IMG/VR virus record: IMGVR_UViG_3300027759_000080
Coordinates: 3,874 to 67,873 of that record
DNA: 64,000 nucleotides
From: a virus
Reading direction: 5' to 3' (one strand)
Shown in pieces: positions 1 through 64,000 of the stretch; positions within the stretch are counted from its first letter, which is position 1, and the number at the start of each line of letters is the position of its first letter. A model generated the notes under the pieces. That model saw only the letters and a program-made list of their open reading frames with translations, had not been told where the DNA came from and ran no database searches. The position numbers were made by a program, and so were the translations under genes.

Positions 1-27
1 ACTTTCCATGTGTTTTCTTCGCAATTA

Positions 28-50
28 AGCCCCCTAAAAAGGGCTTTTTT
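28..50 (+). terminator. Intrinsic terminator
   Basis: AAGCCC-loop-GGGCTT followed by T run. Confidence 0.75.
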
Positions 51-67
51 GTTTTTATAAAATATAG

Positions 68-75
68 TATATTTG
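68..75 (+). promoter_or_regulatory. Bacteroidota -7 promoter element TATATTTG
   Basis: Matches TAnnTTTG, 5 nt before ATG 81. Confidence 0.6.
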
Positions 76-80
76 TAACC

Positions 81-704
81 ATGACTGGTGCAGATATTAA
101 ACGCATATTTTACTCAAAATATGATGAAATTACAAATGGTGTTATAAGCAATACAAGACTTAACGACCAATTCCTTCAGGCAACAACTGAATACTTTATG
201 CCCTTACTAAGAGAGTACGGTAGAACTGGAGCGATAAATGATGAGTTAAGATGCTTACAAACAACTGTGACCGTAACAAGTCCTGCTAACTACTTAATTG
301 CATTCTCATCAATGCCATCATACCAAAGTTTAACTAGTATCGAAACTACCTACACTGAAAATGGGCAAACATATGTAAAGACGGCTATTCAATTACCGTA
401 CAACGCTATGAACAAGAGTTATAGTGACGGCAAGGTATATGCTCCTAGATATGAAATTATGGGAACTAATATAAGGATATATCCAAAAGCAGGAACTTTA
501 TCCAAGGTAGATATTGAGTATCTTACTACTCCTCCTGTTATTGACGTGACAAGTGCTACCCAGTTGACATACAGTGACCAGAACGTATCAGGAATAATAG
601 ACAAGGTAATGAGTATATACGCAGCTTCTTTAGGAGATATGGAAGCGTATAACGTAGCAGAAAGAAGCGAAATTCAGAATACTAATACACAACCTAGGAG
701 ATAA
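81..704 (+). CDS. Putative tail ring/tubular protein (crAss-like)
   Basis: 207 aa; 'IRIYP...IEYLTTP' pattern of tubular/adaptor proteins; upstream of stabilization protein. Confidence 0.55.
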   Translation: MTGADIKRIFYSKYDEITNGVISNTRLNDQFLQATTEYFMPLLREYGRTGAINDELRCLQTTVTVTSPANYLIAFSSMPSYQSLTSIETTYTENGQTYVKTAIQLPYNAMNKSYSDGKVYAPRYEIMGTNIRIYPKAGTLSKVDIEYLTTPPVIDVTSATQLTYSDQNVSGIIDKVMSIYAASLGDMEAYNVAERSEIQNTNTQPRR

Positions 705-712
705 TAAGCAAA

Positions 713-1357
713 ATGACTTTATACGAAATAACAGAAACTCTAATAAGAGCAGCAAACGGAGGTAATTTCTCCTCAGATATGAAATGGGATATTCCCTACA
801 TCGAAAGTGTAGTACATCAAGTTAGGGAGCAGGCTATAATAATTTCTTATAATGGAAATCAAGCTACAGGAGCTAATAAGACTATATCTCCAGATTGGTT
901 GCAGAAGAATACTTACACAACTTTTACTAAAGTGGATAATGAAAAAGAGCCATCTTACTTAACTACATCAGCACTACCTGTAATAAGAGTAAACTCTAAC
1001 CAAACAGGGGTAGCATACCAAGGAACAGCAGGAGCAACACAGAAATTCTACGAGGCACTTACTAAAGGACAAATCAACACTTGGTACACACAAGGATTCT
1101 TTAAAAATAATAAGAGAGTAGCTATACTAAGAACAGGTGAAAAGATGGAAATATATGGCAACACCTTACTATCTTCTATAAGCGAGGAAGCTATGTACCA
1201 AAGACCTGATTTAGTTGCTGGATGGAACTACGATACAAGCAGATACCCGATAAACGAAGGTTTAGTACCAATGATGAAGATGTTATTTGTACAACAAGTT
1301 AGACCTGAGATGATGATAGCTAAAGATTCTGTATCGGATAGAGCTGTAACTCTGTAA
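713..1357 (+). CDS. Putative tail ring/tubular protein
   Basis: 214 aa; C-terminal 'YPI..LV' pattern; tail context. Confidence 0.5.
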   Translation: MTLYEITETLIRAANGGNFSSDMKWDIPYIESVVHQVREQAIIISYNGNQATGANKTISPDWLQKNTYTTFTKVDNEKEPSYLTTSALPVIRVNSNQTGVAYQGTAGATQKFYEALTKGQINTWYTQGFFKNNKRVAILRTGEKMEIYGNTLLSSISEEAMYQRPDLVAGWNYDTSRYPINEGLVPMMKMLFVQQVRPEMMIAKDSVSDRAVTL

Positions 1358-1401
1358 AATCCTTGAGCATAATATCAAAATAAAATAGTATTTTTGTGCG
1401 T

Positions 1402-4400
1402 ATGGCACAGGACACCACAATTAACTCTTTTGAGGGCGGCTTAAATAAAGACGTAGCCCTAGTATCTTTACCCTCTAATCAATATGACGAGGCTAATGAT
1501 GTAGAATTTATATCTGATGAATTAGGTAAATTAACGACTTTAGAAGCTAAGAGAGGCACAGGACTAGCTAAGGTTACTGTTCCTAATGCTACTCCTCAAA
1601 CAATTATGTTTAGAGTAAGGACATATGCTGATACTGCACAAATATTAGGACAATACTATACCAATCAAAAGTTTGAATTTAAAGATGCTAATGGAGTTGT
1701 AGTAACAGGAGGCACAATTACAATAACAAACAGTAATCCTTATGTTACTAATTATGTTTTTGCATCAGACTTAACAACTGCTTTAGGTGGCAAGGGAACT
1801 GTTGCTGACAATGGTAATAATGATTTATTATATACAACAATTACATTAACATCTTCTAGTTACAATTCAGTAGTTAGCTGTACTCAAACTGCAACTTTAA
1901 ATGGAGTTGCCAACAACAAAATTAATGAACTTATTTTAATTAGAGAATTAATAACTACAGAAACTCAATTAGAGCCTATAGCTTATGTTAATAGTCAGAA
2001 TCTAGGCTTTGTATTAAGTGTAAGCGATGACAATACTATTACAGAAATTGGCGTAGCAGATGAAGATAACAACTGGGCTTACACAAGATTATTAAGAACA
2101 AAGAGCTTTGTAGTAAGTAAAACACAGCCTATTAAATTTATAGTAGAGCAGCAAAATGATGGAGTATATGCCCTGTACTTTACTGATAATACTATAAAAG
2201 ATAAATGTATATATGTTCCACCTGTCTTAACTCAGGATTGCTGTTTAGCATATAGTCCTACAAATATTCAAGTAGCAGGAAAGGGAATATATAATTTAGT
2301 TCAAACAAACGCACAAACTAATAGTCAATTAGTGAACAATATTGGATATGTCACTTATAAAAATACGCTACAAAGCGGTGGTGGCTTGCTTACAGGAGGA
2401 AAAAGATATGTGTGCAGGTTCGGGATAAATGGTTCTAATATAACTACTCAGTGGAGTATATTAAGCAATATTGTTCCTGTTATCTCTGCAAGTGCTGATA
2501 GTGGACTTGCATGGGTAAATACACAGGGAACACCTAACGGAATTCCTACAAGCAAACAAAATATATTAACAATTAACAATGCACAAGCAGATGTTTTTAA
2601 TTTTGTAGAATTAGGGGTAGTAAATTACGCAGGAGAAAACGCTACGTCTGGAGAATTGATAGGAAGGTTTGATGTATTGGCTGAAAGCTTTGATATTACA
2701 CACACAGGATTAGAGCAAACAACATTATTAGACGTTGTAAGCCTTATAGAGGCAGAGCCTGTCTTACTTAAGGTTAGGGATATTGAAACCAAGAAAAATA
2801 GATTAAATAGAGCTAATACTGTAACCGCTAACGAAGATGCTAAGTGGCAATCAATAGCTGAAAATGCAGTTGTTACTACTCAAAGGTTTTCAGACAGCCT
2901 AAGCAATACTGGTTTACTGCCTACATCAGGTGGCAATAGAAGATTTTATGGATACGGAGACAGCGTAGCAATGGGCATTATACCAAGTAGCGATACAAGA
3001 AATATAGAGAGAAAAATAGAATATGTCTCTCAAGTATCAGTTCCTCCGATAGTATCTCCACCTACTTATGTGTCAGGAGTTTATACTGTAACTGCTACTG
3101 ATAGCCCTTTATTACAAATAAATTTAACAGGTAAAGTAATAATAAAAACTAGCCCAACTATAATAAGTACATTTCCAGCTATTTGGGCTTACTATGACAC
3201 AACTTCTATTGTTTCTTTTAAGATAAGAAGGATAAGAGCAGGAGTTACTACTGATGTTATAAATGATGTTATTGACACAAGGTTAAGCACTCACGAATTT
3301 TTTGCATCAACAGATTTAAATAAAACTTATAATATTGAAACAAATGCTGGAGATTATATAGAATTTTGGTGGGGCGTTTATATAGGTAGTAACGAGATTG
3401 ATGTTGTAGATTTTTCATATATAAATATTAATCAGGCGGCAACAGCTTCTTCTACTCAATTTTCAGGCACACAAGTAGGAGAATATCAAATTCCATATAA
3501 CGTGGCAAACAGAGCTGGTTATATGCTATATGAGTACTACCTAACATATGTTAGATTTCATTTAAAGAATGGATATATAACAGCACCTTACCCTTTAGGA
3601 AAGTATTACATAGACAATGCTACTTATAAACGAGGATTAGTACAAATATTGCCATTAGACCCTACAATGCCATTTACAGATACAAGCACATTAGCTAGTA
3701 GAAAAGTATATAACTATGCTTTAAGCGTAGCTAATTTAGACCTTTTTTACGTTAAAGATGAATTATTAGGAGTAAGTTTTGAAAGAAGTGAGCCATTAAA
3801 TACAGTTATTGGAAGTGGTATATACCATAATGCAAGAGTAATAGATGGAGATGTTTATACTTCGGGGTATAATACTACAACAGGAGCTCCTTCAATTACT
3901 GATGCCAGAAGAAAGTTTGGTATATTTATTAGTAACGATTTAGATAACCAAGTTATAAAGTATAGCAAAGGCGATTATTTACAATTACTAGGAGTTCCAA
4001 GAACATTAGGTTCTAATGCTAATTATAAAAGTGGCAATAATAACATAGGGCTTATAAAAGAATTATTAGGAAGTGTAGAAATTGGAGGAGATGCAATGAT
4101 AGCTACTAAATGGGTTATTGAAGATAGTACAAGTGTAGACTTTAATTCGGTAGGAGATGTTATTTATAATACAACTGCAAATTTGTATTACAAACCTAGT
4201 ACCAGCATATTAAATAATGCTTATTCTAATTCTAAAGGAGTGGCGGTTTCAACAACAGGGTTTGTAAGAACTTCGGGTGGTACTAAGGAGGAAATAAATA
4301 CTTTCGTAGCGTTTTATATTAGACCTATTGATTTAAATACAGTAGATTATAAGAACTATAAGCCAGTTCCAACTGGAGAAATAGTAAGAATAACTTCATC

Positions 4401-5994
4401 AACTCCAGCTGTATTACCTGCTACTACAGTATATGGCGGAGATACTTATACTCAAAAAGTAATAAGAAAAGAGGCTGATTGGTATGTAGAGCCAAGTCCG
4501 TCAACTAAAATAGCGAGTAGTGTAATTACGTTTTATGCACAAAACAGATTAAATAGTCAATTGTTTTATACAAATACTACAGCACCAAAAGCAACATGGA
4601 ACTTGCAGGGAAGTAAAAGCTTGTATCAATACTTATTCCCATTTGCTAGTTCAAGCGAATTAGTAGATGAGCAACATAACTTTGACAAGTCTTACATAGG
4701 AGCAAATCAAGTAAATAGGATAGCCCCTTACAACCCTTTACTTCCATACCCTACAAGTAACCCAACAAGAATATATTACTCTGACGAGAAAGCTGTAGGA
4801 AGCTTGTACGATGCATACAGAAAGGTTAAACCATTAAACTTCGTAGACTTAGAATTACAGAACGGAGCTATATCAGCAATATATGATATTAGAGACGTGA
4901 TGGTAGTAATACAGCCTACATTCGTAGGAGCTATTCCTTACGCAGCCGATACTTTAATTCAGAGCGATAGCACAGCTAAAATATTAGTTGGCACTGGAAC
5001 TGTGTACAGTAATAGGGTATACCCATTATCAAGCTTTGGAACTAGCTTAAAGACAATGAGCTGTAAAGGGTACAACTCTAATGGTAACCCTCAGGTATAT
5101 TGGATGTCAGATGACTTTGCTAACTTTAATCGTTATGACTACAGTGGAGTTAAGATATTGAGTTCTGATAACAATATGAGAACTTGGTTTTTAAATAATA
5201 CAGTTAATATCAAGAACGAGTTTGATGTAAATATATACTACAACACTAAGAAGGAAGATGTAGTATTAACATCAAGAGCAGTTAAGGCTTTCCCTACATG
5301 GAATCCTGCAACAACTTACACTCCTTTTACTTATGTTTCATACGGAGCAGTAGGAAGATGGAAAAACTTTGAGCAGATTCCTTCTATATACGTTTCTAAT
5401 ACGACCAATACAAACTCTAATCCTTTTGATAATCCTGCTAATTGGGCTTATGTAGACCCTGCTAGTAGTACATTTTACAATATGTGGAGCTTAATCTTTA
5501 ACGAGAAAAGGAATAACTTCACTACATTTATGAGCCCTTTACAGAAGAGATACTTCAAGCATAATAACTTAGTTCTAACTCCTAGAGGAGTAGACGTTAA
5601 GGGTAATATCTATCAAATGGATAATGTAAATGGTAATTATTTGCAATGGTTTCCTTTAGCAGGAAATACAGACTTTAAATTAGGTAATTTTATTTTATCA
5701 ACCGTATTTAATAAGTTCGGAACAGACAGAAAAATGATTAATGTCAATTTTGAAAGAGGAGATGATGTTGCGGTACAGCCAACAACTGTAACAGCTATAA
5801 CACCAACACAAAGTGTAGATTTGCCAATTAACGAAACTAGATTAGGAGTAACTTACTACCCATCTTATTACGATAGTAATGGCGATACTCCTTACGGACA
5901 GTTCATTAAGATACTTATTAAGAAGGCTTCTTATTTGAAAATAAGGACTATAGCAATGAAATTCAAAAATAAATTCCCATTGAGGATGAAATAG
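1402..5994 (+). CDS. Tail stabilization/muzzle protein (P22 gp10-like, crAss-like)
   Basis: ~1530 aa; N-terminal 'NSFEGGLNKD', 'YGGDTY', 'TRIYYSD'; start moved to ATG 1402 because TATTTTTG (1389-1396) overlaps the GTG. Confidence 0.7.
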   Translation: MAQDTTINSFEGGLNKDVALVSLPSNQYDEANDVEFISDELGKLTTLEAKRGTGLAKVTVPNATPQTIMFRVRTYADTAQILGQYYTNQKFEFKDANGVVVTGGTITITNSNPYVTNYVFASDLTTALGGKGTVADNGNNDLLYTTITLTSSSYNSVVSCTQTATLNGVANNKINELILIRELITTETQLEPIAYVNSQNLGFVLSVSDDNTITEIGVADEDNNWAYTRLLRTKSFVVSKTQPIKFIVEQQNDGVYALYFTDNTIKDKCIYVPPVLTQDCCLAYSPTNIQVAGKGIYNLVQTNAQTNSQLVNNIGYVTYKNTLQSGGGLLTGGKRYVCRFGINGSNITTQWSILSNIVPVISASADSGLAWVNTQGTPNGIPTSKQNILTINNAQADVFNFVELGVVNYAGENATSGELIGRFDVLAESFDITHTGLEQTTLLDVVSLIEAEPVLLKVRDIETKKNRLNRANTVTANEDAKWQSIAENAVVTTQRFSDSLSNTGLLPTSGGNRRFYGYGDSVAMGIIPSSDTRNIERKIEYVSQVSVPPIVSPPTYVSGVYTVTATDSPLLQINLTGKVIIKTSPTIISTFPAIWAYYDTTSIVSFKIRRIRAGVTTDVINDVIDTRLSTHEFFASTDLNKTYNIETNAGDYIEFWWGVYIGSNEIDVVDFSYININQAATASSTQFSGTQVGEYQIPYNVANRAGYMLYEYYLTYVRFHLKNGYITAPYPLGKYYIDNATYKRGLVQILPLDPTMPFTDTSTLASRKVYNYALSVANLDLFYVKDELLGVSFERSEPLNTVIGSGIYHNARVIDGDVYTSGYNTTTGAPSITDARRKFGIFISNDLDNQVIKYSKGDYLQLLGVPRTLGSNANYKSGNNNIGLIKELLGSVEIGGDAMIATKWVIEDSTSVDFNSVGDVIYNTTANLYYKPSTSILNNAYSNSKGVAVSTTGFVRTSGGTKEEINTFVAFYIRPIDLNTVDYKNYKPVPTGEIVRITSSTPAVLPATTVYGGDTYTQKVIRKEADWYVEPSPSTKIASSVITFYAQNRLNSQLFYTNTTAPKATWNLQGSKSLYQYLFPFASSSELVDEQHNFDKSYIGANQVNRIAPYNPLLPYPTSNPTRIYYSDEKAVGSLYDAYRKVKPLNFVDLELQNGAISAIYDIRDVMVVIQPTFVGAIPYAADTLIQSDSTAKILVGTGTVYSNRVYPLSSFGTSLKTMSCKGYNSNGNPQVYWMSDDFANFNRYDYSGVKILSSDNNMRTWFLNNTVNIKNEFDVNIYYNTKKEDVVLTSRAVKAFPTWNPATTYTPFTYVSYGAVGRWKNFEQIPSIYVSNTTNTNSNPFDNPANWAYVDPASSTFYNMWSLIFNEKRNNFTTFMSPLQKRYFKHNNLVLTPRGVDVKGNIYQMDNVNGNYLQWFPLAGNTDFKLGNFILSTVFNKFGTDRKMINVNFERGDDVAVQPTTVTAITPTQSVDLPINETRLGVTYYPSYYDSNGDTPYGQFIKILIKKASYLKIRTIAMKFKNKFPLRMK

Positions 5995-6018
5995 TTGTAT
6001 AATCAACCAAAAAAAACT

Positions 6019-6026
6019 TAAATTTG
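6019..6026 (+). promoter_or_regulatory. Promoter TTG-N21-TAAATTTG
   Basis: Consensus match in intergenic gap. Confidence 0.65.
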
Positions 6027-6060
6027 CAATACTAATAATATATAAAAAAAAAATACTACA

Positions 6061-6357
6061 ATGAGAGGCGATAATAACGAATCAATACTTTTAAATACTT
6101 TCCAGAGCGCATTTGGAGCACAAGCAGGTAACTTAAACCTTACAGGAACTTCTCCTTCAGGATTAGGCTCTTGGTCTTCTTTTCAAGTAATAAGCGATAC
6201 AGCTACTATAGCATCTATCACTATGGACGGAATTGTTAATACTTCTTGGAGTGGTTTCACATTGCCAGCAGGTATGATTGTTTACGGACAAATTACAAAT
6301 ATAACTCTTTCAACAGGTTATGTAAGACTATACGGAACAAATCAAAACCCTCAATAA
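6061..6357 (+). CDS. Small virion protein, hypothetical
   Basis: 98 aa beta-rich ORF with A-rich leader. Confidence 0.6.
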   Translation: MRGDNNESILLNTFQSAFGAQAGNLNLTGTSPSGLGSWSSFQVISDTATIASITMDGIVNTSWSGFTLPAGMIVYGQITNITLSTGYVRLYGTNQNPQ

Positions 6358-7949
6358 TGTTAGGAATAGGATTAGGCATAAATAAATTAAGGTCATCAGG
6401 GCTCGCCAACTATCTCAAAGGAGCAATGGTATGGGGCTTTAAATCCAAATTTAAGTGGAGTGACACCTCTACGGATATATGGGGATTTGCTAATCCTAAT
6501 ACTATAGACCCTGAAGCACAAGCAGTATATGATAGAATTATTGCTGATGGTGGAGTGTCTAACTTGACTCGCCTAAATTATTTCGTAGTTGGTTTAAAAA
6601 CTATTTACGGTTCACTTGCAAACGTGCCAGTGTGTTACGATGCTCATTGGATTGGTTACAAATTAGGTTCAGGAACAGGTGCAACAGCAGGACAAGCAGC
6701 AGCGAAATTATATTCACTTACAGTAGCAGGTGATGCAGTACAAGCAACAGCAGCAAGTCAGCCATTGTTATTGGCACATAATGGAGCAAGTAGTGATAAT
6801 TATTGGTGGGGAAGTGGGGTTGCAGGAAATTATAATTCAACACCAAATGCAGCAGCTAATCAAATTACAGGTGATATTGAGATAATTGTAAAAGCTAATA
6901 TTAACAACGATGCAACAAATCAGGCTTTTGTAGCAAAATACCTTTCATCAAGTCAATTCTTACTTAGAAAAAATTCATCAAACTTTATTCAGTTTATTGG
7001 TTCTAAAACATCAGGTGCAGAAGATATAAACGGAACTTCAACAGCAACTATTTCAAGTGGTGTTAAATGGGTAAAAGTAACAAGGCAAGCTTCAAGTGGT
7101 AATATGTATTTTTATACCTCACCCGATGGTGTTGCTTATACTCAATTAGGGTCAATGGTTTCTACAACATCAGGAAACTTAGTAAATGGAACAGACCCTA
7201 TAAATGTGGGAGTTTTTAGTACAACGGGTAACCCGTATTTAGGGGGAATTTACAGACTTACAATAGCAAACTCAATCGGTGGCACACCTGTAGTAGACTT
7301 CAATCCTGCAACATACAACGCAAGTACAAGTCAAACTGCTTGGACAAGTGCAACAGGTGAAGTTTGGACAATTAATACAGGAACAGCAACGACAGGGTAT
7401 AAAGGTGTATTGGTTGATAGAACGATAGTAATGTACGATAGAACTGATGACAATTTATTAGCATCAAACAATGCAACATTAAATACAGTATTAGGTACAG
7501 ACCATTCTTCAGTTTTAGTAGCTACAAGATACACAACAACAAACAATGAATTTTTAATTGAAGTGGGTGGTGATTATACTGATATAAATTCAACTCAATG
7601 GTGGTTAAGTGGTGGCTTACTTATTTTAATAAGAACTAATAAAGGAATAACTGCAGCAAATGCAAACACAACAAATAATTATGCACTTGCAAAATCATTT
7701 AGTTATGCAGATTCAGTAGTATTTGGTGGAACTTCAATACAATTAATTAATGCAAGTTCTAATAGTGGTTCTTATTGGAATAATACAACAAATAAACCAA
7801 TACCAAATACAGGTTTATTATTAGGAAAATCGGCAGGTATTGGAAATTTTAACGGAATAATAAGCACAATAATAATTGGTAATGACCCTGCAAAATATTT
7901 ACTTACTAAAGAATTAGCAAGAAGTTTAAACAATAATTTTGCACTATAA
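6357..7949 (+). CDS. Tail-associated protein with LamG/ConA-like region
   Basis: True start likely ATG 6357 (TAATG coupling; MLGIGLGI); G/S/T/N-rich, 'WVKVTR...YFYTS' pattern. Confidence 0.55.
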   Translation: MLGIGLGINKLRSSGLANYLKGAMVWGFKSKFKWSDTSTDIWGFANPNTIDPEAQAVYDRIIADGGVSNLTRLNYFVVGLKTIYGSLANVPVCYDAHWIGYKLGSGTGATAGQAAAKLYSLTVAGDAVQATAASQPLLLAHNGASSDNYWWGSGVAGNYNSTPNAAANQITGDIEIIVKANINNDATNQAFVAKYLSSSQFLLRKNSSNFIQFIGSKTSGAEDINGTSTATISSGVKWVKVTRQASSGNMYFYTSPDGVAYTQLGSMVSTTSGNLVNGTDPINVGVFSTTGNPYLGGIYRLTIANSIGGTPVVDFNPATYNASTSQTAWTSATGEVWTINTGTATTGYKGVLVDRTIVMYDRTDDNLLASNNATLNTVLGTDHSSVLVATRYTTTNNEFLIEVGGDYTDINSTQWWLSGGLLILIRTNKGITAANANTTNNYALAKSFSYADSVVFGGTSIQLINASSNSGSYWNNTTNKPIPNTGLLLGKSAGIGNFNGIISTIIIGNDPAKYLLTKELARSLNNNFAL

Positions 7950-7951
7950 TA

Positions 7952-8212
7952 ATGGAAAAAACTTTACTATACCCACGATTCTATAAATGCTTAACACTTG
8001 CTGAATTTAAAGAATTAGATGACAAATGTTGCAAGTTATTAGGATTGCCTAATGATGAAGCAACTAATGATTACGCAAATCCAATAGTTGACGTTGATGG
8101 TAAAAACTGGCTAATTGTAAATCAAGACACGAGTAGCTTGTTTAGTAAAAAAGAAATAGCTGAAATGATTCAGTATGATGAAATAATTTTACCAAGTAAT
8201 AATGCATTATGA
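7952..8212 (+). CDS. Hypothetical protein
   Basis: 86 aa ORF in operon. Confidence 0.6.
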   Translation: MEKTLLYPRFYKCLTLAEFKELDDKCCKLLGLPNDEATNDYANPIVDVDGKNWLIVNQDTSSLFSKKEIAEMIQYDEIILPSNNAL

Positions 8213-9054
8213 GTAAAGAAGAGCGTATAATTTGTGTGTATAAAATCACAAGCCCTAGCGGTAAGATTTACATAGGCAGTTCAATTAATTACAAGAAAAG
8301 ATTGACTCAATATAGAGGTGTGTCTTCTAAAAGCCAAACAATATTATATAATTCTTTTTTAAAATATGGAATAGAAAATCATATATTTGAAATAGTTGAA
8401 AATTGTACGAAAGAAAATTTATTAGAAAAAGAGTATTATTATGGTTGTCTATATGATGTTATAGGTGTCAATGGTATGAATTGCAAGCTTCCTAAGTTTG
8501 GAGATAAATATCAAGCAACAAGACAAGAAACAGTTGAAAAAATGAGGCAATGGAAGCCTACTGGAGAAACTATACAGAATATGAAGAACGCTCAACAAAA
8601 AAGAGCTAAAGAAAGTAAAGTATCGGAAGAAACAAAACAAAAACTTAGAAATGCTAATTTAGGGAAAAAAGCTTCGGAAGAAACTAAACTGAAAATGAGC
8701 ATTAAAGGTAAAGGAAGAATAGTATCTGATGAAACTAAATTAAAAATGAAGGCATGGAAAAGAAAGCCTTTATCTGAAGAGCATAAAAATAAAATTAGTA
8801 TTGCAAATGTTGGTCGAAAAATGTTAGAAAGCACTAAAATAGCTGTAATAGCTGCTAACACTGGAAGACCATGCTCTCAAAAAACAAAAGAAAGTGTTTC
8901 TAAAGCAAAGAGCAAAATAATATTTAACCACATAAATGGAATATATTATAATTCTATAAAAGAGGCTTCTAAAATATATAATATAAAACGCACAACATTA
9001 ACAGCAATGTTAGTAGGGCAAAATAAAAATAAAACTAATTTAATATACGCATAA
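8209..9054 (+). CDS. GIY-YIG homing endonuclease with NUMOD3 repeats
   Basis: 'CVYKITSPSGKIYIGSS' and repeated 'SEETKxK' motifs. Confidence 0.9.
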   Translation: MSKEERIICVYKITSPSGKIYIGSSINYKKRLTQYRGVSSKSQTILYNSFLKYGIENHIFEIVENCTKENLLEKEYYYGCLYDVIGVNGMNCKLPKFGDKYQATRQETVEKMRQWKPTGETIQNMKNAQQKRAKESKVSEETKQKLRNANLGKKASEETKLKMSIKGKGRIVSDETKLKMKAWKRKPLSEEHKNKISIANVGRKMLESTKIAVIAANTGRPCSQKTKESVSKAKSKIIFNHINGIYYNSIKEASKIYNIKRTTLTAMLVGQNKNKTNLIYA

Positions 9055-9056
9055 AT

Positions 9057-10028
9057 ATGAACATTTATAATCAAAATATAGGGCAAAATTATCGTGGGAT
9101 ACTTAACCTCGATGCGACAACAATTAACACACCACTTGATGCTACACTTCGTGCAGTAACTGATGGAATGGGTACTTCTTCTTTGCTTCAACTAAGCACA
9201 GAGGCAGTAGGCTTATCAAGAACTGTTAACTTAGCAGCAGGAGCAACTACGCCAAGACTATTTAACGTAGCATATACTATTAATAACAGCGGTGCTCAAA
9301 CAGGTACTTTAACAGGATTATTCTTAAATGCAACCGAAACGGCATTAAATGGAATTATTCATAATTTAATAGATTTGCAAGTTGGTGGGGTTAGTAAGTT
9401 TAATGTATTAAAAGCCCAAACAAGAATAGGCACTTATATAGCAATTGACCACGATAATAATAGAATAAGTAATTGGCAAGGCGGTTCAACTCCTATTGAA
9501 ATTTGGAATAATAATTTTTCAACTAAAAATATTGGTTTTTCTAACGGAGTAGGAAATTATTATACAGTATTATTTCAAAGATTACAATTAGAAGGAGTTA
9601 CAAGTTCTTTTCCAATGATTAAACGCAACGGTGCGGCAATTGATTTTAGGTTGGCTGATGATAGCGGATATTGTGCGGTTAATGTTGGAACATTAACTAC
9701 AAACGGAATTGCAAATATTAATACTGCAAGAATGTTTAATATAAATGATTCAAACAATTTTGTAACTGCATTAAATATTGCCGCTTCAACGGGAAACTTA
9801 TCCTTTTTTACCTCTTCATTATTTGCCGCAAGTGGAACAATAAACGCAAGTGCAAGAGTGCAAATAGATAGCACAACACAAGGCTTTTTAATGCCACGAA
9901 TGACCGAAGCGCAAATATTAGCAATAGCAGCACCAGCCAACGGCTTAATGGTTTATAATACTAATCAGTTAGCACCTTGTTTTTATGACGGTACGGGCTG
10001 GAAAAGAGTAGTACATTTAGCAATGTAA
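9057..10028 (+). CDS. Tail fibre-like protein
   Basis: C-terminal 'DSTTQGFLMPRMT...GLMVYNT...YDGTGW' motif. Confidence 0.6.
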   Translation: MNIYNQNIGQNYRGILNLDATTINTPLDATLRAVTDGMGTSSLLQLSTEAVGLSRTVNLAAGATTPRLFNVAYTINNSGAQTGTLTGLFLNATETALNGIIHNLIDLQVGGVSKFNVLKAQTRIGTYIAIDHDNNRISNWQGGSTPIEIWNNNFSTKNIGFSNGVGNYYTVLFQRLQLEGVTSSFPMIKRNGAAIDFRLADDSGYCAVNVGTLTTNGIANINTARMFNINDSNNFVTALNIAASTGNLSFFTSSLFAASGTINASARVQIDSTTQGFLMPRMTEAQILAIAAPANGLMVYNTNQLAPCFYDGTGWKRVVHLAM

Positions 10029-10051
10029 ATAATAATTAAATAAAAAATAAA

Positions 10052-10351
10052 ATGATAAAATTAAATCAAGCAAGTTTCATAGCTACAAGTAATGAAACAC
10101 AGACAAGTACGAAAGTAAGTTTACTAACTGTAAATTACAATGCTTTTTTAGGCACAAAAGAAGTTGATGGTGTAATTGTAAATCAAGGGTACATCCAATC
10201 ATTTGTTTATAACGAAACAATGAATTCAATAATGAATGATGTTCAAGAAGATACATTATTTATTGGAAATATTTTAGCAGATTTACACGATATGTATATC
10301 AGTAAGTTGCAAATATTAAATCCAAGTATTACTTTTACAAGCACATTATAA
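10052..10351 (+). CDS. Hypothetical protein
   Basis: 99 aa ORF. Confidence 0.55.
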   Translation: MIKLNQASFIATSNETQTSTKVSLLTVNYNAFLGTKEVDGVIVNQGYIQSFVYNETMNSIMNDVQEDTLFIGNILADLHDMYISKLQILNPSITFTSTL

Positions 10352-10356
10352 AAATT

Positions 10357-10509
10357 ATGATTACATTAAGCGAAGAAAAACTGAAAGAATTGGATATGTT
10401 TATCCAAGAGCTGCCAACTAAATTTGGTTTACCGTTATTGCAATTTATTAATAAAATAATTGAAGAGCAAAAACCCAAAGACGTAGAAGAGGCGGAAGTA
10501 GTAAACTAA
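10357..10509 (+). CDS. Small hypothetical protein (50 aa), not in ORF track
   Basis: MITLSEEKLKELDMFIQELPTKFG...; fills gap before terminator. Confidence 0.55.
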   Translation: MITLSEEKLKELDMFIQELPTKFGLPLLQFINKIIEEQKPKDVEEAEVVN

Positions 10510-10516
10510 TTAATAG

Positions 10517-10543
10517 AAAAAGGGGGTTAATAGCCCTTTTTTT
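10517..10543 (+). terminator. Intrinsic terminator
   Basis: AAAAAGGG...CCCTTTTTTT. Confidence 0.7.
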
Positions 10544-10563
10544 ACTATTTTAAAATTTAACCA

Positions 10564-10932
10564 ATGAAAGAAATATTTCAAAAATACTCACTACCGTTAG
10601 CTGCATATTTTATCAGCTATTTCAGCCCAGCTTTTCCTATGATGTTGGCTATAGGTTTTATTTTAATTGCAGATTTTGTAACAGGAATATTGGCAGCTCA
10701 AAAAAGAGGAGAAGAAATATTAAGCAAAAAGATGCGACCAACAGTTACTAAAGGAATAGGTTACATGATAGCTATTTTAGTGGCTCATGTATTCCAAAAG
10801 AATTTCTTAGTTGACATAGAGGTACTAAAGATAGTAAGTGGATTAATAGCTTTTATTGAAGTTAAGAGTTTAGACGAAAATTTTAGAGATATTACAGGTA
10901 AGAGTTTGTTTAAACAATTTTTAAAGAAGTAG
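10564..10932 (+). CDS. Holin
   Basis: TM segments, 'DFVTGI', 'EVKSLDEN'; upstream of lysozyme. Confidence 0.8.
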   Translation: MKEIFQKYSLPLAAYFISYFSPAFPMMLAIGFILIADFVTGILAAQKRGEEILSKKMRPTVTKGIGYMIAILVAHVFQKNFLVDIEVLKIVSGLIAFIEVKSLDENFRDITGKSLFKQFLKK

Positions 10933-11031
10933 CAATAGTGGAAGAGATTCCATCAACTAATAAGGAGATAGTTAAAGTTGTACTAATCCTCACAGCGTTG
11001 TGGTCAATTGCTTTTTACATAATATATTTAT

Positions 11032-11502
11032 ATGAAAGTAAATAAAATAAATAAGGCAGGATTAGACTTAATTAAATCTTTTGAAGGATTTAGCGCAAAG
11101 GCTTATGTAGACCCAGCAACAGGTGGACTACCAATAACTATAGGCTACGGTTCAACAAGATACAGCGATGGTAGTAAGGTGAAGATGACTGACCCTGTTT
11201 TGTCAATGGAGGCAGCAGAGAAGTTATTAGCCGATACTATGGGGCAGTACGAGTTAGCAGTTGATGCTATGGCAGTTGATACACTTAATGCTAATCAATT
11301 CTCAGCATTGGTATCTTTCTGTTATAACTGTGGAGCAGGTAACTTAAAGAGTTCTACACTATTAAAGAAGGTAAATATTAACCCTAACGACCCTACTATT
11401 GCAGCAGAATTTAGCCGTTGGAATAAAGGTGCAGGAAATGTTTTGGCAGGCTTGACTCGCAGAAGAAAAGCAGAGCACGAACTTTATTTTAAACCTTGCT
11501 AA
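11032..11502 (+). CDS. Endolysin, GH24 lysozyme
   Basis: 'FEG...YVD...TIGYGST', 'ALVSFCYNCG', 'GLTRRRKAE'. Confidence 0.92.
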   Translation: MKVNKINKAGLDLIKSFEGFSAKAYVDPATGGLPITIGYGSTRYSDGSKVKMTDPVLSMEAAEKLLADTMGQYELAVDAMAVDTLNANQFSALVSFCYNCGAGNLKSSTLLKKVNINPNDPTIAAEFSRWNKGAGNVLAGLTRRRKAEHELYFKPC

Positions 11503-11563
11503 TAATTAAATTATGGCACTTCGTAAATGGAACTGCTAACAAAAAACAAAAAACAATAAAACT

Positions 11564-11863
11564 ATGATAGTATTTGCAATCTTATTATTACTACAGACTT
11601 GCTTAAATGCAATGTCGGATTCAATAGTGCATCATGATGCTTACAAGAACTACGGATACTTCTTTTCAAAGGAGGCAGCAGAAGCACCTAAGTTTGATTG
11701 GTTTCATAGATACTTTCCAATGTTCCATGATTTTTGGCACTTATCAAAGGTATTACAAACCTTATGTACTGTAGGAGTGATTTATATTGCTACAGGTTCA
11801 TTTATATTTGTTATTGCCATACTTGTGGCTAGAGGCTTACTATTTAATATCGTATACAAATGA
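11564..11863 (+). CDS. Membrane protein in lysis cassette
   Basis: Hydrophobic ends, 'DFWHLSK'. Confidence 0.55.
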   Translation: MIVFAILLLLQTCLNAMSDSIVHHDAYKNYGYFFSKEAAEAPKFDWFHRYFPMFHDFWHLSKVLQTLCTVGVIYIATGSFIFVIAILVARGLLFNIVYK

Positions 11864-12354
11864 GAATCAAACTAATTCTATTACTGTTAGTAATATCGTC
11901 ATGCTCAAGCCAATACCATTTACGCATGGCACTGAAGAAAAATCCTAAGTTAGGAGACTCAACAACTGTTTTAGTTCCTTACTACAAGGACACTACGATT
12001 ACATTTACTATTGTAGGGGATACTTCTGACCAAGCAAAGAAGTTTAAGGAATGGTACAAACAGGCATCGGATTCAATGACTATAGCTTTTAATGATAGCT
12101 TTGTACAGGTGAGCCAAGTAATTGACTCTCTTGGTAATTTAAAGACTAAGGTGATTAGAAAACCTTTTGTATCTTATATTAGGGTAACTATAAACGAAAC
12201 AGTGAAAATGAAAGTGCCACCGAGAATTGTATTAAAAGAAAAACAAACCATGTGGCAAAAGATTAAATCCTATGCTATTGACTGGCTTGCTTTTCTTGGT
12301 ATTATTTTTATTGTTATTTTACTATTTAGAAAATTAGTTAGTATGCTTAGCTAG
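11860..12354 (+). CDS. Putative unimolecular spanin
   Basis: Lipobox ISS-C15 and C-terminal TM helix; after endolysin. Confidence 0.7.
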   Translation: MRIKLILLLLVISSCSSQYHLRMALKKNPKLGDSTTVLVPYYKDTTITFTIVGDTSDQAKKFKEWYKQASDSMTIAFNDSFVQVSQVIDSLGNLKTKVIRKPFVSYIRVTINETVKMKVPPRIVLKEKQTMWQKIKSYAIDWLAFLGIIFIVILLFRKLVSMLS

Positions 12355-12622
12355 TCCTATTAGTAGCATTAGTCCTATCCACCAAGAACTTCCACATAGC
12401 CTGTAGCTTTGCTAATTTGTCTGCGAATGGGAGCTCTTTAGCTTCTGTCCTTACCTTACTATCGTCATACCTTTTAAATGAGCTACAATGCTCTTGTAAG
12501 TGGTAAAAAGATATAGATGTGTGTTCTTTTTGATTCTTCATGAATCTTGCACATTCGTGTCTATCCTTGCACAATCTTCTTGTGTCGTGGTCTTCTGCGT
12601 TACATGGTTTGAGTTTTCCCAT
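12347..12622 (-). CDS. Hypothetical Cys-rich protein
   Basis: C...C..R..C.RF pattern. Confidence 0.55.
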   Translation of the reverse strand: MGKLKPCNAEDHDTRRLCKDRHECARFMKNQKEHTSISFYHLQEHCSSFKRYDDSKVRTEAKELPFADKLAKLQAMWKFLVDRTNATNRTS

Positions 12623-12887
12623 AGTTGTTTTTTGGTTTTAATATGTTTACTGGTTCTTGTCCTTTTTCTATTAACTTTATATCAACAGACTTGGCAGCCT
12701 CTTTTTCAGTAAGGAAGAACACAGCCCAATTATACTTACTTATCTGAGCCTTATAGTATATCTCGCCCTTGTAATCAAACAAAGAAACATGGGCATACTC
12801 ATCCGACTTGCGTACATACTTCTTTTCCTTTTTTGTTCTTACAATTAAGACTACGTCCTCTCTCTTCTCTAATTTTTTAATTCCCAT
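12600..12887 (-). CDS. AP2-like DNA-binding protein
   Basis: 'YAHVS...YKAQI...F.TEKEAA...D' resembles AP2. Confidence 0.5.
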   Translation of the reverse strand: MGIKKLEKREDVVLIVRTKKEKKYVRKSDEYAHVSLFDYKGEIYYKAQISKYNWAVFFLTEKEAAKSVDIKLIEKGQEPVNILKPKNNYGKTQTM

Positions 12888-12891
12888 GTTT

Positions 12892-13089
12892 TTACTCCTC
12901 CTCCATTTCTACTTCATCTATTGAATGTGATAGCACTAAGAACTTTTCTCCTGTCTCAAGGTTCATTAGCACTATATCATATATTGGTCTTAACTCCTTC
13001 ATTGTTGCGCCTACTCTTGTGGCATCTATCAGAACCTTCATATCGGGATGTTCGTCCTTTAGTACTTGTATTAGTTGTGTAACATCCAT
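12892..13089 (-). CDS. Hypothetical protein
   Basis: 65 aa, coupled ORF. Confidence 0.55.
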   Translation of the reverse strand: MDVTQLIQVLKDEHPDMKVLIDATRVGATMKELRPIYDIVLMNLETGEKFLVLSHSIDEVEMEEE

Positions 13090-13775
13090 TACAGTATAGG
13101 TCTGACAAAGATTGATATTAATAAATCTCTTTGCTCTACAGCCTTCTCTATCTCTTCCATCATCTTCTTCTGAACAGCAGCATCCCTTTTAATTAGCTTG
13201 TAGAATATTCTAGCTTCTAGGGGTAAATTTATTTCAATCTTGTTTCCATCATCATCATACTGAGTGCTTGTCAAGTAGCGCACTAGGTAATGCTCTTCTA
13301 CAGGAGGATGTCCTAGTGCCTCATTAGACTTAGACAGAGCCATCATCTGACACTGTGCTTGGTAGAAGTATTCCTTAGGTACGTCTTGGTACTCAGAATT
13401 CTTATCATCAAACATCATCATCTTCTGCTCAAAGAACTTCTCTGTAGGACACTTGATATCTCCACTAGCTATGATAACATCTCCATCCATAACTGCGAAG
13501 TCGGGTGTAGCTCCACTATTCTCATTGATAGGGTAGTAACGCTCCTCTAGGTATACGGCATTGATTCCTGTTGTTGCTACAAAGTTCTCTAGAGCCTCTG
13601 ACTCATTTAGAATACCATGGTCGGTGTGCCTGCTGCTGAAAGACTTGGAGTAGCCCTTAACACTCTCCTCTGCTTTATTAAATATGTACTTATCCTTGGT
13701 AGCACCCTTGCCACCTATGAATAAATTGTAGATACCTGATGCGGTAAATTTACCTCGTCTCTCTTTGCTTAGCAT
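13089..13775 (-). CDS. YqaJ/lambda-exonuclease family protein
   Basis: 'RRGKFTAS', 'GATPD', 'DIKCP', 'YFYQAQCQM'. Confidence 0.85.
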   Translation of the reverse strand: MLSKERRGKFTASGIYNLFIGGKGATKDKYIFNKAEESVKGYSKSFSSRHTDHGILNESEALENFVATTGINAVYLEERYYPINENSGATPDFAVMDGDVIIASGDIKCPTEKFFEQKMMMFDDKNSEYQDVPKEYFYQAQCQMMALSKSNEALGHPPVEEHYLVRYLTSTQYDDDGNKIEINLPLEARIFYKLIKRDAAVQKKMMEEIEKAVEQRDLLISIFVRPIL

Positions 13776-13938
13776 ATATATATTATTTAATTATTTTGGC
13801 TTGTTTTTATGTTAATAGACTGGACAAAATTCTTGTATTTGTTCCTCTGTTATTCTTTGCTTTATTAAAGCTACTTCTTCTTTGGGCAAGGAAGCTATCT
13901 CTAACTCCCTTGCTTGTCCAAATAAATCTTTACTCATG

Positions 13939-14613
13939 CTAGAACGGAAGATTATCGTTCTCCTCATCATCAGACACTTTAGTAGGTGCTACTGCTTTTG
14001 TATCTTCTACTTTTGACGCATACTCAGGAGCAGGTGCTCCACCTAACTTAGGAACGATGGTAGTCATAATTAAATTCTCTAACCACTCCATTTGTTTTGT
14101 GTCATCCCACTGCAAAGAACCCTTAACTTTAATCTGCTCCATAGGAGGTAAGCCATTAGGATTCTCCTTAGGGAATGCGGTCTCAACCTTATGTCCTTTA
14201 GTCATTCCACCTTGGTACACTACTAAGTAATCCTTGTCCTTCTTACTAACCTCGTTAAAGATTCTAAAAACCTTTAAGATAACGTCCTTAGAGAAGTCAA
14301 TGTTTGGTAACTTATTTAGTAAGCCCATTGTTGTTCCACCCGAGTACGATAGGTGTAGGTAATAGAAGTCGATACCATCACGAATTGTTACTACCCATAC
14401 CTTAGGTGCGTAAGGAGAAGGCTCTATGTGTATGTTAACGATTTGACCCGATAATGTATCAAAGTGTAGTTCATGCACCTCTACGCCCATCTTATTGGTT
14501 CTAGTTACTGCACCTTCTGTGCCTGCCTTAACCTTCTGAGTGATTTTACCACCTGTAATGTTAAGGTAGTTCTTGATTGAGCCATTAGGCTCTTCTGTTG
14601 TTGATAATCCCAT
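13939..14613 (-). CDS. Putative ssDNA-binding protein
   Basis: Acidic tail 'DDEENDNLPF'; next to exonuclease. Confidence 0.6.
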   Translation of the reverse strand: MGLSTTEEPNGSIKNYLNITGGKITQKVKAGTEGAVTRTNKMGVEVHELHFDTLSGQIVNIHIEPSPYAPKVWVVTIRDGIDFYYLHLSYSGGTTMGLLNKLPNIDFSKDVILKVFRIFNEVSKKDKDYLVVYQGGMTKGHKVETAFPKENPNGLPPMEQIKVKGSLQWDDTKQMEWLENLIMTTIVPKLGGAPAPEYASKVEDTKAVAPTKVSDDEENDNLPF

Positions 14614-14637
14614 CTGTTTTATTTATTATTTGTTTAT

Positions 14638-14817
14638 TTAATCTTTAAATGTTTCGTTGTAGTAATCTTCTGCGTTAACTAATTGAATATCTCCTTCATT
14701 GTAAGCATCAATTATTTGTTGCTTTTCCATTTCTTTGGCTTGTTCAATATGTTTTGGTTGAAATCCATTAAGGCTAATTTGTCCTAATAACCATTCTACT
14801 GCTGTTTGTTTGCTCAT
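14638..14817 (-). CDS. Small 'KQTAVEWL' family protein (59 aa), not in ORF track
   Basis: MSKQTAVEWL...EQAKEMEKQQ...YYNETFKD. Confidence 0.75.
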   Translation of the reverse strand: MSKQTAVEWLLGQISLNGFQPKHIEQAKEMEKQQIIDAYNEGDIQLVNAEDYYNETFKD

Positions 14818-15077
14818 TTCTTTTCGTTTTTAAGTTTTGTTTTATAAATTTGCAATAGTTCTTCACCATCACCATAAATTATTTGATTTTCATCCAAACA
14901 CCATTCAGAAAAACCAATTGCTAATTCATCTTGCTGTTTTTGTTCCATTTCTTTTGCTTGTTCAAGAATTTTATGTTTTATTTCAATATATTCTAAATTT
15001 TCTATTTGCTCTAAAGCATAATTCATATTAACTCTTTGAAGTTCGTAGAATAACCATTCTGTTGATGTATTTTTCAT
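14814..15077 (-). CDS. 'KQTAVEWL' family paralog
   Basis: 'TSTEWL...EQAKEME'. Confidence 0.65.
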   Translation of the reverse strand: MKNTSTEWLFYELQRVNMNYALEQIENLEYIEIKHKILEQAKEMEQKQQDELAIGFSEWCLDENQIIYGDGEELLQIYKTKLKNEKK

Positions 15078-15442
15078 TTTATTTTTATCATTTTTTTATT
15101 TTTACTAATATGAATCCAATCATACAATTCACTATTATGATATACTTTTTGTTTGGTAGTATTGTTTAATTTAACAAATTCACTGACCATTAAATATCCG
15201 TACAGGTTAAAATTAATTTCAAACTTATAGTGACCACCTCTTGTTGATTGATGCCAATGAAAATGCCAAAATATACTATTCTTTAATTCTTCAATTATTG
15301 TTTCGTTATTAGAATGACCATAAGTACTTAAGTTTAAATTTAGTATCATACAACCATTTTTATTAACCCATTCTTTAGAAATATCATATAACCAATTATT
15401 TTCTAAATAACCAATTATTTGTACTGCTGTTTGTTTGCTCAT
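15074..15442 (-). CDS. Hypothetical protein
   Basis: 122 aa, begins MSKQTAV. Confidence 0.6.
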   Translation of the reverse strand: MSKQTAVQIIGYLENNWLYDISKEWVNKNGCMILNLNLSTYGHSNNETIIEELKNSIFWHFHWHQSTRGGHYKFEINFNLYGYLMVSEFVKLNNTTKQKVYHNSELYDWIHISKNKKMIKIK

Positions 15443-15448
15443 TTCTTT

Positions 15449-15778
15449 TTATTTTTTAATTGTTAATATTTCAAAGAGTATAAACTCGCCACCCTTGATA
15501 GTCTTCTCCTTCTTTACGTTTAGCTCTACAATATCCTTATCGTTAAACTCGTACCTTTTCTGAAGGATGTCAATGAATGGTTTCAGCCCATTGTCTATAT
15601 CTGCTAGAGGTGAGGACAATCCAAAGACTATATTCAATAAGTACGGAGGCACACCAACTTTTATGTTTGGCAGTAAGAGTATGCACCTCTTCTCGTATGA
15701 AATATATTCCTTTGTCTTGAACCTTTTGCCTTGCCAACACTTATTGACACTGAGCGGTTTTATATCTAATCTCTTCAC
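15449..15778 (-). CDS. RusA-like Holliday junction resolvase
   Basis: 'PLSVN', 'DIDNGLKPFIDIL', 'NDKDI'. Confidence 0.85.
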   Translation of the reverse strand: MKRLDIKPLSVNKCWQGKRFKTKEYISYEKRCILLLPNIKVGVPPYLLNIVFGLSSPLADIDNGLKPFIDILQKRYEFNDKDIVELNVKKEKTIKGGEFILFEILTIKK

Positions 15779-15993
15779 TAACGATTGAATTCAATTGGTA
15801 CTATGTTTATACTATCAAATCCTTCACCTTCATAATCGAGTTCAATGTCAATCTTAAAAGTAAAAGATTTTTCTGATATTCTTGCGTCACACCAATCTCT
15901 TAGGCTTCTTACTGTAATATGGTCTCCATATGTATGAGCCATATCAATAATTTTTTCTTGAGGATTTATTTCTGCTAGCATATTAGTTACCAT
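15778..15993 (-). CDS. Hypothetical protein
   Basis: 71 aa ORF. Confidence 0.5.
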   Translation of the reverse strand: MVTNMLAEINPQEKIIDMAHTYGDHITVRSLRDWCDARISEKSFTFKIDIELDYEGEGFDSINIVPIEFNR

Positions 15994-16276
15994 TAAACCA
16001 TAAGTAATCTAGAATGTATATAGGATACCCTTCTCCTTTACTACCTTGGATATTGTAGTCAAAGAACTCGATTGCTTCCTCCCAAGTCATCTCACTATCC
16101 TTAACTAGCTTCTCTAGTATAAGTTGTGTGGAGTAGACTAGGATAGTGTCACCTGTACTTTCTACACCTACGATACAATCATCAAAACCATCAGCCTTGA
16201 TAATGTCTTCCTCGTTGAACATCTCTAGTATGTCATCAAGGGAAATTGTTGTTGTTGTTTTTTCTGTTTTTTTCAT
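15983..16276 (-). CDS. Phage hypothetical protein
   Basis: 'ADGFDDCIVG...EEAIEFFDYNI'; start likely ATG 16276 downstream of promoter. Confidence 0.65.
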   Translation of the reverse strand: MKKTEKTTTTISLDDILEMFNEEDIIKADGFDDCIVGVESTGDTILVYSTQLILEKLVKDSEMTWEEAIEFFDYNIQGSKGEGYPIYILDYLWFNGN

Positions 16277-16303
16277 GTGTTTTTTTTTATTATTATTGTT
16301 CTG

Positions 16304-16374
16304 CAAAGATAATATTTCATATCGCAATACAAAATATATTATTCTTGTTTTGTGGATTTATTTAAATATATTTG
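16304..16374. promoter_or_regulatory. Divergent promoter pair
   Basis: TATCTTTG on - (16304-16311); TTG-N19-TATATTTG on + (16367-16374). Confidence 0.7.
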
Positions 16375-16393
16375 CAACTATAGTTTATATAAT

Positions 16394-16729
16394 ATGAAAA
16401 TAAGTAATTTTGAATCTTATAGGGAGAACCCTATGAATAGTGATAGTAAGAGCAGTGCTAAGGATAGCATTAGAATAAATAAGAGAGCATTTGCAATTAT
16501 CAAGGACTTTAGTACATCTTCTTTTAAAGTTTGGTGCTACATAGCATCGGTTAAGGAGCATAATAATGATGAGGTGCATATTAGTATAGATGACTGCGCT
16601 GAGTTCTGTAATTACAGTTCCAAGGTAGCTGTGTATAAAGGAATAATTGAATTACTAGAGGCTAACTTTATCTTCAGGAAGACTGGGTCTAACTCTCTTT
16701 ACTTTGTTAACATTGAAAAGTTGTTCTGA
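16394..16729 (+). CDS. RepL-like winged-HTH protein
   Basis: 'VYKGIIELLEANFI...YFVN'; start set downstream of promoter. Confidence 0.55.
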   Translation: MKISNFESYRENPMNSDSKSSAKDSIRINKRAFAIIKDFSTSSFKVWCYIASVKEHNNDEVHISIDDCAEFCNYSSKVAVYKGIIELLEANFIFRKTGSNSLYFVNIEKLF

Positions 16730-16731
16730 AA

Positions 16732-17184
16732 ATGAGCCTAATTATACCAAAGAAAAAACTATGCAAGTGCGGATGCGGTGAACTAGGATACATATGGGCT
16801 AGAGGCTTCATTAAAGGACACGAGAATAAAGGTAGTGTAAAAAGGATAAAGAAGATAAGCGATAAGCAAAAGAATCGTATAGTAGCAAATAAAAGCTATT
16901 ATGCTCAAGAGATTGCTCGTCACCAAGAGGAGAACAAAGGACAGTGCCCATGTGAGAACTGCGGTGTTGAGATAATTAATCCTAGTGGAAGGAACGTGAG
17001 CCACATCATAGCAGGCTCGTCAAACAGTGCCTTGTACCACCATCCCTTGAATAGATTCATCCTATGTCACGACTGCGAAAGGATATGGACTAACGAAGAT
17101 AAGACAAAACTAAAAATCTACCATAGCTCCGAGGAACGTATGATAGATTTAAAGAATTTCTACTACACCACAATGATGGTCTAA
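16732..17184 (+). CDS. HNH-like zinc-binding nuclease
   Basis: CKCGCG, CENCG, 'SHII', 'N...LCHDC'. Confidence 0.6.
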   Translation: MSLIIPKKKLCKCGCGELGYIWARGFIKGHENKGSVKRIKKISDKQKNRIVANKSYYAQEIARHQEENKGQCPCENCGVEIINPSGRNVSHIIAGSSNSALYHHPLNRFILCHDCERIWTNEDKTKLKIYHSSEERMIDLKNFYYTTMMV

Positions 17185-17348
17185 CTTCCACAGGCTATGC
17201 ACTCATCGTCATCCAATTCGGGACGTAGTGCAATCTCAGGATTTAACTTTAGCTTTAGTTTGTATATCTCATCGTGGATTTCACTATCAATGAATAGGTT
17301 ACCAACGAGTTTTGTTTTAAGTTCTGCTATCTGCTCTTGTATTGTCAT
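17181..17348 (-). CDS. 55-aa protein ending CIACGS, not in ORF track
   Basis: MTIQEQIAELK...DDDECIACGS*. Confidence 0.7.
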   Translation of the reverse strand: MTIQEQIAELKTKLVGNLFIDSEIHDEIYKLKLKLNPEIALRPELDDDECIACGS

Positions 17349-17355
17349 ATTATTA

Positions 17356-17736
17356 TTACCTCCATTTTGTTATTAAGTTATACTTATCTTGAATCTCCAT
17401 CCAAACTTTATACTTCACATCCCTTGAACCAAGGTCTTCTATATTCTCAATATTCTTACATTGAGCCAATATACTAGTATGGTCGTATGCCTTTAAGAAT
17501 AGTTCTCCTATAGCTTTTAAACTTAGCTTAGTATGTTTTCTTACTAGTGAAGTGAAGCACTGCCTAGCAAATGTTAAATCATGTTTCCTACATACTCTAT
17601 CATACTCCTCAAAACTAATACCTAGCACCATTCTAACGGCATCTTTAGAAGCATCTATGGTTTGCACTTCACTTAATTTAATTCTATTTGTTAGTGGGAC
17701 GTGCGTATTCCACCATATTGCGTAAACTCCTCTCAT
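17356..17736 (-). CDS. DnaA domain IV-like HTH protein
   Basis: 'ARQ...LSLKAIGELF...DHTSIL' matches DnaA C-terminal pattern. Confidence 0.75.
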   Translation of the reverse strand: MRGVYAIWWNTHVPLTNRIKLSEVQTIDASKDAVRMVLGISFEEYDRVCRKHDLTFARQCFTSLVRKHTKLSLKAIGELFLKAYDHTSILAQCKNIENIEDLGSRDVKYKVWMEIQDKYNLITKWR

Positions 17737-17737
17737 A

Positions 17738-17977
17738 CTAACTTAAATCCTCCTCATGTTCTGGGTTTATTGGTTTATAAATGTGCTTGGTCTTCGTGTT
17801 TTTAGGTGGCATTATAGTATCTACTATATCTCTTGCCATTGCTATAGCCATCCTTTCTAGGCTCTTACCACCAAGTCCACCGCTATTGTTTAGTGCATAC
17901 AAGCAACTAGGGATGTAAAAAGTTACTAGGTATTCTCTATAACTCTCTTCTGATACAAAATCATTCTTTGCTTTCAT
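17738..17977 (-). CDS. Hypothetical protein
   Basis: 79 aa ORF. Confidence 0.55.
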   Translation of the reverse strand: MKAKNDFVSEESYREYLVTFYIPSCLYALNNSGGLGGKSLERMAIAMARDIVDTIMPPKNTKTKHIYKPINPEHEEDLS

Positions 17978-18162
17978 ATTTTTTTATTATTTTTTTAACT
18001 GTTGCCAATAGAATTTATCTAGCTCTAACTTGTTAACCACCTCTATGTCGTTCTCGTTGCAGTAATGGATAGCCTTCTGAATACTAGTGAACCTAACACT
18101 CTCTCCCTTACCGACAGGAAATGTTAAACATGATACACCGTTGGTTGATAATTTAACTTTCA

Positions 18163-18369
18163 TTATCCAATTCCTCCTATACTCTTTTTAGGGCTCTCTA
18201 ATAGCTTAACTTTCATTCTATCTGATATGAATAACACTTGTCTATCTAAAGGGCTTAAATCAACGTAAAAATCTGCCGTATGGCTAACCATTGGCTTAGG
18301 ATATTCTGCTCTCAAGATATCACTAGCTACTTTCAACTGTTCTGATGTTGCAAATTTAATCATTCTCAT
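18163..18369 (-). CDS. Hypothetical protein
   Basis: 68 aa ORF. Confidence 0.5.
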   Translation of the reverse strand: MRMIKFATSEQLKVASDILRAEYPKPMVSHTADFYVDLSPLDRQVLFISDRMKVKLLESPKKSIGGIG

Positions 18370-18526
18370 ATAATTTAATTATTAATTTTTTGACTTGTTT
18401 CTTGAATTCTTCGTGGTGCTTGGTTCTCACACTTATTGTCACCCCTTTGACCTCGAACCCGAAGCCCTTGCGCCCCGAGTTCTCTCTTTTACCACCCCAA
18501 CTACCTTTGCTCTTATTTATTTCCAT
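18356..18526 (-). CDS. Small basic putative DNA-binding protein (56 aa), not in ORF track
   Basis: 'WGGKRENSGRK' motif. Confidence 0.65.
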   Translation of the reverse strand: MEINKSKGSWGGKRENSGRKGFGFEVKGVTISVRTKHHEEFKKQVKKLIIKLYEND

Positions 18527-18789
18527 TACGATACTTTGTCTTTAAAATATTCTGATACTTTATAAAATGCGGTCTCAAACTCTTCTTCAGTGCTCACCTC
18601 CCAATTACCATGCAAGGCAACATTTACTGACACCTCGGTAATACTATTATTACCAAACTTTGATTGGCACACTTGAATAACCTCACCTTCACTTATTATT
18701 TTGTAAAAATGAATAGCACTATTCCTTACATACATTGGGAGACTCATCTCAACCATTTCCGTTACTGTTTTTCTTATTTCTACTTTCAT
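18526..18789 (-). CDS. Hypothetical protein
   Basis: 87 aa coupled ORF. Confidence 0.6.
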   Translation of the reverse strand: MKVEIRKTVTEMVEMSLPMYVRNSAIHFYKIISEGEVIQVCQSKFGNNSITEVSVNVALHGNWEVSTEEEFETAFYKVSEYFKDKVS

Positions 18790-18796
18790 ATTGTTA

Positions 18797-19027
18797 TTAT
18801 TGTTTTAAACTGATTAAATTATCCTCGTACCATCCGTACCACATATTAAAACTATCTTGGATGAAGTCCTTGTATACTAGGAGTTCGGTATCATCCTCAG
18901 ATATCTGATACATATTACCCTCCTCGTCTTCTAGAACATCCCTTAGCTCATCAAATGTTCTAGCATGGGCAAGTTCACAAGCCACTTCCATCACACTTAT
19001 TGTTATTAATTTATCTGCTGATTCCAT
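18797..19027 (-). CDS. Hypothetical acidic protein
   Basis: 76 aa ORF. Confidence 0.6.
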   Translation of the reverse strand: MESADKLITISVMEVACELAHARTFDELRDVLEDEEGNMYQISEDDTELLVYKDFIQDSFNMWYGWYEDNLISLKQ

Positions 19028-19120
19028 TATTTATTATTATCGTTAATTGTTTTGATTAATGTTCCTACCATAACCGCTAGGATTATGAATAGGCTAAACT
19101 TAATTATTTCTTCCACAATA

Positions 19121-19324
19121 CTATTCTATTGTATGTATTCTACTTGAGTCAGGAACTTCAGTGGCAAACAACTTGTTGTCACACCTTCTGAATAGTTCGT
19201 CATAACTAAACTCGTATTCTTTCATCCTCTTGATATCTTCTTCACTTTTAGCATAGAAGAATTGTGTTCCCATGTAGTCTCCATTGCAAATATGAACGAC
19301 TGCGAATAATTTATTATTTTCCAT
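19121..19324 (-). CDS. Hypothetical protein
   Basis: 67 aa ORF, A-rich leader. Confidence 0.55.
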   Translation of the reverse strand: MENNKLFAVVHICNGDYMGTQFFYAKSEEDIKRMKEYEFSYDELFRRCDNKLFATEVPDSSRIHTIE

Positions 19325-19356
19325 ATTATTTATTTCTCCTTTTTTTTATTATTTTA

Positions 19357-19800
19357 TTAAATTGTTGATGGTGTTCTTTGAGCTAGTTTGTCGCACTCTT
19401 CTTTGGTTATAAATCCATACCTACAAAAAGAATGCATGATAGAGTAGTTAGTGTGGAATATCATATCCATCCCACATCCACTTATTGTAAAGTAGCCATA
19501 ACTATTTTTGCTTTCTTTGTACCCTAGGGCTCTGAATAGGCACGAATAATTTCTTTGGTAGTATTCGTTATCGTTGTATGCGTATTTCTCACAACTAGTA
19601 AACTTAATCTTTCTACTCATGCCACTTGAAGACACCGACCCGATTACGTTAATCATCCTATTTTCTCTGACTGCCTTAACGTATGCCTCTGCATCAGATA
19701 TAAAAGTATCTACACTGTAGTAAGGCACGTTGTTTATGTCCTTAACTAAAGAAGTGTCAGACATAATTTTTTCTTTGATTTTTTCAATTTGATTTTCCAT
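19357..19800 (-). CDS. Phage hypothetical protein
   Basis: 'VSSSGMSR', 'GCGMDM' motifs. Confidence 0.65.
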   Translation of the reverse strand: MENQIEKIKEKIMSDTSLVKDINNVPYYSVDTFISDAEAYVKAVRENRMINVIGSVSSSGMSRKIKFTSCEKYAYNDNEYYQRNYSCLFRALGYKESKNSYGYFTISGCGMDMIFHTNYSIMHSFCRYGFITKEECDKLAQRTPSTI

Positions 19801-19974
19801 GTGTTTTTTTTGTTGTTTTTTTTTAAACTAGTTCCTCAATAATTCCTATAACTTCACTTGCTACTAATACCGAGACTGCTATCTCAATATCTACTACCAA
19901 TAGTATGTAACCTACTATTCTTATTACTGATTTAAATAGGCTTATTTGTAAGTGCCTCTTTGCGTTTGGATGAT

Positions 19975-20160
19975 TCATATTTTTTCTCCTTTTTCTTTTA
20001 TTAAATAAATGTTGTTTTCTTCTATCCACTCATCGACTATTCTCTCTGATTCGTCTCTGCATGAACCCATTTCTCCTAGTCCAAAGTCCTCGTTGGACAT
20101 CAGTGTTTCGTATATTTTATATACTAAACTGTTGTAACTTTTTTGCGTTATTGTATCCAT
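19975..20160 (-). CDS. Hypothetical protein
   Basis: 61 aa ORF. Confidence 0.5.
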   Translation of the reverse strand: MDTITQKSYNSLVYKIYETLMSNEDFGLGEMGSCRDESERIVDEWIEENNIYLIKEKGEKI

Positions 20161-20168
20161 ACTTTCTA

Positions 20169-20978
20169 CTATAATTTTGGTTCTAAATCTTTGTTTACTT
20201 TACTAAATGGCAGTGCTGATATTAACTCACTGTATCCCACCTCTACTAGCTCCTCAATAAAGTCAGTGCCTAGTAAGATTGACTTTGCCCTAGCCTCATC
20301 AGACAATACCTTTAAGTAGCCATAGTCCAAGTCAATGTCATCGACATTGTCTCTGATTAACTTGATTCTATCATCACTACCTAGCTCCTCGATATCAATG
20401 TAGTTTATGGTAGCAAATTCATCTATACAAACATTGCTAATCACGTCTTCATAAAAATCATGCTCACTTAAATCCTCATTTACTAAGGCAAAGTCTAGTA
20501 TAGTACCTAGTACATGACCATCTTTATCTAGCACACTGAAATTTAAGGTGTTTTCAGCCCATTCTATTGCGTTATTAGGATAGAATGATATAAAGCCATC
20601 CCTAGAGGTGTATCTTTGTTTTAAATAGCTATTAAAAGCATCGTAATTACTATGTATGTACGAGACAATGTTGTCTACTATAGGAATAATCTCGACATCT
20701 ATAGAATCATTCACAAAGTTATAGTAGTTAGGAGATGTAATGTGTTGATATGTTATTGACTCAATTAAGCCTAGCTCAACTAACTTACTCTCTATCTCAG
20801 ATGTTATTGACACTGCTATTTTGTGCCTATAGCCTAGCCAATCTACTTCTACCTCATCTGAGGAAACCTCGTTGTATTCACAAAAACTTTCTAGCTCACT
20901 GTCTCCATCCCATATTGTACAGTAGAACCCCTTGAACAATGGCAACCATGTATAGATTGCTTTAGCTTGACTATCCAT
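20169..20978 (-). CDS. Acidic hypothetical protein
   Basis: 269 aa; 'SPNYYNF..D', 'TSRDGFISFY'. Confidence 0.65.
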   Translation of the reverse strand: MDSQAKAIYTWLPLFKGFYCTIWDGDSELESFCEYNEVSSDEVEVDWLGYRHKIAVSITSEIESKLVELGLIESITYQHITSPNYYNFVNDSIDVEIIPIVDNIVSYIHSNYDAFNSYLKQRYTSRDGFISFYPNNAIEWAENTLNFSVLDKDGHVLGTILDFALVNEDLSEHDFYEDVISNVCIDEFATINYIDIEELGSDDRIKLIRDNVDDIDLDYGYLKVLSDEARAKSILLGTDFIEELVEVGYSELISALPFSKVNKDLEPKL

Positions 20979-21366
20979 ATACCACCTCCCCTAAAACTAT
21001 GTACTGAAAAACAACATCACTACTACTAGCATCTCCATCTTCCTTTAGCTCATTCTCTAGAGCCCAAGCATCAGAACTGTTAGCTAGTAGCTCTAACCTT
21101 TCAATTAACGTATCTCTAGTGATTACTCCTAGCACTTCTTCCTCATCCTCGGCATCGTTTATCTCCACCTCTACTCCATGCTCTAGGACTGCCTCTAAAA
21201 TGGCTGATGCAATGTAAGGATTACTTGACTTGGGCACTGCTTGTCTTACCTTCTGAACTTGCTCATCGGTTATGTAGTACCAATAGTTACTTCCACCTTC
21301 TAAGGCAGTGGTAAAGATGTTATCTAAAACATCCTTGCTGATTTTTCTTTTGATTGTAATTTCCAT
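20971..21366 (-). CDS. Acidic hypothetical protein
   Basis: 'ALEGGSNYW...DA...D...Q...GEVVYG'. Confidence 0.65.
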   Translation of the reverse strand: MEITIKRKISKDVLDNIFTTALEGGSNYWYYITDEQVQKVRQAVPKSSNPYIASAILEAVLEHGVEVEINDAEDEEEVLGVITRDTLIERLELLANSSDAWALENELKEDGDASSSDVVFQYIVLGEVVYG

Positions 21367-21395
21367 GATTATTTATCTCCTATTTTTTATTTAAA

Positions 21396-21983
21396 TTATG
21401 ATTTTAAGTCCCAAGCAAGTGATTCATTACTATTTAAATCACAAGCAATCTCTATGTTGTTTAAGTGTGTTATTGCAGTATCACACTGAATAGTTGGCTT
21501 GTTAAATATGTCGAATGCATTGATATTAATAAAATCTCTTATAAATACTTGGTCTTCTAGGATAAGTCCTAATCTATATTTTAAAGACTCATTCTCTACT
21601 CTTAAAATGTATCCTAACTGCGAAAGCATTTGGTCTTCCATGTTTAGATTCTTAATAATAAACTCCATGGTTTCGCCATCGATGTCTATAGTCTTTAACT
21701 CATCAATTGCATTGTGCACAATATCCCTAACTCGTTTGTCATCCATGATGTATGTGCCACTCTTTAAGAACTTTTGCCTAGCTTGATAGTCTTTATAGAA
21801 TAACTGCATACACTCTAGTTCATGCATTGTATCTACATTAAACTTGCTCTCTAGGAATAGGTTGTAGACTTTAACTGCCTCGTCCCACATGATGTCTAGC
21901 TCTCTATCGTTAATGCCAATGATGTGTGCCATACAAAATACACGATAGTAAAACTCTTGGTTTTTAATTTGATTGTTTGTCAT
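21396..21983 (-). CDS. Hypothetical protein
   Basis: 195 aa with repeated leader. Confidence 0.6.
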   Translation of the reverse strand: MTNNQIKNQEFYYRVFCMAHIIGINDRELDIMWDEAVKVYNLFLESKFNVDTMHELECMQLFYKDYQARQKFLKSGTYIMDDKRVRDIVHNAIDELKTIDIDGETMEFIIKNLNMEDQMLSQLGYILRVENESLKYRLGLILEDQVFIRDFININAFDIFNKPTIQCDTAITHLNNIEIACDLNSNESLAWDLKS

Positions 21984-22019
21984 AATGATTGATTGTTTTT
22001 TTTAAATTGTGATTGATTA
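21981..22019 (-). repeat. ~39-bp repeated translation-initiation leader (copy at 22245-22284)
   Basis: TAATCAATCACAATTT-A8/9-CAATCAATCATTATG in both. Confidence 0.85.
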
Positions 22020-22247
22020 ATTAATTTCTTCCTCAACTATGATATCATCAACGTAACAATTTACATTGTATTTGCCAATGTTTAAATGGTCAATGATAGC
22101 TTGAATTTGGGAGCAGTCGTCTTCTGCGCTCCATCCCTTGCCTAGAACAATTTCTGCTACATCCTCTAGATTGTTGCCATTCACGAATGCGTAAGTTGAA
22201 AAGTAATTACCTTCGATTGATTTTTTAATTTGATTTTTTGATTTCAT
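22017..22247 (-). CDS. Hypothetical protein
   Basis: Start moved to MKSKNQIK after the repeated leader. Confidence 0.6.
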   Translation of the reverse strand: MKSKNQIKKSIEGNYFSTYAFVNGNNLEDVAEIVLGKGWSAEDDCSQIQAIIDHLNIGKYNVNCYVDDIIVEEEIN

Positions 22248-22302
22248 AATGATTGATTGTTTTTTTTTAAATTGTGATTGATTAGTTATTATTAATTGTT
22301 TG

Positions 22303-22348
22303 AACATATGAGGGGAATCGAACCCCTCACTAGAACCATTTTTATGCT
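22303..22348 (-). ncRNA. tRNA-half-like T-loop element, copy 1
   Basis: AGCATA-AAAATGGTTCTAG-TGAGGGG TTCGATT CCCCTCA-TATGTT. Confidence 0.7.
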
Positions 22349-23249
22349 ATGCAAATGTGAATATTTTATTATCCACAGTATTCTCGGTAACAAACTTCAT
22401 TACCTCATCGAATGCTATGTTATTCATGCGATAACCACCACCACTAACTAGGTAATGTAACTTATCATTCTCATCCTTTGGCGCACTAACGTGGTTTGTG
22501 TAACGTGTAACGGCATTAAATAATCCCCATATAGTCTTACCTTCCAAATTAATTTCAGTTTGTAAGGAATCAGCAAAAGCGGTCACTTGATTTAGCTTTC
22601 TACTGCTTACATCTTTCTTATTAGTGTTAACATCAATAGTGAATAGTTTTCTTATCACACGTTCCACCATCTCATCCTTTAGCTCGATGTCAGCCATCTT
22701 CTTGAAGTTACCCATCAATACTTCATCTAGATGCAAAGCCTTTCTTAAATCAGCCATGGCAGTCTCAATTCTACTCTTTGCTGATTCAGTGTGACGGAAC
22801 TTATCTAAATCTTTGTATGCACGATGGAAAGTATTTTTGCATACTACTACTTGACTAGTTGACCCGAATCCGATTGATGCACTGCCATCATTAGAATTCA
22901 AGGCAGTAATCCATCTCATGATAGATGACTTCCCGATGTACATACTAGGTAAAGCGGCTTGTAAGTATACCTTCTTACCTCCATCTAGTTCACCTCCTCT
23001 AGTAGTCTCTAAACCGATGCCCTCGGTAGCTCCTACGATGGTTTCTGCTAACTCCCAATTCTGCATTGGCACATAACGATTACCTACACTTCCTAACCAT
23101 GCATCAGTATCGTTTCTGAAGATACCAAATGTCTCGGTGTTTTTACCATCTTTAGCAAATAACTCTTCTTTGCTTACTGACCAATTTAAATTAGTGCTTT
23201 CTAATAAATTAAAAGTCTTTTCTTGGATTGATTGATTGTTGTTTTTCAT
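22347..23249 (-). CDS. DUF932-like phage/plasmid protein
   Basis: 'LNWSV', 'LGSVGNRYVPMQN', 'NSNDGS', 'VVCKNT', 'WGLFNAVT.Y..H'. Confidence 0.8.
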   Translation of the reverse strand: MKNNNQSIQEKTFNLLESTNLNWSVSKEELFAKDGKNTETFGIFRNDTDAWLGSVGNRYVPMQNWELAETIVGATEGIGLETTRGGELDGGKKVYLQAALPSMYIGKSSIMRWITALNSNDGSASIGFGSTSQVVVCKNTFHRAYKDLDKFRHTESAKSRIETAMADLRKALHLDEVLMGNFKKMADIELKDEMVERVIRKLFTIDVNTNKKDVSSRKLNQVTAFADSLQTEINLEGKTIWGLFNAVTRYTNHVSAPKDENDKLHYLVSGGGYRMNNIAFDEVMKFVTENTVDNKIFTFA

Positions 23250-23267
23250 GATTTTTGTTATTTAATT

Positions 23268-23324
23268 GTTTAAGACAAGGCTTTTTAAACCTTGTTTCGA
23301 TTATTTAAATCTCGTCAGTTAAAC
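23268..23324 (-). ncRNA. Type I hammerhead ribozyme
   Basis: GTTTAA CTGACGA GATT-TAAAT-AATC GAAA CAAGG-loop-CCTTG TC TTAAAC; all core nucleotides and three stems. Confidence 0.9.
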
Positions 23325-23485
23325 TATTGTACATTGTCTCGATAATAGTTAGCTATGCTTATTACTTCCAATGCTAACTGCTCGTTAGACATCTTTGCCA
23401 AGCTAACTACATCTTGTACTGTTTCGAATTCGTCAGATGCCAAATCCATGATGGCATCAATTAATTTTTCTCTGATTGTTTCCAT
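23324..23485 (-). CDS. Small hypothetical protein (53 aa), not in ORF track
   Basis: METIREKLIDAIMDLASDEF...; stop abuts hammerhead. Confidence 0.6.
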   Translation of the reverse strand: METIREKLIDAIMDLASDEFETVQDVVSLAKMSNEQLALEVISIANYYRDNVQ

Positions 23486-23490
23486 GGTGT

Positions 23491-23778
23491 TTATATGCTT
23501 TTTAAATCTTTGTGATACTTATATAAAATTGCTTCGCTTGAATCGTAGCTAAGATGTGTGGCATCCTTATTTATCCTATCTCTTGATGATGGATAGTCAT
23601 CTTCTCTTTTAATGCTTCTAATAGCATTACGCATATCCTTTTTTGCATCTGCTACACTGCTATAATTTAGCCAAATGCAATTGAACATCCCATCCTTTTT
23701 ACTTTCGTAATTTGACATCTTTGATAGTATCTTGAAGTTACCACCGATTTGACCCGTAATTAAAATTTGTGCTCTCAT
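23491..23778 (-). CDS. Hypothetical protein
   Basis: 95 aa ORF. Confidence 0.6.
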   Translation of the reverse strand: MRAQILITGQIGGNFKILSKMSNYESKKDGMFNCIWLNYSSVADAKKDMRNAIRSIKREDDYPSSRDRINKDATHLSYDSSEAILYKYHKDLKSI

Positions 23779-23947
23779 GATTTAATTGTCTCCTATTTTA
23801 ATAATTGAATAATAACCATCAATGAATTCATTGTTACATGAATCGAATTGATAGTACTCTTGTACTCTTGCTTGTGCCAATTCCAATGTAGGAAATGCGC
23901 TGATAATACTGCCATTTGCAGTGTTTTGAATGATGTAATTTGTCATG

Positions 23948-24277
23948 CTATTTAATTGATTTTTTAGGTTTGATAAAATATGCTCCGTTTGGACTGTAGA
24001 CTTCGTAATTCATAGCATCTGCTATTCTAGTTAAATCTAGCAGTCTCTGAGCAATCTGCTGAGGAAGAAATGAGTACTTCGTACCTACATTCCACTGCTC
24101 TTTTTTACTGCTCTGCTCCTCTAGGCATTTGTACTTATTGAATTGCCATTCCAATTCACATTTTAATTCTCTAGCATTCTCGCAGTCATTTATTATACGT
24201 TCTGCAAACTTTGTTGATGCCAATGATGGACTGTTTTTTAATCTTAAGAAAGATTCCTTTTGAGTGATTGTTTTCAT
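23948..24277 (-). CDS. Hypothetical protein
   Basis: 109 aa with CAATCAATCA leader. Confidence 0.6.
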   Translation of the reverse strand: MKTITQKESFLRLKNSPSLASTKFAERIINDCENARELKCELEWQFNKYKCLEEQSSKKEQWNVGTKYSFLPQQIAQRLLDLTRIADAMNYEVYSPNGAYFIKPKKSIK

Positions 24278-24315
24278 GTTGATTGATTGTTTTTTTTAGT
24301 GATTAATTAATTGAT

Positions 24316-24603
24316 TTATTGTGAGCACAAGTCCCATGACTCTAGCTCGTTTACTCTTTTAACATTTAAGCCTAATTCCTTATAAATAAAATTAGCTAAT
24401 TTAGTATTACCTACAGTGCCTTCAGCTATCTGATTTGTGCCTATAGATGCTACAACGTCTGAAGTGCTCATGCCTAATATTCTACTGCAAAATTTAACAT
24501 CTTGCCCTAAGAAGAATTGTTTGACATATTTTTTGTTTCTGACTACTAATGACCAATTATGACAAAAGCCATATTCCGTTGTGATTAAGATTGTTTTCTT
24601 CAT
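24316..24603 (-). CDS. Hypothetical protein
   Basis: 'FFLGQDVKFCSRILG'. Confidence 0.6.
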   Translation of the reverse strand: MKKTILITTEYGFCHNWSLVVRNKKYVKQFFLGQDVKFCSRILGMSTSDVVASIGTNQIAEGTVGNTKLANFIYKELGLNVKRVNELESWDLCSQ

Positions 24604-24627
24604 GATATTTATTTATTTAATTGTTTG

Positions 24628-24671
24628 AGCATAGCATGGGAATCGAACCCATGCCTTGAACCATTTATGCT
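24628..24671 (-). ncRNA. tRNA-half-like T-loop element, copy 2
   Basis: AGCATA-AATGGTTCAAG-GCATGGG TTCGATT CCCATGC-TATGCT. Confidence 0.7.
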
Positions 24672-25081
24672 AGTGTTTGCTTATTCTTTACTTCTATTAT
24701 AAACTGCGAATTAACATAAGAGACGTGCTCTTTTATGATTTTAGGAAGATGTTTGATATCGAATTCTTGATAGTTGTGAAAATTACCTTCGTAATTGCCA
24801 TCACAAGCAGTAATTACACCATAATTATTTAGCACTCTAAACGATTTTATATGTCTATAGCTTTGATAATTGCCATAGTCACTAGTATTAACGCATATGG
24901 TAATATCCTTGAATTTCTTTTTAGATACTTTCACTGCATTCTTAAACGATTCTAGTATGTCATCTGCATCTATCAGATAACTGCTAGTTGTGAATAGCAT
25001 ATCAACTATTCTGACTACTGAAGTAGTGTTTCTATCAATCTCAGATTCGATTTCGATAGTAATTTTGATTGTTTTTTCCAT
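24665..25081 (-). CDS. Hypothetical protein
   Basis: 138 aa ORF. Confidence 0.6.
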   Translation of the reverse strand: MEKTIKITIEIESEIDRNTTSVVRIVDMLFTTSSYLIDADDILESFKNAVKVSKKKFKDITICVNTSDYGNYQSYRHIKSFRVLNNYGVITACDGNYEGNFHNYQEFDIKHLPKIIKEHVSYVNSQFIIEVKNKQTLA

Positions 25082-25085
25082 GTGA

Positions 25086-25211
25086 TTAGTGATTAATTAA
25101 GATTGTTGATAAAATAACGATTGTAAAGAAAGCAGTCATACCAATTAACTGCAAACTAGCTTGTTTTCTCATTTTTGATGCCCATGGGCAATTCTTTGAT
25201 TGTTTTTTCAT
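25086..25211 (-). CDS. 41-aa membrane peptide, not in ORF track
   Basis: MKKQSKNCPW...GMTAFFTIVILSTILINH; typical leader. Confidence 0.55.
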   Translation of the reverse strand: MKKQSKNCPWASKMRKQASLQLIGMTAFFTIVILSTILINH

Positions 25212-25244
25212 GTGATTGATTGGTTTTTTAAATGTGATAATTGA

Positions 25245-25568
25245 TTAATATCTGCCTATGTTACCGATGTAATGGAAATGACTAGAAGTAGTAACTTTAT
25301 AACCTAATTTATTAGCTACATAGTAACAAGCATCTCTTAAGCGCTTGATATCATTGGTATCTTTGCTATATAATTCACCTAAATACCATTGTTGGTATAA
25401 ATCACCTCGGTTAATCTGCTTTTCTATGGTTTGAGCGAAGTTTAACTCCCAACATATAGTTTGCTTGATGTCTCGTAGTGTTTCGCAGTCCTTAAATACC
25501 ATTCTAACTCTTGGATTCATTGGGAATTCTGCTTGTAATTCTGCTAATAATTGATTTTTAGTTTTCAT
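25245..25568 (-). CDS. First gene of early operon, hypothetical
   Basis: Start moved to MKTKNQLL after repeated leader. Confidence 0.6.
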   Translation of the reverse strand: MKTKNQLLAELQAEFPMNPRVRMVFKDCETLRDIKQTICWELNFAQTIEKQINRGDLYQQWYLGELYSKDTNDIKRLRDACYYVANKLGYKVTTSSHFHYIGNIGRY

Positions 25569-25597
25569 AATGATTGATTGGTTTTTTATGTGATTGG

Positions 25598-25647
25598 TTA
25601 GCCAATAGATGAATCGACATCTGATGAATTCCAAATTAATTGGCTAA
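25598..25647 (-). ncRNA. tRNA-half-like element, divergent copy 3
   Basis: TTAGCCAAT-linker-AGATG TCGATT CATCT-ATTGGCTAA then CCA. Confidence 0.5.
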
Positions 25648-25954
25648 TATATTTTATTAATGGTCAAAATAAGTTTATTGTTAGTAAACTTATAAAAACA
25701 TCATGGTATATCCCCTCCATGATAGGTTTATTCGATTGATTCGTAGTCTATTATACGATATCAGTATCTGTTTTCAACTGTATTTCAGTGTTTATTGGTT
25801 TAGAGTCGTAAATGATTCACATTATATAGATTCGGCAATGTTTCACAACAAACTAACTATATAAAACTACTCAATGATTAGTATCTTTATACATATACAT
25901 ACTAATTGACTAAAAGAACGATATTTTCGAGAATTTTTCGGCTTGAAAACATTG

Positions 25955-25984
25955 GCAATATACGAGCACATTTTATAAATGCAA
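25955..25984 (-). promoter_or_regulatory. Candidate early promoter TTG-N19-TATATTGC
   Basis: Near-consensus -7 box with correct spacing. Confidence 0.5.
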
Positions 25985-26023
25985 GCACTAATCAAGATGA
26001 AATTATAATTATTTTTCAAGTGA

Positions 26024-26653
26024 TTGATTATCAAGATGATTATTTTTAGTATAATTCAAGATAATAATGCAAGTGAATGATAATGAGGGGAATAAAATAT
26101 ACTGCTGATAATCAATGATATAGCAAGTAGTATTCAAGAATGAAAACTAAATAGCTGAAAATGAGCACTATAAGTTAATAAACTGAATGTGAGATGTTTA
26201 CATTACTGAAAATGAGCACAAAATATAAAGATATTAGGCTAAAAAATCACTAAGGATAAAAGGATAATTATAATGCTTACTGATAAGAATAATAACATCT
26301 ATAGTAACGGAATATTTATGATGACCATGTTTAACATTAGATAGGAATGCATAAGGCAATTCACAGTCTTTAGCTATTCGATAGTATGTAATGCCTTTAC
26401 TAACACATAGTGAGTCTATCCATCGAATGAATAGCAAATGTGCCTTTAAACGATTGGCATTCCGTATTTCATATGTAGTATTATCGTTTTTGATGTGCAA
26501 TGATAAGGATATTTTGACGTTATTAGTCATTTAAAGGGCTAAAAAAACTATGCTCTCAAAAACTTGTCTCCATCCCATGAGCAATTGGCATTTTGCATCT
26601 TATAATCAGCAAGTTATATTTTGAAGATGATTTTGTAAATAGCTGATTATCAT
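26024..26653. repeat. Cluster of degenerate palindromes (C/T)TGA-N3-T(C/G)A(A/G)
   Basis: Copies at 26024, 26077, 26105, 26155, 26183, 26206, 26599, 26643. Confidence 0.65.
26234..26530 (-). CDS. XRE/Cro-like HTH regulator
   Basis: 'GITYYRIAKDCELPYAFLSNVKHG...TIDVIILIS'. Confidence 0.65.
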   Translation of the reverse strand: MTNNVKISLSLHIKNDNTTYEIRNANRLKAHLLFIRWIDSLCVSKGITYYRIAKDCELPYAFLSNVKHGHHKYSVTIDVIILISKHYNYPFILSDFLA

Positions 26654-26984
26654 TCAACCATTTCATTGAGTCTTCGAGGATTGTATGCTAGTATTATTTA
26701 CCCATGTGAAACGTTCGTTTCTGATAGTACAAAGCAAGGCAGTAAGCAATATGTTTATGCCTATTGCCTATTGGCTTTGCTCAGTTTCTTTGGTTTCTAT
26801 TTACCAAATATTTATAAATTATATGTTGGATGTCATCGTAATACCTTTTAAATCAATGTGGTGGCAATGGTTCTCATGGGGTGGCGGATGTTTTTTTGAG
26901 CGACTCGGTGATGGCTTTTATTATGGTTACCGCACATTTTCACCGCCATACCTTCTTTGCACGACCTCCTTGCCGACCACCAAT

Positions 26985-27031
26985 AAAAAAAACCCCACCG
27001 CCCTAGTTATCAGGGGGTGGGGCTATTTTTT
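26985..27031 (-). terminator. GC-rich, probably bidirectional terminator
   Basis: A8-CCCCACC.CCCT-loop-AGGGGGTGGGG-T run after resolvase stop. Confidence 0.65.
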
Positions 27032-27055
27032 AAAAAATGGGGTGGTATGCGAACG

Positions 27056-27751
27056 CTAGTGAGCGTACTTGTATATAGACTTCAACGATAGCGATATGCC
27101 GTTCTCTAGCAGCCTCCTTTGTATCTCTGCCTTTGGAACATTATTCTGGCTGTACGCTTTGATTAGTTCTATACCTACGTTTGACTTCTTGACGTACACT
27201 CTTTTCTTGGCTATCTCTGCCATTAGTATTTTAGCTTTATTTGGGTCTTGCATTTCAGGATTGCCTAGCGAGCTGATTATGCGTCCGTTCTTTGTTACAT
27301 GGAATCCGTTCTTCTGTATACGAACCTTGATTGAGTTTAGTCCTGCTGCTGTTCTCTCTGATATCATTACTCTCTCTCTTTCTGCCATAGAGCCGAACAG
27401 GTGGATTGAGAAGTTGTCCATCTCTGGTGCATCAGCACACTTGAATTGTACCTTACTATCCATTAGGTTTGCTATGAAACTAATGCTACGAGACAGTCTA
27501 TCTAACTTTGCCACGAGTAGTATTGCCTTCTTCTCCTTGCACAAATTTATTGCCTCTCTTAATTTAGGTCTATCGCTCTTCTTTCCTGACTCAATTTCAG
27601 TAAATGTTGCTACTACTATCCCCTTGTTTGTGATTGGTAATACCATTTGTTCTTGTGCCTCTAGTCCTAGTCCGCTATTGGCTTGCTTGTCTGTTGATAC
27701 CCTGAAGTATGTGACGTAATTGTTGGTAGTTGTACTCATTTTCAGTTCCAT
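27056..27751 (-). CDS. Small serine recombinase (resolvase/invertase)
   Basis: 'YFRVST..Q', 'ESGK', 'VAKLDRLSR', 'ERERVMISERT', C-terminal HTH. Confidence 0.92.
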   Translation of the reverse strand: MELKMSTTTNNYVTYFRVSTDKQANSGLGLEAQEQMVLPITNKGIVVATFTEIESGKKSDRPKLREAINLCKEKKAILLVAKLDRLSRSISFIANLMDSKVQFKCADAPEMDNFSIHLFGSMAERERVMISERTAAGLNSIKVRIQKNGFHVTKNGRIISSLGNPEMQDPNKAKILMAEIAKKRVYVKKSNVGIELIKAYSQNNVPKAEIQRRLLENGISLSLKSIYKYAH

Positions 27752-28437
27752 TTTTGATTATACATTTTTCTCATATTCTCAAGCAGTTGCTCTTGGGTTT
27801 TTATGTACCCCATATCTATAGCGAATGCAAGCTTACCTTCTATTGTCTTCAACTCTTCCAATTGTTTAGCAGTAGCTAAGTTTCTTAAACCTGTTTCGTG
27901 TTTGTTAAATACTATCCAATTAAGTCCTTTTGCTATTGATATATAATCAGGATTGTTAAATCTAGTTATCGCCTTTGACAGGTCTCTGTAAAAATTACCT
28001 GCCTCAATCCTGTTTATAATTAGCGAGTCTGTCAACCATCCTATAACCTCTGCCTTAAATATAGGATTTAAGTCCATGGCTACCATAACAAAGATGTACG
28101 GATTTACCCATACTGCTCTTGTATCTCTAGCTCCAGTTGTCTTATAAACTCCTAGTGTCTTCATGTACTTTGCAAAGCCCTGTTTTTCAATGTTCTCTAT
28201 AAAACTACACATAGGTATTTTTATAACGCCTTGCTTCTCAAGTAAGTAATAAAGAACTTCTATATTGTCTGTCATTATCCTTGCTACATTCTTTTCTACC
28301 CAGCCGTTTTTTACCCTAGATACTGTGTAGGCTTCTTGAAGGTCTGACAAACTAAGAAAACCTTTTTGAGTTTGCTGCCTGATTTTAGTTCCGAATAGAT
28401 TTCTATCTTCCGAAATGATTATTATGTTTGACTTCAT
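27742..28437 (-). CDS. KilA-N domain protein
   Basis: 'IRQQTQKGFLSLSDL', 'WVNPYIFV..A..LNP.FK'; start ATG 28437 after TACATTTG (28443-28450). Confidence 0.7.
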   Translation of the reverse strand: MKSNIIIISEDRNLFGTKIRQQTQKGFLSLSDLQEAYTVSRVKNGWVEKNVARIMTDNIEVLYYLLEKQGVIKIPMCSFIENIEKQGFAKYMKTLGVYKTTGARDTRAVWVNPYIFVMVAMDLNPIFKAEVIGWLTDSLIINRIEAGNFYRDLSKAITRFNNPDYISIAKGLNWIVFNKHETGLRNLATAKQLEELKTIEGKLAFAIDMGYIKTQEQLLENMRKMYNQKWN

Positions 28438-28530
28438 AAGTGCAAATGTATATAAATATTTATAACAAACAAGTTTTATCGTAAAATAAAAAAACCCTAG
28501 CAAATTAATAATAGGGCTACTTGTACTTTT

Positions 28531-28890
28531 TTACAATAACTTTACCATCGGGACTAACACTCCTTTGCTTGTGTTGTTATCTCCTCCTAATGTATATTTT
28601 TGATTGTTTTTCAGAAAGCACTCTCTGACTACCTCCTTTATAATCTTTGTTGGGACTATAATAGCAGTGCCATGCGCCTCTATTCTGTATATCCAAATGT
28701 CTGCGGTGGTAACAGATATTCCACTTGGCTTGCCTCTTGAAAATACTTCTATAAATAGGTTACCAGTCTTATGAGCCATTCTATCGCTCTTAACCTCTAC
28801 CTTAAATGCTCCAGTAAATATTCCCTTTACCCAGTCTTCTGCCTCTTCGCCAAAAGCTAAGTCGTATGTAAATGAGTTTGAGTGCTTCAT
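28531..28890 (-). CDS. PD-(D/E)XK-like phage protein
   Basis: 'VEVKSD...TGNLFIE...PSGI..T.AD'. Confidence 0.6.
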   Translation of the reverse strand: MKHSNSFTYDLAFGEEAEDWVKGIFTGAFKVEVKSDRMAHKTGNLFIEVFSRGKPSGISVTTADIWIYRIEAHGTAIIVPTKIIKEVVRECFLKNNQKYTLGGDNNTSKGVLVPMVKLL

Positions 28891-29032
28891 ATTATTTTCT
28901 ATCTAAAGTTATGTTTTATATTTCAGATATCAGGTTTAAGCTGATATGCTTGCTAAAATACCTAAAATATACCTTTCAGATGCCACTTTTGTGTAAAAAT
29001 AGCACAAATACGGTACTTAAAATGTGATTTTT

Positions 29033-29230
29033 TCACATTTGCCTGTCTAAAGATATATTCTTACAGAACCTAATTTCACGATTGCTAAGAGTCCAAATCT
29101 CTCCATTATCCATAGCGCAGGTAAATAGCAAGTCATGTTCTTGTGAGTAATCTATAACAAGGAAGGCATAGCCCTCCATGTTATCAGACACTCTAAATAC
29201 TGGAATCATTGGATTTAACTGTAATATCAT
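29033..29230 (-). CDS. Hypothetical protein
   Basis: 'LQLNP...IDYSQEHDL...GEIW'. Confidence 0.6.
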   Translation of the reverse strand: MILQLNPMIPVFRVSDNMEGYAFLVIDYSQEHDLLFTCAMDNGEIWTLSNREIRFCKNISLDRQM

Positions 29231-29358
29231 CTGTTTGTTATTTTGTACAATTTACTTGGTTTTGTCTGACATATCATACACGTTACTACTGTAACTACTA
29301 GTTATTGAATGATTTGTAACGCAATTTGGTCACTTTTATTGCCAATTTTTGTGACGAG

Positions 29359-29535
29359 TTACCTCAAGAATACTTTAATAGTCCTACCACCATCTTGATA
29401 CTGAACTTGAATCTCTTGGAAGTCATTTAACTCCTTGAACATACTTAATATCCTACCTATAGGCTTATCATTGCCTGCGTGATTTATAACCTCAAACCTT
29501 GTTACTTCTACTTCTTTTTTGTTTTCTTTTTCCAT
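29359..29535 (-). CDS. Small hypothetical protein (58 aa), not in ORF track
   Basis: 'VTRFEVI...QDGGRTIKVF'. Confidence 0.6.
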   Translation of the reverse strand: MEKENKKEVEVTRFEVINHAGNDKPIGRILSMFKELNDFQEIQVQYQDGGRTIKVFLR

Positions 29536-29536
29536 T

Positions 29537-29842
29537 TTATTTATTTGTTGTTAAGTACTGATGTAATAATCCTGCTATAGACTCTACTAGTTGTTCATTC
29601 ATCCAATCTGGGTTTCCACTATGGTAAAGTATGCAATGTGCTAGCTCATGGCAAAAAGTCGATTCGACTATGCTCTGCTTGTACTTTCTCCAGCCTTTCT
29701 CTCCCTTATACTTGCTTGCTATTATGATTATGTTGTCATAAGATATAAATCTTCCAAAGCATTCGTTCTCAGCACAGTACTTGTTATCGTACTTTACTAC
29801 TATTGTTTGCCCTAGCATATTGAAGGAGGAAGGTATAATCAT
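29537..29842 (-). CDS. Small HExxH metallopeptidase-like protein
   Basis: 'FCHELAH' plus downstream 'NEQLVE'. Confidence 0.65.
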   Translation of the reverse strand: MIIPSSFNMLGQTIVVKYDNKYCAENECFGRFISYDNIIIIASKYKGEKGWRKYKQSIVESTFCHELAHCILYHSGNPDWMNEQLVESIAGLLHQYLTTNK

Positions 29843-30216
29843 TATTGTAAGAATGCTTTCTTCATCTCCTCTAATAGTTCTGCTCTCTGTTCATCTGTCA
29901 TTGGAGCTGCTGGCTCGTAATCCTTTTTGCTCATTTTCAGTTCTTCGCAATAAGCCCACAACTCTTCATCATTATTTAATATTGCCTTATTATCCTTATC
30001 CCAAGCCCATTCATTATTATGGTCTTTCAAATCGTAAAGGTAAGAAGAAATCCATTCTGCTGCCTCTTCTCCATAATAACACTTCATCATCATCTCTATG
30101 ACATTGATATACTCGTCCGTTACGCCAGTTACATCTACCATTGGGTACAGCACATTAACAACTGCATCTGCCTTTCTTATCCTATCAAGGATACTTTTAA
30201 ATACTTCTACTTTCAT
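29842..30216 (-). CDS. Hypothetical protein
   Basis: 124 aa coupled ORF. Confidence 0.6.
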   Translation of the reverse strand: MKVEVFKSILDRIRKADAVVNVLYPMVDVTGVTDEYINVIEMMMKCYYGEEAAEWISSYLYDLKDHNNEWAWDKDNKAILNNDEELWAYCEELKMSKKDYEPAAPMTDEQRAELLEEMKKAFLQ

Positions 30217-30219
30217 AAT

Positions 30220-30426
30220 TTATTTGTTAAATGTTTCTGTTAAATATCTTTCGTATGCTTTTTGAACTTTATTTTCTTCCATTCCTGAGTACCATATTGC
30301 GAAATGAAACATTCTTTCCTTCTCCATTTCTTCAGCCTGCTTCAATATAGCATACCAAGTTAATTTGTCCTTTGGCTTATCCCATAATTTCTTGAATAGC
30401 CACTCTGTTGATGTTTGTTTGCTCAT
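30220..30426 (-). CDS. 'KQTAVEWL' family paralog
   Basis: 'MSKQTSTEWL...QAEEMEKE...ETF'. Confidence 0.65.
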   Translation of the reverse strand: MSKQTSTEWLFKKLWDKPKDKLTWYAILKQAEEMEKERMFHFAIWYSGMEENKVQKAYERYLTETFNK

Positions 30427-30434
30427 TTTATTTA

Positions 30435-30644
30435 TTATTGTATAAAGTTTTCGTTAAAAAAATTCTCACAGTCCTCTTCTGTGTTTAATCCTCCCTCATC
30501 GTAAGTTCCCTGTGCATACGAGTTTATTAAGCATTGCTTCTCTAATATCAAGAATCTCTGGAACTCTGTATTTAAGTCATTACCTATAAAGTGCCTATTT
30601 ACTCTCATGTAATCTATTAGCTGTGATACTGCTGTCTTTACCAT
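30435..30644 (-). CDS. Divergent 'KQTAVEWL' family paralog
   Basis: 'KTAV..L...EKQ...SY..G...FFNENF'. Confidence 0.55.
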   Translation of the reverse strand: MVKTAVSQLIDYMRVNRHFIGNDLNTEFQRFLILEKQCLINSYAQGTYDEGGLNTEEDCENFFNENFIQ

Positions 30645-30792
30645 TACATTTATTATTTATTTAATTTCTTAAAATACCTTCTTGCTGATAGTAGGCATAA
30701 TAATTTTTCAACATTTGGTTTTATTCCTATTTCTGGAAAAACTTCCATCATTACCTTAATTGCTCTTGTTGTTTCTTTTCTTGTGTATGTTG

Positions 30793-30984
30793 TCATTTTG
30801 TTTCTATGCTCTCTGCTAATTCTAATAAGTAATTGTCTATTGTTTCTTGATGAAAAGTCATACCTATCAGCATTGCGTTTACTGCGTTGTATATTTCTTC
30901 TAGTCCTACAGAGTCGCTCATTGTTGCACTATATTCAGCACCATTTGACTCGAATGTTATTTTTAATTTTCCTTTTTCCATCAT
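30793..30984 (-). CDS. Hypothetical protein
   Basis: 63 aa ORF. Confidence 0.55.
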   Translation of the reverse strand: MMEKGKLKITFESNGAEYSATMSDSVGLEEIYNAVNAMLIGMTFHQETIDNYLLELAESIETK

Positions 30985-31132
30985 ATATTTATATTTCTTT
31001 TAAAAACTTCTATCCAAATATTTAGCCAACCAAATTGAATGTCAATAATTCCATAATAATTTGAATATTTCATTCCTTTAAATACTCTGAACATAATGCC
31101 AAAGTCTGACCAATCCCATATATAATTTATTT

Positions 31133-31528
31133 TCATATTTTTAATTTTATTACTTCTTTTATAAACTCTGGTGATATCCATTTGTTAATTGCTACATAGT
31201 ACTCGAATCCATCTTTATAGGCTAACACAGTTTCTTCTTTTCCTTCAAATTCAGTTCTTACTTCATACTGATTATCAGGGTCATAACGTAAGTTAAACTT
31301 AATAGCATCCTCGTTATTCTTTTCTATAGCGTGTTGCATAGATGGATTCCTATTCACCCATTCGTGTAATCTTGCTCTTTCTTCTGTCGTAAGTTCGTGG
31401 TAGTACTCGTTTATTACATTATCCCAGAACATTGCTCTTGCTATAGGTCTTGGCGGTATACACGCCTCTACGAGGAACGAAAATTCAAAGAAGTCAATCT
31501 TAAACCTTTGTTTGTTTTTCTTTGCCAT
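31133..31528 (-). CDS. Hypothetical protein
   Basis: 131 aa ORF. Confidence 0.6.
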   Translation of the reverse strand: MAKKNKQRFKIDFFEFSFLVEACIPPRPIARAMFWDNVINEYYHELTTEERARLHEWVNRNPSMQHAIEKNNEDAIKFNLRYDPDNQYEVRTEFEGKEETVLAYKDGFEYYVAINKWISPEFIKEVIKLKI

Positions 31529-31710
31529 TATAATTTATCTCCTTTTTCATTTTCAGGAAAGCTATCATAGAATTTTTTTACATATAATAGTCTATAGTTT
31601 CTTTGCACTTCTTCTACATCCCACTCTTTATTCTCCTCAACTATTCTGTCGTATTCTTTTTGTGATATGATTCTCTTAAGTGCTTCTTCTCTGCTTGTTG
31701 TTTTTGCCAT
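31528..31710 (-). CDS. Hypothetical protein
   Basis: 60 aa coupled ORF. Confidence 0.5.
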   Translation of the reverse strand: MAKTTSREEALKRIISQKEYDRIVEENKEWDVEEVQRNYRLLYVKKFYDSFPENEKGDKL

Positions 31711-31728
31711 ATGATTATTTTTTATTTT

Positions 31729-32097
31729 TTATCTACTTACTACAACCCCATTATGCAAAAGTGTTACCTGACAAGGTACTTCCACATTCTCTATTTGTTT
31801 GTGCCTCTTTCTTAACCTTTTGCAGTAATGCTCGTAACTCCACTGACAACTTTTTTCTTTTTTATTATAAGCTTCCCACTTGTAAATCAAACCTTTAGCG
31901 CATTTATTAGTTAAGTCGTACACTATATCGCTGATGCTGAAGTAGTAATGCTCAAAGTACTTGACTACATCTCCTGATTGCTGTGCCATATTGTAGTCAA
32001 AATTAATTTTTTGCTTCTTTATAAACTCTTCTATATATCCTGTGCAGATGCGCTCGTATTGAAAGTTTAATGTGGATATGGTTTCTTTGCGTGTCAT
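31729..32097 (-). CDS. Hypothetical protein
   Basis: 122 aa ORF. Confidence 0.6.
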   Translation of the reverse strand: MTRKETISTLNFQYERICTGYIEEFIKKQKINFDYNMAQQSGDVVKYFEHYYFSISDIVYDLTNKCAKGLIYKWEAYNKKEKSCQWSYEHYCKRLRKRHKQIENVEVPCQVTLLHNGVVVSR

Positions 32098-32099
32098 AA

Positions 32100-33323
32100 T
32101 TAAAAGATATAATCGTGATTACTAATTTGTCCGTTAATATAATAGTTTCTAAAGGTAAAGCCACTCATACTGTTCTGGAAGTTAGTCTTAACCCAATTAC
32201 TAGGTGGAGCAAAGCTAGGGAAATTATGGTATTGAAACTTGGTACTACAAGATTTATCTATCAACAATTGGTGACTATCTCCTTTATCAAACTCTATAAC
32301 AACACCTTTCTTAGATAAGTAATTTTGGTCAATAAAATGAGAAATAGTCTTGATAATTTTGTCAGTAATCTGTGGTTTCATTCCAAACTTCATAGTTCCA
32401 CCATCCTTGCCATGACACTCAATTATACAGAACTTATCCATGACCATATAGTAATCCATAAATTTGCGTTGTATGTTAATTATCACGTTATTAGGATATT
32501 TAAGTTCTATATAAGTCTTAAATGCCGAGTTAACTATATAAGAGAAAGCTCCAGAGTGATTATCATCGGTAATATTATTACAAACAATTTTATTGTAAAA
32601 AGGAATTAAGCTATCAATCATTCTTATTTTAAATCTAAGAGCCACGTCAAAAGATTTTTGATTGTCCATATTCTGTGGCAAGTGATGTTCTCTTCTTATT
32701 GTCATGCCGTCCCAACCGTCCATAAAGTCTCCTAAGTCACTGATATACAGAGTATCAAACTTTTTGTGGTTTAATATCCAATCAACAGCTATTTTAAGTC
32801 TCATATTCAATTCTTCTTCATCCCACTTGCCTTCGTATAATGCAAAACCATCCTTATTAACACACATACCAACGTGAACATCAGTATAAATAAACCTGTC
32901 AAAGCCATGAAGACTATCGAGTGAAGGTTCTAATATAATAGGCTCTATCTTATCTTTGAATATTGATAGAAAATCTATTTCCTTAAAATCTATCTCACCT
33001 TCCTCTGGTTTTATATAATTAGGGTTCTTTACAAATACTGAGAAGTCTTTATTTCTTTTATCCCAATAATGAGGGACATCTTGACTAGCCATATTTACAG
33101 CTTCAGATACTTCAAAATCTCCTTCGTGATTATCTAATATCCTTTTCTTATGTCTGTATATATACTTCCTGAATTCTCTTAGCTCATTAAAACTTAAAGT
33201 AAAATTTAGTTTCTGACAAACCTGTCTTGCAATTTCGGTATCTGATTCTAAATTTTTTTCAAGAATAACTTCTTTAATTACCTCCTCGTAAATTGCCCAC
33301 CTCGATACTTTATTGTTTGCCAT
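32100..33323 (-). CDS. Calcineurin-like metallophosphoesterase
   Basis: DVH, GDFMD, DNH, HG, GDSH motifs in order. Confidence 0.8.
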   Translation of the reverse strand: MANNKVSRWAIYEEVIKEVILEKNLESDTEIARQVCQKLNFTLSFNELREFRKYIYRHKKRILDNHEGDFEVSEAVNMASQDVPHYWDKRNKDFSVFVKNPNYIKPEEGEIDFKEIDFLSIFKDKIEPIILEPSLDSLHGFDRFIYTDVHVGMCVNKDGFALYEGKWDEEELNMRLKIAVDWILNHKKFDTLYISDLGDFMDGWDGMTIRREHHLPQNMDNQKSFDVALRFKIRMIDSLIPFYNKIVCNNITDDNHSGAFSYIVNSAFKTYIELKYPNNVIINIQRKFMDYYMVMDKFCIIECHGKDGGTMKFGMKPQITDKIIKTISHFIDQNYLSKKGVVIEFDKGDSHQLLIDKSCSTKFQYHNFPSFAPPSNWVKTNFQNSMSGFTFRNYYINGQISNHDYIF

Positions 33324-33547
33324 ATATGTTTTTATTATAATCCAAATAAGTTTTTAATATTATCTAATACATCATCTTCAAAAATATTAGATTTAGTAAT
33401 ATCTTCTACGCTAATATAATTAAGTCTGTCATTTACTTTTTTTTTAGCATCTTCTATATTATAAGCTCTAACCTTGGTGGTCATCTTTCTGCCGTAAAAC
33501 TCAAAACGTAATATGTAGTCTTTCATATTTTTCTGTAATTTATTTTG

Positions 33548-33745
33548 CAAATATATTTCATAAAATGAGAAAAACAAATTATTTATTTATTATTTTAAAT
33601 TATTATTGTTTTGACTTATATATTGGCTAAATATTGTTTTTATATTCTGTATTAGATAATATATTGTCGAGTAAATTTTAATTGGCTGATTTTCATTAAT
33701 TATTAAAAATAAAGCTTGCGTGTTTAAAATGCTAAACTACATTTG
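33548..33745. promoter_or_regulatory. Divergent promoters flanking AT-rich gap
   Basis: TTTG-N19-TATATTTG on - (33548-33555); TTG-N19-TACATTTG on + (33738-33745). Confidence 0.7.
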
Positions 33746-33749
33746 CGAC

Positions 33750-33893
33750 ATGGAAAACATAGAAAATTATAAGAGCGTATTAGAATACGCCAAGGAAAAG
33801 AGTATAAGCGTTCAAGCTGTATACCAAGCAATCTCAAGAAAAACCTTAGATTTTATTAAGCTAGGGAAAACTATTTTAGTAAAGGTTAAATAA
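33750..33893 (+). CDS. Small HTH (excisionase/Cro-like) protein, not in ORF track
   Basis: 'SVLEYAKEKSISVQAVYQAI...LGKTILV'. Confidence 0.7.
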   Translation: MENIENYKSVLEYAKEKSISVQAVYQAISRKTLDFIKLGKTILVKVK

Positions 33894-33904
33894 AAAATCA
33901 AATC

Positions 33905-34567
33905 ATGGCGGAGAACAAAAAATCATTTATTGCATATTCTGATTGGCATGGAATGTTCCACGCACTTCCAGATGAAGTTGCAGGCAAATTAATTAAACAT
34001 ATATTCTCTTATGTAAATGACGAGAATCCTTCTAGCGAAGATTTTATTATAAATGCTTTATTTGAGCAGATAAAAGCAACTCTTAAAAGGGATTTAATCA
34101 AATGGGATAAAGAGCGTAGCCAAAGAAGCGATGCTGGTAAAAAAAGTGCTGAATCTAGGTTAGCGAAATCCAACGAGCGTCCAACGGAAGATAACGAGCG
34201 TCAACGAAATTCAACTGTAAGTGTAAGTGTAAGTGATAATGAAATAGTAAATACCGATAAATCGGATATTATAAACTGGACTGAGCTTTTAAAGTTCTTT
34301 AATTCTAAAACTAATAAAAACTGCAAGGTTATACCAACAAAAGCTAAAACTGCTTTTACTGCTAGACTAAAAGAAGGTTACAGTAAACAAGATTTTGCTA
34401 CAGCTATACAGAACTGTGCAGCTGACGAGTTTCACATAAACAACCCTCACCATCTAACTCTAGAGTTTATAAGCAGACAGGATAAACTAGATAAATACTT
34501 AAATATTGGAGATAAACCTAAAAACTCAGAAAAACAAAACCCTAAAAACCTAAGAGTAGTAATATGA
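33905..34567 (+). CDS. Replication initiator (DUF6291-like N-terminus)
   Basis: 'KKSFIAY.DW...L.DE.AGKL...F.Y'; C-terminal 'ARLKEGY'; upstream of helicase. Confidence 0.7.
   Translation: MAENKKSFIAYSDWHGMFHALPDEVAGKLIKHIFSYVNDENPSSEDFIINALFEQIKATLKRDLIKWDKERSQRSDAGKKSAESRLAKSNERPTEDNERQRNSTVSVSVSDNEIVNTDKSDIINWTELLKFFNSKTNKNCKVIPTKAKTAFTARLKEGYSKQDFATAIQNCAADEFHINNPHHLTLEFISRQDKLDKYLNIGDKPKNSEKQNPKNLRVVI
34172..34233 (+). repeat. Iteron-like repeats within initiator
   Basis: AACG at 34172/34183/34193/34203; AACGAGCGTC twice; TGTAAG three times. Confidence 0.55.
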
Positions 34568-35559
34568 AAGTTAAAAGAATTAACGATGTAACAGAACAAC
34601 TGTTTGACTTACACAAAAACAATACATCAAACTTACTAAGCACTGGTTTTAAAACTTTAGACGATTACTATCAGGTAAGACCTAGTAACACTACCATCAT
34701 TTACGGATATCCTAGTGCAGGTAAGAGTGAGTTTGCTATGCAATTACTTATAGGACTTACAGTTAAGTACGGAAAGAAGCATTTAATCTATACACCTGAG
34801 ACAGGAACAGCTGAGGAGATATTCTCTGAGATAGCACACGCACTAACAGGTAAAAGCTTTGACAAAAGATTCCCTAATTACATTACAGAGGCAGAAATTT
34901 ATAGGGTACAGCCTTTTATTCAAGAACATTTTGCAGTTATTGAGGACGATGGTGTAAACGGACTAAGCTTAGACAATTATTTTGAGTTAGCTAGAGAAGT
35001 AAAGAGAGATAGGGGATTAGATTGTACTTTGCTAGATAACTTTAACGATTTAGAACACAGTGCATCAGACTTAGCTAATATCGCATCGTACTTACCTGTC
35101 TTTCTTCCTAAATGGAATAAGTTTTCTAAGATAGAGAACCTACATTCTTTTATGATATGTCACGCAAGAAATCCTACAGGTGTTAAATCAGGAGAATTGC
35201 CAAAAGCACCTAGTGTATTTGAAATAAACGGAGGTCAGGCTTGGTATGCAAAGGCTCAGAGCTTAATTTGCGTTGATAGACCCTACGAGGAGATAAACGG
35301 ACTCATGCAACAGTCTAATACGGCAAACATTGATGTCAAGAAGATTAAACCTAAGATTGTAGGCAAGAAAGGATTAGTTCCTTTGGAGTTTGAGTTCAGC
35401 AAGAAGTGCTATAATGAGACAGTTGATGGTCGCATACTTAGGATTGACACTGGATTTAAGAATTCTTATCAAGTTCCAGAAGAAACTAAAAAGAAGATAG
35501 GCGAGAAGATAGCCACACAAGCAAGTTTTGATTTACCAGAAGATTACACACCTTTTTAA
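34564..35559 (+). CDS. DnaB/SF4-like helicase
   Basis: 'STGFKTLD', Walker A GYPSAGKS, Walker B LLDN, 'ICHAR'. Confidence 0.8.
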   Translation: MKVKRINDVTEQLFDLHKNNTSNLLSTGFKTLDDYYQVRPSNTTIIYGYPSAGKSEFAMQLLIGLTVKYGKKHLIYTPETGTAEEIFSEIAHALTGKSFDKRFPNYITEAEIYRVQPFIQEHFAVIEDDGVNGLSLDNYFELAREVKRDRGLDCTLLDNFNDLEHSASDLANIASYLPVFLPKWNKFSKIENLHSFMICHARNPTGVKSGELPKAPSVFEINGGQAWYAKAQSLICVDRPYEEINGLMQQSNTANIDVKKIKPKIVGKKGLVPLEFEFSKKCYNETVDGRILRIDTGFKNSYQVPEETKKKIGEKIATQASFDLPEDYTPF

Positions 35560-35561
35560 AT

Positions 35562-35957
35562 ATGGAAATAGAAGAATATAAAGAAATACAGAAGATTAGA
35601 ACAGAAGAGTATAAGTTAATGGTCAAAAAAGTTGACGAGTACTTTGCCTTATTCTCAATAAATAACAGGAATGCTGAGCTATACGCAGAATTTTGGGAGT
35701 TCTATACTTTCATAGAGGAATTTGAGCTAAAAGCTATAAAATCACAGGGTAAACAAAAGGAAAATGCATTAGAACACTTAAAGATGCTTTATCGTATGCA
35801 ACAGTTTAACGCAAAGGTGTTTGCTAGATTTAATTACGAGAATGTAATACTAAGTGCCAAGGCTAAAAGACTACAAAAGGAGCAATTTATATTTCTAAAT
35901 GAAATTAAAGAATTAAAAGAACAAATAGAACTTACAGAAAAAATAAATAATCTATAA
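35562..35957 (+). CDS. Hypothetical coiled-coil protein
   Basis: 131 aa ORF. Confidence 0.6.
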   Translation: MEIEEYKEIQKIRTEEYKLMVKKVDEYFALFSINNRNAELYAEFWEFYTFIEEFELKAIKSQGKQKENALEHLKMLYRMQQFNAKVFARFNYENVILSAKAKRLQKEQFIFLNEIKELKEQIELTEKINNL

Positions 35958-35962
35958 AAAAC

Positions 35963-36403
35963 ATGAAAAAAAATCTAAATTACAAAGAATGCTCGTTCAT
36001 ATTGAACAGGAGTGAGGAGTATTGTCAAGGTCTTATGATGAAGGAGAATGGCAAGATGGGAATTCAAAAAGAATTGACCCCAAAAGAATTTAAAGAAGAG
36101 GCTGCATCTTGGTCAATATCAGTTGAAAGACTATCAGAGATAACAAAGATAGATGTAGCTCATTTACTAGAAGATATTAATAAAAACTTCTTCAGAAACG
36201 AGATTTGTGTAGAATATTTGATAAAGAAAGTAAATCAAAAGTTTAAGCCTAATGCCAAGACTGGTGCATATCCTATATCGATAGTTATTCCTGAAGAAAT
36301 TACAGCACTTATGAACGAGGAAAATCAAAAGAAGTGCATAAAGGTATTAGAAGAAAGAGTAAGTAAAAATGTTAATTTTAAACTAGTAAATAAAAATATA
36401 TGA
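35963..36403 (+). CDS. Hypothetical protein
   Basis: 146 aa ORF. Confidence 0.6.
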   Translation: MKKNLNYKECSFILNRSEEYCQGLMMKENGKMGIQKELTPKEFKEEAASWSISVERLSEITKIDVAHLLEDINKNFFRNEICVEYLIKKVNQKFKPNAKTGAYPISIVIPEEITALMNEENQKKCIKVLEERVSKNVNFKLVNKNI

Positions 36404-36621
36404 TAGACAAAATAATAGGAACAGTTTTTTATGATGGGCTAAACTATATGGTAATAGACCCATATTGCGGTTTAATATGTATAAATCAAAAAGATGCAAA
36501 ACAATTTAAGAATAGAGATACTATATCTTATGAACGAAAAACTTGTTGGCTTGATAACAAAAAAGGAAAAACAATAGGATGGGAAAAATTTGCATATCAA
36601 CCAAAATTAATAATAAAATAA
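36400..36621 (+). CDS. Hypothetical protein
   Basis: 73 aa coupled ORF. Confidence 0.5.
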   Translation: MIDKIIGTVFYDGLNYMVIDPYCGLICINQKDAKQFKNRDTISYERKTCWLDNKKGKTIGWEKFAYQPKLIIK

Positions 36622-36627
36622 AAATAT

Positions 36628-37002
36628 ATGATAACTAAATCACAATGGGCAGCAATGCCACAAGAAGAAAAAGATAACATCATGACTAATGTCAGAATTT
36701 CAATTATTGGTTTGCACGCAACCTTAAATGCAGCCAAACACTACAAAGATTTTATCAAGGAGTACGAGGTTGGAATAAGTAATAAAAAGACTGTCAAGGT
36801 TTTAAAGGACGGATTTATTAGTTTAGAGTATTTATTGTCGTTTATTGATAGTGCTTTTAAGGTGAGCAAAGAAGTTAAGAAGGAAGATATGGATGCTGAG
36901 GAAGAGTTCACCTATAAGATTCTTGAGAACTTAGAAAACGAGTGCTTCCAGTTTGTTAATCACGAGATGGGTTTTAATATGATTAGAAAAGCTTTAGGAT
37001 AA
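36628..37002 (+). CDS. Hypothetical protein
   Basis: 124 aa ORF. Confidence 0.6.
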   Translation: MITKSQWAAMPQEEKDNIMTNVRISIIGLHATLNAAKHYKDFIKEYEVGISNKKTVKVLKDGFISLEYLLSFIDSAFKVSKEVKKEDMDAEEEFTYKILENLENECFQFVNHEMGFNMIRKALG

Positions 37003-37190
37003 TGGAAATTAGAATACTTAAACAGGGCGTTTACGAGACCGACAAAGGAGAAAAGATAAAGATTATTGAAATATGGTATGGGGCTAATCCTCGTATCGTA
37101 TTCCAAATAGGCGATACAGTTTACACTAGAAGTAGGGAAATATTTGAGGAAGGAATTAGAAATAATAAAATAATTAAAAAACTTTTTTGA
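37002..37190 (+). CDS. Hypothetical protein
   Basis: 62 aa coupled ORF. Confidence 0.55.
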   Translation: MEIRILKQGVYETDKGEKIKIIEIWYGANPRIVFQIGDTVYTRSREIFEEGIRNNKIIKKLF

Positions 37191-37216
37191 AATGAGAAAA
37201 ATATTTCTATCTTCGC

Positions 37217-37297
37217 ACTCGATTGTTGGGTCTGATTAACCCGAGTTTTTCATGTGATTCTTAAAAAAGCCTAGTAGTAATATTGGGCTTTTTTTTT
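37217..37297 (+). ncRNA. Candidate small RNA
   Basis: TTTG-N18-TATCTTCG promoter, 5' hairpin, TTTTTCATGTGATT, terminator AAAAAAGCCTAGTA-GTAA-TATTGGGCTTTTTT. Confidence 0.55.
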
Positions 37298-37351
37298 GTT
37301 TGATTATATATTACATTTGCATAATAAAAAATAATTTAAAACAATATTTTT

Positions 37352-38371
37352 ATGATACCACAAATAATAGGAGCAGGATTACAAGCGTACAATATGTACA
37401 ATTCTTGGCAAGACAAGAATAAGGCAGAAGCAGCAGCTGCTCAATTAGATAGACAGCCAGTTCCTCAATATACCCCAAATTCAAGATTAAATAGTTTCTA
37501 TCAGCAAGCAGTTGCTGGTGTTGCTAGCCCACAAGGATACACAGGAGCAGAAACAGCAGGATACAACTCTCGTTTAGCTCAAATAATAGCCTCTAGAAAT
37601 GCTAATGCTCAGAATATGGGTGGCGGTGGAATAGGAAGAGCTGTTGGAGCTATGGGTAACGCTGAAGCCTTAAATTCTTTAAATCAATTCAGCGGTAACG
37701 ATGCTGCTTTAAGAAGAAGTGCATTTAACGCTGCTATGGGTAGACAGCAAAGTGCTATGGGTCAGTACCAGAGCCTTGATAACATGAACACTCAAACAGC
37801 CTTACAAAGAAGATTAATGAAGGAGCAAGGTTTAGGTCAAGCTATTCAAAGTAATAAGGCTATGATAAGCAATAGTTTAAATAATCTGGGCGGAGATTTA
37901 ATGGGATACGGTATGACTAAAGACCTTATGGCACAAAGATTGGCTGGAGCAAATCCTACAGCTACAGCAGGAATGCCTAGTGCTGATTTAGCTAAAACCT
38001 ACTACGGAGCAGGAGGAAAATTAGGTTTAAGCAATAGATTTAGCAACTACGCACAAAATGCGGTTGATAATTCAATGCAACCATTAACATCTCAGGGTGC
38101 AATAACAAATAATCAAACATTTTCATTAGGTAATAGGAATCCAGCATTTTCAAGTGCTTTTAACAATCCGACAATACTTTCGGGAGGAAGATTAGCAAGA
38201 CAAGGAGGGATAGAAGGTAATCCTGTAACTTCTTTTGGGAATAACGGATTTTTTAATAGCATGAGGAATGACGTAATTCCTTCTAGTAGAAGTATGTACG
38301 CACAAGATATTATAAATAATCCAATAGGAAGAAACTATAATAGAAGTTATAACGAATATAATATAGACTAA
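37352..38371 (+). CDS. Putative ejected/internal virion protein
   Basis: A/G/Q/N-rich; first of large-gene cluster; TACATTTG at 37312. Confidence 0.55.
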   Translation: MIPQIIGAGLQAYNMYNSWQDKNKAEAAAAQLDRQPVPQYTPNSRLNSFYQQAVAGVASPQGYTGAETAGYNSRLAQIIASRNANAQNMGGGGIGRAVGAMGNAEALNSLNQFSGNDAALRRSAFNAAMGRQQSAMGQYQSLDNMNTQTALQRRLMKEQGLGQAIQSNKAMISNSLNNLGGDLMGYGMTKDLMAQRLAGANPTATAGMPSADLAKTYYGAGGKLGLSNRFSNYAQNAVDNSMQPLTSQGAITNNQTFSLGNRNPAFSSAFNNPTILSGGRLARQGGIEGNPVTSFGNNGFFNSMRNDVIPSSRSMYAQDIINNPIGRNYNRSYNEYNID

Positions 38372-39714
38372 TGGAAGATACTATAGGATTAGCAGGAAGC
38401 TTAGGCTTAATAAATAAGGGAAGCGCAGCTTTTGGCGGTAATGTGTTGACAAGAGCTTCTGACAAGGCACTTCAAATGGATGCAGCCGAAAAAAAGGCTG
38501 AGGCATTAAGATTAGCTAAACAGGCTCAGGAAGAGAAAGTGTTAGCTGGCAGAATGAAAGTTGGAGGTAAGTTTGATGAGTTAGCCAGAAAAGATGTAGA
38601 GAAGAGCACTAATGATATGCTTATGAATAAAGGATATTTAGACCCTCAAAAGCTTGCTACATACAATTTAGATATGGGAAGATACGAGGAGGCAACTAAA
38701 GAGAGAGCTGCTGCTAAAGAGATTCTAAGCAAGAATAAATATTTAATACCAGAAGCAGATAGCAAGGCATTTCAAACTCACGATATTCCGTATTTAGCAG
38801 AAAGAGCAAAAGACCCTACAAGCGGAATTACTCCAGACCCTAATTTACCAAATGTATATCGTTTAGCTACTGAGAAGCTAATTCCTAAAATTGATGTAGG
38901 AGAAGCTCTTAAAAAATCCAAAAGCCTTCTTTCAGAAGGAGATTATGATTATGGCAAAAAGACAACAGTAAACGTAAATGGCAAGGTAAAAGTTCAAGTT
39001 CCTCTAAAAGCACAATCTTTAATTAATGCTGGGCAAATATTTTTACAGGACGAGATTAATTATAAAAACTTTGCAGACGCTTATAAACCAGATATATTAA
39101 AAGTTATGCAAGCTAATCCAGCTATGGAAGAGCCTACAGCTGCTTTAAAAGTATATACTGATAAGTTATCTCAAATAGGTAAAATAGAGAGAGATGTTAC
39201 GCCTAGCAAAGGAGTAGTTATAAACAATACCTTTACATCAAGCGGAAAGGGAAGTTTTGAAAATAAAAATATAAGAATAACTGAAGTTGAGCCAACACCA
39301 ACAATTAAGCAAGGAGAATACCTTTATACTTATATTGGTAAAAAACCAGATGTAATAAACTTAAACGTAGGTGGAAAAGACGATACCATTAAGAAATTTA
39401 AAGATGTTACTTATGTGGGCAAAATAGATAATAACAAGGGATATGTTCTAGGAACTAGAAAAGCTACTTTAAAAGAAATGGAAAGCCCAGAATTTACCGC
39501 TCATTTGCAAAATGGCGGAACTACGGATAATTTCCCTGCAAAAGTAGAAGTGCCTTTATCTGTTATTAAAGGTGTTCTTCAAATAGATGAGGATACTTGG
39601 AATAAAATGAATTCTGTAGGCGGTAATTCTAAGCCAGCGGTAAAGGCATCAGCAAATGCAGTTAAAGTAATGAATCCAGTAAAAAATCCGTTAATTACAA
39701 AAAAAGGAAGATAA
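38371..39714 (+). CDS. Putative ejected/internal virion protein
   Basis: 447 aa, coupled; context. Confidence 0.5.
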   Translation: MEDTIGLAGSLGLINKGSAAFGGNVLTRASDKALQMDAAEKKAEALRLAKQAQEEKVLAGRMKVGGKFDELARKDVEKSTNDMLMNKGYLDPQKLATYNLDMGRYEEATKERAAAKEILSKNKYLIPEADSKAFQTHDIPYLAERAKDPTSGITPDPNLPNVYRLATEKLIPKIDVGEALKKSKSLLSEGDYDYGKKTTVNVNGKVKVQVPLKAQSLINAGQIFLQDEINYKNFADAYKPDILKVMQANPAMEEPTAALKVYTDKLSQIGKIERDVTPSKGVVINNTFTSSGKGSFENKNIRITEVEPTPTIKQGEYLYTYIGKKPDVINLNVGGKDDTIKKFKDVTYVGKIDNNKGYVLGTRKATLKEMESPEFTAHLQNGGTTDNFPAKVEVPLSVIKGVLQIDEDTWNKMNSVGGNSKPAVKASANAVKVMNPVKNPLITKKGR

Positions 39715-39716
39715 TT

Positions 39717-42700
39717 ATGCCAGAAGGAATAGACAAGGGATTATTAGAAGAATACATAGCAACTGCAAATAGCGGTAAATACAAATCAATGGCAGAAGTT
39801 AATGCCAAATTTCCAGAGCTAAAAGACTACAGCCCAGATTTATTAGAGGAGTATGTTGCCACTGCAAATAGTGGTAAATATAAGACTCTTGACGAAGTAA
39901 ATTCAAAATTTCCAGAATTTTCAACATCAAAAACTCCTGCTGTTCCATCGTTCTCAACAGATATGTCAAATACAAATACATTACCTGTAATGAAGAACTC
40001 TCCTCTACAGGCAAATGTAGACAAACCTGTAAAAGTAGTAGCACCGACATACATTGACCCTACAAAAGTTTTAAAAACTAAAGACGTTGTAGATATAAAT
40101 GCAGAAAAAGCTCCAAAGACAATGGCTCAAATTGACGAGGAGAGCAGGATTACTATGCAGAACAGAAATATCTTTACGCTTACGCAGAGAGGTTTAGACG
40201 AAAGTATTGAATACCAAAACTTATTAGTAAAAAAACTGGCAAAGGAATTAGGCTACACTGACGACAATTCCTTAAAAGGAACTACTGCTGTTCAAAAGTT
40301 AGCTAATGACAGACAAGAAGGATGGAAAGAAGATTATTTAGAACCAGAAGAACTAGCTCAAGTAAGAGCTTTTGAAGACTACGAAGTATTTAAAGAACAA
40401 GGGAGAGAAAAAGAATCAAACGAGGCTTTACAAAAATATTTAAACAGCAGGACTGAGTACAGAAAAAAAATAGACAACGATATAGTAGATTTAAAAGGAG
40501 AACTGGTTTCAGCAGAAGGTGATGATGCAGTATTAATAAGGGCAACCATTGCCGAGCTAGAGGCTAAAAAACTTCCTTTTTATGACCCTAAAAAGCAGAT
40601 GGAATCATTTTTAACAGAAAATGAGACAGATGTAGCAGCAGTGTCTAAACCTACAGAGACGGCTCAAGAAAAATTAAAAAAATATATACTTGCACAAGAT
40701 AATCTTGTAACTAATTTAAGAAATAGACTTGGAATTACTGGTAAAAACAATAGCTTTCAAAGGTTTACAGATGAATGGAAAGTACTACAAGGAGACAGAA
40801 GACAAAAAGATGATTTAGAACTTCTTCATAATACAGAATTAAAAATAAAGAATGCTGTTCAGATACTTGAATTAAATAGAACCCCTTTAGACAAAGACAG
40901 TGCGTGGGGCGTACTTGCTAAAGAATTTGTTGGAGAACTGATTCCTATGAAGAAAGGTTTTAGTGGAGTAGACAATACGATAGCTGCAAATATTGGCAGT
41001 ATAGTTAGGGACGCAGATATAACGTATGCCGCAAATGAAAAGCAAGTACAAACAGCTGAATTTGCTAGTAATCAATATCAGTTTGGTAGTGCAAAGTGGG
41101 TTTCTCAAAATTTAGCCCCAACACTAGCTATTATGGTCGAAATGATACCAGCGACATTGCTTACGGAAGGCTTAGGGTCGACTGGATATTTATCAAGACT
41201 AAGTAGACCTTTAAAGATTTTAGCAGAAAGAGGTAGCCTAGGTAAAGCTGGAGGAACTTTTTTTAAAGTAATACAGGCAAATAAATATGGTCGTGGTTTA
41301 TTAAAAGCTGCCGCCAGTGGTGTTAATTACGGTATAGAAAGTCAAGCAGTTACAATGCTTGCTCCTCAATTAAAAGATGAGATGGGCTTTTCTAATGGTT
41401 TATTTGCAGGGACTGTTGGTTCGATAGCTGGTCAGCTTACTGGTAAGGTAATGGAGACTAGTTTAAAGTCTATCGCTACATTATTTGGCAATAAAGCTCC
41501 ACAGGCAATTGCTGCAATAGAAAAATACGGTTCGGTAATAGCTAAAGCTAAAGAATTTAGTAATACAGTTGCAGGGGAAACTGTTGAGGAGTATGGAGAG
41601 CAATTAATGAGTATATATAAAGAAAGTGATAACTATAAAAACTTTATATATAATCTTAAGAAGCACTACGAGACCACTGACGCTTTAGAAGAGTTTGCTA
41701 CTATATTAATGATGTCGGTAGGAGCTCCAGCAGGTAGCACTTTAGGCAAAAGTTTATTTAGTGCAAGTAAAAAAGCATATAATAACCTTAGCAGAAAAGA
41801 AAGAGAAACAGCTAGTAGAATGGCGGATGAAATTCATAATGAAGTTAATCTAGCTATGGATGATGCCGCTAATCAAACTATAAGAGACGAAAATATACAA
41901 GTTCCAACTAGAAGTAATGAAGAGCAAGACAACGCTATTCTTCAAAAGCAAAAAGATTTAAAACTTCCTACAGCTCCTGAAGTAGTATTATCTGATGTTA
42001 GTAAGGCTGCCATGGCTAAAATGGAGGGTGGAGAAGCTCTGACTATTGAGGAGCTAAAAGAACTTAGTAATGAGCTTTATCAAAGATATAACGGTATATC
42101 AGCAACAAAAGACCAAGATAATAGACAGTTTACTACAGAACAAATAAACGAAACTTTAATCAAGCTAGAAAATAATATTACTTTATTAGAAAATAGTAAA
42201 AATAAATTAGAAGAGTCTGGAGAGGCTAGTATTGTTGTAAATCCAAATGAGGCAGTTACACAGGACGCTAAACCTGTAACAAGTACACCTAATACTAAAT
42301 TTTATCAAGGTGTTGATTTTAGAGCACAAACAGGGTTACCTAACGGTGACTACACAGAAGAACAAGTAAAGGCAGCTAGAGAGGCTAAATTAAAGAAAGA
42401 AGGCGTAACGCCAGCAGAAATAGAAACAATAAATGCAGAAGAAGAAATTATACCAGCAACTGAAACCCCTGCTGCACCAATTAGCGGTGTTAGTGGTGAG
42501 GTACAGGCATCTGGTGATGTAGAACAAACAACAGCTAGCGAGAATGAGGTTAAAGCCGAAGAGATAAGAAACAAACTAGATAAACTTACAGAAGGATTTG
42601 TAAATGATGGCAAAACTGAAAAAGAAGCAGAAGACTTAGCTTTTAAATCTATATCAGAAGAAGAAAAGCAAGTATTAAGAGATAGTTATAACGAATCAAG

Positions 42701-45700
42701 AAACCAACCAAAAACTAAACAAAATGATAAAGAAAACGGAACAGGGGTACAAAGTAACATCGGAGAAGGGCAAGAACCTATCAAAACCCAACCTATCGAA
42801 ACCACAGGCGGAGAAAAGATTGAAGCAAGTGGAAATGTTCAAGCATCTGAAGAAGAAGTAGTTAAACCAATAGCAGACCAAATAGAAGAGTTAAGGGTTA
42901 AAGAGAAGGCAGAGTATGATGCTATGCCTAATCAAAAAGACGATGCTAAAAGAGAAAAGATTTATGAAAAGTACAACGCCTTAATCACTCCTTTACTAGA
43001 ACAGCAAAAAGAAGAAATTAAGCAGGCTGAAAAAACCACAAGTGTGTATGTAGCTCCTTTTTACGATGCAACTGTCAAGGATATTAAAGAGGTTAAAGAT
43101 ATAGAAAAGTCTCCAGCGTATAAGAAATACATAGAAACCATGTATTCTGCGGCAGAAGCTCTTGGAATTAAAATAAAGAAAACCGTTGGAAACCTAGGTA
43201 AATACACTCACGATACAACAGGAATAGAAATAAGTGAAATATCAACTTTAGTAGAATTAGAGACAGACGATATAGAAAAAGCTACAGAATTTGCTGTATT
43301 AATGGGAGCACTTGCTCCTGAGGTTCAAGAGTCTACAATTTCGGCACAGGTTTTGAGTGAAGATGAAATAACTCCAGATAGACATACAGCTGATTTCCAT
43401 AACATAAAAGTTGACAATATAAAAGAAGCAGTAGAAATAGCAGCTTTATCAGGACTAGACCACACCATAATAGTAGCTGATAATGTTATTCAAATAATAT
43501 CGTTTAAATACTGGAGTGTTGAAGAAAATGACGAATTTGACCAAAAAGTAGAAAATTTAATACAAAAATTAAAAGAAAAAGGAATAAATTATGAAACAAA
43601 CACAAAAGCAGTTGAATCAAGATTCATTACAGCCAGCCCCTCAGAATTCACCCCTTATAACAGAGAGGACATCATCAGAAGAATGGAAGAAAAGGTCGGC
43701 AAGAACGATGGAGATACTGGGCTCGAAAAGGGACTTCTCAGACGCAGGCAAATGCTTCGTGATGCCATTCAAAATGCGAAGATAAGAAACAATGAATTTC
43801 TAAGACAGGAAAAGCTTGCTTCGGAAAGAGCCGAGTATGGCAAACTCAGAACAAAGCAAATTGAGCTAGAGAAAAATGGAGAAAGGCTATCAGACGAGGA
43901 AGTTAAAAGATTTACCGAGCTTCTTAATATCCTTATCCCTTCTACTCAAGAAACCATTAGAAATGCATCAGAAGACTACGAAGAGGCAAGAAAAGAACTT
44001 GAAAAAGTTGCCGCTAAGGTGATAGGCGACTTAGGTTTTTTATCTACTTTTGGAATTAAAAGAGCCGAAAGAGCTGCTACTAAGATACTTAGATGGTATA
44101 AAGGTAAGGCACAATGGCTTGGTGATGGTGCTAGAACAAACTTAATTGCTTACAATGAGAAGGACGTAATGGTTCTTTATAAAAAATTACAAGCACAGTT
44201 TAAGGGCGGTATAATAAGACTTGAAAAAGACCCTACTGAATTAGGATACCCTAAAAAACTTCTTGAGGTAAGAACCTCAAACGGTAAAATCGCTGAGTTT
44301 CAAGTAATGACACCTGAAGGCTATTTAGCCAAGGATGGTATTAATGGTTTTCCAGAAGAAAAAAGAGATTTTGCTGCTAAAGAGTTAGCTAAAATACAAA
44401 AAAGATTAGGTTGGTTAATACCAGATGGTGTTGGACATTATTTTTACGAGATAGAAAGAGATTTTAATGTACCTACAGACCTAAGAGAAAGAGCCAAGGC
44501 TATTAGTTTAAAATACTACAATGCATTCCTTAAAGCTGATTCAAAGTATACTGAAAAAGAATTTTTAGATGAGATTTCTCAGTTTAAGAAAGATGTTGAT
44601 GCTGCTGATAAGACAAATTGGGACAAGGGTAATAATGGAATATCTCCAGTAACTGTTAATGACTTTATAGAAGATACAAATAATCAATACGAGCCTATAA
44701 CAGTATCAGACACTAGTCACGATACATTTACCAAGGACAATGCTATAGACTACGAAGAAGATGAAAAGGAAGGTGATAACGGACGTTCTTATACCTATTT
44801 AGCATCGGTAACTGTAAGCTTAGTAGATGACGTTAGTGGCGAAACTATAGGAAGTATTACCAAACTAAAAGATGAGTATGGGGATGTTACTTGGAGTGCT
44901 GAGGATTCTGATGGTAGCGAAGTAGCTGACAATGTCGGCACTAAAAACGAGGCTCAAAGAGCTCTTGTAGAACAACATAACAAGCAAAAAGCAAAGGAGT
45001 TTAATAAAGAAAAAGCTAGGGGCATTAAGGAAAGAACTAAGCAAAGAGCTATAGAAGCAGAAAAAGCTGCAAAAGCTAAGGAAAAAGCTGAGAAAGAATC
45101 TGAAAAAGAAAAGGCTGAAAAAGAAAAAGCTGAAAAAGAAACTGAAAAAGCTAAACCAGAGCAAACTGAAAAAGAAAAGGCTAAAGAAAAAGCCAAAGAG
45201 GCTCTAAGAGCTAAAGCTGCTGCGGTTAATGCTGAGGTTGTTAGTGCCGCACAAAGAGTTCAGCAGGCTTTAGAGGCAACAGGAATAACTGTAGAAGTAA
45301 TTGATAACGAGAAAGATTTCCAAGATAAACTTGATGCTGAAGGAGTTAAAAGAGATAGCTCAGTTGGAGCTAGCGGAGTATTTATATCTAAGTCAGGTAA
45401 AATATTTATTAACGCAAGCAAGGTTGATGCCAAGTGGGGTAGTGTAGATGTATGGCACGAGGGAACTCACCCTATTATTAACATAATAAGAAACACAAAT
45501 CCTAAGTTATATAAGTCAATTATAGACGGACTAAACGAGCTAGTTGCTAGTAATCCTGAAATAGCTGCTGTTGTTGAGTGGGCACAAAGTAATTACGAAG
45601 GCGAAAACACTTTAGAGGATGAAACTATAACTGAAACCATAGCAAGAATAGCTAACGGAAATATAGACCTGTCAAAGATACCTACATCATTAAGAGACAA

Positions 45701-48419
45701 GATAATAGATTTCATTAACGGAATTGCCAAGTCTCTAGGATTAAAGCCCATGTTGAAAGGTTCTAATATCGCTACGTTCAAGAAGATGGCAAAAGAAATA
45801 TCTGCCGCACTTAAAGAAGGTAAAGATATTAGTAGCATAGTTGGAATGGACAATGTTAAAAACTTTGAAAATTTAAGAAATGAAGACGGAAGTGATTTTG
45901 ACCAATTTAAGATTTCAAATAAATTTAGAAATTTAATCAGTGGAATTACCTTTGAGTATGAATCTGATTCACAAAATTTTAAAGACTTAGTAAAGAAAGA
46001 TAAGATTACAAATAATAAAGTACTAAGTGATTTTGAGGATATGTTCGTGATGCTCCATGTACCTGATAATGCGTTTACTGGTTTTATATATAAAGATGGA
46101 GAAATATTAGTTGAAGGCAAGGGAGGTGTTTATTTCCCAATTAAATTTAATAAGGAAGGGTATTTCTGGGCTTCAACAGAGGCTGGAGTAGATAAGCTTG
46201 TAGATGTATTAAACAAGACAAGAGCTGCTAATAAAGATAAAGATGGTAAGGTAAGACTTGCATTAATATCTTCTAGAGCTCAAAAAATAATGTCTTCAAC
46301 AAATGCTTCAAATAATATGATTGAAATATTATTTTCTAAAGCATTTGACAAAAGAGCTAGACTAAGCGAGGCTCAAGTAAAGAGAGCTATATTTAATGCG
46401 TCAAATGAAATTCAGACATTATTTCAAGAAGATTATGATAAAAAAATAAAGGATTTAGAAAATAAAATAAAATCTGCTGACAATAAAATAAAGAAGAAGA
46501 TAGAAGTTAGTAAAAACGAAAAAGAAAAACGCAGTGCAGAAAAAAGCTTAAAATCCGCAAAAGCAAGCGGTGCTGTGCAAGCTCCTGTATTTAATCTTAA
46601 AGAAAGTGCTGATTCTTACATGTCAAAACTAGCTATTTTTAACAATGTAGACAACTCTTCTTTTGAAGAAAGAAAACTTTTTAATGAACTTACTTTAAAA
46701 AATATTAGAGATTTAATAAATGAAGAAGACGATAGATTAAATAAAGGAGACAAAAAGAAAGAAAGACAAGTTGCTCAAGAAATCCTTACATTTTTAGGTC
46801 AGGGTAAAGAAAGCATTAAGTTTAAAACGTCTGGAGGAAGACTTTCTACAGCCAATTTAATTGCTGGGTTTTCTGATTTATTAGGAGAGCCTACGCTAAA
46901 AGGAGAAAATTCAAATAATATTTATGCTATACTAGAAATAGATACAGATGTAGAGAAGGTAAGAATAGATGATGCACATGGTTCTTATCCATTTGCAGTA
47001 AAAGGTAAAGAAGGTTCTAGTATTGTTTTGCATATATTGCAAGATAGAAGAAATTGGCAGCAAAGTGTGTTAGACCCTGAAACCAATAAGCCTATAGGTG
47101 AAGAGGAGATAATTGATGAAGAAACTGGAGAGCCTAAGACTTATGAAAAAAGAATAGCAGAAATACTGCCACCAACAGCTGGAATAACTTTTGAGCCTAT
47201 AAAAATATCTACTAAGAGCCAACCTCAATTATCAAAAGGTAATAGAGGCAAGACAGGTAAGCCTATTAATTGGGAGCAATCAAAAGAAGGTAAGGGCGAC
47301 CCTAGTATATCTTCAAGAAATTCAATAGTACAAGAAGCTGCTAAAAACTTAAAAGAAGGTAAAATTACAAACGAAGAGTACAGGGCAACAGCTTCAGAAA
47401 ATAGCCCAATCAGAGCTATAACTAGATTTTTTAACCCAGCTACACTCCAAGAAATTAGAAATGCATTTGCTGCTGGTACAAAAAAAGATACAGAGGCGGA
47501 AAATATAAACAAGCCAGTTAAAGAAGGAACGAGAGTTGGATTAAGACTAGACATTCCAAGTTATAAGTTTAATAATACTTGGGTTGTTTCTATTCATGAG
47601 GGGTTTACAAAAGCTGGAAAAATTCTTTCATATAGCAATGTTGCTAAAATAAAAAATGTATCTTTTGAACCAGTTCCAGAAGCGGCATTAAACATAGCCA
47701 CTGGTGATAAGACAAAATCTTCAGTAGCAAGAATGTATGGCGAATGGCAAAACATTCAAGGCGGAACAATGAAAGAGCGTGGTGAAAACGCCAAGAAAAT
47801 GGTTCAGGATATTGTTAACGACCCTAACTATGTACAGGTTGGAATGAATCCATTTAGACAGTCTTATTTTTACGATAGAAGCAGCGATATTGGTAGACCA
47901 ATAAAGTCGGCAGATGAAGTAATTCAAATTGGAGGTTTAGTATATGCTAAAAACCCTGTGTACGGCAACTGGACAGATGAGGCGTATAGAGTAAAAGGAC
48001 TATTAGATGCAAATCAAAATCCTGTACAATTCTCAAAAGGAGGCAGAGATGTTCAGCCTGTTGTTGATATGATTAAAGAATCTCAGAACGAAGGTGAGTT
48101 AACTGACAAAGAAATAGCTGAAACTTTAGAAGATTATTTTCCTAAGGAAGATATTCAGGCGGCATTTGATTTAATAAATAACCCAACTGAAAATGAATCG
48201 CCAACTACTACCACAGAGCAAGCAGAGTTTACTCCAAACGTCAAAGACATAGAATCATTTAAGAAGATACTAGGAACTACAAGTGGCGCTATTAGAAACA
48301 AGAACATAGCTGAAGCTGTTAAAGTAAATCCTAAAGTTCAAGAAATCATGGATAACTTTGAAGAGCTAAAGAAACAATTGATGGCAAGCGTAGAGCTGAC
48401 CGAAGATTGTAGTTGGTAA
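39717..48419 (+). CDS. Giant polyvalent protein with RelA/SpoT-like nucleotidyltransferase and zincin-like domains
   Basis: 'IKRAERAATK...DGAR...GY...EFQVMT' (~44050-44315); 'WHEGTH' (~45455). Confidence 0.75.
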   Translation: MPEGIDKGLLEEYIATANSGKYKSMAEVNAKFPELKDYSPDLLEEYVATANSGKYKTLDEVNSKFPEFSTSKTPAVPSFSTDMSNTNTLPVMKNSPLQANVDKPVKVVAPTYIDPTKVLKTKDVVDINAEKAPKTMAQIDEESRITMQNRNIFTLTQRGLDESIEYQNLLVKKLAKELGYTDDNSLKGTTAVQKLANDRQEGWKEDYLEPEELAQVRAFEDYEVFKEQGREKESNEALQKYLNSRTEYRKKIDNDIVDLKGELVSAEGDDAVLIRATIAELEAKKLPFYDPKKQMESFLTENETDVAAVSKPTETAQEKLKKYILAQDNLVTNLRNRLGITGKNNSFQRFTDEWKVLQGDRRQKDDLELLHNTELKIKNAVQILELNRTPLDKDSAWGVLAKEFVGELIPMKKGFSGVDNTIAANIGSIVRDADITYAANEKQVQTAEFASNQYQFGSAKWVSQNLAPTLAIMVEMIPATLLTEGLGSTGYLSRLSRPLKILAERGSLGKAGGTFFKVIQANKYGRGLLKAAASGVNYGIESQAVTMLAPQLKDEMGFSNGLFAGTVGSIAGQLTGKVMETSLKSIATLFGNKAPQAIAAIEKYGSVIAKAKEFSNTVAGETVEEYGEQLMSIYKESDNYKNFIYNLKKHYETTDALEEFATILMMSVGAPAGSTLGKSLFSASKKAYNNLSRKERETASRMADEIHNEVNLAMDDAANQTIRDENIQVPTRSNEEQDNAILQKQKDLKLPTAPEVVLSDVSKAAMAKMEGGEALTIEELKELSNELYQRYNGISATKDQDNRQFTTEQINETLIKLENNITLLENSKNKLEESGEASIVVNPNEAVTQDAKPVTSTPNTKFYQGVDFRAQTGLPNGDYTEEQVKAAREAKLKKEGVTPAEIETINAEEEIIPATETPAAPISGVSGEVQASGDVEQTTASENEVKAEEIRNKLDKLTEGFVNDGKTEKEAEDLAFKSISEEEKQVLRDSYNESRNQPKTKQNDKENGTGVQSNIGEGQEPIKTQPIETTGGEKIEASGNVQASEEEVVKPIADQIEELRVKEKAEYDAMPNQKDDAKREKIYEKYNALITPLLEQQKEEIKQAEKTTSVYVAPFYDATVKDIKEVKDIEKSPAYKKYIETMYSAAEALGIKIKKTVGNLGKYTHDTTGIEISEISTLVELETDDIEKATEFAVLMGALAPEVQESTISAQVLSEDEITPDRHTADFHNIKVDNIKEAVEIAALSGLDHTIIVADNVIQIISFKYWSVEENDEFDQKVENLIQKLKEKGINYETNTKAVESRFITASPSEFTPYNREDIIRRMEEKVGKNDGDTGLEKGLLRRRQMLRDAIQNAKIRNNEFLRQEKLASERAEYGKLRTKQIELEKNGERLSDEEVKRFTELLNILIPSTQETIRNASEDYEEARKELEKVAAKVIGDLGFLSTFGIKRAERAATKILRWYKGKAQWLGDGARTNLIAYNEKDVMVLYKKLQAQFKGGIIRLEKDPTELGYPKKLLEVRTSNGKIAEFQVMTPEGYLAKDGINGFPEEKRDFAAKELAKIQKRLGWLIPDGVGHYFYEIERDFNVPTDLRERAKAISLKYYNAFLKADSKYTEKEFLDEISQFKKDVDAADKTNWDKGNNGISPVTVNDFIEDTNNQYEPITVSDTSHDTFTKDNAIDYEEDEKEGDNGRSYTYLASVTVSLVDDVSGETIGSITKLKDEYGDVTWSAEDSDGSEVADNVGTKNEAQRALVEQHNKQKAKEFNKEKARGIKERTKQRAIEAEKAAKAKEKAEKESEKEKAEKEKAEKETEKAKPEQTEKEKAKEKAKEALRAKAAAVNAEVVSAAQRVQQALEATGITVEVIDNEKDFQDKLDAEGVKRDSSVGASGVFISKSGKIFINASKVDAKWGSVDVWHEGTHPIINIIRNTNPKLYKSIIDGLNELVASNPEIAAVVEWAQSNYEGENTLEDETITETIARIANGNIDLSKIPTSLRDKIIDFINGIAKSLGLKPMLKGSNIATFKKMAKEISAALKEGKDISSIVGMDNVKNFENLRNEDGSDFDQFKISNKFRNLISGITFEYESDSQNFKDLVKKDKITNNKVLSDFEDMFVMLHVPDNAFTGFIYKDGEILVEGKGGVYFPIKFNKEGYFWASTEAGVDKLVDVLNKTRAANKDKDGKVRLALISSRAQKIMSSTNASNNMIEILFSKAFDKRARLSEAQVKRAIFNASNEIQTLFQEDYDKKIKDLENKIKSADNKIKKKIEVSKNEKEKRSAEKSLKSAKASGAVQAPVFNLKESADSYMSKLAIFNNVDNSSFEERKLFNELTLKNIRDLINEEDDRLNKGDKKKERQVAQEILTFLGQGKESIKFKTSGGRLSTANLIAGFSDLLGEPTLKGENSNNIYAILEIDTDVEKVRIDDAHGSYPFAVKGKEGSSIVLHILQDRRNWQQSVLDPETNKPIGEEEIIDEETGEPKTYEKRIAEILPPTAGITFEPIKISTKSQPQLSKGNRGKTGKPINWEQSKEGKGDPSISSRNSIVQEAAKNLKEGKITNEEYRATASENSPIRAITRFFNPATLQEIRNAFAAGTKKDTEAENINKPVKEGTRVGLRLDIPSYKFNNTWVVSIHEGFTKAGKILSYSNVAKIKNVSFEPVPEAALNIATGDKTKSSVARMYGEWQNIQGGTMKERGENAKKMVQDIVNDPNYVQVGMNPFRQSYFYDRSSDIGRPIKSADEVIQIGGLVYAKNPVYGNWTDEAYRVKGLLDANQNPVQFSKGGRDVQPVVDMIKESQNEGELTDKEIAETLEDYFPKEDIQAAFDLINNPTENESPTTTTEQAEFTPNVKDIESFKKILGTTSGAIRNKNIAEAVKVNPKVQEIMDNFEELKKQLMASVELTEDCSW
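42724..42861 (+). CDS. Nested +1-frame basic protein (45 aa)
   Basis: MIKKTEQGYKVTSEKGKNLS...AEKRLKQVEMFKHLKKK; leader AAAACTAAACAAA-ATG. Confidence 0.6.
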   Translation: MIKKTEQGYKVTSEKGKNLSKPNLSKPQAEKRLKQVEMFKHLKKK

Positions 48420-48451
48420 TAAATATATAAAAACTTAAATTTGTACACATT

Positions 48452-48946
48452 ATGAGTGAATACTATAAAATAAGTGACGAGGCTATGGAGATTATTTCTC
48501 CTTTAGCTGAAATAGAATTAGAACAGTCAACCTTCTATAATCAATTAGCTGTAACTGCTAATAGACTAGGATTTCTACGAGCACAAAAATATTTTAACCA
48601 AGAAGCTATAGAAGAGAAAGAACACTTTATGGGCTGGGTTGATTATATCTCTGGAAGGGGAAATGCTTACACTATTCCTGCTATTGGAGCAACTAAATGC
48701 AAGAGCAAGAGCTTGTATGAGCTAATAGAAATGGCATTAGCTAAAGAAACTGAGGTTAGTAAGTTATATGCAGAGCAAGGTATGAAGTTATTCAACGTAG
48801 ACCAACTTGCATATCAGAAGTTAATTGGCTACTTACAAATTCAAAACGATGCGATAATATTCTACACTGACTTGTGTGCAGTATTTGAAGGACTAGATAA
48901 GAACGGTGAGATGAGTGCTGAGCATTCGTACTTCAAGAATAAATAA
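48452..48946 (+). CDS. Ferritin-like protein
   Basis: 'ELEQS..Y', 'YF..EA.EEKEH', 'ALAKE'; own promoter TAAATTTG at 48436. Confidence 0.8.
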   Translation: MSEYYKISDEAMEIISPLAEIELEQSTFYNQLAVTANRLGFLRAQKYFNQEAIEEKEHFMGWVDYISGRGNAYTIPAIGATKCKSKSLYELIEMALAKETEVSKLYAEQGMKLFNVDQLAYQKLIGYLQIQNDAIIFYTDLCAVFEGLDKNGEMSAEHSYFKNK

Positions 48947-48956
48947 TAAAAATATT

Positions 48957-49037
48957 AAGTCAAGGGATGTAGTGTTTAATGGCAGCACGCTGTTCTCGGA
49001 CAGAAGATGGAATTCGATTTTCTGCTCCCTATGACTT
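48957..49037 (+). ncRNA. Degenerate tRNA-like element
   Basis: D arm GTGT-TTAATGGCA-GCAC, T loop TTCGATT, acceptor AGGGA/TCCCT; shortened anticodon loop; no CCA. Confidence 0.55.
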
Positions 49038-49076
49038 TTGTCATTTGCTAATTAAAATAAAATAAGAATAAAAAAC

Positions 49077-52000
49077 ATGGCGTGTTTCGTAACATATAAA
49101 GGAAAGAGATATAGTGAGGCTGAATTCTTCGCATTGCTTTCAGCAGGTGAGTATGACAAACTAGTAGCTGACGGAAGTTTTGTTCCTAAAAAGATAACTT
49201 TGTCTACAGATGCACCTGCTCCAACAGGAGGCAAGATGAAAGAAAGAAGCCTTACAAAACAATTCTTAAAGGACAATCCTTCTTTACAAATGTCAGAAGG
49301 GGCTATAAATTACGAAGAGATATCTAATAAAAGCACTGTAAAAGAAGTAATAAATCTTATTGACGAAATGGGTTTAGATGCTGCTATATACGCTGTTAAT
49401 GATTTTAAGAACGGAATGAATCTTAGGATTAGATTTACCATGGCACAGATAGCAATAAAGAAGCTTTCTGCTGAGGGAAGATTAGACGAGGCTAGTGATT
49501 TAAGAGAAAACTTAGTAGTTGCAGCTACAGAGGCTGGACAAGGCGTACAGGCATTTGCGATGTTTCCTGCACTTACGCCTGAAGGCGAACTAAGAAAGAT
49601 GTTAAAGATGATTAACAACATTAACAAGAAGAGAGAGGAAAAAGACAAGAAGCTAAAGAAGATAAAAGAAAAGTTTAAAGAAGCTAACGAAGATGCTATA
49701 AACGAGGCTGTTGAAAACTTAGGAGGTAAGCCTTCTGAAAAAAGAAAGAAAGCAGCAAGAACATATGCTGACTACGGTACTAAGAATAAGGTAATTACAA
49801 AAGAAAAGTACGAGGAGATGAAAAAAGCCCTTGCTAATAAATCTTTTGGATTAGTATTGCCTGTTCAATTAATTCCTGTTGGTGTATATCATTTAGAGGC
49901 TGGCTCAAGAAAGTTTAAAGAATTTAGCGAGGCACTTATAGAAGATTTTGGCGACAAGGTAAAACCATATTTAGCTGACCTTTATAAGAAAGCAGCAAAA
50001 GAATTAGATATTCCTGCATCGGAAATAGATAGTGAAGCAACTATCTTACAGGAGAACAAAGACAGAAGGGCTAGAGAAGCTAAGAAAAGTGTAAAAGGAG
50101 CTCTTAAAGACTTGAATAAATCTATTTCAGATATAGCTATAAAGCATTACACAGAAATAGAATCTACTAAAAAATCTTTAGTTGATAAGATAATGGAAGG
50201 TACAGATTTAACTGAAAATGAGGCTAAAGAATATGCTAAAGCTATAGAAGAAGAATTTGAAAGATTAGTTACAGAAAAGAAAAAGAAAATACTAGACACA
50301 GTATTTAATCCAAGAGAAAGAAAAAAACCTGCGCTAAAAAACTTAGAATCAGACTTATTAAAATTAACAAATTTAGGAGCTTTTAAAGAAGAGGCTTTAG
50401 TAGAAGCATATGCTAAAAATATGGGATGGAAAAAGCTTTCTAAAGAAGAAATTGCAGAAATAGAAAGATTGGCATCTGTAGTAGAAGAAACCTCAGAAGG
50501 GATAAAAAGAGCTCAGGCTGTTGAGGATTTATTAGGATACGAGGCTAAGATAAAAGGCATTTCATTTATGGATATTTTAACATCTATATGGTATGCAAAT
50601 GTTTTGTCTGGATTTACAACTCAGTTAGTTAACGTAGTAGCCAACGCAACACAATTACTATTCTCTCTTGCGGAAACTACAATAAGAAACCCTAAAACAG
50701 GAATATTTGCGGCTAGGGGTATTATAGACGGTTTCAATAAAGGATTACTAGAAGCTGGCAGTTCTTTAAAGACTGGCTATAATCCAATCAGAGGAAGAGT
50801 AGAAATACCTTCTACCTTAGAACTTGTAACTTTTAAGGGAGGTAAATACAATCCATACAACTACCATAAGTATGTAAGAAGACTAATGGTAGCTTCAGAT
50901 GTTATTATGTTTGAGGCTCAAAAGGAAATGAGAGCTTATCAGTGGGCTAGAATGTTAGCCGCCAAGGAAAACAAGTTAGACCCTACTGTAAGAATTAAGC
51001 AAAGAGCTCTAGATATATTACACGCAAATGATAATACTATTCCAGAAGCTAAAAAAACAGCGGCAATAGAAGCTCAAACAGAAATAAATGCATTAAATAG
51101 TCAAAACTTATCTAGTTCTGAAAAAGCAAAGAAAATAAAGAATATAAGAATAAATGAAAAAAGAAGAGTCTTTGAATTAGTTCAAGAAAGCAGGGGTTCT
51201 GAAATATTAGACGAATCAAACGCTTATGCCGCTTGGAATACTTTTAATCATCCTGCTTCAGGTTTATTGGGATGGGGTACTGAGTTAATAAACAAAGGAA
51301 TAGGTAAAAACGAAAAAACAAAATTAGGTAGATTTATAATTCCTTTTACAAACGTAATAGCAAACGTGGCTAACATGGGAATAAATTATACTCCATGGGG
51401 ATACCTAAGAGTTGCCAAGTTAACTATAGGTGGTAAAGAAATATTAAAAGGAGAAGGCTCTGTATTTGATAATCCTAGAAAAGAATGGGATTCTATGTCT
51501 GATATGCAAAAAGAACAGTACAGAGTAGAAATAATGACAAAAGCTACAGTTGGATTAGCATTGTCCGCAGCTTTATTAATGCTTACAATAAAAGGTGATG
51601 ACGATGATGAGCCTTTATTAGAAGTGACAGCAAATGCTACTGGAGACTGGAAAAAAAATGAACCGCTTAAAAAAGATGGATGGCAGCCATATTCATTTAG
51701 AGTTTACAATAAGAAAACTAAAGAATATGGTGATTGGATTTCTTATCAGTACAGTCCTATGTTAGTAATGTTTAGTCTTATTGGAAATCTTGGAGATTAC
51801 GATAGATATAGAAAAGAAAAAAATGACGATTCACTTATAAATAGAATGACTTTTGCTATTATTAACGCTTCGAGAACATTTTTAGACGGAACTTTCTTAG
51901 TATCTTTAAATTCTACTCTTAAAGCTTTAACAGAAACCAAGGTAGATAGAGTTGCGGACGATTATATCAAATCTTTATTTAAAACCACTAAAGGATTTGT

Positions 52001-52805
52001 TTTGCCTGCTCTTGTAACTCAAACATCAAGAGAAGTTCAAAAAGCGTTTGATATTCCAGAAAAAAATGCTGGAAATAGTTTGTTAGCAGAAATAATAAAA
52101 GATATTCCTGTTGCTAGAAATATGCTAAACGATAAGTTAAATATATGGGGACAAAGGTCTATTGCAGATACGGATAAATTTACTTCTAAATCTGAAGACA
52201 CCGACTTAACCACAACACTTAAAAATAAAAAAGTATTTTTAGAAGAACCAAATATTAAGAAAACAAATATTATAGATATAGAAAATGGTAAGTTTAGAGC
52301 AATAACTAATGATGAATTCTTTAATTATGCAGAGGAAAGAGGTAAATACTTATACGAAACTTTAACAGATAGACTTGAAGACATCAAAGAAATGTCAAAT
52401 GAGGATGCTCAAAAAGAAGTAAGCTCTATTGTTTCAGATGCGTCAAAATTAGCTGAAGCTAAAGTTTCTTTGCCAAAAGACAGTTACGAAATGATTAAGC
52501 TAGAAATGGATATCAAAAACATAGGAGATAATCAAAAAGCAAAAGAAAAAATGCTTTACAAACAAGCTATGGAATCCGCTTTAAATATAACTCCCGAGTA
52601 CAAAAAAGAAATAGAAGATATTAAAAATGATAATGTTAGTCAAATATCTAGATACATAGTTTCTAAATCTGAAAATGACATAAATATGCAAGAGATTATA
52701 AAATTATTACAATTAGGTAAGGTTAGCGAGGATAATATGTCAAAAGTAGTAATAGCCGCATCTCAATTATTAAAAGAAAGAGCAGTAAAACCAACAATAA
52801 AATAA
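49077..52805 (+). CDS. Large putative ejected virion protein
   Basis: 1242 aa, helical; 'PF..V.AN', 'GWQPYS' motifs. Confidence 0.6.
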   Translation: MACFVTYKGKRYSEAEFFALLSAGEYDKLVADGSFVPKKITLSTDAPAPTGGKMKERSLTKQFLKDNPSLQMSEGAINYEEISNKSTVKEVINLIDEMGLDAAIYAVNDFKNGMNLRIRFTMAQIAIKKLSAEGRLDEASDLRENLVVAATEAGQGVQAFAMFPALTPEGELRKMLKMINNINKKREEKDKKLKKIKEKFKEANEDAINEAVENLGGKPSEKRKKAARTYADYGTKNKVITKEKYEEMKKALANKSFGLVLPVQLIPVGVYHLEAGSRKFKEFSEALIEDFGDKVKPYLADLYKKAAKELDIPASEIDSEATILQENKDRRAREAKKSVKGALKDLNKSISDIAIKHYTEIESTKKSLVDKIMEGTDLTENEAKEYAKAIEEEFERLVTEKKKKILDTVFNPRERKKPALKNLESDLLKLTNLGAFKEEALVEAYAKNMGWKKLSKEEIAEIERLASVVEETSEGIKRAQAVEDLLGYEAKIKGISFMDILTSIWYANVLSGFTTQLVNVVANATQLLFSLAETTIRNPKTGIFAARGIIDGFNKGLLEAGSSLKTGYNPIRGRVEIPSTLELVTFKGGKYNPYNYHKYVRRLMVASDVIMFEAQKEMRAYQWARMLAAKENKLDPTVRIKQRALDILHANDNTIPEAKKTAAIEAQTEINALNSQNLSSSEKAKKIKNIRINEKRRVFELVQESRGSEILDESNAYAAWNTFNHPASGLLGWGTELINKGIGKNEKTKLGRFIIPFTNVIANVANMGINYTPWGYLRVAKLTIGGKEILKGEGSVFDNPRKEWDSMSDMQKEQYRVEIMTKATVGLALSAALLMLTIKGDDDDEPLLEVTANATGDWKKNEPLKKDGWQPYSFRVYNKKTKEYGDWISYQYSPMLVMFSLIGNLGDYDRYRKEKNDDSLINRMTFAIINASRTFLDGTFLVSLNSTLKALTETKVDRVADDYIKSLFKTTKGFVLPALVTQTSREVQKAFDIPEKNAGNSLLAEIIKDIPVARNMLNDKLNIWGQRSIADTDKFTSKSEDTDLTTTLKNKKVFLEEPNIKKTNIIDIENGKFRAITNDEFFNYAEERGKYLYETLTDRLEDIKEMSNEDAQKEVSSIVSDASKLAEAKVSLPKDSYEMIKLEMDIKNIGDNQKAKEKMLYKQAMESALNITPEYKKEIEDIKNDNVSQISRYIVSKSENDINMQEIIKLLQLGKVSEDNMSKVVIAASQLLKERAVKPTIK

Positions 52806-52823
52806 ATAAACTATATTTGCACT

Positions 52824-53744
52824 ATGAGCCTTTTACCAACAAATAACCTTGAGATTGTAGACCATTTCGGGGAGATAATTAACTTTACTGACACTACTGG
52901 CAGCTATGCCATAAGTAATACTGATGGATACGGAAGTCCGAACCTAACATACGCACAGGTTGGCGGAATAAATTTACTAATAGGAAACTATGTAAATATA
53001 ACTCCTTCAGCACTAGGTGCTGGAGCTGCTTTAGTACCTTACACTCAATATATTAAAACTAGCGGAGCTTCAAGAACCTACGATGGTAAAATATTAACAG
53101 TAGGCAACTACCTTGTCCCTCATACAACAGGATTAGTAGTGGCAGCTGGAGATACATTTCAAACAACAGGATATTATAATCCGCTAATAACTCCATTAAG
53201 ATGGTTACCAACAGCAGCAGGAACTCCTTTATACTTAAGCACACAAGACTTAGGCTATACCACACTTGGTATTATACCTGATAGCATACTAACTTTACAG
53301 TACGAGGTTTATGGAATTGTAAACACATCATCACCATTTTCAGCAGTATTAGGCACTAAGTACTTAGTTACTGGTACTGGAAATGTTACATACTTAGGAA
53401 ATACCTACAGACAAGGCGAAGTTTTTACAGCATCAGGAACAACATCAGTAGCGATAGTTGCTGGAACTGGAACTTTTGGAGTTGCACCTTATAATAGCGG
53501 AGCAGTAAGTAACTTTCAAACTATTTATAACCTAGAGACTAGTCTAGTAGAGTTGCAAACATCAAACATTTTAAGCCCTAAAACTCAAAGTAGAGAGTAT
53601 AACTATCAAGTAGCCACCATATTTACAAACATATATACTATGCAGAATGCTGCAAACATAGGTTTAGTAAGTCTAGGTCAGGCGTATAATAATATTGTAA
53701 GTTTACAGCAAGAAGTTGATAATTTAACCAACAATATTTACTAA
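52824..53744 (+). CDS. Structural (tail hub-like) protein
   Basis: 'FTDTTGSY...GYG'; paralog of 55309-56166; promoter TATATTTG at 52812. Confidence 0.55.
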   Translation: MSLLPTNNLEIVDHFGEIINFTDTTGSYAISNTDGYGSPNLTYAQVGGINLLIGNYVNITPSALGAGAALVPYTQYIKTSGASRTYDGKILTVGNYLVPHTTGLVVAAGDTFQTTGYYNPLITPLRWLPTAAGTPLYLSTQDLGYTTLGIIPDSILTLQYEVYGIVNTSSPFSAVLGTKYLVTGTGNVTYLGNTYRQGEVFTASGTTSVAIVAGTGTFGVAPYNSGAVSNFQTIYNLETSLVELQTSNILSPKTQSREYNYQVATIFTNIYTMQNAANIGLVSLGQAYNNIVSLQQEVDNLTNNIY

Positions 53745-53998
53745 TGGATTACAACAAACTAATATATCAATTAAGACTAGAGCAGGTTCGTTGTACACAA
53801 TTAGGATTACCATTTGACGTAAGCGATGATACTATTATATACTTGAGTAATCTTATTCACAGCTATAATTTTGTTGGAATTACTGATAGTCAGAGGATAA
53901 TAATAAGAAACGAGATTAATAGTATAGTACAAGACACTAGCTACTACACCTCTTTCACTCAAGGACTATTTAATGGTTACTATAATTCACAAGTTTAA
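53744..53998 (+). CDS. Small structural protein, hypothetical
   Basis: 84 aa coupled ORF. Confidence 0.55.
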   Translation: MDYNKLIYQLRLEQVRCTQLGLPFDVSDDTIIYLSNLIHSYNFVGITDSQRIIIRNEINSIVQDTSYYTSFTQGLFNGYYNSQV

Positions 53999-54055
53999 AC
54001 TTTGTAAATTACAAAGGAAAAGACTAATTTTGCAATAGAATAATAATAATAATAA

Positions 54056-55306
54056 ATGTCAATACAGTTATCAAGAGCCAACTCAGGAACACCATTAACC
54101 ACAGCAGATTACAATAGCGATAATCTAATAGTGGAGACTGCTGTTAATGCATTACAAAGCGCATCTAGCAGTGGGGGAACAGTTACTGTTGTTTCTGAGG
54201 TAGATACAGACGTTGCTGAATTATTTAGTGCAAGTGTATCTAATCCAACTACAACACCAGAAATAACATTCTCAAGAATAAGTAAAGCAGCTAATCTCGT
54301 ATATGCCTCTCCAGATGGAGCTTCAGGCAAACCTACAATGAGAGCTTTGGTATCAGGAGATTTGCCAGTAGTTCCTAATTCAAAAGGAGGTACAGGAATA
54401 ACTGATATTATGCCTAATAATCAAGTTTTAAGTAAAAGAAGCGGCACAGTAAAGTATACAGGGATAATAGCAACAGGCGCAAGCAGAATAGTTGTAACAC
54501 CAACAACTGACAACTTTGAAATAGATATAGTTCCAGCAAACATAGAAATAAACACACTTGCGTCAACTACTCCTTTGACAATAGCTAAAGGGGGGACTAA
54601 TGCAACTGATAGACAGGCGGCAATTAATTCTTTAACAAGTACAGGAACAAATGGTCAAGTGTTTACGTTGGTTAGTGGCAACGGAACTTGGGCTAACGCT
54701 TCAACTGGAATTGTAACATTAAATGGATTAACAGGAGCTACAGTAACTATAGGTGCTGACAATATTGTAGCAGGGGCTACTAACAAATGGAACGCTACTC
54801 ACACAGGAGATGTTTTAGGCAGCGAAGCTTTAACCATAGCTGCAAATGCAGTTACTTATGCTAAAATGCAGGCAATAAGTGCTACAAAAAAAATATTAGG
54901 AAGAATTACAGCAGGTGCAGGTAATACAGAAGAAATAGCAATTAGTGGTAACTTAGCAATGAGTGCTACTGATTTAATTGTTAGAACCTCTAAAATAAAG
55001 ACAGTTACGGCAGATTATCCAGTTCCAATAACAGAAGGAACTATTTTAGTAAACGCCTCTGGCAAAACAATAACATTACCTGATACTTCTACTGTATCAG
55101 TTGGGAATGAATTTATAATTACAAACGCATCGGCAGGAGCAAGCACTTTAATACTTCCATTTAATGCTACTAATGAAAGAATAAACAGTGCAACTAGTTA
55201 TACTATTACTGCGGCATACGACTCTATCACTCTTAAATATGGCGGACAAAATACAATTACAGGTTTTTATCATTGGTACATAATATCTAAAATAGCAACT
55301 CCATAA
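54056..55306 (+). CDS. Tail fibre-like protein
   Basis: 'GTVT.V', 'P.MRALV..DLP', 'KGGT', 'NAVTYAKMQ', 'TITLP'. Confidence 0.65.
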   Translation: MSIQLSRANSGTPLTTADYNSDNLIVETAVNALQSASSSGGTVTVVSEVDTDVAELFSASVSNPTTTPEITFSRISKAANLVYASPDGASGKPTMRALVSGDLPVVPNSKGGTGITDIMPNNQVLSKRSGTVKYTGIIATGASRIVVTPTTDNFEIDIVPANIEINTLASTTPLTIAKGGTNATDRQAAINSLTSTGTNGQVFTLVSGNGTWANASTGIVTLNGLTGATVTIGADNIVAGATNKWNATHTGDVLGSEALTIAANAVTYAKMQAISATKKILGRITAGAGNTEEIAISGNLAMSATDLIVRTSKIKTVTADYPVPITEGTILVNASGKTITLPDTSTVSVGNEFIITNASAGASTLILPFNATNERINSATSYTITAAYDSITLKYGGQNTITGFYHWYIISKIATP

Positions 55307-55308
55307 TT

Positions 55309-56166
55309 ATGGCAACAGATATAATTATCTCAACAGACAATAGTACAAATACCACCTTAGGTATATACGATAGTACTGACTACACTGGACTAGGAATTAA
55401 TATTTCTGATGTCAAGGCAGTTAGGTTCTTATTCTCTACTTACAATAGTGTGCTAAAATCTGGTATAGTTGGAGCGTTAATAGCTAATAATGAATATATT
55501 GTAATAACAGGAACTCTTACCTTAGAAGGTGTTAGCTATAATTCAGGAGATGTATTTGTAGCGCACTCAAATTATACCATACCAACAACCGCAGGTTTAC
55601 TAGTAAGCTCTACAGGTTACTACAGCACATATAATACACTAATACCAAGCACAATAACTAATTATAATTTTTACCCTTCTGATTTAAACGAGAACTCTAC
55701 AACATTTGCAGACTCGGCAAGAACTGTTAATTACGAAATTTATACGACAGAAAGTGCAGCCGCAGCAGGAACAATAGCAGCAGGTACTTATATTGTAAAA
55801 GGAACTCCAAACGCTTTTATTACAGTAGCAGGAGGAAAGTATTATGTAGGTCAAGTGTTTACTAAATCAACTTCTTTTACATTCTCAGGAACTCCTACCG
55901 TAGTAAGAAGCTTTGATGAAAACTCTTTTGATTTTTGGACTAATGCAGCATCTAGTGTTATATACCAAAGCTATGTTAATAGTTTGTCAAACAGCACGCT
56001 AAACGCAAGCGAAGACTTTAAGGATAACTTTATAAGAACCAATACTTTATACTCTTTGCCTTATGTACAGAGTGCGACTAGCATTGCTTATGACTTTAGT
56101 TCAGTACAATCATCACTTGATATTATTGTTAACTACTTAGGAACTAAAAACAAAAATGTAAAATAA
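55309..56166 (+). CDS. Structural protein, paralog of 52824-53744
   Basis: Shared 'D.T.Y', 'TGYY', 'YE.Y', 'G.VFT'. Confidence 0.55.
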   Translation: MATDIIISTDNSTNTTLGIYDSTDYTGLGINISDVKAVRFLFSTYNSVLKSGIVGALIANNEYIVITGTLTLEGVSYNSGDVFVAHSNYTIPTTAGLLVSSTGYYSTYNTLIPSTITNYNFYPSDLNENSTTFADSARTVNYEIYTTESAAAAGTIAAGTYIVKGTPNAFITVAGGKYYVGQVFTKSTSFTFSGTPTVVRSFDENSFDFWTNAASSVIYQSYVNSLSNSTLNASEDFKDNFIRTNTLYSLPYVQSATSIAYDFSSVQSSLDIIVNYLGTKNKNVK

Positions 56167-56181
56167 TAAATAAATAATAAA

Positions 56182-56418
56182 ATGTTAAGACCTAATTTCA
56201 ATTCAATGTTCACAAGAAGCTGTAAGAAGATATCTGACAAACAGATTTCTAATATTGCAGACTTCAAGAAAGGAAGAACAACACTAATGGGCTCTCAGTT
56301 TGTTAATTACAATTCTTTTGTAACAACTCAAACTCAAGATAACTTAATGAATGGAAATACAGATACTAACAGCATGAATATTAACTTAGACTACTTACTA
56401 CAAAAATGGGACTACTAA
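56182..56418 (+). CDS. Hypothetical protein
   Basis: 78 aa ORF. Confidence 0.5.
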   Translation: MLRPNFNSMFTRSCKKISDKQISNIADFKKGRTTLMGSQFVNYNSFVTTQTQDNLMNGNTDTNSMNINLDYLLQKWDY

Positions 56419-57206
56419 CACCAATAAACACAAACATAATTACAAGCTTAATTAACTATCTTAAAAACACAGTTATTACTATAAATATAGCAACTCAAGC
56501 AGAAGCAGAATCAGCAGCTAGCGGAGTTCTTGCTAGTATTGACAATACAAAAATAATAACCCCTAAAGGATGGAGATATGCATGGAATAAAGCTTTAACT
56601 TTAGCATGGACATTTATTAGTAAAATAACTTTTACAAGCGGAATAAATGTTGCAGCAGCATCTATTCCAGCCTCGCCAATACAAGGAGATATTTATTATA
56701 GTAATGATGGAGCGTTGGGTTCTGGATATTATGTAAGTAGTGAAGATTATACCAATGCTAAAATTATTACAACTTTTAATCAAGCAACAGAATTACTAAA
56801 AGGAATAGCAGAAATAGCAACACAAGCAGAAGTTACAACAGGAACAGATGACACAAGATTTGTTACTCCTTTAAAATTAAAAACAAATCAATTTAATACC
56901 GCTAGCGTTACTGCGGTTATTGCAACTCCATACGCTGTTACACTAAATAGTATTGCAGGCAATATTGTTATTCCAGCAGGTATTGGGTGTAATATAGTAT
57001 CTGGTACTTCTCAGGTAATTACACTAAATAACAACAAATTAACAACAACGTCTGTTATTGAATACACTGTTAGAGGTTACGGAAAGTCTATATTACAAGG
57101 AGGATACAATGTAACTACTAATCAGGCTCAAATAAGTTTATTTAACGCAGACGTTAGTGCGGTTACGCAGCTTGATATTTATTTTAAAATATTAAATACT
57201 TTATAA
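56406..57206 (+). CDS. Tail fibre-like protein with ATQAE repeats
   Basis: 'IATQAE...ITPK' and 'IATQAEV..GTDD.RFVTP'. Confidence 0.65.
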   Translation: MGLLTPINTNIITSLINYLKNTVITINIATQAEAESAASGVLASIDNTKIITPKGWRYAWNKALTLAWTFISKITFTSGINVAAASIPASPIQGDIYYSNDGALGSGYYVSSEDYTNAKIITTFNQATELLKGIAEIATQAEVTTGTDDTRFVTPLKLKTNQFNTASVTAVIATPYAVTLNSIAGNIVIPAGIGCNIVSGTSQVITLNNNKLTTTSVIEYTVRGYGKSILQGGYNVTTNQAQISLFNADVSAVTQLDIYFKILNTL

Positions 57207-57267
57207 CAAACTAACAAAAATCATTTTTAGCGTGAAGAACTGAAAATGAATATAAATAAAAACACAT

Positions 57268-57660
57268 ATGGCACTAACAGAAAAGGAAAGTAAAGAACTG
57301 TCCAAGTTATCTATGGACTTACAGATTAAGATAAAGGAGTGGAGTAAACTTTTTGACACAGTTAAGAAGAGTCATTCCTTAAGTACCTACCTAACCATCT
57401 TTAGACAAAGAAAGTCTTGGCAGGATGAGATAGACGAATCTCCATTCACTATCAGAGCTCAGAACGAAGATGAGGATGCAAGAGCACAGTCCGAGACAGC
57501 AATGAAGATAATTAAGTTACTACCTGACTTAGATAGCGACTTAGAAAAGCTATACATCAAGATGACTACTGATGAGAAAACAGAAGTAGAAAGAGTAAAG
57601 GCAGGAGAGGCAGAAAACATTTTAGCTAAACACTTAGAAGCTAATGGCAAAAAAGCATAG
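57268..57660 (+). CDS. Possible terminase small subunit
   Basis: Helical 130 aa overlapping terL start; positional only. Confidence 0.4.
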   Translation: MALTEKESKELSKLSMDLQIKIKEWSKLFDTVKKSHSLSTYLTIFRQRKSWQDEIDESPFTIRAQNEDEDARAQSETAMKIIKLLPDLDSDLEKLYIKMTTDEKTEVERVKAGEAENILAKHLEANGKKA

Positions 57661-59659
57661 TATAGAGTTATTTGGAACAAGTGGAGAGCCTGATGATAAT
57701 GGGAATATAAAAAACTTATTCTACGAGTGTCCAGAACCATTTGAACCTGTATATAATAAAGACTTACCAAAGAAACAACAAAAGTGGGAAAGACCTAAAG
57801 ACCCAAACTTTAGTCACATGACTGTTGAGGAAAAGCAGAATTATCAGCTAAAAGAATTATTTAGACTAGAGAACGGTTATCATTTTTATAACAACGGTGA
57901 GTTAGTTTATATTACTGGTTCTCATTACGGATTCTTAAAGCACTGGGATTTAGGAGGAGGAGTTTACCCTAACTACAGATGGGCTCACGCTCAAATGGCT
58001 CTAATGCAAGACCTTTGCAAAAAGGATAACAACTGTTATGGACTAGTTGCCTACACACAAAAGCGTTACGGTAAGTCGGAAATGATTCCTTCACGAATGT
58101 TATTCGATAGTTTACTAAGACCAAAGGCTAGTTACTTTTTACAGGCTACAAAAGATGATAAGGCTCAGGCTTTGTTTCAAAGAACATTAAATGCATTCCT
58201 ATCATTAAACAATTCACTTCCATATATTTATCAGCACACTTACAAGAACGATAGTATATTCTTTAAACAGAATCAAACTATTAAAAGAAGTTCAGACAAG
58301 GTTACATTTAAAGACGGTAACTTTACAAGGATAGAAGCACTACCCAGTAAGATAACAAGTATACAGGGGGAGAGAGTAACAGAGTTTTTCTTAGATGAGT
58401 TTGCTAGTCAGGAACTTATGGATATGGAACAGTTATTTGGAACGCTAATAGCACAGTGCACCGAGGGAACTAGAGACATTATAGGTAAGATTTGGTTAGT
58501 GTCAACTGTTGAGAACGGCACAGCCAAGGCAGTTCCATTTAGCAAAGAGCTATGGTACGACAGTAATCCTTTTGAAAGAGATTTAAACGGCAGGACAAAA
58601 AGCGGACTGTATAGGATGTTAATTCCTTATTATAAATCTGACCCTTCTTTTATTGACGAATATGGAAACCCTAAAGAAGAAGAAGCTATACAGTTCTTTA
58701 CCAATATGTGTGCTGGAGCAAGTGACTCAAAAAAGGCATTGCTAAAGAGACAGTTTCCTGAGAAGATAGACGATATCTTTGATGTAAATAGAGGCGGAGG
58801 ATTAGAAATAGATGTAATTGAGATACTTAGACAAAGAGAGAAGCAACTTAAGGGAACTCCTCAGCCAATGTATAAAATTCTCAAGAACTCAGCTACTAAA
58901 GAAGTTGATGTAACGCCAATGGCTAAAGGAGAAAATGAAAATGAGCTAGCTGTACAAATATTTGAGCATCCACAGGAACACCACTTATATCGTGCAGGTC
59001 TAGATGCTACTAGTACGGATACTAACAGTACAAATAAGAATAACGATGGCTCTGAAAAGGGAAAGGCTAAGTCTAGGTATTCGCTAGTAATACAAAGAAT
59101 AACAGGAGCTAATCAATATATAGACGTTGCCAATATTTTTATACGTCCAGACAAAAGAGCCATGGTAGAGAAGGCTGCACTATGGCTATGTATGTATTAT
59201 AATAAGTTTGGTGGTCTTAGAGCCTACCCTGAAAGGAATGCAAGTGCTGGTAGTACCATATCAGATTTATTTGAGACCGAGGGTCAGCAAAGATTATTGA
59301 TTCGTCAGTTAACAAAACACAATACAGAGAAGCTACTAGAAAAATCTACTAATGCGTATGGTATATACATAGATGGAAACAACAAAGTATACAGAACATC
59401 CGTAATGAATAAGTACTTAAGATTGTACGGACATCAAATCAACTCACTGAGACTAGTTCAGGATTTATTAATCTATGGTTCAGCCAACTCGGATTTGAGT
59501 GATGCTTACGGAGTGTGTTGTATGGCGTGTGGAAACTTTGACCCAGAGACTAGACAAGAACTAAAAGAGAAGCCTAAAAGAAAAACTATACTAAGTAAAA
59601 TAGAAAATGGTGTAACTATTTGGTACGAACTAGAAAGCGGTAAACCTATAGAAGCCTAA
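57644..59659 (+). CDS. terL: Terminase large subunit
   Basis: 'YITGSHY', Walker A-like KRYGKS, Walker B FFLDE, 'TKSGLYR', nuclease AGLD...DLSDA. Confidence 0.88.
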   Translation: MAKKHSIELFGTSGEPDDNGNIKNLFYECPEPFEPVYNKDLPKKQQKWERPKDPNFSHMTVEEKQNYQLKELFRLENGYHFYNNGELVYITGSHYGFLKHWDLGGGVYPNYRWAHAQMALMQDLCKKDNNCYGLVAYTQKRYGKSEMIPSRMLFDSLLRPKASYFLQATKDDKAQALFQRTLNAFLSLNNSLPYIYQHTYKNDSIFFKQNQTIKRSSDKVTFKDGNFTRIEALPSKITSIQGERVTEFFLDEFASQELMDMEQLFGTLIAQCTEGTRDIIGKIWLVSTVENGTAKAVPFSKELWYDSNPFERDLNGRTKSGLYRMLIPYYKSDPSFIDEYGNPKEEEAIQFFTNMCAGASDSKKALLKRQFPEKIDDIFDVNRGGGLEIDVIEILRQREKQLKGTPQPMYKILKNSATKEVDVTPMAKGENENELAVQIFEHPQEHHLYRAGLDATSTDTNSTNKNNDGSEKGKAKSRYSLVIQRITGANQYIDVANIFIRPDKRAMVEKAALWLCMYYNKFGGLRAYPERNASAGSTISDLFETEGQQRLLIRQLTKHNTEKLLEKSTNAYGIYIDGNNKVYRTSVMNKYLRLYGHQINSLRLVQDLLIYGSANSDLSDAYGVCCMACGNFDPETRQELKEKPKRKTILSKIENGVTIWYELESGKPIEA

Positions 59660-59703
59660 AAAAATTTTGTAATTCATTTAAATATGTTAATTTTGTAGTA
59701 TAT

Positions 59704-61833
59704 ATGCAATTAGATATTAATACATACCCTGCGGTTCAACCCTTACAAACAGTTGAAAACGAAAAGTGGGACGAGGATAATTACTGGAAACAGAATGTCC
59801 GTTGGGTTTGTTCTATGTATAATCAATTAGTAGTAACACCTCAATTAGTGGGACTTCCTAACCAAGACCCTTTCTACGGTCTTCAAAATAGATATGTTCC
59901 ACAATATGTAAAGTTTGCTAGATACGTTTTTGGATGGCAGTACGGAACTTCTTACGAGCTAACAGCAAAGGACGGAAACAATAACAACACTCAAATACCT
60001 TTGTATAGAGGTAAGGATATTATAGCTTTATTTAATTACTTTAGAGGAAAGTTCGGATATTTAATTAAGCCTATTCCAGATATTATGCAGGCTGGTTGTA
60101 TAGCTGGTGATGCATTAAGCAGAAAGACTACAGAAAAGAATGTAATGAAGTACATGATGGATGGTAGAAACTTTTTAAAGCAACAACAAGCATTAGGGAA
60201 TATTCAAGTAGAGGCAGGAACAGATTTAGATATTACAGACGAACAAGATATAGAGGCTTTGTACACTAACTTTGTAGAGGCAAGTGAGAAGACTTATGTT
60301 AAATTCGGTAAGAGTTTCTATATCTCAAATGAGTGCTACGACCAATTTATAAAAGGAGCTCAGTACTGTTTTATCGGAGGCAGAGCAACATCATTCATCA
60401 CAGAAAGAAATGGTAAGGTATATATGGATTTAGTTCCACCTGAGTACGCTGTTGTTGACATGAATAAGAATGATGACCAACATAGAGATGATGATTATGC
60501 TGGACAAATTAAACCATACTCAGTATCTGATGTTGTTTCTAAATGGAAGTTAACTCAAGAAGAGGCTGAAGACCTTGAAAGAATTGCAAGAGATGGAACA
60601 AGTCAAGCCCCTTATGTAACAGGATGGGTTAACTTTAACTGGTACAGTAATTATAATGGTGTGCCTAAAGTTTGGGTAGCAGAGAAAGTACAGTGGCAAT
60701 CAATTACTTATATTGACAAAGTCCCTGTATCTTGCATAAGAGAAGCTACATTAATTGGTAATAAGTACTTAAAAGACCAAAAGATTGTTGCTAACTCTAT
60801 ACTAGACAAAAGAGACAAAAGAAGAAAGAGATTGAGCTATATTACTTGTACTCCTAATACAATACTAGGTGCAAACCAAGGTGTAATTGGTATGGTAAGT
60901 GATATGCAGGATATTAAGGATAGTTTAATTACTATGATGCTTAACTCTGTAGCTAGAAGTATAGGAAAGGCAATATATATTGACACAGCTCAACTTCCTG
61001 AAGGAATGAGAAGTCCTGAGTTTTTATCACAGCTAAAACAAAATGGTGTGATTGCAGCTAACAGGTCTGAAATTGATGCTGACCAGAAAATGAACCCTCT
61101 AATCGAGGTAATGGACTTAACACTAGACCCTAATATTAACTCACTCTTAAATCAAGTAGCATACTTTGACAATGCAATAGCAGATGTTTTAAATATGCCT
61201 AAGAATGTAAGATTAGGAAGCGGTTCATATCAATCAGAAGGACAGAGAACTAGTAACGCAGAGAATAGTGATACAGGTAATCAGTGGTTGTACGGAAGTT
61301 TAACTAAGTGGATTGAGAATAATATAGAATTTGCTGCTGACTTATGGATTAAGATAGCTGCTGAAGGTGGTGAAGACATAGCTGTAATGGTAGGTGATAC
61401 TATGGCTGAAATGCTAACCAATAAAGAGATTCAAGACTGTTACGATAGTGATTATAAGATGTACTTAAACTTTGATAATACTGTAACTCAAGAAGCTAAG
61501 GTAACCTTACAAGGAATGGCAGTACAAGAGGCTGGTGTTAATCCTGATGCTAAATTAGAATTCTTAAATATATTAGAACTTAAAACTATTTCTAGTATGA
61601 AGAGCTACTTACAGAACGAGAAGCGTAAGAGACAGCAAAGAGAAGATGCAGCTATCAGACAACAGCAAGAAGCAGCAGCGGCTAACTCACAGATGCAGGC
61701 AGAAGCTCAACAGAACATAGCTGCACAACAAGCAAATGCTTCTCTAGAGAATTCAGCAATGAATAACAATGCTAAGCAAGAGGAGATGATGTTGCAGAAT
61801 GAAATGAATAATGCACAACCACCACAACAATAG
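59704..61833 (+). CDS. Portal protein
   Basis: 709 aa after terL; 'Q..KD', 'YID..QLP', Q-rich C-terminal coil. Confidence 0.8.
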   Translation: MQLDINTYPAVQPLQTVENEKWDEDNYWKQNVRWVCSMYNQLVVTPQLVGLPNQDPFYGLQNRYVPQYVKFARYVFGWQYGTSYELTAKDGNNNNTQIPLYRGKDIIALFNYFRGKFGYLIKPIPDIMQAGCIAGDALSRKTTEKNVMKYMMDGRNFLKQQQALGNIQVEAGTDLDITDEQDIEALYTNFVEASEKTYVKFGKSFYISNECYDQFIKGAQYCFIGGRATSFITERNGKVYMDLVPPEYAVVDMNKNDDQHRDDDYAGQIKPYSVSDVVSKWKLTQEEAEDLERIARDGTSQAPYVTGWVNFNWYSNYNGVPKVWVAEKVQWQSITYIDKVPVSCIREATLIGNKYLKDQKIVANSILDKRDKRRKRLSYITCTPNTILGANQGVIGMVSDMQDIKDSLITMMLNSVARSIGKAIYIDTAQLPEGMRSPEFLSQLKQNGVIAANRSEIDADQKMNPLIEVMDLTLDPNINSLLNQVAYFDNAIADVLNMPKNVRLGSGSYQSEGQRTSNAENSDTGNQWLYGSLTKWIENNIEFAADLWIKIAAEGGEDIAVMVGDTMAEMLTNKEIQDCYDSDYKMYLNFDNTVTQEAKVTLQGMAVQEAGVNPDAKLEFLNILELKTISSMKSYLQNEKRKRQQREDAAIRQQQEAAAANSQMQAEAQQNIAAQQANASLENSAMNNNAKQEEMMLQNEMNNAQPPQQ

Positions 61834-61868
61834 AAAAAAAACACAAAAAAATAAATAATAAAAAAACA

Positions 61869-63059
61869 ATGGATAAGAAAGCACACGTTGAAGTTTACAA
61901 ACTTCGCACAATTGAGAGATGTGAGACATCGCCTCAAATTAAGTTAATGAGTATGAATAACTCAAAAAATATGTATGAATACCTAGCTAATATTGATGGT
62001 ACATATCAATCTTTTTTAGGCTTTCCACAGGAAGAGCATTTAAGAGAAATTGTTGCATTCTACCCTAATATGCCAACAGACCAAAAAGGTTCTAGGTACA
62101 TTTGGGAATACAGTTTAGAGGTTGCTACAGATGAATACTTGTTATTCTTAGAGCAAAATCCTACAGTAGACAGATTAAGCGTTGTAAATTACAAGAATAA
62201 TAAGTCTATAGTTCAGTTATTAAAGAGCCACAGACAAGTTATTTGGAAAGACGGTGGAAGAGAGAACAAGAATAACAATATTAAGAGTGACGTAGTTATT
62301 TTTGAATTAGTTAATACAACTGAAATTACAAGTGTAAAAACTAAATTAGAGAAGTTAGCTATCGAGGCAAGTGCTAAAATTAACTTCTGGAGCGAGTTTG
62401 ATAGTAAAACTTATTTAAACTTCTGTTATTTATGGGGTGTTCAAGGAATTGAGACTTTTACAAAAGAAGCTTTATTTAGTTCTATGATTAATAGCGTAAA
62501 AAGTAATTTGGATAAGTACAGAGAAGTAATAGGTTGGTTAGATAACGAAACTAGAATCTATATTAGTATGGGTCTAGCTACCTTATTAAAAGATGAGAGC
62601 AAGAAGACTATCATAACAAAGGACGGTAACTACTACACCTTTAATAAGGAGTTAGCAGGAGTTACTATAGACGAGGTAGTTAACTACTTTACTACTCATC
62701 CTCAATCATATAGGTTACTAAAGAACTTATTAGATGTTAAGGATAATATAGATGTTGAATTACCTAGCGCACCAAAAGTGTCAATGGACAAGAATGAAAT
62801 AACTCCAGCTATTTCACTTGCTGAACAGGAAAAAGAAAAAGAGAAGCACATTGCTGAAATTGAGCGTAAGTTAACTCAAGTAAAAGAAGGCAAGAACGTA
62901 ATGGGTGAGAAAGAAAAAGGAAGATTTCCTTTAATTGATAACGTGTTGATTACCAATACAGACGTATTGGCTCAATTGGCTAGTACTGAAATAGTTGTTA
63001 AACATGGCTTGCAAAATCATTACTGGGCTAAAGCAAAAGAATACAAACTAACAAACTAA
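61869..63059 (+). CDS. Head-module hypothetical protein
   Basis: 396 aa after portal. Confidence 0.55.
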   Translation: MDKKAHVEVYKLRTIERCETSPQIKLMSMNNSKNMYEYLANIDGTYQSFLGFPQEEHLREIVAFYPNMPTDQKGSRYIWEYSLEVATDEYLLFLEQNPTVDRLSVVNYKNNKSIVQLLKSHRQVIWKDGGRENKNNNIKSDVVIFELVNTTEITSVKTKLEKLAIEASAKINFWSEFDSKTYLNFCYLWGVQGIETFTKEALFSSMINSVKSNLDKYREVIGWLDNETRIYISMGLATLLKDESKKTIITKDGNYYTFNKELAGVTIDEVVNYFTTHPQSYRLLKNLLDVKDNIDVELPSAPKVSMDKNEITPAISLAEQEKEKEKHIAEIERKLTQVKEGKNVMGEKEKGRFPLIDNVLITNTDVLAQLASTEIVVKHGLQNHYWAKAKEYKLTN

Positions 63060-63069
63060 CAAATAAAAA

Positions 63070-63765
63070 ATGAATAACGAGATAGGTTTATTTGACACGA
63101 TAAGTGCAGATTATATAGTAGCAGGTGTAAAGATGGAGTTAGACTTAACTTCTACTACTACCCAAGACTTTTACTTAGAAAATAAAGTAAATGAAGGGAT
63201 AGGAGCTTTACGCAGTGCCTATACATTAATCCCAAGTGTTGCTGTATTAGAAATAGACCCAGAAACGTATTCAGCAAAGTTACCTAAAGGCTTTGTTAGG
63301 CTAGTAGGTAAGAACTCAGTAAGAATATTAGATAACACAAGGAATCAGAGTGACAATGGGACGGTTGTATTAGGTACGACCTCTCCCATTGGTAACTCAA
63401 ACGGATTCTATAAAGGAGATTTAGCTATTAACTTTACCGCACAGGTAGTTGATGGTTACTTGTACTTTGGTAGTGCTATTACACAGACAATGTGTGAAAT
63501 AAGCTATATTGGAACTAACATAGATGCAAACGGAGAACTAAAAATACCAGCCTTGGCTTACAGACCGTTATTAGCATTCGTTTGTTCTGAATGGCTATTT
63601 AAAAACAATGACCCTAAGAGTCAAAAATGGGATTTAAGATGGAAGCAGGGTAAGAGCTGGTTCAAAGGAATAATGGCTCAACCAGATGCTATGGAAGCAC
63701 AATTACTAGGATACATGAACAACCACATGGCTACATATGGTCAAGGCGGTTACTGGATGTTCTAA
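63070..63765 (+). CDS. Putative ring/adaptor protein
   Basis: 'AKLPKGF', 'ISYIG...D.NGEL.IP' pattern. Confidence 0.55.
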   Translation: MNNEIGLFDTISADYIVAGVKMELDLTSTTTQDFYLENKVNEGIGALRSAYTLIPSVAVLEIDPETYSAKLPKGFVRLVGKNSVRILDNTRNQSDNGTVVLGTTSPIGNSNGFYKGDLAINFTAQVVDGYLYFGSAITQTMCEISYIGTNIDANGELKIPALAYRPLLAFVCSEWLFKNNDPKSQKWDLRWKQGKSWFKGIMAQPDAMEAQLLGYMNNHMATYGQGGYWMF

Positions 63766-63980
63766 ATCTTTAAGAAATTATTTTTATATCTAGTAAGACT
63801 TCCTTTTATTATGGAGGTCTTATCTAAACCTAGAAGAGCACATAACTCAAATAGCTCTACAACCTCACGTTGAGTACACCTAAAATTTATTATGGAACTT
63901 CCGTTCTTAGAGTTATTAAGAACCTTTATGCATTGCTCACTTAGTTTTTGACTAGGGAGGTTTGCAATTCTCTCTAACAA
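63762..63980 (-). CDS. Possible ribbon-helix-helix DNA-binding protein
   Basis: 'IINFRCT..E...L...C..LGL.K.SII'; start uncertain. Confidence 0.4.
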   Translation of the reverse strand: MLERIANLPSQKLSEQCIKVLNNSKNGSSIINFRCTQREVVELFELCALLGLDKTSIIKGSLTRYKNNFLKI

Positions 63981-64000
63981 CCTAATATCTATCGTTTTAT

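Follow-up and report, generated by a model that had tools for sequence, protein, structure and literature searches.

A hammerhead ribozyme and tRNA-like minihelices as probable alternative forms of RNA-processing punctuation in a leftward phage operon

Why would a phage operon carry, at its gene junctions, both a self-cleaving ribozyme and small elements resembling part of a tRNA? The question is raised by a leftward operon in the stretch of viral DNA analyzed here (64,000 nucleotides in all, hereafter the window), for which an original prediction had proposed that a hammerhead and three T-loop elements act as interchangeable modules that divide one message into separate units. We consider, from sequence comparison, that the hammerhead and two of these elements, referred to below as tRNA-like minihelices (TLMs), are probably alternative forms of RNA-processing punctuation between the cistrons. 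The region is organized as follows:

22017–22247 (−), gene downstream of TLM copy 1, with likely start ATG 22247, a start common to relatives
22292–22301 (−), AAACAATTAA directly after TLM copy 1, where the swapped cassette ends on its 3′ side
22301–22349 (−), TLM copy 1 (exact GGTTCGATTCC, match to model R1, predicted fold)
22347–23249 (−), DUF932 gene, 300 aa (PF06067, E 8e-30), with the hammerhead upstream and TLM copy 1 downstream
23262–23271 (−), AAACAATTAA behind the hammerhead, beginning with the last four bases of stem I
23268–23324 (−), predicted type I hammerhead ribozyme (core elements, match to its own model, fold, covariation among phage hammerheads)
23324–23485 (−), 53-aa gene (ORF), its TAG stop overlapping hammerhead stem I
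24316–24603 (−), 95-aa gene (ORF) downstream of TLM copy 2
24617–24626 (−), AAACAATTAA directly after TLM copy 2
24625–24673 (−), TLM copy 2 (exact GGTTCGATTCC, match to model R1, predicted fold)
24665–25081 (−), 138-aa gene (ORF), its last two codons and TAA stop lying inside TLM copy 2

The hammerhead forecast upstream of the DUF932 gene proved to be real, with a complete core consisting of stem I (GUUUAA/UUAAAC), CUGACGA, stem II, GAAA, stem III and GUC, in agreement with the type I signature of CUGANGA...GAAA, an A15.1-U16.1 pair and an NUH triplet. The predicted fold contains all three stems, stem I being open-ended and the other two closed. The predicted scissile bond lies between C 23274 and U 23273, followed by the leader to the DUF932 ATG (23249). 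A purpose-built type I model (R2) returns the element at 68.4 bits (E 2e-14) as the only good match in 64 kb, and the general Rfam models score it below their gathering thresholds (Hammerhead_1, RF00163, 29.7 bits versus 34, E 2e-4 on 5 kb; RAGATH-1-hammerhead, RF03152, 36.9 bits versus 56.3). Across an alignment of 24 phage hammerheads 98.9% of cells are paired, and stems II and III each feature three pairs with two-sided changes, whereas stem I is invariant because it was fixed by the search pattern. In the window stem I comprises just 6 bp and no tertiary contact was identified; the ribozyme is presumably active.

The two TLMs share a single architecture of about 47 nt, in which an acceptor-like stem stacks onto a T-arm whose loop is UUCGAUU, the two being joined by an invariant AAAUGGUU linker. 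The helix is continuous over 13 bp, as the 3′ strands abut without an unpaired base. In copy 1 the acceptor 5′ strand (22348–22343) is followed by the linker, the T-arm with GGTTCGATTCC (22314–22324), the acceptor 3′ strand (22308–22303) and an unpaired C (22302); copy 2 is built alike, with its GGTTCGATTCC at 24639–24649, acceptor 3′ strand at 24633–24628 and unpaired C at 24627, from which a short leader extends to ATG 24603. These are the only two exact GGTTCGATTCC matches in the window, a number reached by none of 100 shuffles, and model R1 finds both copies (22301–22349, E 1e-5; 24625–24673, E 4e-6) and nothing below E 3 in the rest of the window. Of the three T-loop elements originally proposed, these two stand. 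The third, considered further below, has a 6-nt loop and is not returned by R1 (E>10), so that by this model it does not belong to the TLM family. The predicted contact with stop codons holds by coordinates for the hammerhead, which shares the G of TAG 23326–23324 with its stem I, for copy 1, whose acceptor strand shares the AG of TAG 22349–22347, as well as for copy 2, which encloses TAA 24667–24665. An ORF list extends the gene downstream of copy 1 to an in-frame ATG at 22307, inside the element.

Judged by covariation, the TLM is a conserved RNA structure. Among 19 sequences from different viral contigs, two-sided changes occur in 11 of 13 pairs, in both the acceptor-like and T stems, with a covariation score that none of 500 shuffles reaches; 96.8% of cells are paired (at most 53% with slid partners), a figure inflated because the rows were pre-selected for pairing. 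The pairs include G-U, and in stop codons a TAG-to-TAA change turns G-U into A-U. The UUCGAUU loop and AAAUGGUU linker remain invariant across contigs of 26–66% G+C, and most copies have a tail of N-C-(A/U)-A-A behind the helix, its second position being C in 30 of 41. Placement at junctions is consistent: 24 of 44 matches overlap a same-strand stop codon or start within 10 nt of one, an ATG-started ORF follows within 60 nt in 27, and only two lie inside a same-strand ORF. When viral and cellular loci were collected with one 17-base pattern and passed through R1 at E<=0.01, 40 of 71 viral loci were retained versus 4 of 80 cellular ones; the TLM is common in viral contigs and rare in cellular genomes. 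Furthermore, both kinds of element recur together, as in contig L077, where a hammerhead and three TLMs lie on the same strand and small ORFs flank every one of them, and in four others fetched by the hammerhead pattern that hold TLMs too (L081, L090, L099, L105).

To relate the two elements we used the DUF932 gene as an anchor for comparison with relatives, and found at its downstream junction the exchange that the original prediction had suggested looking for. Five contigs carry a TLM there (the window, L005/L065, L006/L025, L109 and L110) and five a type I hammerhead (L003/L040, L004/L042, L007/L018, L108 and L111), a set of ten that may include one phage sampled more than once. Their DUF932 proteins are 96–98% identical, and the replaced segment extends exactly from the stop codon to AAACAATT, the flanks aligning up to the stop and resuming at AAACAATT. 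The presence of a hammerhead in relatives where the window has a tRNA look-alike suggests that both kinds mark cut sites. Run X3 also contains a loose end at 22347, whose sequence can be read as the beginning of that hammerhead downstream of DUF932. The sequences behind the elements are also shared: AAACAATTAA directly follows the hammerhead, copy 1 and copy 2, confirming the claim of a common sequence at these three places, and occurs four times in the window (0.94 expected; four reached by 2 of 100 shuffles). The fourth occurrence (19043–19052) lies inside a 29-codon ORF. The leaders are nearly equal after the hammerhead (24 nt) and copy 2 (23 nt), and 54 nt long after copy 1. No intrinsic-terminator-like site, sought as a G+C-rich hairpin with a U-run, falls at any element, and the two such sites in 18000–27000 (2.7 expected) both lie away from them.

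These data are consistent with a model where the operon, plausibly a single polycistronic transcript, is divided at its junctions by either of two devices. The hammerhead would cut itself after C 23274, whereas the TLM would pass for the "top half" of a tRNA, its acceptor/T-arm and elbow, and would most likely be a substrate of a host tRNA-processing endonuclease, be it RNase Z or RNase P. Which side is cut makes a difference: RNase P, acting on the 5′ side, would take the stop codon off the upstream message and, in copy 2, the last two codons with it. We favor an RNase Z-like cut on the 3′ side, after the unpaired base behind the helix, which would mirror the type I hammerhead in cutting at the element's own 3′ edge. 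With either element the products would be alike, an upstream message with its stop codon intact and a compact fold at its end and a downstream message that begins with a short A-rich leader. Against this reading, the TLM helix is 13 bp long versus 12 in tRNA, and both the D-stem and the anticodon arm are missing. Among the sequencing runs listed for the stretch, none is on record as RNA.

An uncut TLM is the foremost alternative, though we consider it unlikely: the minihelix would be a stable structure within the transcript, sharing with an uncleaved hammerhead body only the role of a compact fold behind a stop codon, where it might block 3′ exonucleases after cuts elsewhere, keep the translation of neighboring cistrons uncoupled or be recognized by a tRNA-binding protein. 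Indeed, in more distant DUF932 relatives the slot is filled by a plain hairpin with a bulge (L112-L114) or by one that resembles a terminator (L008, L115), which a mere 3′-structure role would fit equally well. The elements are also optional, with no hammerhead at all in L006/L025. A plain hairpin, however, needs neither the invariant loop nor the linker, both parts of the tRNA elbow, and what replaces the TLM in the swap is a ribozyme that exists to cleave itself. The same elbow parts could instead make the TLM a decoy or hijacking site, engaging a host factor that recognizes the elbow or acceptor end for a purpose other than message cutting; candidates include the CCA-adding enzyme, enzymes that modify the T-arm and a defense nuclease directed at tRNA. 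The tail, which recalls NCCA, and the enrichment in viruses would suit such a role, which we nonetheless regard as improbable, as it leaves unexplained both the replacement by a hammerhead with exact boundaries and the sense-orientation siting at stop/start junctions. Anticodon-directed nucleases would find no target in the TLM because it has no anticodon arm.

A role at the DNA level, with the elements as boundary sequences or small selfish inserts where gene cassettes recombine and the RNA folds incidental or serving the spread of the insert, is very improbable, even though mosaic breakpoints coincide with element borders, as at the DUF932 junction. In the same vein, a contig of run X3 lacks the 53-aa gene (23324 to 23503) with a joint that starts at the hammerhead 5′ edge, and L007 has a different gene upstream of the same TLM copy 2. 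What speaks against it is that the helices are kept by compensatory changes and by G-U pairs, workable in RNA but not in DNA, that every copy reads in the same direction as its neighboring genes, and that no integrase lies beside the elements; the only recombinase found, a resolvase, is separated from copy 2 by about 2.4 kb and from copy 3 by about 1.4 kb, on the upstream side in both cases. Finally, it is hardly credible overall that the T-loop elements are remnants of decayed tRNAs or functionless chance matches. Phage genomes do carry tRNA genes and fragments, and for the degenerate-looking copy 3 this origin is possible, but for copies 1 and 2 it is nearly refuted by the shuffles, the consistent junction placement, the covarying stems and the conservation of one non-tRNA linker in unrelated phages.

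RNA-processing punctuation, the reading we prefer, has several precedents. In the mascRNA and MEN-beta modules a tRNA mimic within a long transcript is cut by RNase P and RNase Z to set the ends of the flanking RNAs; these are eukaryotic nuclear, full cloverleaf-like folds at a single locus, in contrast to the repeated punctuation seen here. The tRNA-like domain of tmRNA and the minihelix substrates of RNase P likewise combine a T-arm with an acceptor stem stacked upon it, and have a short strand containing G where the D-arm would be, whereas the TLM has no 3′ CCA, mRNA-like part or pseudoknots. Neither known class accommodates the elements: Rfam tmRNA gives a local 18-nt match to the T-arm only (15.2 bits versus a gathering score of 47) and ARAGORN reports no tmRNA, just as it reports no tRNA gene in the window, where Rfam tRNA has no match either; the TLM itself has 47 nt and two helices only. 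A further precedent is the tRNA-punctuation model of mitochondria. As described in the text of Forner et al. (2007, PMC1920247), plant mitochondrial t-elements are non-canonical tRNA-like structures at mRNA ends. Their T-arm has the conserved sequence GGTTCRANYCC, they are considered to guide cleavage by RNase Z and/or RNase P, and a released t-element can bear non-encoded C/A additions. Copies 1 and 2 conform to that consensus through GGTTCGATTCC, and the TLM stacks its acceptor-like stem directly on the T-stem, as an element of the t-element kind should; copy 3, with its UCGAUU loop, does not fit the consensus. The t-elements of that report are organellar, mostly fuller cloverleaf remnants with ends mapped by experiment (PMC1920247), while the TLM of bacterial phages is a uniform 47-nt minihelix that has a conserved linker of its own and can be exchanged for a ribozyme.

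Gene-flanking phage hammerheads are already published. The text of Perreault et al. (2011, PMC3088659) places type I hammerheads between genes of phage and prophage transcripts and proposes that they process long RNAs into gene-length mRNAs, with tandem hammerheads cutting transcripts of about 2 kb in vitro and an archaeal-virus hammerhead lying 13 nt before a start codon, near a mapped 5′ end. Its passages on these hammerheads describe no tRNA-like partner and no replacement of a hammerhead by an element of another kind, the term tRNA occurring once in the text, in a reference title; its supplementary alignments may hold hammerheads of this phage group. Our literature searches found no paper on a tRNA-mimic partner or on a hammerhead/mimic swap. 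A review states that the purpose of self-cleaving ribozymes in bacteria and phages calls for more work (PMC6765202). The natural swap at one junction offers a genetic argument that the cut or the end matters, rather than ribozyme chemistry as such, and turns the question into one for simple experiments. The TLM is in addition a widespread, virus-enriched structured RNA that is absent from Rfam and passed over by phage annotation pipelines.

A second exchange is found at the end of the long leader of the operon, where the third T-loop element lies:

25245–25568 (−), 107-aa gene (ORF), the first after the long leader, downstream of copy 3
25595–25647 (−), "copy 3", a hairpin within a hairpin (predicted fold)
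25750–25777 (−), sigma-70-like promoter match, the best in the leader (TTGAAA-16-TATAAT, 11/12; consensus match only)

Copy 3 features a 9-bp outer stem (25647–25639 with 25606–25598) around a 5-bp hairpin with the 6-nt loop, followed by CCA, and its relatives are confined to its own phage family, with none found outside. At the same position the relative L065 has a type III hammerhead, the only sequence returned by a descriptor scan of 1 Mb (three matches, versus one match in five shuffled sets). By alignment this amounts to a second, looser swap, which together with the exact-boundary swap at DUF932 supports the original notion of interchangeable modules. We tentatively extend the punctuation model, with somewhat less than even confidence: the hitherto undescribed 47-nt tRNA-elbow minihelix might be the enzyme-dependent twin of the hammerhead in many phage lineages, the pair being sorted by geometry, such that the CCA-less minihelix replaces the type I hammerhead, both cut at the 3′ edge (RNase Z-like), and the CCA-ending leader variant replaces the type III hammerhead, both cut at the 5′ edge (RNase P-like). 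If true, such twins would be the bacterial-virus counterpart of mitochondrial tRNA punctuation, and long-unexplained phage hammerheads would gain a defined job, the separation of cistrons, that a host nuclease can do equally well. Should the TLM work as we propose, designers of synthetic operons might use it as a small processing signal driven by host enzymes. Contigs of runs X2 and X4 have their leader replaced in the same way, from 25596/25587 to 25913, with 217/227 other letters between.

The phage record studied here is 67.9 kb long (94% complete by CheckV, about 34% G+C), with the window covering 64 kb of it, and the minus strand of the window carries a tight run of small same-strand ORFs from about 26 to 13 kb. 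In the order of transcription, the features of this region are the following:

Just upstream of the operon: resolvase and HTH protein (Pfam)
25595-25647, minus strand: copy 3, a hairpin within a hairpin in the operon leader
24625-24673, minus strand: copy 2 of the tRNA-like minihelix (TLM, about 47 nt)
23268-23324, minus strand: type I hammerhead
22347-23249, minus strand: DUF932 gene (Pfam)
22301-22349, minus strand: copy 1 of the TLM
Further down the operon: DnaA-C HTH protein and YqaJ-like nuclease (Pfam)

The small flanking proteins fall into no PHROGs or Pfam family, the only matches in the region being DUF932/phrog_1221 and phrog_37559, and a blastn search with positions 20000-27900 found no similar phage record in GenBank. 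Since a consensus scan found no terminator-like sites at the junctions and the best promoter-like sites of the region lie in the leader, transcription of the region as a single unit is plausible; both scans report consensus matches only (51 sites vs 43.8 expected). Upstream of copy 3, the long leader contains two good sigma-70-type promoter matches, at 25750-25777 (11/12) and 25821-25848 (10/12) on the minus strand. The motif TAnnTTTG, which corresponds to the Bacteroidota-type -7 element, does not occur in intergenic DNA from 27549 to 20721 and precedes several genes elsewhere.

The interchangeability of hammerhead and T-loop elements, which the original prediction had proposed to check at orthologous junctions of related genomes, is borne out behind the DUF932 gene. 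We compared ten close contigs from IMG/VR and JGI metagenomes, the window included, whose DUF932 proteins are 96-98% identical and some of which may be repeat samples of one phage. The DUF932 stop codon is followed by a TLM in five of them (the window, L005/L065, L006/L025, L109 and L110) vs a type I hammerhead in the other five (L003/L040, L004/L042, L007/L018, L108 and L111). In the alignment, homology between the flanks runs as far as the stop codon and resumes at (U/C)AAACAAUU, so that the element alone is exchanged. Within each form, a stem I G-U pair has become G-C in L111, and in L006 and L109 a TAG-to-TAA change of the stop codon turns an acceptor-stem G-U into A-U, changes that fit an RNA under selection. 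Among sequencing-run contigs, compared as DNA with at least 80% likeness to the window, those of run X3 stop at 22347, and the letters there read as the beginning of the hammerhead form; a search of sequencing runs for the stretch turned up none recorded as RNA. In a mechanical ORF list, the ORF downstream of TLM copy 1 is 20 codons longer because of an in-frame ATG at 22307 (minus strand) that falls in the 3' strand of the TLM; as this ATG is missing from the hammerhead-bearing relatives, translation more likely starts at 22247, at the ATG common to both forms.

The surrounding gene content varies as well. L007 retains the TLM ahead of the 95-aa gene despite a different upstream gene, L006/L025 lacks a hammerhead and has an additional 84-aa gene ahead of DUF932, and in L111 the hammerhead lies upstream of this additional gene. 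More distant DUF932 relatives occupy the same slot with other structures: at 63% identity (L112-L114) a 9-10-bp bulged hairpin, neither T-loop nor hammerhead and devoid of a U-run, directly follows the stop codon and is itself followed by an A-rich leader, and at 45-46% identity (L008 and L115) a terminator-like hairpin is found. Separately, a DNA contig of run X3 joins 23324 to 23503, with the 53-aa gene missing and the joint starting precisely where the hammerhead has its 5' edge; gene cassettes seem to come and go at the element borders.

The hammerhead reads, from 23324 to 23268 on the minus strand, as stem I, CUGACGA, a 4-bp stem II, GAAA, an 8-9-bp stem III, GUC and the stem I return strand, with cleavage predicted between 23274 and 23273, 24 nt ahead of the DUF932 start codon. 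Its Rfam scores are below gathering (29.7 vs 34 for RF00163 and 36.9 vs 56.3 for RF03152), and a pattern scan found 30 viral-contig loci that share its build. The 24 distinct sequences among them show covariation in stems II and III, where three pairs per stem have both bases altered; 98.9% of cells pair. In most of these sequences the next ATG lies 10-30 nt past the hammerhead end, as judged by eye from the flanks. With a covariance model built from these 24 phage sequences, the window copy reaches 68.4 bits and the runner-up in the window 14.7 bits (E 0.5). Elsewhere, a 1.7-kb stretch holds a cluster of four type I hammerheads, all on the same strand and separated by small ORFs (L094:6777-8505, and likewise in L101 and L104), one of the four scoring far lower, at 42 bits.

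TLM copies 1 and 2 have a common build, in which a 5-7-bp acceptor-like stem is followed by AAAUGGUU plus a few bases and then by a 6-8-bp inner stem with a G-C closing pair and the loop UUCGAUU. As the outer return strand joins without a gap, the two helices form one 13-bp stack, after which come a single unpaired base and the decamer AAACAATTAA. The pattern AAATGGTT-N9-11-GTTCGAYTC retrieved 71 viral loci, and the inner stem spans 6 bp or more in 34 distinct pattern sequences, two of them the window's own, which derive from contigs of 26-66% G+C. In a set of 19 sequences, 96.8% of cells are paired vs at most 53% with slid partners, a percentage that is less informative than the covariation counts since the set shares one alignment register and was hand-picked for pairing; 11 of the 13 pairs show both-sided changes, and no shuffle reached the covariation score. 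A search of 899 kb of retrieved loci with a covariance model of the TLM yielded 50 matches (E<=0.01); within the window the model finds copies 1 and 2 and no others. These matches are spread over 40 of the 71 pattern loci, whereas only 4 of 80 cellular-genome loci carrying the identical pattern (80 of 120 stretches searched) pass the model, which makes the motif a virus-enriched RNA; the hammerhead model found nothing in the same 80 loci.

The TLM class is absent from Rfam: at gathering scores, neither the window nor 20 TLM-bearing loci (144 kb) gave a match; ARAGORN called no tRNA genes in the window or in five relatives. By eye, the sequence CAAUUAA(A) lies within about 12 nt 3' of 11 of 41 distinct TLMs (L049, L052, L073, L028, L032 and the window family), some of them in phages unrelated to that of the window; it might serve as a leader or translation signal, or belong to the nuclease site.

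Both kinds of element are placed at gene junctions. The hammerhead and the two TLMs of the window each overlap, at their 5' edge, the stop codon of the gene upstream, and for copy 2 the last two codons of that gene lie inside the acceptor strand. We analyzed 44 TLM hits across the loci (the 50 at E<=0.01, less six identical duplicates and one partial, plus one hit in L077 at E 0.07). A same-strand stop codon is overlapped by, or lies at most 10 nt from, the TLM start in 24 of the 44, and an ATG-started ORF begins within 60 nt downstream in 27; two hits fall within same-strand ORFs and four within short opposite-strand ones. Most copies continue past the helix with a tail of the form N-C-(A/U)-A-A. 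In L077, which belongs to an unrelated phage whose genes have Shine-Dalgarno leaders, three TLMs and a hammerhead share one strand and are each flanked by small ORFs, and TLMs also occur in L081, L090, L099 and L105, loci that had been retrieved by their hammerheads.

A type I hammerhead cuts at its own 3' edge and, given the position of the elements, the upstream cistron retains its stop codon only with a cut at the element's 3' edge. By analogy, the TLM would be cut after its unpaired base, which is where RNase Z cleaves CCA-less tRNA precursors. The conserved UUCGAUU loop and the GG of the linker are the elbow-forming parts of a tRNA. The elbow serves RNase P, RNase Z and the CCA-adding enzyme alike as a handle, one that the TLM would, we infer, offer to such enzymes. 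An RNase Z site after the unpaired base is also described for t-elements in a study of plant mitochondria (PMC1920247). The same study reports that plant mitochondria tolerate stop-less mRNA ends, so that an RNase P cut at the TLM 5' edge may also occur. The overall interpretation finds partial support, in that the elements are interchangeable; cutting of the transcript into separately tuned units is a proposal.

Components of this scheme have precedents: gene-flanking prophage hammerheads and the proposal that they split long phage transcripts have been published (PMC3088659; review PMC6765202), as have tRNA-like processing signals in mRNAs of plant mitochondria (PMC1920247). We found no description of this minihelix class in phages, or of its exchange with hammerheads, in a literature search that covered few subscription journals and no supplements. 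The terms 'tRNA-like', 'minihelix' and 'T-loop' do not occur in a 2026 preprint that deals with clusters of noncoding RNAs, and among the literature search results the VIPR preprints showed no link to this operon.

The original prediction had counted a hammerhead and three T-loop elements, with one sequence shared behind the hammerhead and copies 1 and 2; the hammerhead, two TLMs and the shared decamer stand, and copy 3 drops out as it is unmatched by the TLM model. In copy 3 an outer stem of 9 bp encloses a 5-bp hairpin with a 6-nt loop, UCGAUU, and CCA comes behind. When viral contigs were scanned for copy 3 with a 14-base pattern, 119 stretches were returned (118 pattern matches by script), among which the outer stem and copy 3 architecture is confined to the window family; with the architecture limited to one phage family, no covariation is available, and copy 3 is possibly a variant of the TLM rather than a member.

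A second, looser swap involves this leader. In L065 the entire leader (window 25913-25600) is exchanged for other sequence that ends in a type III hammerhead right ahead of the shared ...AAUCACAU... and the first gene, and contigs of runs X2 and X4 share this replacement, the letters between 25596/25587 and 25913 numbering 217 and 227. The type III element opens with a stem III strand and GUA, continues with a stem I hairpin of 6 bp, CUGAUGA, a stem II of 4 bp and GAAA, and closes with the stem III return strand. Rfam Hammerhead_3 (RF00008) did not match it at E<=10; a descriptor scan of 1 Mb of loci returned it as the sole type III candidate, with one hit in five shuffled copies. Type III hammerheads cut at their own 5' edge, and the pairing of such a 5'-cutting ribozyme with the CCA-followed copy 3, a single case that involves a putative element, is suggestive.

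A fourth AAACAATTAA, at 19043, was rejected as an element: it sits in a 29-codon ORF in which, by eye, the differences among relatives keep the frame, and the fold there is no better than shuffles (z -0.5). This unlisted ORF (19027-19116, minus strand) starts with GTG, where L065 has ATG, encodes a hydrophobic core, and occupies a 93-nt 'gap' between two genes with a 1-base overlap with the next ATG. The motif ACAATTAA is mildly enriched in the window, with 14 occurrences vs 8.4 expected. Finally, L065 has a 140-nt tRNA-like element (13729-13868, plus strand) with a 7-bp acceptor stem, a canonical GGTTCGAATCC T-arm and insertions of 36 and 53 nt, which scores 29.4 bits with the Rfam tRNA model vs a gathering score of 29 and is not called by ARAGORN. 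It sits in the junction that follows the L065 ortholog of a 224-aa gene of the window, a place where the window has no counterpart, and may be a larger cousin or precursor of the minihelices.

What the first reader, a model, noticed from the sequence alone, without database searches (positions are those of the whole stretch)
22303..24671. Repeated tRNA-top-half RNA motif with compensatory changes
Seen: two copies share outer stem AGCAUA/UAUGYU, linker AAUGGUUCWAG and loop UUCGAUU, while the 7-bp inner stem changes sequence but stays paired (UGAGGGG/CCCCUCA vs GCAUGGG/CCCAUGC). It looks like acceptor plus T arm with a D-loop-like UGG and no anticodon arm. Inference: RNase P/Z substrate, antiterminator, or decoy for tRNA-targeting defence nucleases.
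Basis: partly seen in the sequence, partly recalled or inferred. Interest (0 to 1): 0.8.

Follow-up and report, generated by a model that had tools for sequence, protein, structure and literature searches.

The report
Phage tRNA-like RNA punctuation element
A small RNA fold that imitates the top half of a tRNA sits between genes of a phage, and in close relatives the same spot holds a self-cutting hammerhead ribozyme, which suggests it is a signal for the host's tRNA-trimming enzymes to cut the phage's long messenger RNA.

Summary
Two minus-strand copies (22303-22348, 24626-24671) share one fold: a 5-6 bp outer stem, an AAUGGUUCNNG linker, a 7 bp inner stem and a UUCGAUU T-loop. The fold is not a tRNA (ARAGORN 0 genes) and matches no Rfam family.

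It belongs to a widespread, apparently undescribed phage RNA family. In 40 distinct copies from viral, prophage and metagenome contigs, 97.9% of cells are paired and 12 of 13 pairs show compensatory changes. Records hold 1-4 copies, clustered and co-directional with the genes. Each copy starts at or inside the stop codon of the upstream gene.

Three results point to function:
- A consensus type I hammerhead lies in the intergenic gap between the two copies.
- In near-identical relatives (DUF932 protein 98% identical), the site right after the DUF932 stop codon holds a hammerhead where this phage has copy 1.
- Unrelated lineages combine the element with a type II hammerhead, with pistol plus hammerhead, or with another type I hammerhead.

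Best reading (about 0.6): a tRNA-like cleavage signal that host RNase Z and/or RNase P use to cut the polycistronic early mRNA. It would be functionally interchangeable with small ribozymes, like plant mitochondrial t-elements. No RNA-end data exist. The decoy and antiterminator readings are not supported.

The parts
24626..24671 (-). tRNA-like element, copy 2: outer stem AGCAUA/UAUGCU, linker AAUGGUUCAAG, inner stem GCAUGGG/CCCAUGC, T-loop UUCGAUU. The UAA stop of the upstream ORF lies inside its 5' strand.
   Evidence: Sequence. Fold. Model R1 scores 69.2 bits, E 1.7e-16. The stop codon's last base falls at model column 9.
22303..22348 (-). tRNA-like element, copy 1: outer stem AGCAUA/UAUGUU (one G.U), linker with two extra A, inner stem UGAGGGG/CCCCUCA, T-loop UUCGAUU. 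The UAG stop of the DUF932 gene overlaps its first two bases.
   Evidence: Sequence. R1 was built without this copy and scores it at 58 bits, E 2.8e-13. In relatives L026/L027/L030 the same site holds a hammerhead.
23268..23324 (-). Type I hammerhead ribozyme in the intergenic gap between the two tRNA-like copies. Stem I is GUUUAA/UUAAAC. The core is CUGACGA ... GAAA ... GUC, with the cut predicted after GUC. It starts at the UAG stop of ORF 23324-23485.
   Evidence: Rfam Hammerhead_1 scores 29.7 bits (gathering 34), E 1e-4 locally and 0.0028 window-wide; RAGATH-1-hammerhead scores 36.9 bits (gathering 56.3). It folds as a three-way junction. Stems II and III covary among 4 distinct homologues.
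22347..23249 (-). DUF932 gene (300 aa), flanked upstream by the hammerhead and downstream by tRNA-like copy 1.
   Evidence: Pfam PF06067 at 8.4e-30; phrog_1221.
24665..25081 (-). Upstream ORF (138 aa, no family match) whose last codon and stop (GCA UAA) lie inside tRNA-like copy 2.
24316..24603 (-). 95-aa gene downstream of copy 2. It keeps the element in front of it even where the upstream gene differs (L004/L014/L015).
22017..22247 (-). Small gene downstream of copy 1. The start is taken at the ATG after the A-rich leader, by comparison with relatives.
25570..26230 (-). Long non-coding stretch upstream of the operon. It is a likely promoter region for the leftward early transcript that carries the three elements (inferred only).
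   Evidence: Sequence. The best sigma-70-like matches lie at 25777-25750 and 25848-25821, but their number is not above shuffles. A 21-nt direct repeat occurs twice.

Best explanation
The two copies belong to a widespread phage RNA family: a 'tRNA top-half' mimic. It has a 12-13 bp coaxial helix capped by a canonical T-loop. An 11-nt bulged linker carries a GG that can play the part of D-loop G18-G19.

The element is transcribed as part of a polycistronic early mRNA. I propose it is a cleavage signal for the host's tRNA end-processing endonucleases. That would cut the message between genes, as plant mitochondrial t-elements and mitochondrial tRNA punctuation do. It would do the same job that hammerhead and pistol ribozymes do in the neighbouring and homologous slots.

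I favour the cut on the 3' side, after the discriminator-like base, by an RNase Z-type enzyme. That cut leaves the element as a structured 3' end on the upstream mRNA and frees the leader of the next gene. An RNase P cut at the 5' side is possible as a second event.

Shown: the fold, its conservation and covariation, its placement at stop codons, its clustering, its co-occurrence with ribozymes, and one exact positional swap with a ribozyme.

Inferred: that it is cleaved at all, by which enzyme, and on which side.
For: 1. Fold. In 19 copies found with a pattern that left both stems free, 97.2% of cells pair, 11 of 13 pairs show compensatory changes, and 0 of 500 shuffles reach the covariation score. 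In 40 distinct model hits, 97.9% pair and 12 of 13 pairs are compensatory. There are 10 G.U/U.G cells and no unpaired cell in the 11 core pairs, which fits RNA read from this strand.

2. tRNA mimicry. The loop and its closing pairs, GGUUCGAUUCC, are the T-arm consensus. A 12 bp stack is always present. UGG or CGG is the only linker feature kept in divergent copies.

3. Placement. In 27 of 40 copies the stop codon of a co-directional upstream ORF ends within model columns 1-10. In 39 of 40 it ends within 18 nt upstream of column 4, the first always-paired base, or inside the element. Records hold 1-4 copies on one strand, all within about 0.7-3.2 kb.

4. Same operon. A consensus type I hammerhead occupies the intergenic gap between the two copies and also starts at a stop codon.

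5. Positional swap. Directly after the DUF932 stop codon, the window, L028 and L029 carry the tRNA-like element. L026, L027 and L030 (DUF932 98% identical) carry a type I hammerhead there, followed by the same leader.

6. Independent co-occurrence on the same strand.
- L016: type II hammerhead at 37.4 bits, gathering 37.
- L038 (Clostridia genome): pistol at 66.1 bits (gathering 34.5), then a hammerhead, then the element, in three successive gaps.
- L123: type I hammerhead whose stem I contains the stop codon.
- L024: an additional type III hammerhead.

7. Host breadth. Good copies lie in genomes labelled Flavobacteriaceae, Bacteroidales, Proteiniphilum, Amycolatopsis, Methylococcaceae, Lachnospiraceae and Clostridia. 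That points to a universal host factor.

8. Side of the cut. Where a ribozyme abuts a stop codon (type I hammerheads, pistol), its cut lies on the 3' side. In the L003 lineage a small hairpin starts 3 nt after the element, as expected for a protected new 5' end.

9. Precedent. t-elements with the GGTTCRANYCC arm direct RNase Z/P cuts at mRNA ends (PMC1920247, passages read). RNase P measures from the elbow along the T/acceptor stack (PMC4919913). Tandem hammerheads flank ardA in prophage polycistronic RNAs (PMC3088659).
Against: - There are no RNA-end or expression data. No RNA run could be listed, so cleavage is wholly inferred.
- If RNase P cut at the base of the stem it would remove or truncate the upstream stop codon in many copies. 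The stop's last base is at column 9-10 in 8 of 40 copies and at column 4 in 7 of 40.
- No CCA is encoded. The 3' tail is N-C-N-A: C in 35 of 41, A in 33 of 41, and a true CCA in at most 3 of 41.
- The helix is split 5-6/7, not 7/5 as in tRNA. Such a substrate has not been tested as far as I could find.
- Enrichment of ribozymes near the element is not shown statistically. My hammerhead scanner found 1 clean and 2 doubtful hits, all in element-bearing loci, among the 80 metagenome loci. It found none in the loci without the element or in reversed-sequence controls. These numbers are too small. Rfam-level ribozymes were seen in only 2 of the roughly 30 non-window loci scanned.
- The leader shared after the element and after the hammerhead (AAACAAUUAA) also occurs at gene starts without any element (L123). 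It is therefore not specific evidence for a common cut site.
- The three hammerhead-bearing relatives are near-identical contigs, so the swap is one evolutionary event.
Confidence: 0.6

Rival explanations
1. The element is excised, or simply accumulates, as a small tRNA mimic that acts in trans. It would be a decoy or sponge for a host factor that binds the acceptor/T half of tRNAs: acceptor-end-targeting toxins, CCA-adding enzyme, TruB/TrmA or EF-Tu. Cleavage would only be the way to release it.
For: The T-loop and GG mimicry are near perfect. Neighbouring genes include anti-restriction types: ArdC in two lineages and DUF932 here. Copies are multiple per genome.
Against: A hammerhead can replace it at the same site in near-identical phages. 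The acceptor-like stem has no conserved sequence, no G3.U70 and no CCA. It has no anticodon arm, so anticodon nucleases cannot be the target.
Confidence: 0.12
2. The element is not cut. It is a structured 3' end or insulator that stalls 3' exonucleases, or that couples folding to termination of the upstream ORF. It may become tagged by the CCA-adding enzyme after some other nuclease has acted.
For: It abuts or contains the stop codon, like a 3' UTR structure. It forms a stable 12-13 bp helix. The tail is C-N-A.
Against: A plain hairpin would do the same job. That does not explain conservation of the T-loop and the linker GG across phyla, nor the exchange with self-cleaving ribozymes.
Confidence: 0.1
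3. The element is itself a new class of small self-cleaving ribozyme. It would use the T-loop/GG tertiary contact as a scaffold, which would explain why it occupies ribozyme slots.
For: It occurs in the same genetic contexts as hammerhead and pistol. I recall that this criterion led to pistol, hatchet and twister-sister, but I could not read that paper. It matches no Rfam family.
Against: Outside the T-loop only UGG/CGG is conserved in divergent copies. The rest of the linker varies in sequence and length. That fits a tRNA elbow mimic better than a catalytic core.
Confidence: 0.05
4. It is a relic of tRNA genes or an attP-type tRNA fragment, or a DNA-level signal such as a hairpin promoter, replication site or recombination site, rather than a functional RNA.
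For: The T-arm sequence is identical to that of real tRNAs. The elements sit at mosaic boundaries where flanking genes change. ARAGORN calls tRNAs over two copies.
Against: The 5' strand and the linker are kept at fixed geometry with compensatory changes in unrelated phages. G.U pairs are tolerated only on the coding strand. Orientation always follows the genes. The Rfam tRNA model does not confirm the two ARAGORN calls.
Confidence: 0.03

Closest known systems
Plant mitochondrial t-elements (PMC1920247; passages read)
   Same: They are non-canonical tRNA-like folds with a conserved GGTTCRANYCC T-arm and an acceptor-like stem. They lie inside mRNA precursors, and their borders coincide with mRNA 5' and 3' ends attributed to RNase Z and RNase P.
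   Different: They occur in organelles, not phages. They are about 74 nt with a degenerate cloverleaf, and each is idiosyncratic. The phage element is a uniform 46-49 nt family with no D or anticodon arm, and it is exchanged with ribozymes.
Mitochondrial tRNA punctuation and the MALAT1/MEN-beta mascRNA-type tRNA-like 3' processing signals (recalled; MALAT-1 and Men-beta are named as RNase P substrates in PMC4919913)
   Same: tRNA or tRNA-like folds between or after coding or functional RNAs are used by RNase P/Z to define RNA ends. Stop codons can abut the cut.
   Different: Those are full or near-full cloverleaves in eukaryotic systems. Here the fold is a two-stem mimic in bacterial viruses.
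Tandem hammerhead (and pistol) ribozymes between genes of prophage polycistronic RNAs (PMC3088659), and the RAGATH idea of RNAs sharing ribozyme gene contexts (recalled)
   Same: They take the same positions: between short early or anti-restriction-type genes, several per operon and co-directional. One slot is occupied by either a hammerhead or the tRNA-like element.
   Different: The tRNA-like element lacks any known ribozyme core and matches no Rfam RAGATH family. It presumably needs a host enzyme.
tmRNA tRNA-like domain and bacterial Y RNA (YrlA) tRNA-like modules (recalled; tmRNA is named as an RNase P substrate)
   Same: They have an acceptor stem, a T arm and a stemless D-loop analogue with GG, and no anticodon arm.
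   Different: tmRNA carries a large body with an ORF and pseudoknots, G3.U70 and CCA. Only the 17-18 nt T arm of the element matches the tmRNA model, at 14-15 bits against gathering 47. There is no Ro-binding stem as in YrlA.
Phage regulatory RNAs matured by RNase P (P1/P7 C4 RNA, P4 CI RNA) and RNase P cuts in E. coli polycistronic mRNAs (recalled, not looked up)
   Same: Host RNase P acts on non-tRNA phage or operon RNAs.
   Different: Those substrates are single, lineage-specific RNAs without a T-loop/GG tRNA-elbow mimic, and they are not a cross-phylum family.

Membership tests
tRNA | Cloverleaf with D arm and anticodon arm, detectable by tRNA finders and models | tested here: not met
   ARAGORN finds 0 genes in the window. 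There is no Rfam tRNA hit at gathering or at E <= 10 in the region. Only 11-13 nt separate the two stems.
tRNA | T-arm consensus (G53 UUCRAUU C61) capping a 12 bp acceptor/T coaxial stack | tested here: met
   GGUUCGAUUCC is present in both copies. The 5 + 7 pairs are paired in essentially all cells, and a 13th pair forms in 32 of 40 copies. The split is 5-6/7, not 7/5.
tmRNA | tRNA-like domain plus mRNA-like ORF and pseudoknots; G3.U70; encoded or added CCA | tested here: not met
   RF00023 matches only model positions 346-363, at 14.4-15.2 bits against gathering 47. The acceptor-like stem is variable with no conserved G.U. The tail is C-N-A.
Plant mitochondrial t-element type processing signal | T-arm motif GGTTCRANYCC with an acceptor-like stem inside an mRNA precursor | tested here: met
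   The definition is taken from PMC1920247.
Plant mitochondrial t-element type processing signal | RNA ends mapped at the element's borders; cleavage by RNase Z/P | not testable with these tools
   No RNA run could be listed, and there is no enzymology here.
RAGATH-type RNA (shares gene contexts with small self-cleaving ribozymes) | Recurrent occurrence next to, or in place of, hammerhead, twister or pistol ribozymes | tested here: met
   A swap with a type I hammerhead. Co-occurrence with a type II hammerhead, with pistol plus hammerhead, with a type I hammerhead in L123 and with a type III hammerhead in L024. Enrichment is not shown statistically.
RAGATH-type RNA (published or Rfam families) | Match to a described RAGATH family | tested here: not met
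   At E <= 10 the only RAGATH hit is RAGATH-1-hammerhead on the neighbouring hammerhead, not on the element. The original paper and its supplements could not be read.
Hammerhead ribozyme (the neighbouring element 23268-23324) | Core CUGANGA / GAAA / UH with three stems | tested here: met
   The full core and three stems are present. Stems II and III covary among 4 distinct homologues. The score of 29.7 bits is below Rfam gathering 34, so it is not a member by the curated cut-off.
Self-cleaving ribozyme (the tRNA-like element itself) | Site-specific self-scission in vitro | not testable with these tools
   This needs a bench assay. The variable linker argues against it.
Bacterial RNase P substrate | T-loop/elbow plus a coaxial stack of tRNA length; 3' RCCA helps | tested here: inconclusive
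   The stack and the T-loop are present. CCA is absent. A cut at the 5' base would remove or truncate the stop codon in 15 of 40 copies. Cleavage was not tested.
Intrinsic terminator | GC-rich hairpin followed by a U-tract | tested here: not met
   The tail after the element is CAAACAAUUAA. No terminator-like site lies at either copy.

The most novel reading that the evidence does not exclude
The tRNA-like element is itself a new class of small self-cleaving ribozyme, built on a T-loop/GG tertiary scaffold. That would explain why it sits in the same slots as hammerhead and pistol ribozymes and can be exchanged with them.
Probability: 0.05. Interest if true: 0.9.

Novelty: new variant of a known kind. 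Interest (0 to 1): 0.75.

Why it matters
What hammerhead, twister and pistol ribozymes do in bacteria and phages is an old open question.

Here a ribozyme and a ribozyme-free tRNA mimic occupy the same site in near-identical phages. Arrays mixing pistol, hammerhead and the mimic occur elsewhere. This suggests the ribozymes' job is simply to cut polycistronic early transcripts between genes, and that phages can hand that job to the host's tRNA-processing enzymes.

That would be a phage counterpart of mitochondrial tRNA punctuation. It would also be a cross-phylum RNA family missing from Rfam. The idea can be tested directly by end mapping and by RNase P/Z assays.

There are two practical uses. 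The element marks early and anti-defence gene cassettes such as ArdC and DUF932. It could also serve as a compact, host-dependent RNA-processing part.

Tried and rejected
- Similarity searches. blastn of the 7 kb region and of the 55-nt element against the phage collection found nothing. tblastn with DUF932 found only relatives below 60% identity. No cultured phage carrying the element could be named.
- RNA evidence. No RNA holder was listed for window 21900-25200.
- Rfam. There was no hit for the element at gathering or at E <= 10. Weak minus-orientation 'Plastid-ycf2' and snoRNA hits are chance or antisense T-arm matches.
- Pattern hits that are not the element.
  - Four genome hits are tmRNA 3' ends of Thermomicrobiales.
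  - L017 and several genome hits score 30 bits or less and were left out.
  - L017 was dropped before alignment A2.
  - Window copy 1 was left out of A2 on purpose, because MAFFT misplaced its 2-nt insertion and so that it could serve as a test.
  - About 23 of the 80 listed metagenome loci hold a hit at E <= 1e-6.
- ARAGORN calls over two copies (L013 tRNA-Leu; L003/L010/L023 tRNA-Phe) were rejected as tRNAs. The Rfam tRNA model does not call them.
- The shared leader AAACAAUUAA was first taken as evidence for a common cut site. It was rejected as specific evidence because it also occurs at gene starts without elements.
- More distant DUF932 loci were uninformative. L031 has an intrinsic terminator after the gene, and L032 has an overlapping gene.
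- No single flanking gene family was found: ArdC twice, DUF932, DUF7178, DUF3164, a capsid gene, and otherwise no family.
- Two AT-rich hammerhead-scanner hits (L062, L095) were judged doubtful and not counted. My scanner misses the L016 type II and the L038 hammerheads, so it under-counts.
- Literature. Eight full-text searches found no description of this motif. The 2015 RAGATH paper is not held and supplements are closed, so a mention there cannot be excluded.
Full report
**Observation.** The window is 64 kb of a 67,873-base virus record. It is about 34% G+C and encodes a terminase and a portal protein. The region 18.5-26 kb is a run of short minus-strand genes.

Copy 2 (24671->24626) reads AGCAUA-AAUGGUUCAAG-GCAUGGG-UUCGAUU-CCCAUGC-UAUGCU. 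Copy 1 (22348->22303) has the same plan, with two extra A in the linker, inner stem UGAGGGG/CCCCUCA and outer 3' strand UAUGUU.

The T-arm word GGTTCGATTCC occurs twice, against 0.16 expected. The whole genome holds only these two copies. ARAGORN finds no tRNA. Rfam finds nothing at gathering. At E <= 10 it finds only an 18-nt T-arm match to tmRNA. Single-sequence folding is only mildly better than shuffles (z -1.9 and -2.2), and the outer stem appears in the minimum-energy fold only for copy 2.

**A family, not a pair.** A pattern that fixed the linker and T-loop but left both stems free found 25 viral loci. In 19 distinct copies the two stems differ widely yet pair. 97.2% of cells are paired, 11 of 13 pairs have compensatory changes (the other two were fixed by the pattern), and 0 of 500 shuffles reach the covariation score. 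Register-shift controls fall to 42-53% paired.

A covariance model built from these (R1) recovers window copy 1, which was left out, at 58 bits. It also finds extra copies with divergent linkers in the same loci. Over 40 distinct hits, 97.9% of cells pair and 12 of 13 pairs are compensatory. There are ten G.U/U.G cells and no mismatch in the eleven core pairs. That alignment is fitted to the model, which favours the structure.

The constant features are these:
- a 12 bp stack (5 + 7), with a 13th pair in 32 of 40 copies;
- the T-loop;
- UGG or CGG four to six bases into an 11-nt linker;
- a 3' tail N-C-N-A that is almost never CCA.

Good copies also lie in prokaryote genome records labelled Flavobacteriaceae, Bacteroidales, Proteiniphilum, Amycolatopsis, Methylococcaceae, Lachnospiraceae and Clostridia. 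They also lie in about 23 of the 80 metagenome loci listed by a looser pattern. Four genome hits are tmRNA 3' ends and others are chance.

**Placement.** The element is always co-directional with its flanking genes. The last base of the upstream ORF's stop codon falls as follows, over 40 distinct copies:
- model columns 1-4 in 19 copies;
- columns 9-10, inside the 5' strand, in 8 copies;
- 1-15 nt upstream in 12 copies;
- no ORF found in 1 copy.

Columns 7-9 spell a stop triplet in 23 of 40 copies. The distance to the next start codon is much more variable. Viral records hold 1-4 copies on one strand, all within about 0.7-3.2 kb. Flanking genes include ArdC in two lineages, DUF932 here, and mostly small proteins with no family. 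No terminator-like site lies at either window copy.

**Link to ribozymes.** A permissive Rfam scan found a type I hammerhead at 23268-23324 (minus strand), in the gap between the two copies. It scores 29.7 bits (gathering 34) and 36.9 bits on RAGATH-1-hammerhead (gathering 56.3). It has the complete core (CUGACGA, GAAA, GUC) and folds as a three-way junction. It starts at the UAG stop of the upstream ORF. Its stems II and III covary among four distinct homologues.

Relatives were found with the DUF932 protein and show a positional swap. Right after the DUF932 stop codon, the window, L028 and L029 carry the tRNA-like element. L026, L027 and L030 (98% identical DUF932) carry a type I hammerhead there. 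The replaced segment runs from the stop codon to the leader AAACAAUUAA. The three hammerhead contigs are near-identical, so this is one event.

Other lineages repeat the association on the same strand:
- L016 has a type II hammerhead at gathering level.
- L038, a Clostridia genome, has pistol (66.1 bits), then a hammerhead that I read by eye and folded, then the element, in three successive gaps.
- L123 has a type I hammerhead whose stem I contains the stop codon.
- L024 has an extra type III hammerhead.
- In L057, an unidentified three-way-junction RNA sits where L053 and L056 have the element.

I could not show statistical enrichment.

**Interpretation.** A hammerhead can stand in for the element, and the element recurs in ribozyme arrays. 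The shared function is therefore most simply RNA cleavage between genes. The element has no ribozyme core. It reproduces what tRNA end-processing enzymes read, namely the T-loop/elbow and a stack of tRNA length (PMC4919913). Its spread across host phyla points to a universal host enzyme. Plant mitochondrial t-elements are the closest precedent (PMC1920247). Tandem hammerheads flanking ardA in prophage transcripts show the same layout (PMC3088659).

Which side is cut remains an inference. An RNase P cut at the 5' base would remove or truncate the stop codon in 15 of 40 copies. The stop-abutting ribozymes (type I hammerheads, pistol) cut on their 3' side. In the L003 lineage a small hairpin starts 3 nt after the element. 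I therefore favour a 3' cut of the RNase Z type, with RNase P possible as a second event.

I first read the common leader after the element and after the hammerhead as a shared cut product. The same leader occurs at gene starts without elements, so I no longer count it as evidence.

**Rivals.** Five alternatives were weighed:
- A trans-acting decoy is weakened by the hammerhead swap and by the lack of any conserved acceptor sequence.
- A passive 3' stabiliser does not explain T-loop and GG conservation.
- A new self-cleaving ribozyme is not excluded, but the variable linker makes it unlikely.
- tRNA relics or attP fragments do not fit the compensatory 5' strand, the fixed geometry or the multiple copies.
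- A DNA-level signal does not fit the strand-specific G.U pairs or the fixed orientation.

**Novelty and limits.** Eight literature searches and Rfam 15 gave no description of this motif. The RAGATH paper and all supplements were unavailable, so prior mention there cannot be excluded. No expression data could be obtained.

Noticed in passing
window 23268-23324 (-): A type I hammerhead ribozyme with a complete catalytic core scores below Rfam gathering (29.7 against 34 bits). It sits between ORF 23324-23485 and the DUF932 gene, and its first base is the last base of the UAG stop.
   Followed up: yes
L005:3117-3199 (-): An 83-nt RNA matches the Rfam tmRNA model end to end at 60.4 bits (gathering 47), with the whole mRNA/pseudoknot body missing. 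It has a 7 bp acceptor stem with G3.U70, a tmRNA-type D-loop analogue and a T arm. It looks like a phage 'tRNA-like-domain-only' mini-tmRNA, lies next to a tRNA cluster, and ARAGORN does not call it.
   Followed up: partly
L057:2421-2468 (+): An unidentified 48-nt three-way-junction RNA (8 bp outer stem, two short hairpins; z -3.15 for the surrounding 106-nt stretch that was folded) occupies the slot upstream of the ArdC gene where relatives L053 and L056 carry the tRNA-like element. It has no Rfam match at E <= 1.
   Followed up: partly
L053, L056, L057 (e.g. L053:2172-2200): In this lineage every tRNA-like element is followed after exactly 3 nt (C-N-A) by a 4-6 bp hairpin, then UAACACAAAC and a Shine-Dalgarno site. 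This may be a protective 5' hairpin for the downstream mRNA.
   Followed up: partly
model columns 7-9 of the element (window 24665-24667 in copy 2): The last two bases of the 5' outer strand plus the first linker base spell UAA, UGA or UAG in 23 of 40 distinct copies. Only 8 copies use it as the real stop codon. The reason is unexplained.
   Followed up: partly
window 25570-26230 (-): A non-coding stretch of about 660 nt lies upstream of the early gene run. It holds a 21-nt direct repeat (26148-26168 and 26199-26219) and the best sigma-70-like matches of the region. It is a probable early promoter/operator region.
   Followed up: partly
window 39717-48419 (+) and 1402-5994 (+): Very large ORFs of 2900 aa and 1530 aa have no PHROG match at 1e-5. 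A neighbouring 1242-aa ORF (49077-52805) has a weak DarB-like match.
   Followed up: no
L002:2738-2973 (-): A weak match to the manA RNA motif (30.9 bits, gathering 55.2, E 3.5e-4) lies close to the tRNA-like copies of that contig.
   Followed up: no
L013:5496-5544 (-): Here the tRNA-like element follows a Mu-like major capsid gene rather than an early gene. ARAGORN mislabels the region as tRNA-Leu.
   Followed up: partly

Follow-up and report, generated by a model that had tools for sequence, protein, structure and literature searches.

Thousands of hammerhead ribozymes are known in phages and prophages. The accessible text of Perreault 2011 (PMC3088659) describes hundreds of bacterial hammerheads near prophage genes, several of which flank single genes such as ardA, and reports cleavage of ~2-kb native transcripts in vitro as well as in vivo cleavage for the ardA cluster of A. 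tumefaciens. The same text proposes that mRNAs of gene length are cut from long phage transcripts; in a halovirus, it places a hammerhead 13 nt ahead of a start codon, with a cleavage site that matches a mapped 5′ end (PMC3088659). Ribozymes of this class leave a 2′,3′-cyclic phosphate on the 5′ product and a 5′-OH on the 3′ product, according to the available part of a 2019 review (PMC6765202), and those without tertiary contacts are described as slow at physiological Mg2+ in the accessible part of PMC3088659. The purpose of phage hammerheads was still called undefined in the available sections of the review (PMC6765202). The original prediction for the DNA studied here, that phage hammerheads are known and their role is unclear, agrees with what both sources state in these parts (PMC3088659, PMC6765202).

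Here we describe a hammerhead in the window, by which we mean the whole stretch of 64,000 nt that was analysed. The source, a virus contig of 67.9 kb with an estimated completeness of 94%, carries a terminase and a portal and belongs to an uncultured tailed phage. In its core, its three-stem fold and its position in a gap between co-directional genes, the element resembles the type I hammerheads of phages and prophages (RF00163), as far as the accessible part of PMC3088659 sets these out. Unlike RF00163 members, it lies below the gathering score, would be missed by automatic annotation and is present as a single copy in the genome. A further comparison is with HHphage of haloviruses HF1/HF2: there, the 5′ end of a transcript has been mapped close to the cut, and HHphage is a core and structural variant from an archaeal virus with a salt-dependence hypothesis attached to it in the accessible text, whereas the window element has a canonical core (PMC3088659). 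With RAGATH-1 (RF03152) it shares type I topology and a long stem III. The window hammerhead is previously unannotated, but it belongs to a known type, that of hammerheads between phage genes, and as a ribozyme it is ordinary.

A type I hammerhead between two co-directional genes

Read from the sequence, the type I hammerhead occupies 23324..23268 on the minus strand (Table 1) and sits in a 74-nt gap (23250-23323) between co-directional ORFs. All the parts that had been claimed for it (stems, core, GAA and a GUC cut triplet) are present on that strand, stem III reading ACAAGG/CCUUGU. The invariant C3 U4 G5 A6, G8 A9 and G12 A13 A14 were all found, with zero deviating core positions. The A15.1-U16.1 pair is formed by A 23295 with U 23275, position 17 is not a G, and the pair G10.1-C11.1 that closes stem II is G 23311 with C 23299. 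Stem I is the open stem, stems II and III being capped, and the topology is therefore type I. The predicted cut position and the 24-nt leader are likewise correct in coordinates and arithmetic. By analogy with the class, the 5′ product would carry a 2′,3′-cyclic phosphate and the 3′ product would begin with a 5′-OH U at 23273.

Stem I has six pairs, five of them A-U. In the minimum-energy fold of the element (z-score -2.0) stems II and III form and this A/U-rich stem is absent. Loop II has U, A and U at positions 1, 3 and 5 in at least 90% of aligned family rows. Inspection of loops and tail across the family alignment identified no tertiary stabilising contact in the window hammerhead. A pseudoknot between loop II and the 3′ tail (UUAAU with AUUAA) fits two close relatives, L001 and L003, and has one mismatch in the window; we rejected it as a family feature because the wider family is without such pairing. 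We also rejected stem III as an intrinsic terminator, given that a U run is absent after it and the terminator scan lists nothing there.

Table 1. Positions of the hammerhead, its parts and the neighbouring features in the window
Feature	Sequence or form	Position	Strand	Score, source or remark
Hammerhead stem I	GUUUAA / UUAAAC	23324-23319 / 23273-23268	minus	
Hammerhead core	CUGACGA	23318-23312	minus	
Hammerhead stem II hairpin	GAUU/AAUC, 5-nt loop	23311-23299	minus	
Hammerhead GAA	GAA	23298-23296	minus	
Hammerhead stem III hairpin	ACAAGG/CCUUGU, 9-nt loop	23295-23275	minus	
Hammerhead C17	C	23274	minus	
Predicted self-cleavage site	after C 23274	23274/23273	minus	from hammerhead numbering
A/U-rich leader left on DUF932 mRNA (predicted)	24 nt	23250..23273	minus	ATG at 23249
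DUF932-family gene, downstream cistron	300 aa	22347..23249	minus	PF06067 E 8.4e-30; phrog_1221 E 6.7e-37
ORF upstream of hammerhead	53 aa	23324..23485	minus	ORF list
tRNA-like element A		22302..22348	minus	R2 58 bits; follows DUF932
tRNA-like element B		24627..24671	minus	R2 62.3 bits; between ORFs 25081..24665 and 24603..24316
Best sigma-70-like promoter matches	11/12 and 10/12 matches	25750..25848	minus	232-nt gap heading the leftward block

The 53-aa ORF upstream had no family match in Pfam or PHROG searches. The last base of its UAG stop codon (23326-23324) is the first G of stem I. On the other side, the 24-nt DUF932 leader contains AAACAAUUAA, a motif common to the leaders behind tRNA-like elements. 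The surrounding minus-strand block consists of small, co-directional and mostly unknown genes, and a leftward polycistronic transcript may start at the promoter-like sites that head it, although the total of promoter-like sites is not above that in shuffles. Between these sites and the hammerhead the sole terminator-like site (25152-25132) is weak. A blastn search with 22000-24000 against 50,697 phage records returned no match, and among the 24 runs listed by a sequence-word search there was no RNA run, all matches being DNA contigs that share a small part of the words. Elsewhere in the window, an element at 19040-19112 is identical in two relatives, without covariation, and has no Rfam match.

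Model scores and covariation

At gathering thresholds, Rfam gave no match anywhere in the window. Hammerhead models, which had been proposed as a check, bear out the element in alignment and fall short in score: in E-value mode on 301 nt, RF00163 (Hammerhead_1) aligned at the site over its full length (model positions 1-45) with 29.7 bits against a gathering score of 34. To judge from the alignment, the missing bits are lost in the loop II region and in the long insert of stem III; the core does not account for them. With all 4227 Rfam families run over the whole window, the site had E-values of 0.0028 (RF00163) and 0.018 (RF03152); with RF00163 alone over the 67,873-nt genome, the E-value was 7.1e-7. 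Weak RF00163 matches at E<=10 also occur in 13 of 14 well-known control genomes, none of them above the cut-off. A linear pattern of the core found one site in the window, and 3/100 shuffles gave as many matches; the core alone therefore proves little. The RAGATH-1 hammerhead model aligned end to end at the site (301 nt), scoring 36.9 bits against a cut-off of 56.3. We rejected membership of that family on this score and because the model's extra 5′ hairpin falls in the upstream coding sequence; such a hairpin is not kept in L003, where an unrelated upstream gene precedes the same ribozyme.

A more discriminating result came from a leave-out covariance model (R3), built from 23 hammerheads on 19 viral contigs, none of which belongs to the window's phage clade. 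At E<=10 the window yielded a single match, which spans 23326..23265 and scores 66 bits, with an E-value of 7.3e-13 under rough calibration; over the whole 67.9-kb genome there was also one match. By the measures of sequence and covariation, the window hammerhead is confirmed as a genuine member of the hammerhead motif class. The consensus had been called established, which is apt for the motif but does not extend to cleavage.

Relatives were retrieved from IMG/VR by a pattern in which the core and stem I were fixed and stems II and III free; it yielded 30 stretches on 29 viral contigs. In a scan of a genome collection (32.2 million contigs) the pattern found only 2 stretches, both on MAG contigs, which are too few to name the host of the window phage. 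The sub-family (stem I GUUUAA/UUAAAC, loop II U-N-A-N-U) is thus nearly confined to viral contigs, and it may already figure in the supplementary alignments of Perreault 2011. RNAalifold, given 33 sequences, predicted the three-stem hammerhead fold unaided. In that fold, pairing survives changes on both sides at 6/15 pairs (three in stem II and three in stem III), with 1 broken cell. The core columns are invariant in the alignments of 33 and of 23 relatives, the retrieval pattern having fixed them for most rows.

A search of the window and 49 loci (507,610 nt) with a covariance model, R1, yielded 48 matches at E<=1. Only one of these is in the window, and many come from loci that overlap on the same contigs. 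Some of the members had escaped the pattern, namely three more in L025 and one more in L018, the two loci in which the ORFs beside family members were checked. In L025, 4 hammerheads share 1.7 kb, and every one of them occupies a gap with small ORFs on either side. Among the members found by the model, stem I itself covaries (GCAUAA/UUAUGC, GAUUAA/UUAAUC, AUCUAA/UUAGAU and GUUUAU/AUAAAC).

In a MAFFT alignment, A6, of 23 sequences from 19 contigs, from which the window clade was excluded by design, pairing holds in 99.7% of 345 cells; sliding the partners by 1-3 columns lowers this to 31-38%. Changes on both sides occur in 11/15 pairs, including 4/6 of stem I. The covariation score is 0.583, compared with at most 0.073 when slid. 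The paired fraction, the number of pairs or cells changed on both sides and the covariation score were reached by 0/500 shuffles, and the count of further pair types by 41/500. Alignments A3 and A6 leave out L016, which has a very long stem III insert, and five loci (L027, L031, L034, L035 and L037) that in A1 are identical or near-identical to rows that were kept. Compensatory changes in relatives thus back all three stems, and with every core position in place the claim of an intact type I hammerhead stands. By manual count, an ATG lies within the displayed 25-31 nt of 3′ flank in 20/27 aligned members.

The same junction in close relatives

Nine loci encode DUF932 proteins that are 96-98% identical to that of the window; L001-L005 are viral contigs and L055-L058 metagenome contigs, some of which may be the same DNA as L001-L005. 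Directly upstream of DUF932, a hammerhead is found in the window and in L001, L002, L003, L005, L055 and L057. A tRNA look-alike, of the kind described below, occupies this slot in none, neither element is present in L004 and L058, and L056, with 56 nt of upstream sequence, is not assessable. The slot directly downstream of the gene is shared out differently: five loci (L001, L002, L005, L055 and L058) have a hammerhead there, and five (the window, L003, L004, L056 and L057) have a look-alike. DUF932 is therefore flanked by hammerheads on both sides in L001, L002, L005 and L055. These sister phages repeat the arrangement of hammerheads around a single gene that the accessible text of PMC3088659 gives for prophages.

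The second hammerhead, after the DUF932 stop codon in the five loci, is also type I, with stem II GACU/AGUC and stem III CAAUUGG/CCAAUUG. The look-alike in the same slot is 45-47 nt long and consists of a 6-bp acceptor-like stem, an AUGGUUC linker and a 7-bp stem with UUCGAUU as its T-loop. The window and L001 have orthologous genes after the slot (MKSKNQIKKSIEGNYF and MTNNQIKKSIEGNYF, respectively, by manual translation), and in both the leader of this gene opens with AAACAAUUAA. Upstream of DUF932, the hammerhead of the sister phages has stem II GCAU/AUGC where the window has GAUU/AAUC, so that two pairs are changed on both sides.

The relatives also differ in the genes around these elements. 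L003 has kept the hammerhead and DUF932, with an upstream gene unrelated to the window's. In L058, the upstream gene of the window and the hammerhead are followed by an extra gene before DUF932. That extra gene is present in L004, which has no hammerhead in the 3 kb upstream. Across this comparison of relatives, gene cassettes are exchanged exactly at the hammerhead or look-alike elements. Among DUF932 homologues at 24-71% identity (L006, L007, L059-L065), a hammerhead or look-alike was found in 0/9 of the flanks examined. We therefore rejected a specific link between the hammerhead and DUF932, given these distant homologues and the lack of a hammerhead directly upstream in L004 and L058; moreover, our literature search found no paper joining hammerheads and DUF932. 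Judged from these genome comparisons, the hammerhead is a mark of the gene junction and not of the DUF932 gene, for which it is dispensable. The original prediction was right to place it upstream of a DUF932-like gene, but its connection with that gene is incidental.

tRNA-like elements in nearby gaps

The look-alike that follows DUF932 in the window, element A, comprises an acceptor-like stem of 6 bp, the start of which lies within the stop codon of DUF932, a linker with AUGGUUC and a 7-bp T arm with loop UUCGAUU. A further copy in the window, element B, has the same architecture; compared with A, three T-stem pairs are changed on both sides and one acceptor pair goes from G-U to G-C. ARAGORN reported no tRNA and no tmRNA in the window, and in Rfam searches of the two elements only the T arm aligned, weakly, to tmRNA. 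We rejected them as true tRNAs because the D and anticodon arms are absent and ARAGORN was negative.

A pattern scan for the look-alike found 15 viral stretches, and 13/17 sequences were aligned, L039, L044, L048 and L052 being left out for unclear acceptor pairing. A covariance model (R2) re-found L052, L048 and L044 at 35, 26 and 18 bits and missed L039. Its 43 matches at E<=1 across 50 sources include two in the window. In the model-fitted alignment, the T arm and a 5-6-bp acceptor-like stem pair in 88.2% of 373 cells, against 36-47% when slid; 13/13 pairs show changes on both sides in this alignment, which its fitting biases in favour of the structure. From the alignment before fitting, plain RNAalifold recovered the T stem alone.

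Look-alikes also turn up in contigs that were chosen for their hammerheads, namely L016, L021, L029 and L036 (4/25 outside the window clade). In L016 the look-alike lies 50 nt after the hammerhead. L043 has three look-alikes, each directly before a Shine-Dalgarno sequence and ATG. Of five near-complete phage records that bear a hammerhead, three carry a tRNA look-alike; in two of the three, which are complete, unrelated records, a single hammerhead and a single look-alike lie within ~1 kb on the same strand. These counts, taken from hammerhead-bearing contigs, suggest that co-location of the two elements may be enriched.

The look-alikes resemble mitochondrial tRNA punctuation and the plant mitochondrial t-elements, as described in the accessible part of Forner et al. 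2007 (PMC1920247), in being tRNA-like folds between cistrons. By analogy with t-elements, elements A and B could be cut by the enzymes that process tRNA ends, which would form mRNA ends. Unlike organellar t-elements, as far as that text presents them (PMC1920247), the phage elements lack both the D and the anticodon arm, and at a given junction a self-cleaving ribozyme can take their place.

Discussion

We consider it fairly probable (roughly 70%) that the window hammerhead is an RNA-punctuation element, which cuts a polycistronic early mRNA just upstream of a translation start. As the operon is transcribed, the stem II and III hairpins would fold and the weak six-pair stem I would close after them, whereupon the RNA would cut itself after C 23274. 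Because the topology is type I, the whole ribozyme would stay on the upstream fragment and the downstream fragment would keep six nucleotides of stem I. The upstream message, comprising the 53-aa ORF and the preceding genes, would thus end in a structured 3′ end with a 2′,3′-cyclic phosphate, and the DUF932 message would be freed with a 5′-OH and a short, unstructured, A/U-rich leader of 24 nt. With five A-U pairs, stem I would probably fall apart after the cut and render cleavage irreversible. The upstream stop codon overlaps stem I, and terminating ribosomes could disturb folding as a result. We infer transcription as one unit, cleavage in vivo, an effect on stability or translation, and the enzymes that act on the look-alike.

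In this role the hammerhead would act as punctuation and as an insulator: neighbouring cistrons would be uncoupled, and each message would receive a standard leader whatever its upstream context. The tRNA look-alikes in nearby gaps would probably perform the same task via host RNase P and possibly RNase Z. This role is suggested by the ATG that lies shortly 3′ of the predicted cut in family members and by the swap between hammerhead and look-alike. Synthetic insulators of the RiboJ type place a self-cleaving ribozyme before the ribosome-binding site and so give a context-independent 5′ leader. RiboJ is an engineered descendant of a satellite-RNA ribozyme, and the leader that it produces retains a hairpin. 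Unlike RiboJ, the window hammerhead would leave only the six stem I nucleotides.

A broader proposal, on which we are evenly divided, is that hammerheads and stripped tRNA mimics are interchangeable punctuation cassettes across many unrelated phages. That early polycistronic mRNAs would be cut by them just upstream of translation starts is a part of this proposal to which we give the same even odds. Near-identical phages swap the two elements at an orthologous junction, and under this proposal selection would therefore keep the cut, not the end chemistry. Our literature search, which had most subscription journals outside its scope, found no description of an alternation between hammerheads and tRNA look-alikes in phages.

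Other explanations have to be weighed against the same observations. It seems unlikely that cleavage is instead conditional or destabilising and that the hammerhead serves as a regulatory switch to turn down DUF932 or the upstream genes, for example by cutting only when the upstream ORF is untranslated or under certain ions and exposing the RNA to decay. In favour of a switch, one base belongs both to stem I and to the stop codon of the 53-aa ORF, so that a ribosome terminating there would sit on the 5′ strand and some of the core. The accessible text of Perreault 2011 (PMC3088659) does raise regulated cleavage of phage hammerheads, and the search of the window element, which found no tertiary stabiliser, would suit a slow, tunable ribozyme. 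Yet tRNA look-alikes, which have no such coupling, can take the slot of a hammerhead, and a ligand-binding or sensor domain is absent from the 57 nt. The family moreover has its predicted cut at a short, fairly constant distance before start codons, which looks built for a translatable leader. Mosaic breakpoints that coincide with the element in L003, L058 and L004 could point to a linker at the DNA level, namely a homology patch at gene boundaries for cassette recombination, with RNA cleavage secondary or vestigial. A patch of this kind needs neither three-stem covariation nor an invariant catalytic core, yet both are seen, and stems II and III vary freely between copies, leaving little DNA identity beyond ~20 nt; we regard a linker as distinctly improbable.

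That the element is a chance match or a decayed, inactive relic is harder still to maintain, and we give it very little credence. The core pattern matches as often in 3/100 shuffles, the score is under Rfam gathering and weak RF00163 matches exist in 13/14 control genomes; against this stand the genome-wide E-value of 7.1e-7, the single leave-out match at 7.3e-13, a core without a deviating position, and sister phages that retain the element with two stem II pairs changed on both sides. Equally remote, in our estimation, is end joining, in which cuts on both sides of a gene would supply ends for an RtcB-type ligase and give circular or spliced RNA. The possibility is mentioned in the accessible text of Perreault 2011, where such products are also said to have been sought but were undetected (PMC3088659). 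Four loci (L001, L002, L005 and L055) have the hammerhead-flanked DUF932 gene that end joining calls for, but a look-alike stands on the 3′ side of the gene in the window, L003 and L057. An RNase P cut of this look-alike would presumably leave a 3′-OH and thus no substrate, going by the end chemistry given in the available part of PMC6765202. Models that require ribozyme-made ends at both borders of the gene, circle ligation among them, are therefore disfavoured by the swap.

Returning to punctuation, the phages with 96-98% identical DUF932 that carry a hammerhead or a look-alike at the same junction constitute a natural experiment, and through the swap the purpose of phage hammerheads, an old question, becomes directly testable. 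The short type I design, with its weak stem I and clean leader, may also interest builders of ribozyme insulators. If both elements are cutting signals, the role of the ribozyme would be testable by simple swap constructs, and annotation pipelines that rely on Rfam thresholds would be missing a whole layer of phage gene-expression signals. Phage early operons would then be punctuated like mitochondrial transcripts. Should the interchangeable cassettes prove real, they would be a viral counterpart of the mitochondrial tRNA-punctuation principle.

tRNA look-alikes and other structured intergenic elements

Both tRNA look-alikes of the window (45-47 nt) have a 6-bp acceptor-like stem, a linker bearing AUGGUUC and a 7-bp T arm with the loop UUCGAUU, and from both the D arm and the anticodon arm are absent. 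After each of the two comes AAACAAUUAA and then an A-rich leader. In some sister phages, close relatives of the window phage, the slot of the first look-alike is occupied by a hammerhead.

Selected features of the window
Feature	Position	Strand	Remarks
tRNA look-alike (first)	22302-22348	-	intergenic gap; starts inside the DUF932 stop codon
tRNA look-alike (second)	24627-24671	-	intergenic gap; same operon as first
2900-aa ORF	39717-48419	+	
1532-aa ORF	1396-5994	+	
1242-aa ORF	49077-52805	+	weak match, DarB-like antirestriction family (phrog_10089, E 1.9e-11)

A third intergenic stretch of structured appearance is found at window positions 19040-19112 (-), which begins at its 5' end with GUUUAG, as does, in similar form, the second hammerhead of the sister phages, and which ends with AAAACAAUUAA. 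The hammerhead core, however, is absent from it. A search of the stretch against Rfam gave nothing, and the fold reaches a z-score of only -1.8. The same sequence occurs in two of the compared loci, L009 and L019, and therefore no covariation could be drawn from that comparison. In L060, a phage whose DUF932 is 63% identical, the slot after this gene is free of both hammerheads and tRNA look-alikes; a distinct G/C-rich hairpin lies there (1478-1520, +), possibly another type of cassette.

Two sister phages yielded matches of their own. In L003 we observed a type III hammerhead (585-642, +) upstream of another small gene, aligned over its full length to RF00008 at 30.2 bits (cut-off 48.5; local E 5.2e-5). 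It has no counterpart in the window, and two hammerhead topologies are therefore in use within the window clade. In L033, positions 13729-13868 (+) match the Rfam tRNA model at 29.4 bits (cut-off 29), spanning 140 nt vs the 71 positions of the model, and may represent a tRNA gene carrying a long insertion.

Leader motif and large ORFs

On the minus strand, from about 18400 to 28600, the motif AAACAAT[C/T]AA occurs repeatedly just 5' of start codons in the leftward early genes. When up to one mismatch is tolerated, the window contains 48 matches vs 25.8 ± 5.2 in shuffled sequences, and 48 was reached by none of 100 shuffles. As no Shine-Dalgarno sequence is visible in the leaders bearing it, the motif may be a translation-initiation signal of the window phage and its host. 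Of the very large ORFs, that of 1532 aa had no match in PHROG.

Tandem elements and stop codons within the hammerhead

L016, a viral contig outside the window clade, carries a tandem of a hammerhead and a tRNA look-alike spaced 50 nt apart (8669-8840, +), with no plausible ORF in the interval. If cleavage took place at both elements, a short free RNA would come off.

The 5' part of the hammerhead (window 23312-23326, -; L025 6776-6783, +) contains stop codons in two frames, UAA in stem I and UGA within CUGA. In L025, another hammerhead-bearing contig, the stem I UAA is the stop of an upstream ORF, and in the window the stop UAG of the upstream ORF overlaps stem I by one base. Stops supplied by the hammerhead may make insertion of the cassette right after any ORF easier.

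Follow-up and report, generated by a model that had tools for sequence, protein, structure and literature searches.

A candidate small RNA gene between the replication and late modules of a probable flavobacterial phage, and its predicted pairing with early-gene starts

Does the short spacer between the replication module and the late operon of an uncultured virus hold a gene for a small regulatory RNA and, if so, which messages could such an RNA reach? The window, by which we mean the whole stretch of 64,000 nucleotides analysed here, makes up most of a 67.9-kb uncultured virus record with an estimated completeness of 94%; its G+C content is about 34%, and a scan for tRNA and tmRNA found 0 genes. 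Nucleotide searches of a cultured-phage collection gave no match, and the relatives of its terminase are distant (27-29% identity among the 12 matches listed). Because these terminase relatives are phages of Flavobacterium, Cellulophaga and Maribacter (68, 15 and 1 of the 85 terminase-related records, with 1 unclassified), the host is most likely a member of the Flavobacteriia. Our own crude ORF caller supplied the gene starts used throughout, and the layout of the window is as follows:

Up to ~12.3 kb, plus strand: plus-strand genes, from the ORF map of the window.
12.3-33.6 kb, minus strand: early-like block of ~53 small ORFs, almost all without known families, from the ORF map.
From 33905, plus strand: replication module with replication initiator and helicase, its small ORFs ending at 37190, from the ORF map and family scans.
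Between the replication module and the late operon: spacer of 161 nt that holds the element.
From 37352, plus strand: late operon encoding proteins of 339, 447 and 2900 amino acids and running on to the terminase (57644) and portal (59704).

A preliminary description of this DNA had seen a promoter, a hairpin, a 14-mer and a terminator at 37187-37297, and all four are present by sequence. Together they form a plus-strand promoter-to-terminator unit whose predicted product is an RNA of ~76 nt, with the following parts and one neighbour:

37187-37217, plus strand: promoter P1, TTG-N18-TATCTTCGCA, of the Bacteroidota sigma-A type.
37219-37222, plus strand: predicted transcription start, +1 at ~37220, placed by the position of the sigma-A box.
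37220-37226, plus strand: unpaired 5' block CGAUUGU with the first GAUU, from folds and pairing maps.
37226-37244, plus strand: hairpin 1, a 6-bp stem with a 7-nt loop containing UGAUU (the second GAUU), from predicted folds.
37245-37262, plus strand: unpaired linker with the 14-mer UUUUUCAUGUGAUU (37246-37259), from predicted folds.
37263-37297 (stem part to 37294), plus strand: terminator T2, with a G+C core stem of 8 bp, an A/U extension to it, GUAA as the loop and nine U in a row after the stem.
37312-37321, plus strand: promoter P2 (TACATTTGCA) of the late operon starting at 37352, outside the RNA and conserved in relatives.

The -33 element of P1 is a TTG at 37187-37189 that overlaps the TGA stop (37188-37190) of the upstream ORF; after an 18-nt spacer come the -7 box TATCTTCG (37208-37215) and CA, which together make up TATCTTCGCA at 37208-37217. 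A sigma-70 scan of the region gave background numbers only, and we rejected P1 as a sigma-70 promoter, since the Bacteroidota sigma-A pattern fits instead. This pattern, TTG-N18/19-TAnnTTTGCA, also precedes the operon starts at -16311, +16367, -28450, -33555, +37312, +52812 and +54025, and the start of the +33716 operon has the same arrangement as TTG-N18/19-TAnnTTTG, so that one host-type promoter appears to serve all modules and operons of the phage. Sites of the form TAnnTTyGCA are rare, with only 17 on both strands of the 64 kb. The +1 is placed at ~37220 because the sigma-A box of Flavobacterium psychrophilum spans -12 to -5, according to the available text of PMC9723704. Across nine variants of the element, the -7 box is perfect in three (TATATTTGCA), reads TATCTTTGCA in one and reads TATCTTCGCA in five; P1 may be a weak promoter in the window and in four other variants, because the box there has TTCG and not TTTG. 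Two divergent promoter pairs of this type were also seen, one at 16311/16367 (window 16300-16375) with TAnnTTTGCA on both strands and one at 33555/33716 (window 33545-33745) whose plus-strand box is TTTGCG; judged by their sequence and position, such pairs mark switches in the direction of transcription.

Terminators comparable in strength to T2 are few: a scan of bases 1-60000 found only three, T2 included. On the plus strand between the +33716 promoter and T2, no terminator-like site had more than 7 stem pairs and only sites of 5-6 pairs were present; for this reason T2 must also end the +33716 operon, which is that of the replication module. The -33 element of P1 thus lies over the stop of the preceding coding sequence, and the unit has its terminator in common with the mRNA. 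This combination defines an sRNA embedded in a 3' untranslated region, and in its predicted placement the candidate matches 3'-UTR sRNAs with their own promoter. Hairpin 1 was considered as a terminator in its own right and rejected, because its T-run reads TTCTTC in 8 of 9 variants. The linker carries CAU, the complement of a start codon (37251-37253), together with the third GAUU, and CAUGUGAUU and GAUUGU are the candidate seed stretches. The motif GATT thus occurs three times within 47 nt, once in each unpaired region (5' tail, loop and linker), a density with a Poisson probability of ~0.002, calculated post hoc.

It is important to establish whether the unit belongs to a known RNA family or overlaps a gene. 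A search of the whole window against Rfam 15 gave 0 matches at the gathering threshold; the best score below threshold was 27.3 bits against a threshold of 46.5, and the sub-threshold matches were driven by the terminator. On the plus strand, a micro-ORF starting with TTG (LLGLINPSFSCDS) was rejected as coding, with most of its positions changing and its stop gone in one variant. The only ORF on the opposite strand has 5 codons. The preliminary description had held that this ORF, MKNSG*, is not a gene start, and the comparison bears it out: the ORF is real and unconserved in the nine variants, where it becomes MKNLD* in four, loses its stop in four and its ATG in one, so that a start or stop codon is lost in 5 of 9, and we rejected it as coding. 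Judged from these comparisons, the candidate belongs to no curated RNA family and is not a cis-antisense RNA. Lambda OOP and P22 sar are phage RNAs of ~70-80 nt that run from promoter to terminator and act by base pairing, each transcribed across the gene that it targets from the other strand. The strand facing the candidate, unlike that facing OOP and sar, encodes nothing conserved, and any pairing of the candidate must therefore be in trans.

The element was recovered from related contigs by protein-anchored and pattern scans, which, after identical copies were collapsed, gave the nine distinct variants of a 137-nt frame. A metagenome scan added only 5 loci and a second protein scan only 2 new contigs, and by these sequences the element family is small and closely related. 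Six further loci found with the pattern AGTAGTAATATTGGGC (L035-L040) were unrelated; they were judged by eye to be chance matches and dropped. Overall nucleotide identity among the relatives is 82-92% (~87% for G001), and because all of them are close, conservation has little power. With this limit, four relatives share 83-89% identity with the window in the RNA part, where the third codon positions of the flanking genes give 62-84%; identity is 91% in the terminator and only 65-76% in the stretch after T2, with P2 and the 5' UTR.

Within the RNA, GATTG of the 5' block is invariant in the 7 of 7 variants aligned there, the loop TGATT is invariant, all three GATT remain constant among variants while adjacent positions vary, and the linker TTCATGTGAT is retained in 8 of 9 variants, with TTTATGTGAT in the remaining one. 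The stems pair in 94.3% of 140 stem cells across the variants, whereas slid registers fall to 39-61%. Each hairpin has one compensatory pair, hairpin 1 at pair 18-28 (G-C in 3 sequences, A-U in 4) and the terminator at pair 59-74 (C-G, U-G or U-A across variants), and this level of covariation was reached by 4 of 500 column shuffles. Fold z-scores run from -2.65 to -4.58, and all six folded sequences share one architecture of 5' tail, hairpin 1, free linker and terminator. The linker and the 5' block were unpaired in the five folds started at the predicted site, and when the RNA was started at 37216, a 5' CAC paired with GUG, three bases of the seed.

A covariance model built on the element found exactly one copy in each of the 6 region-covering sources among the 11 searched, and no paralogous copies. 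On the strand of the copy, the only extra full-length matches in the window fell on the early-leader cluster and were weak (E 1.6 and 6.7), and the corresponding weak match in G001 had an E of 0.27. In three contigs (L003/L041, L044 and L045), an extra ORF of 164 amino acids separates T2 from the late promoter; its own promoter reads TATATTTGCA, and its coordinates in L003 are 1861-2355. This ORF matches no Pfam family at E <= 0.001, and its HNH-like appearance was noted by eye only. In L003/L041, the sole extra-ORF contig with a readable element, the element stays beside the upstream gene, an arrangement that speaks for a unit acting independently of the late operon and against a leader that has to adjoin it. 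Taken as a whole, the unit at 37187-37297 is probably a small-RNA gene, and we consider it likely that a discrete RNA is made from it.

If such an RNA is made, what might it pair with? The preliminary description had noted that the 14-mer at 37246-37259 is identical to the plus strand at 25204-25217, and the identity of TTTTTCATGTGATT at the two places is exact. It had also cautioned that AT-richness makes a chance match possible, and this caution was well founded: at 401 of the 64,000 window positions (0.63%) there begins a 14-mer with a further copy on one strand or the other. A spacer of 161 nt should therefore hold ~1.0 recurring 14-mer, and this one holds exactly one, which puts the exact match by itself at chance level; blastn-short gives it an E of 0.021, a statistic that ignores AT-richness. 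The wider family of the 14-mer is over-represented, since at up to 2 mismatches it has 13 matches against 1.93 expected, a number reached by 0 of 100 shuffles. By its sequence, the 14-mer is the reverse complement of a recurrent early-gene start.

The second exposed block, GAUUGUU at the 5' end, lengthens the predicted pairing, since it is complementary to the ACAAUC found after AUG-AAAAA in early genes. In the two best targets, which are neighbouring early genes, 20 and 21 contiguous bases are thereby paired while hairpin 1 bulges out. These and the weaker predicted targets are:

25198-25217, minus strand: best predicted target, positions -6 to +14 of a 41-aa ORF (25086-25211), 20 contiguous bp, ddG -18.2 kcal/mol.
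25067-25087, minus strand: second predicted target, positions -6 to +15 of a 138-aa ORF (24665-25081), 21 paired bases including one G-U, ddG -18.3 kcal/mol, 1 mismatch to the 14-mer.
21300-26100, minus strand: early-gene cluster with the leader AAUCAC..AAAAAAAC-CAAUCAAUCA-NN-AUG-AAAA-CAAUCA, with weaker predicted targets at the starts 25568, 24277, 23249 and 23485.

Near matches to the 14-mer had been proposed at four further starts. Those at 25081 and 16276 hold with one mismatch each, while those at 24277 and 23249 have more than 2 mismatches in an ungapped scan; the latter two starts pair over 17-18 bp in co-folding. A Pfam search of nine predicted targets and the upstream ORF found only DUF932, in an ORF of 300 amino acids.

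The starts of the early genes have a shared character of their own. Compared with early gene bodies, the 53 early start regions contain 35 AATCA where 7.6 are expected and 17 CAATCA where 1.8 are expected; in the early block CAATCA has 30 copies on the sense strand and 4 on the antisense strand, and at 46 plus-strand starts it shows no enrichment. The motif is concentrated in the cluster at 21.3-26.1 kb. The reading frame of the CAATCA that follows the ATG differs between genes, which indicates a nucleotide-level signal and not a peptide motif. In the minus-strand cluster at 21300-26100, the leader is a repeat of ~45 nt that consists of AATCAC, an A-run, CAATCAATCA, two bases, ATG, AAAA and CAATCA. 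Perhaps this leader, being unstructured, enhances translation in a host that does not use Shine-Dalgarno sequences, and the shared motif is a testable translation signal by itself. Just upstream of the early gene starting at 25568, the arms TTAGCCAAT...ATTGGCTAA form an inverted repeat of 9 bp around a 33-nt loop (25598-25648); possible roles are those of an operator, of a processing site or of a terminator inside the early region.

The preliminary description had called for a ranking of targets against shuffled controls, and its outcome varies with the assumed 5' end of the RNA:

Linker-only duplex, 99 window start regions, 250 dinucleotide shuffles: best p=0.14; count <= -10 p=0.04; top-5 mean p=0.02.
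Co-fold ddG, RNA from 37216, 150 shuffles: best p=0.11; count <= -8 kcal/mol p=0.63; top-5 mean p=0.12; 12/12 early p=0.007.
Co-fold ddG, RNA from 37220, 198 shuffles: best -18.3 vs -13.1 +/- 2.3, p=0.02; count <= -8 p=0.09; top-5 mean -15.5 vs -11.3 +/- 1.6, 0/198; top 10 all early, 0/198.
Linker-only duplex, G001, 67 start regions, 250 shuffles: best p=0.07; count <= -10 0/250; top-5 mean 0/250; early 8/10 p=0.27.
Co-fold ddG, G001, 200 shuffles: best p=0.015; count <= -8 p=0.01; top-5 mean 0/200; top 10 all early, 0/200.

From 37220 the top-5 mean beats all shuffles, but from 37216 its p is ~0.12; in these models the significance of the targets depends on an assumed, predicted 5' end and is present at 37220 and absent at 37216. 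The observed energies are constant for any start from 37217 to 37221 and weaker outside this interval. It is important to note that these p-values are not independent, because a single idea underlies all the shuffle tests and G001, being so closely related, is no independent replicate.

Seed-target co-evolution, examined in the window and G001 by comparing each one's own RNA with the swapped one, gave no signal: the top-10 means for own and swapped RNA are -11.5 and -10.6 in the window and -10.55 and -11.04 in G001. G001 is the only relative that covers the early region, and it is without the stretch of the two best targets. Orthologous starts gain and lose the seed match freely, and a single matched change, in which the orthologue of the 16276 gene has AAG for AAA and the seed has C for U, is anecdotal. 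In place of the window's 24672-25548, which holds the two best targets, G001 has a shorter unrelated stretch (L031 5920-6277), and this replacement again holds early starts of the ATCACATG type. Taken together, targeting of the early genes is plausible, being somewhat better than chance in in-silico pairing. The earlier proposal of an sRNA that silences early translation through shared leaders thus stands as regards the anatomy of a gene and the presence of AATCA/CAATCA at early starts only, whereas the significance of the pairing depends on the start site and co-evolution lends it nothing.

We regard the whole model, in which a trans-antisense sRNA acts against the early genes, as a tentative one with somewhat less than an even chance of being right, and it has to be weighed against other accounts. 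According to the first, the locus has no separate RNA function: T2 would be an operon terminator, hairpin 1 a stabiliser of the 3' UTR, and P1 weak or incidental or its product a by-product, with the complementarity arising because an AT-rich sequence resembles a typical gene start in reverse. The chance rate of the 14-mer repeat, the energies from 37216 that are no better than those of shuffles, the missing co-evolution signal, the imperfect -7 box in 5 of 9 variants, the need for T2 to end the +33716 operon anyway, and a conservation only moderately above that of third codon positions all speak for this account. It fits less well with a full match to the promoter pattern leading into hairpin, linker and terminator, which is unlikely by chance given 17 TAnnTTyGCA sites in 64 kb, with invariant loop and linker motifs beside co-varying stems, and with top-5 energies and an early bias that beat all 198 and 200 shuffles from 37220, with the same values from 37217 to 37221. 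We consider this account of a plain terminator, and of the complementarity as an AT-rich coincidence, unlikely, though the first to be kept in mind.

The anatomy and conservation would fit equally well if the sRNA were real and had host mRNAs as its targets, or if it acted on an RNA-binding factor of the host or the phage, one specific for leaders of the AAUCA type, as its sponge or decoy; the match to the phage would then be secondary. The three unpaired GAUU resemble multi-site sponge RNAs, a lambda-encoded sRNA regulating host genes has been described in the available part of a preprint (bioRxiv 10.1101/2024.10.31.621285), and the predicted targets of the PAK_P3 sRNAs include host sites, as stated in the accessible text of PMC4933390. 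Against such a role, the strongest complementarity found, of 20-21 bp, is to the phage's own early genes, and we consider it distinctly unlikely.

Two further accounts concern the position of the element and its repeats. In lambda, the late operon is immediately preceded by the promoter PR' and, a short way behind it, the strong terminator tR'; this unit yields 6S RNA, requires the antiterminator Q and has no second promoter after tR'. By analogy, the unit could be a terminated leader controlling the late genes, in which transcripts from a constitutive P1 would mostly end at T2 and a phage factor or the structure of the RNA itself would allow read-through into the late operon at 37352, leaving the short RNA as a by-product; the element does lie exactly at the boundary of the replication and late modules, with a strong terminator within ~75 nt of the promoter. 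However, the late operon has a conserved consensus -7 box of its own in P2, located after T2, which speaks against membership in the PR'-tR' class, and the extra ORF, with a promoter of its own, parts T2 from the late genes in 3 contigs, all of which makes a late leader very unlikely. Finally, the GATT/TGTGATT repeats could be DNA-level sites for a phage regulator or a replication initiator that also binds the early-leader repeats, given that ATGTGATT occurs twice, 22 bp apart, in 4 variants, that TGTGAT copies lie 21 bp apart in the early leader at 25211-25232 and that the element adjoins replication genes, but we hold this to be highly improbable, as the first copy is unconserved (TCTGATT or TTTGATT in 5 variants), the strand bias of CAATCA (30 vs 4) fits an RNA-level role better, and the stems co-vary as RNA would.

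In the preferred reading, that of a trans-antisense sRNA against early genes, host sigma-A RNA polymerase would start at P1, at ~37220, and transcription would stop at T2; since T2 also ends the replication-module operon, the RNA would be embedded in the 3' end of that operon. Its predicted shape is an unpaired (C)GAUUGU, a short hairpin with a UGAUU loop, the unpaired linker UUUUUCAUGUGAUU and the terminator hairpin. On early mRNAs from the opposite strand, the two unpaired blocks would bind next to each other and together cover 20-21 contiguous bases (-6 to +14/+15), and hairpin 1 would bulge out as a three-way junction. The pairing is predicted to be strongest at the adjacent genes starting at 25211 and 25081 and weaker at other early genes with the CAAUCA leader. 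For the presumed type of host, initiation is not driven by Shine-Dalgarno sequences and uses unstructured, A-rich start regions, as set out in the available portion of PMC6847099. Because initiation in such a host needs start regions of this kind, a duplex over -6 to +15 should block it and would help to shut off early protein synthesis as the RNA accumulates. A post-transcriptional shut-off of the early genes would make sense in this phage, because all operons seem to use the same host-type promoter.

A bolder version, which we put forward as a speculation and consider rather unlikely, is that a virulent flavobacterial phage times its early-to-late switch by one sRNA whose two exposed blocks, on either side of a bulged hairpin, clamp 20-21 bases over the start codons of an early-gene family with a common nucleotide-level CAAUCA leader, an RNA counterpart of RegA/RegB in a host without Shine-Dalgarno sequences or Hfq. 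The RegB and RegA of T4 are proteins that recognise GGAG or AU-rich start regions and bring about post-transcriptional early shut-off. The likeness would lie in the outcome, early messages being silenced through a common start-region motif, and the proposed effector here is an RNA.

Most of what is known of regulatory RNAs encoded by phages comes from temperate coliphages and from a small number of Pseudomonas phages, and a limited, non-exhaustive and partly poorly targeted search of the literature found no sRNA for phages of Bacteroidota. The c4 RNA is processed from the operon transcript that it controls and is part of a temperate-phage immunity circuit. The candidate resembles the c4 RNA of P1 and P7 in that the latter is a phage RNA of ~77 nt that represses the phage's own genes (ant) through short complementarity near the ribosome-binding region. 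In contrast to c4, the candidate has a predicted promoter of its own, its predicted targets lie on the opposite strand, ~12 kb away, and comprise several early genes; it is also without sequence or Rfam similarity to c4 and is not placed in an immI-type operon upstream of its target. The P1 c4 RNA is described as a trans-acting, 77-base antisense RNA in the accessible text of PMC8546580. For the virulent Pseudomonas phage PAK_P3, two intergenic RNAs of ~100 nt, sRNA1 and sRNA2, were seen by RNA-seq, and for sRNA1 the available part of the report proposes a single phage target, an early ORFan gene with a perfect match of 11 nt (PMC4933390). By comparison with PAK_P3, the candidate is known from its sequence alone, and its matches are longer, at 14 exact bases and at 20-21 bp when both blocks are counted, and lie across the start codons of several genes.

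In its arrangement the candidate also resembles bacterial RNAs: P1 reaches into the last codon of the preceding gene and T2 is shared with the mRNA, as in DapZ and MicL, the difference being that the candidate is phage-borne. DapZ and MicL of enterobacteria have their own promoter at the end of the upstream coding sequence, a terminator common to the mRNA, and a dependence on Hfq; to our knowledge, Bacteroidota are without Hfq. If confirmed, the candidate would represent a post-transcriptional shut-off of a whole early-gene set via a common leader, would show how a base-pairing RNA can act where ribosome binding relies on unstructured A-rich starts, and would offer a small, portable gene-silencing tool for flavobacteria.

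Some features of the rest of the window were also recorded. Three giant ORFs, at 39717-48419 (2900 aa), 1396-5994 (1532 aa) and 49077-52805 (1242 aa), are possibly ejected or internal virion proteins; those of 2900 and 1532 aa have no PHROG match, the 2900-aa ORF is also without a Pfam family, and the 1242-aa ORF has a weak match to DarB-like antirestriction. Within the replication module, the 73-aa ORF at 36400-36621 is non-homologous in the four relatives compared, since the alignment identity of ~41-45% is at the random level, and by this comparison it is a swapped cassette within a module that is otherwise conserved.
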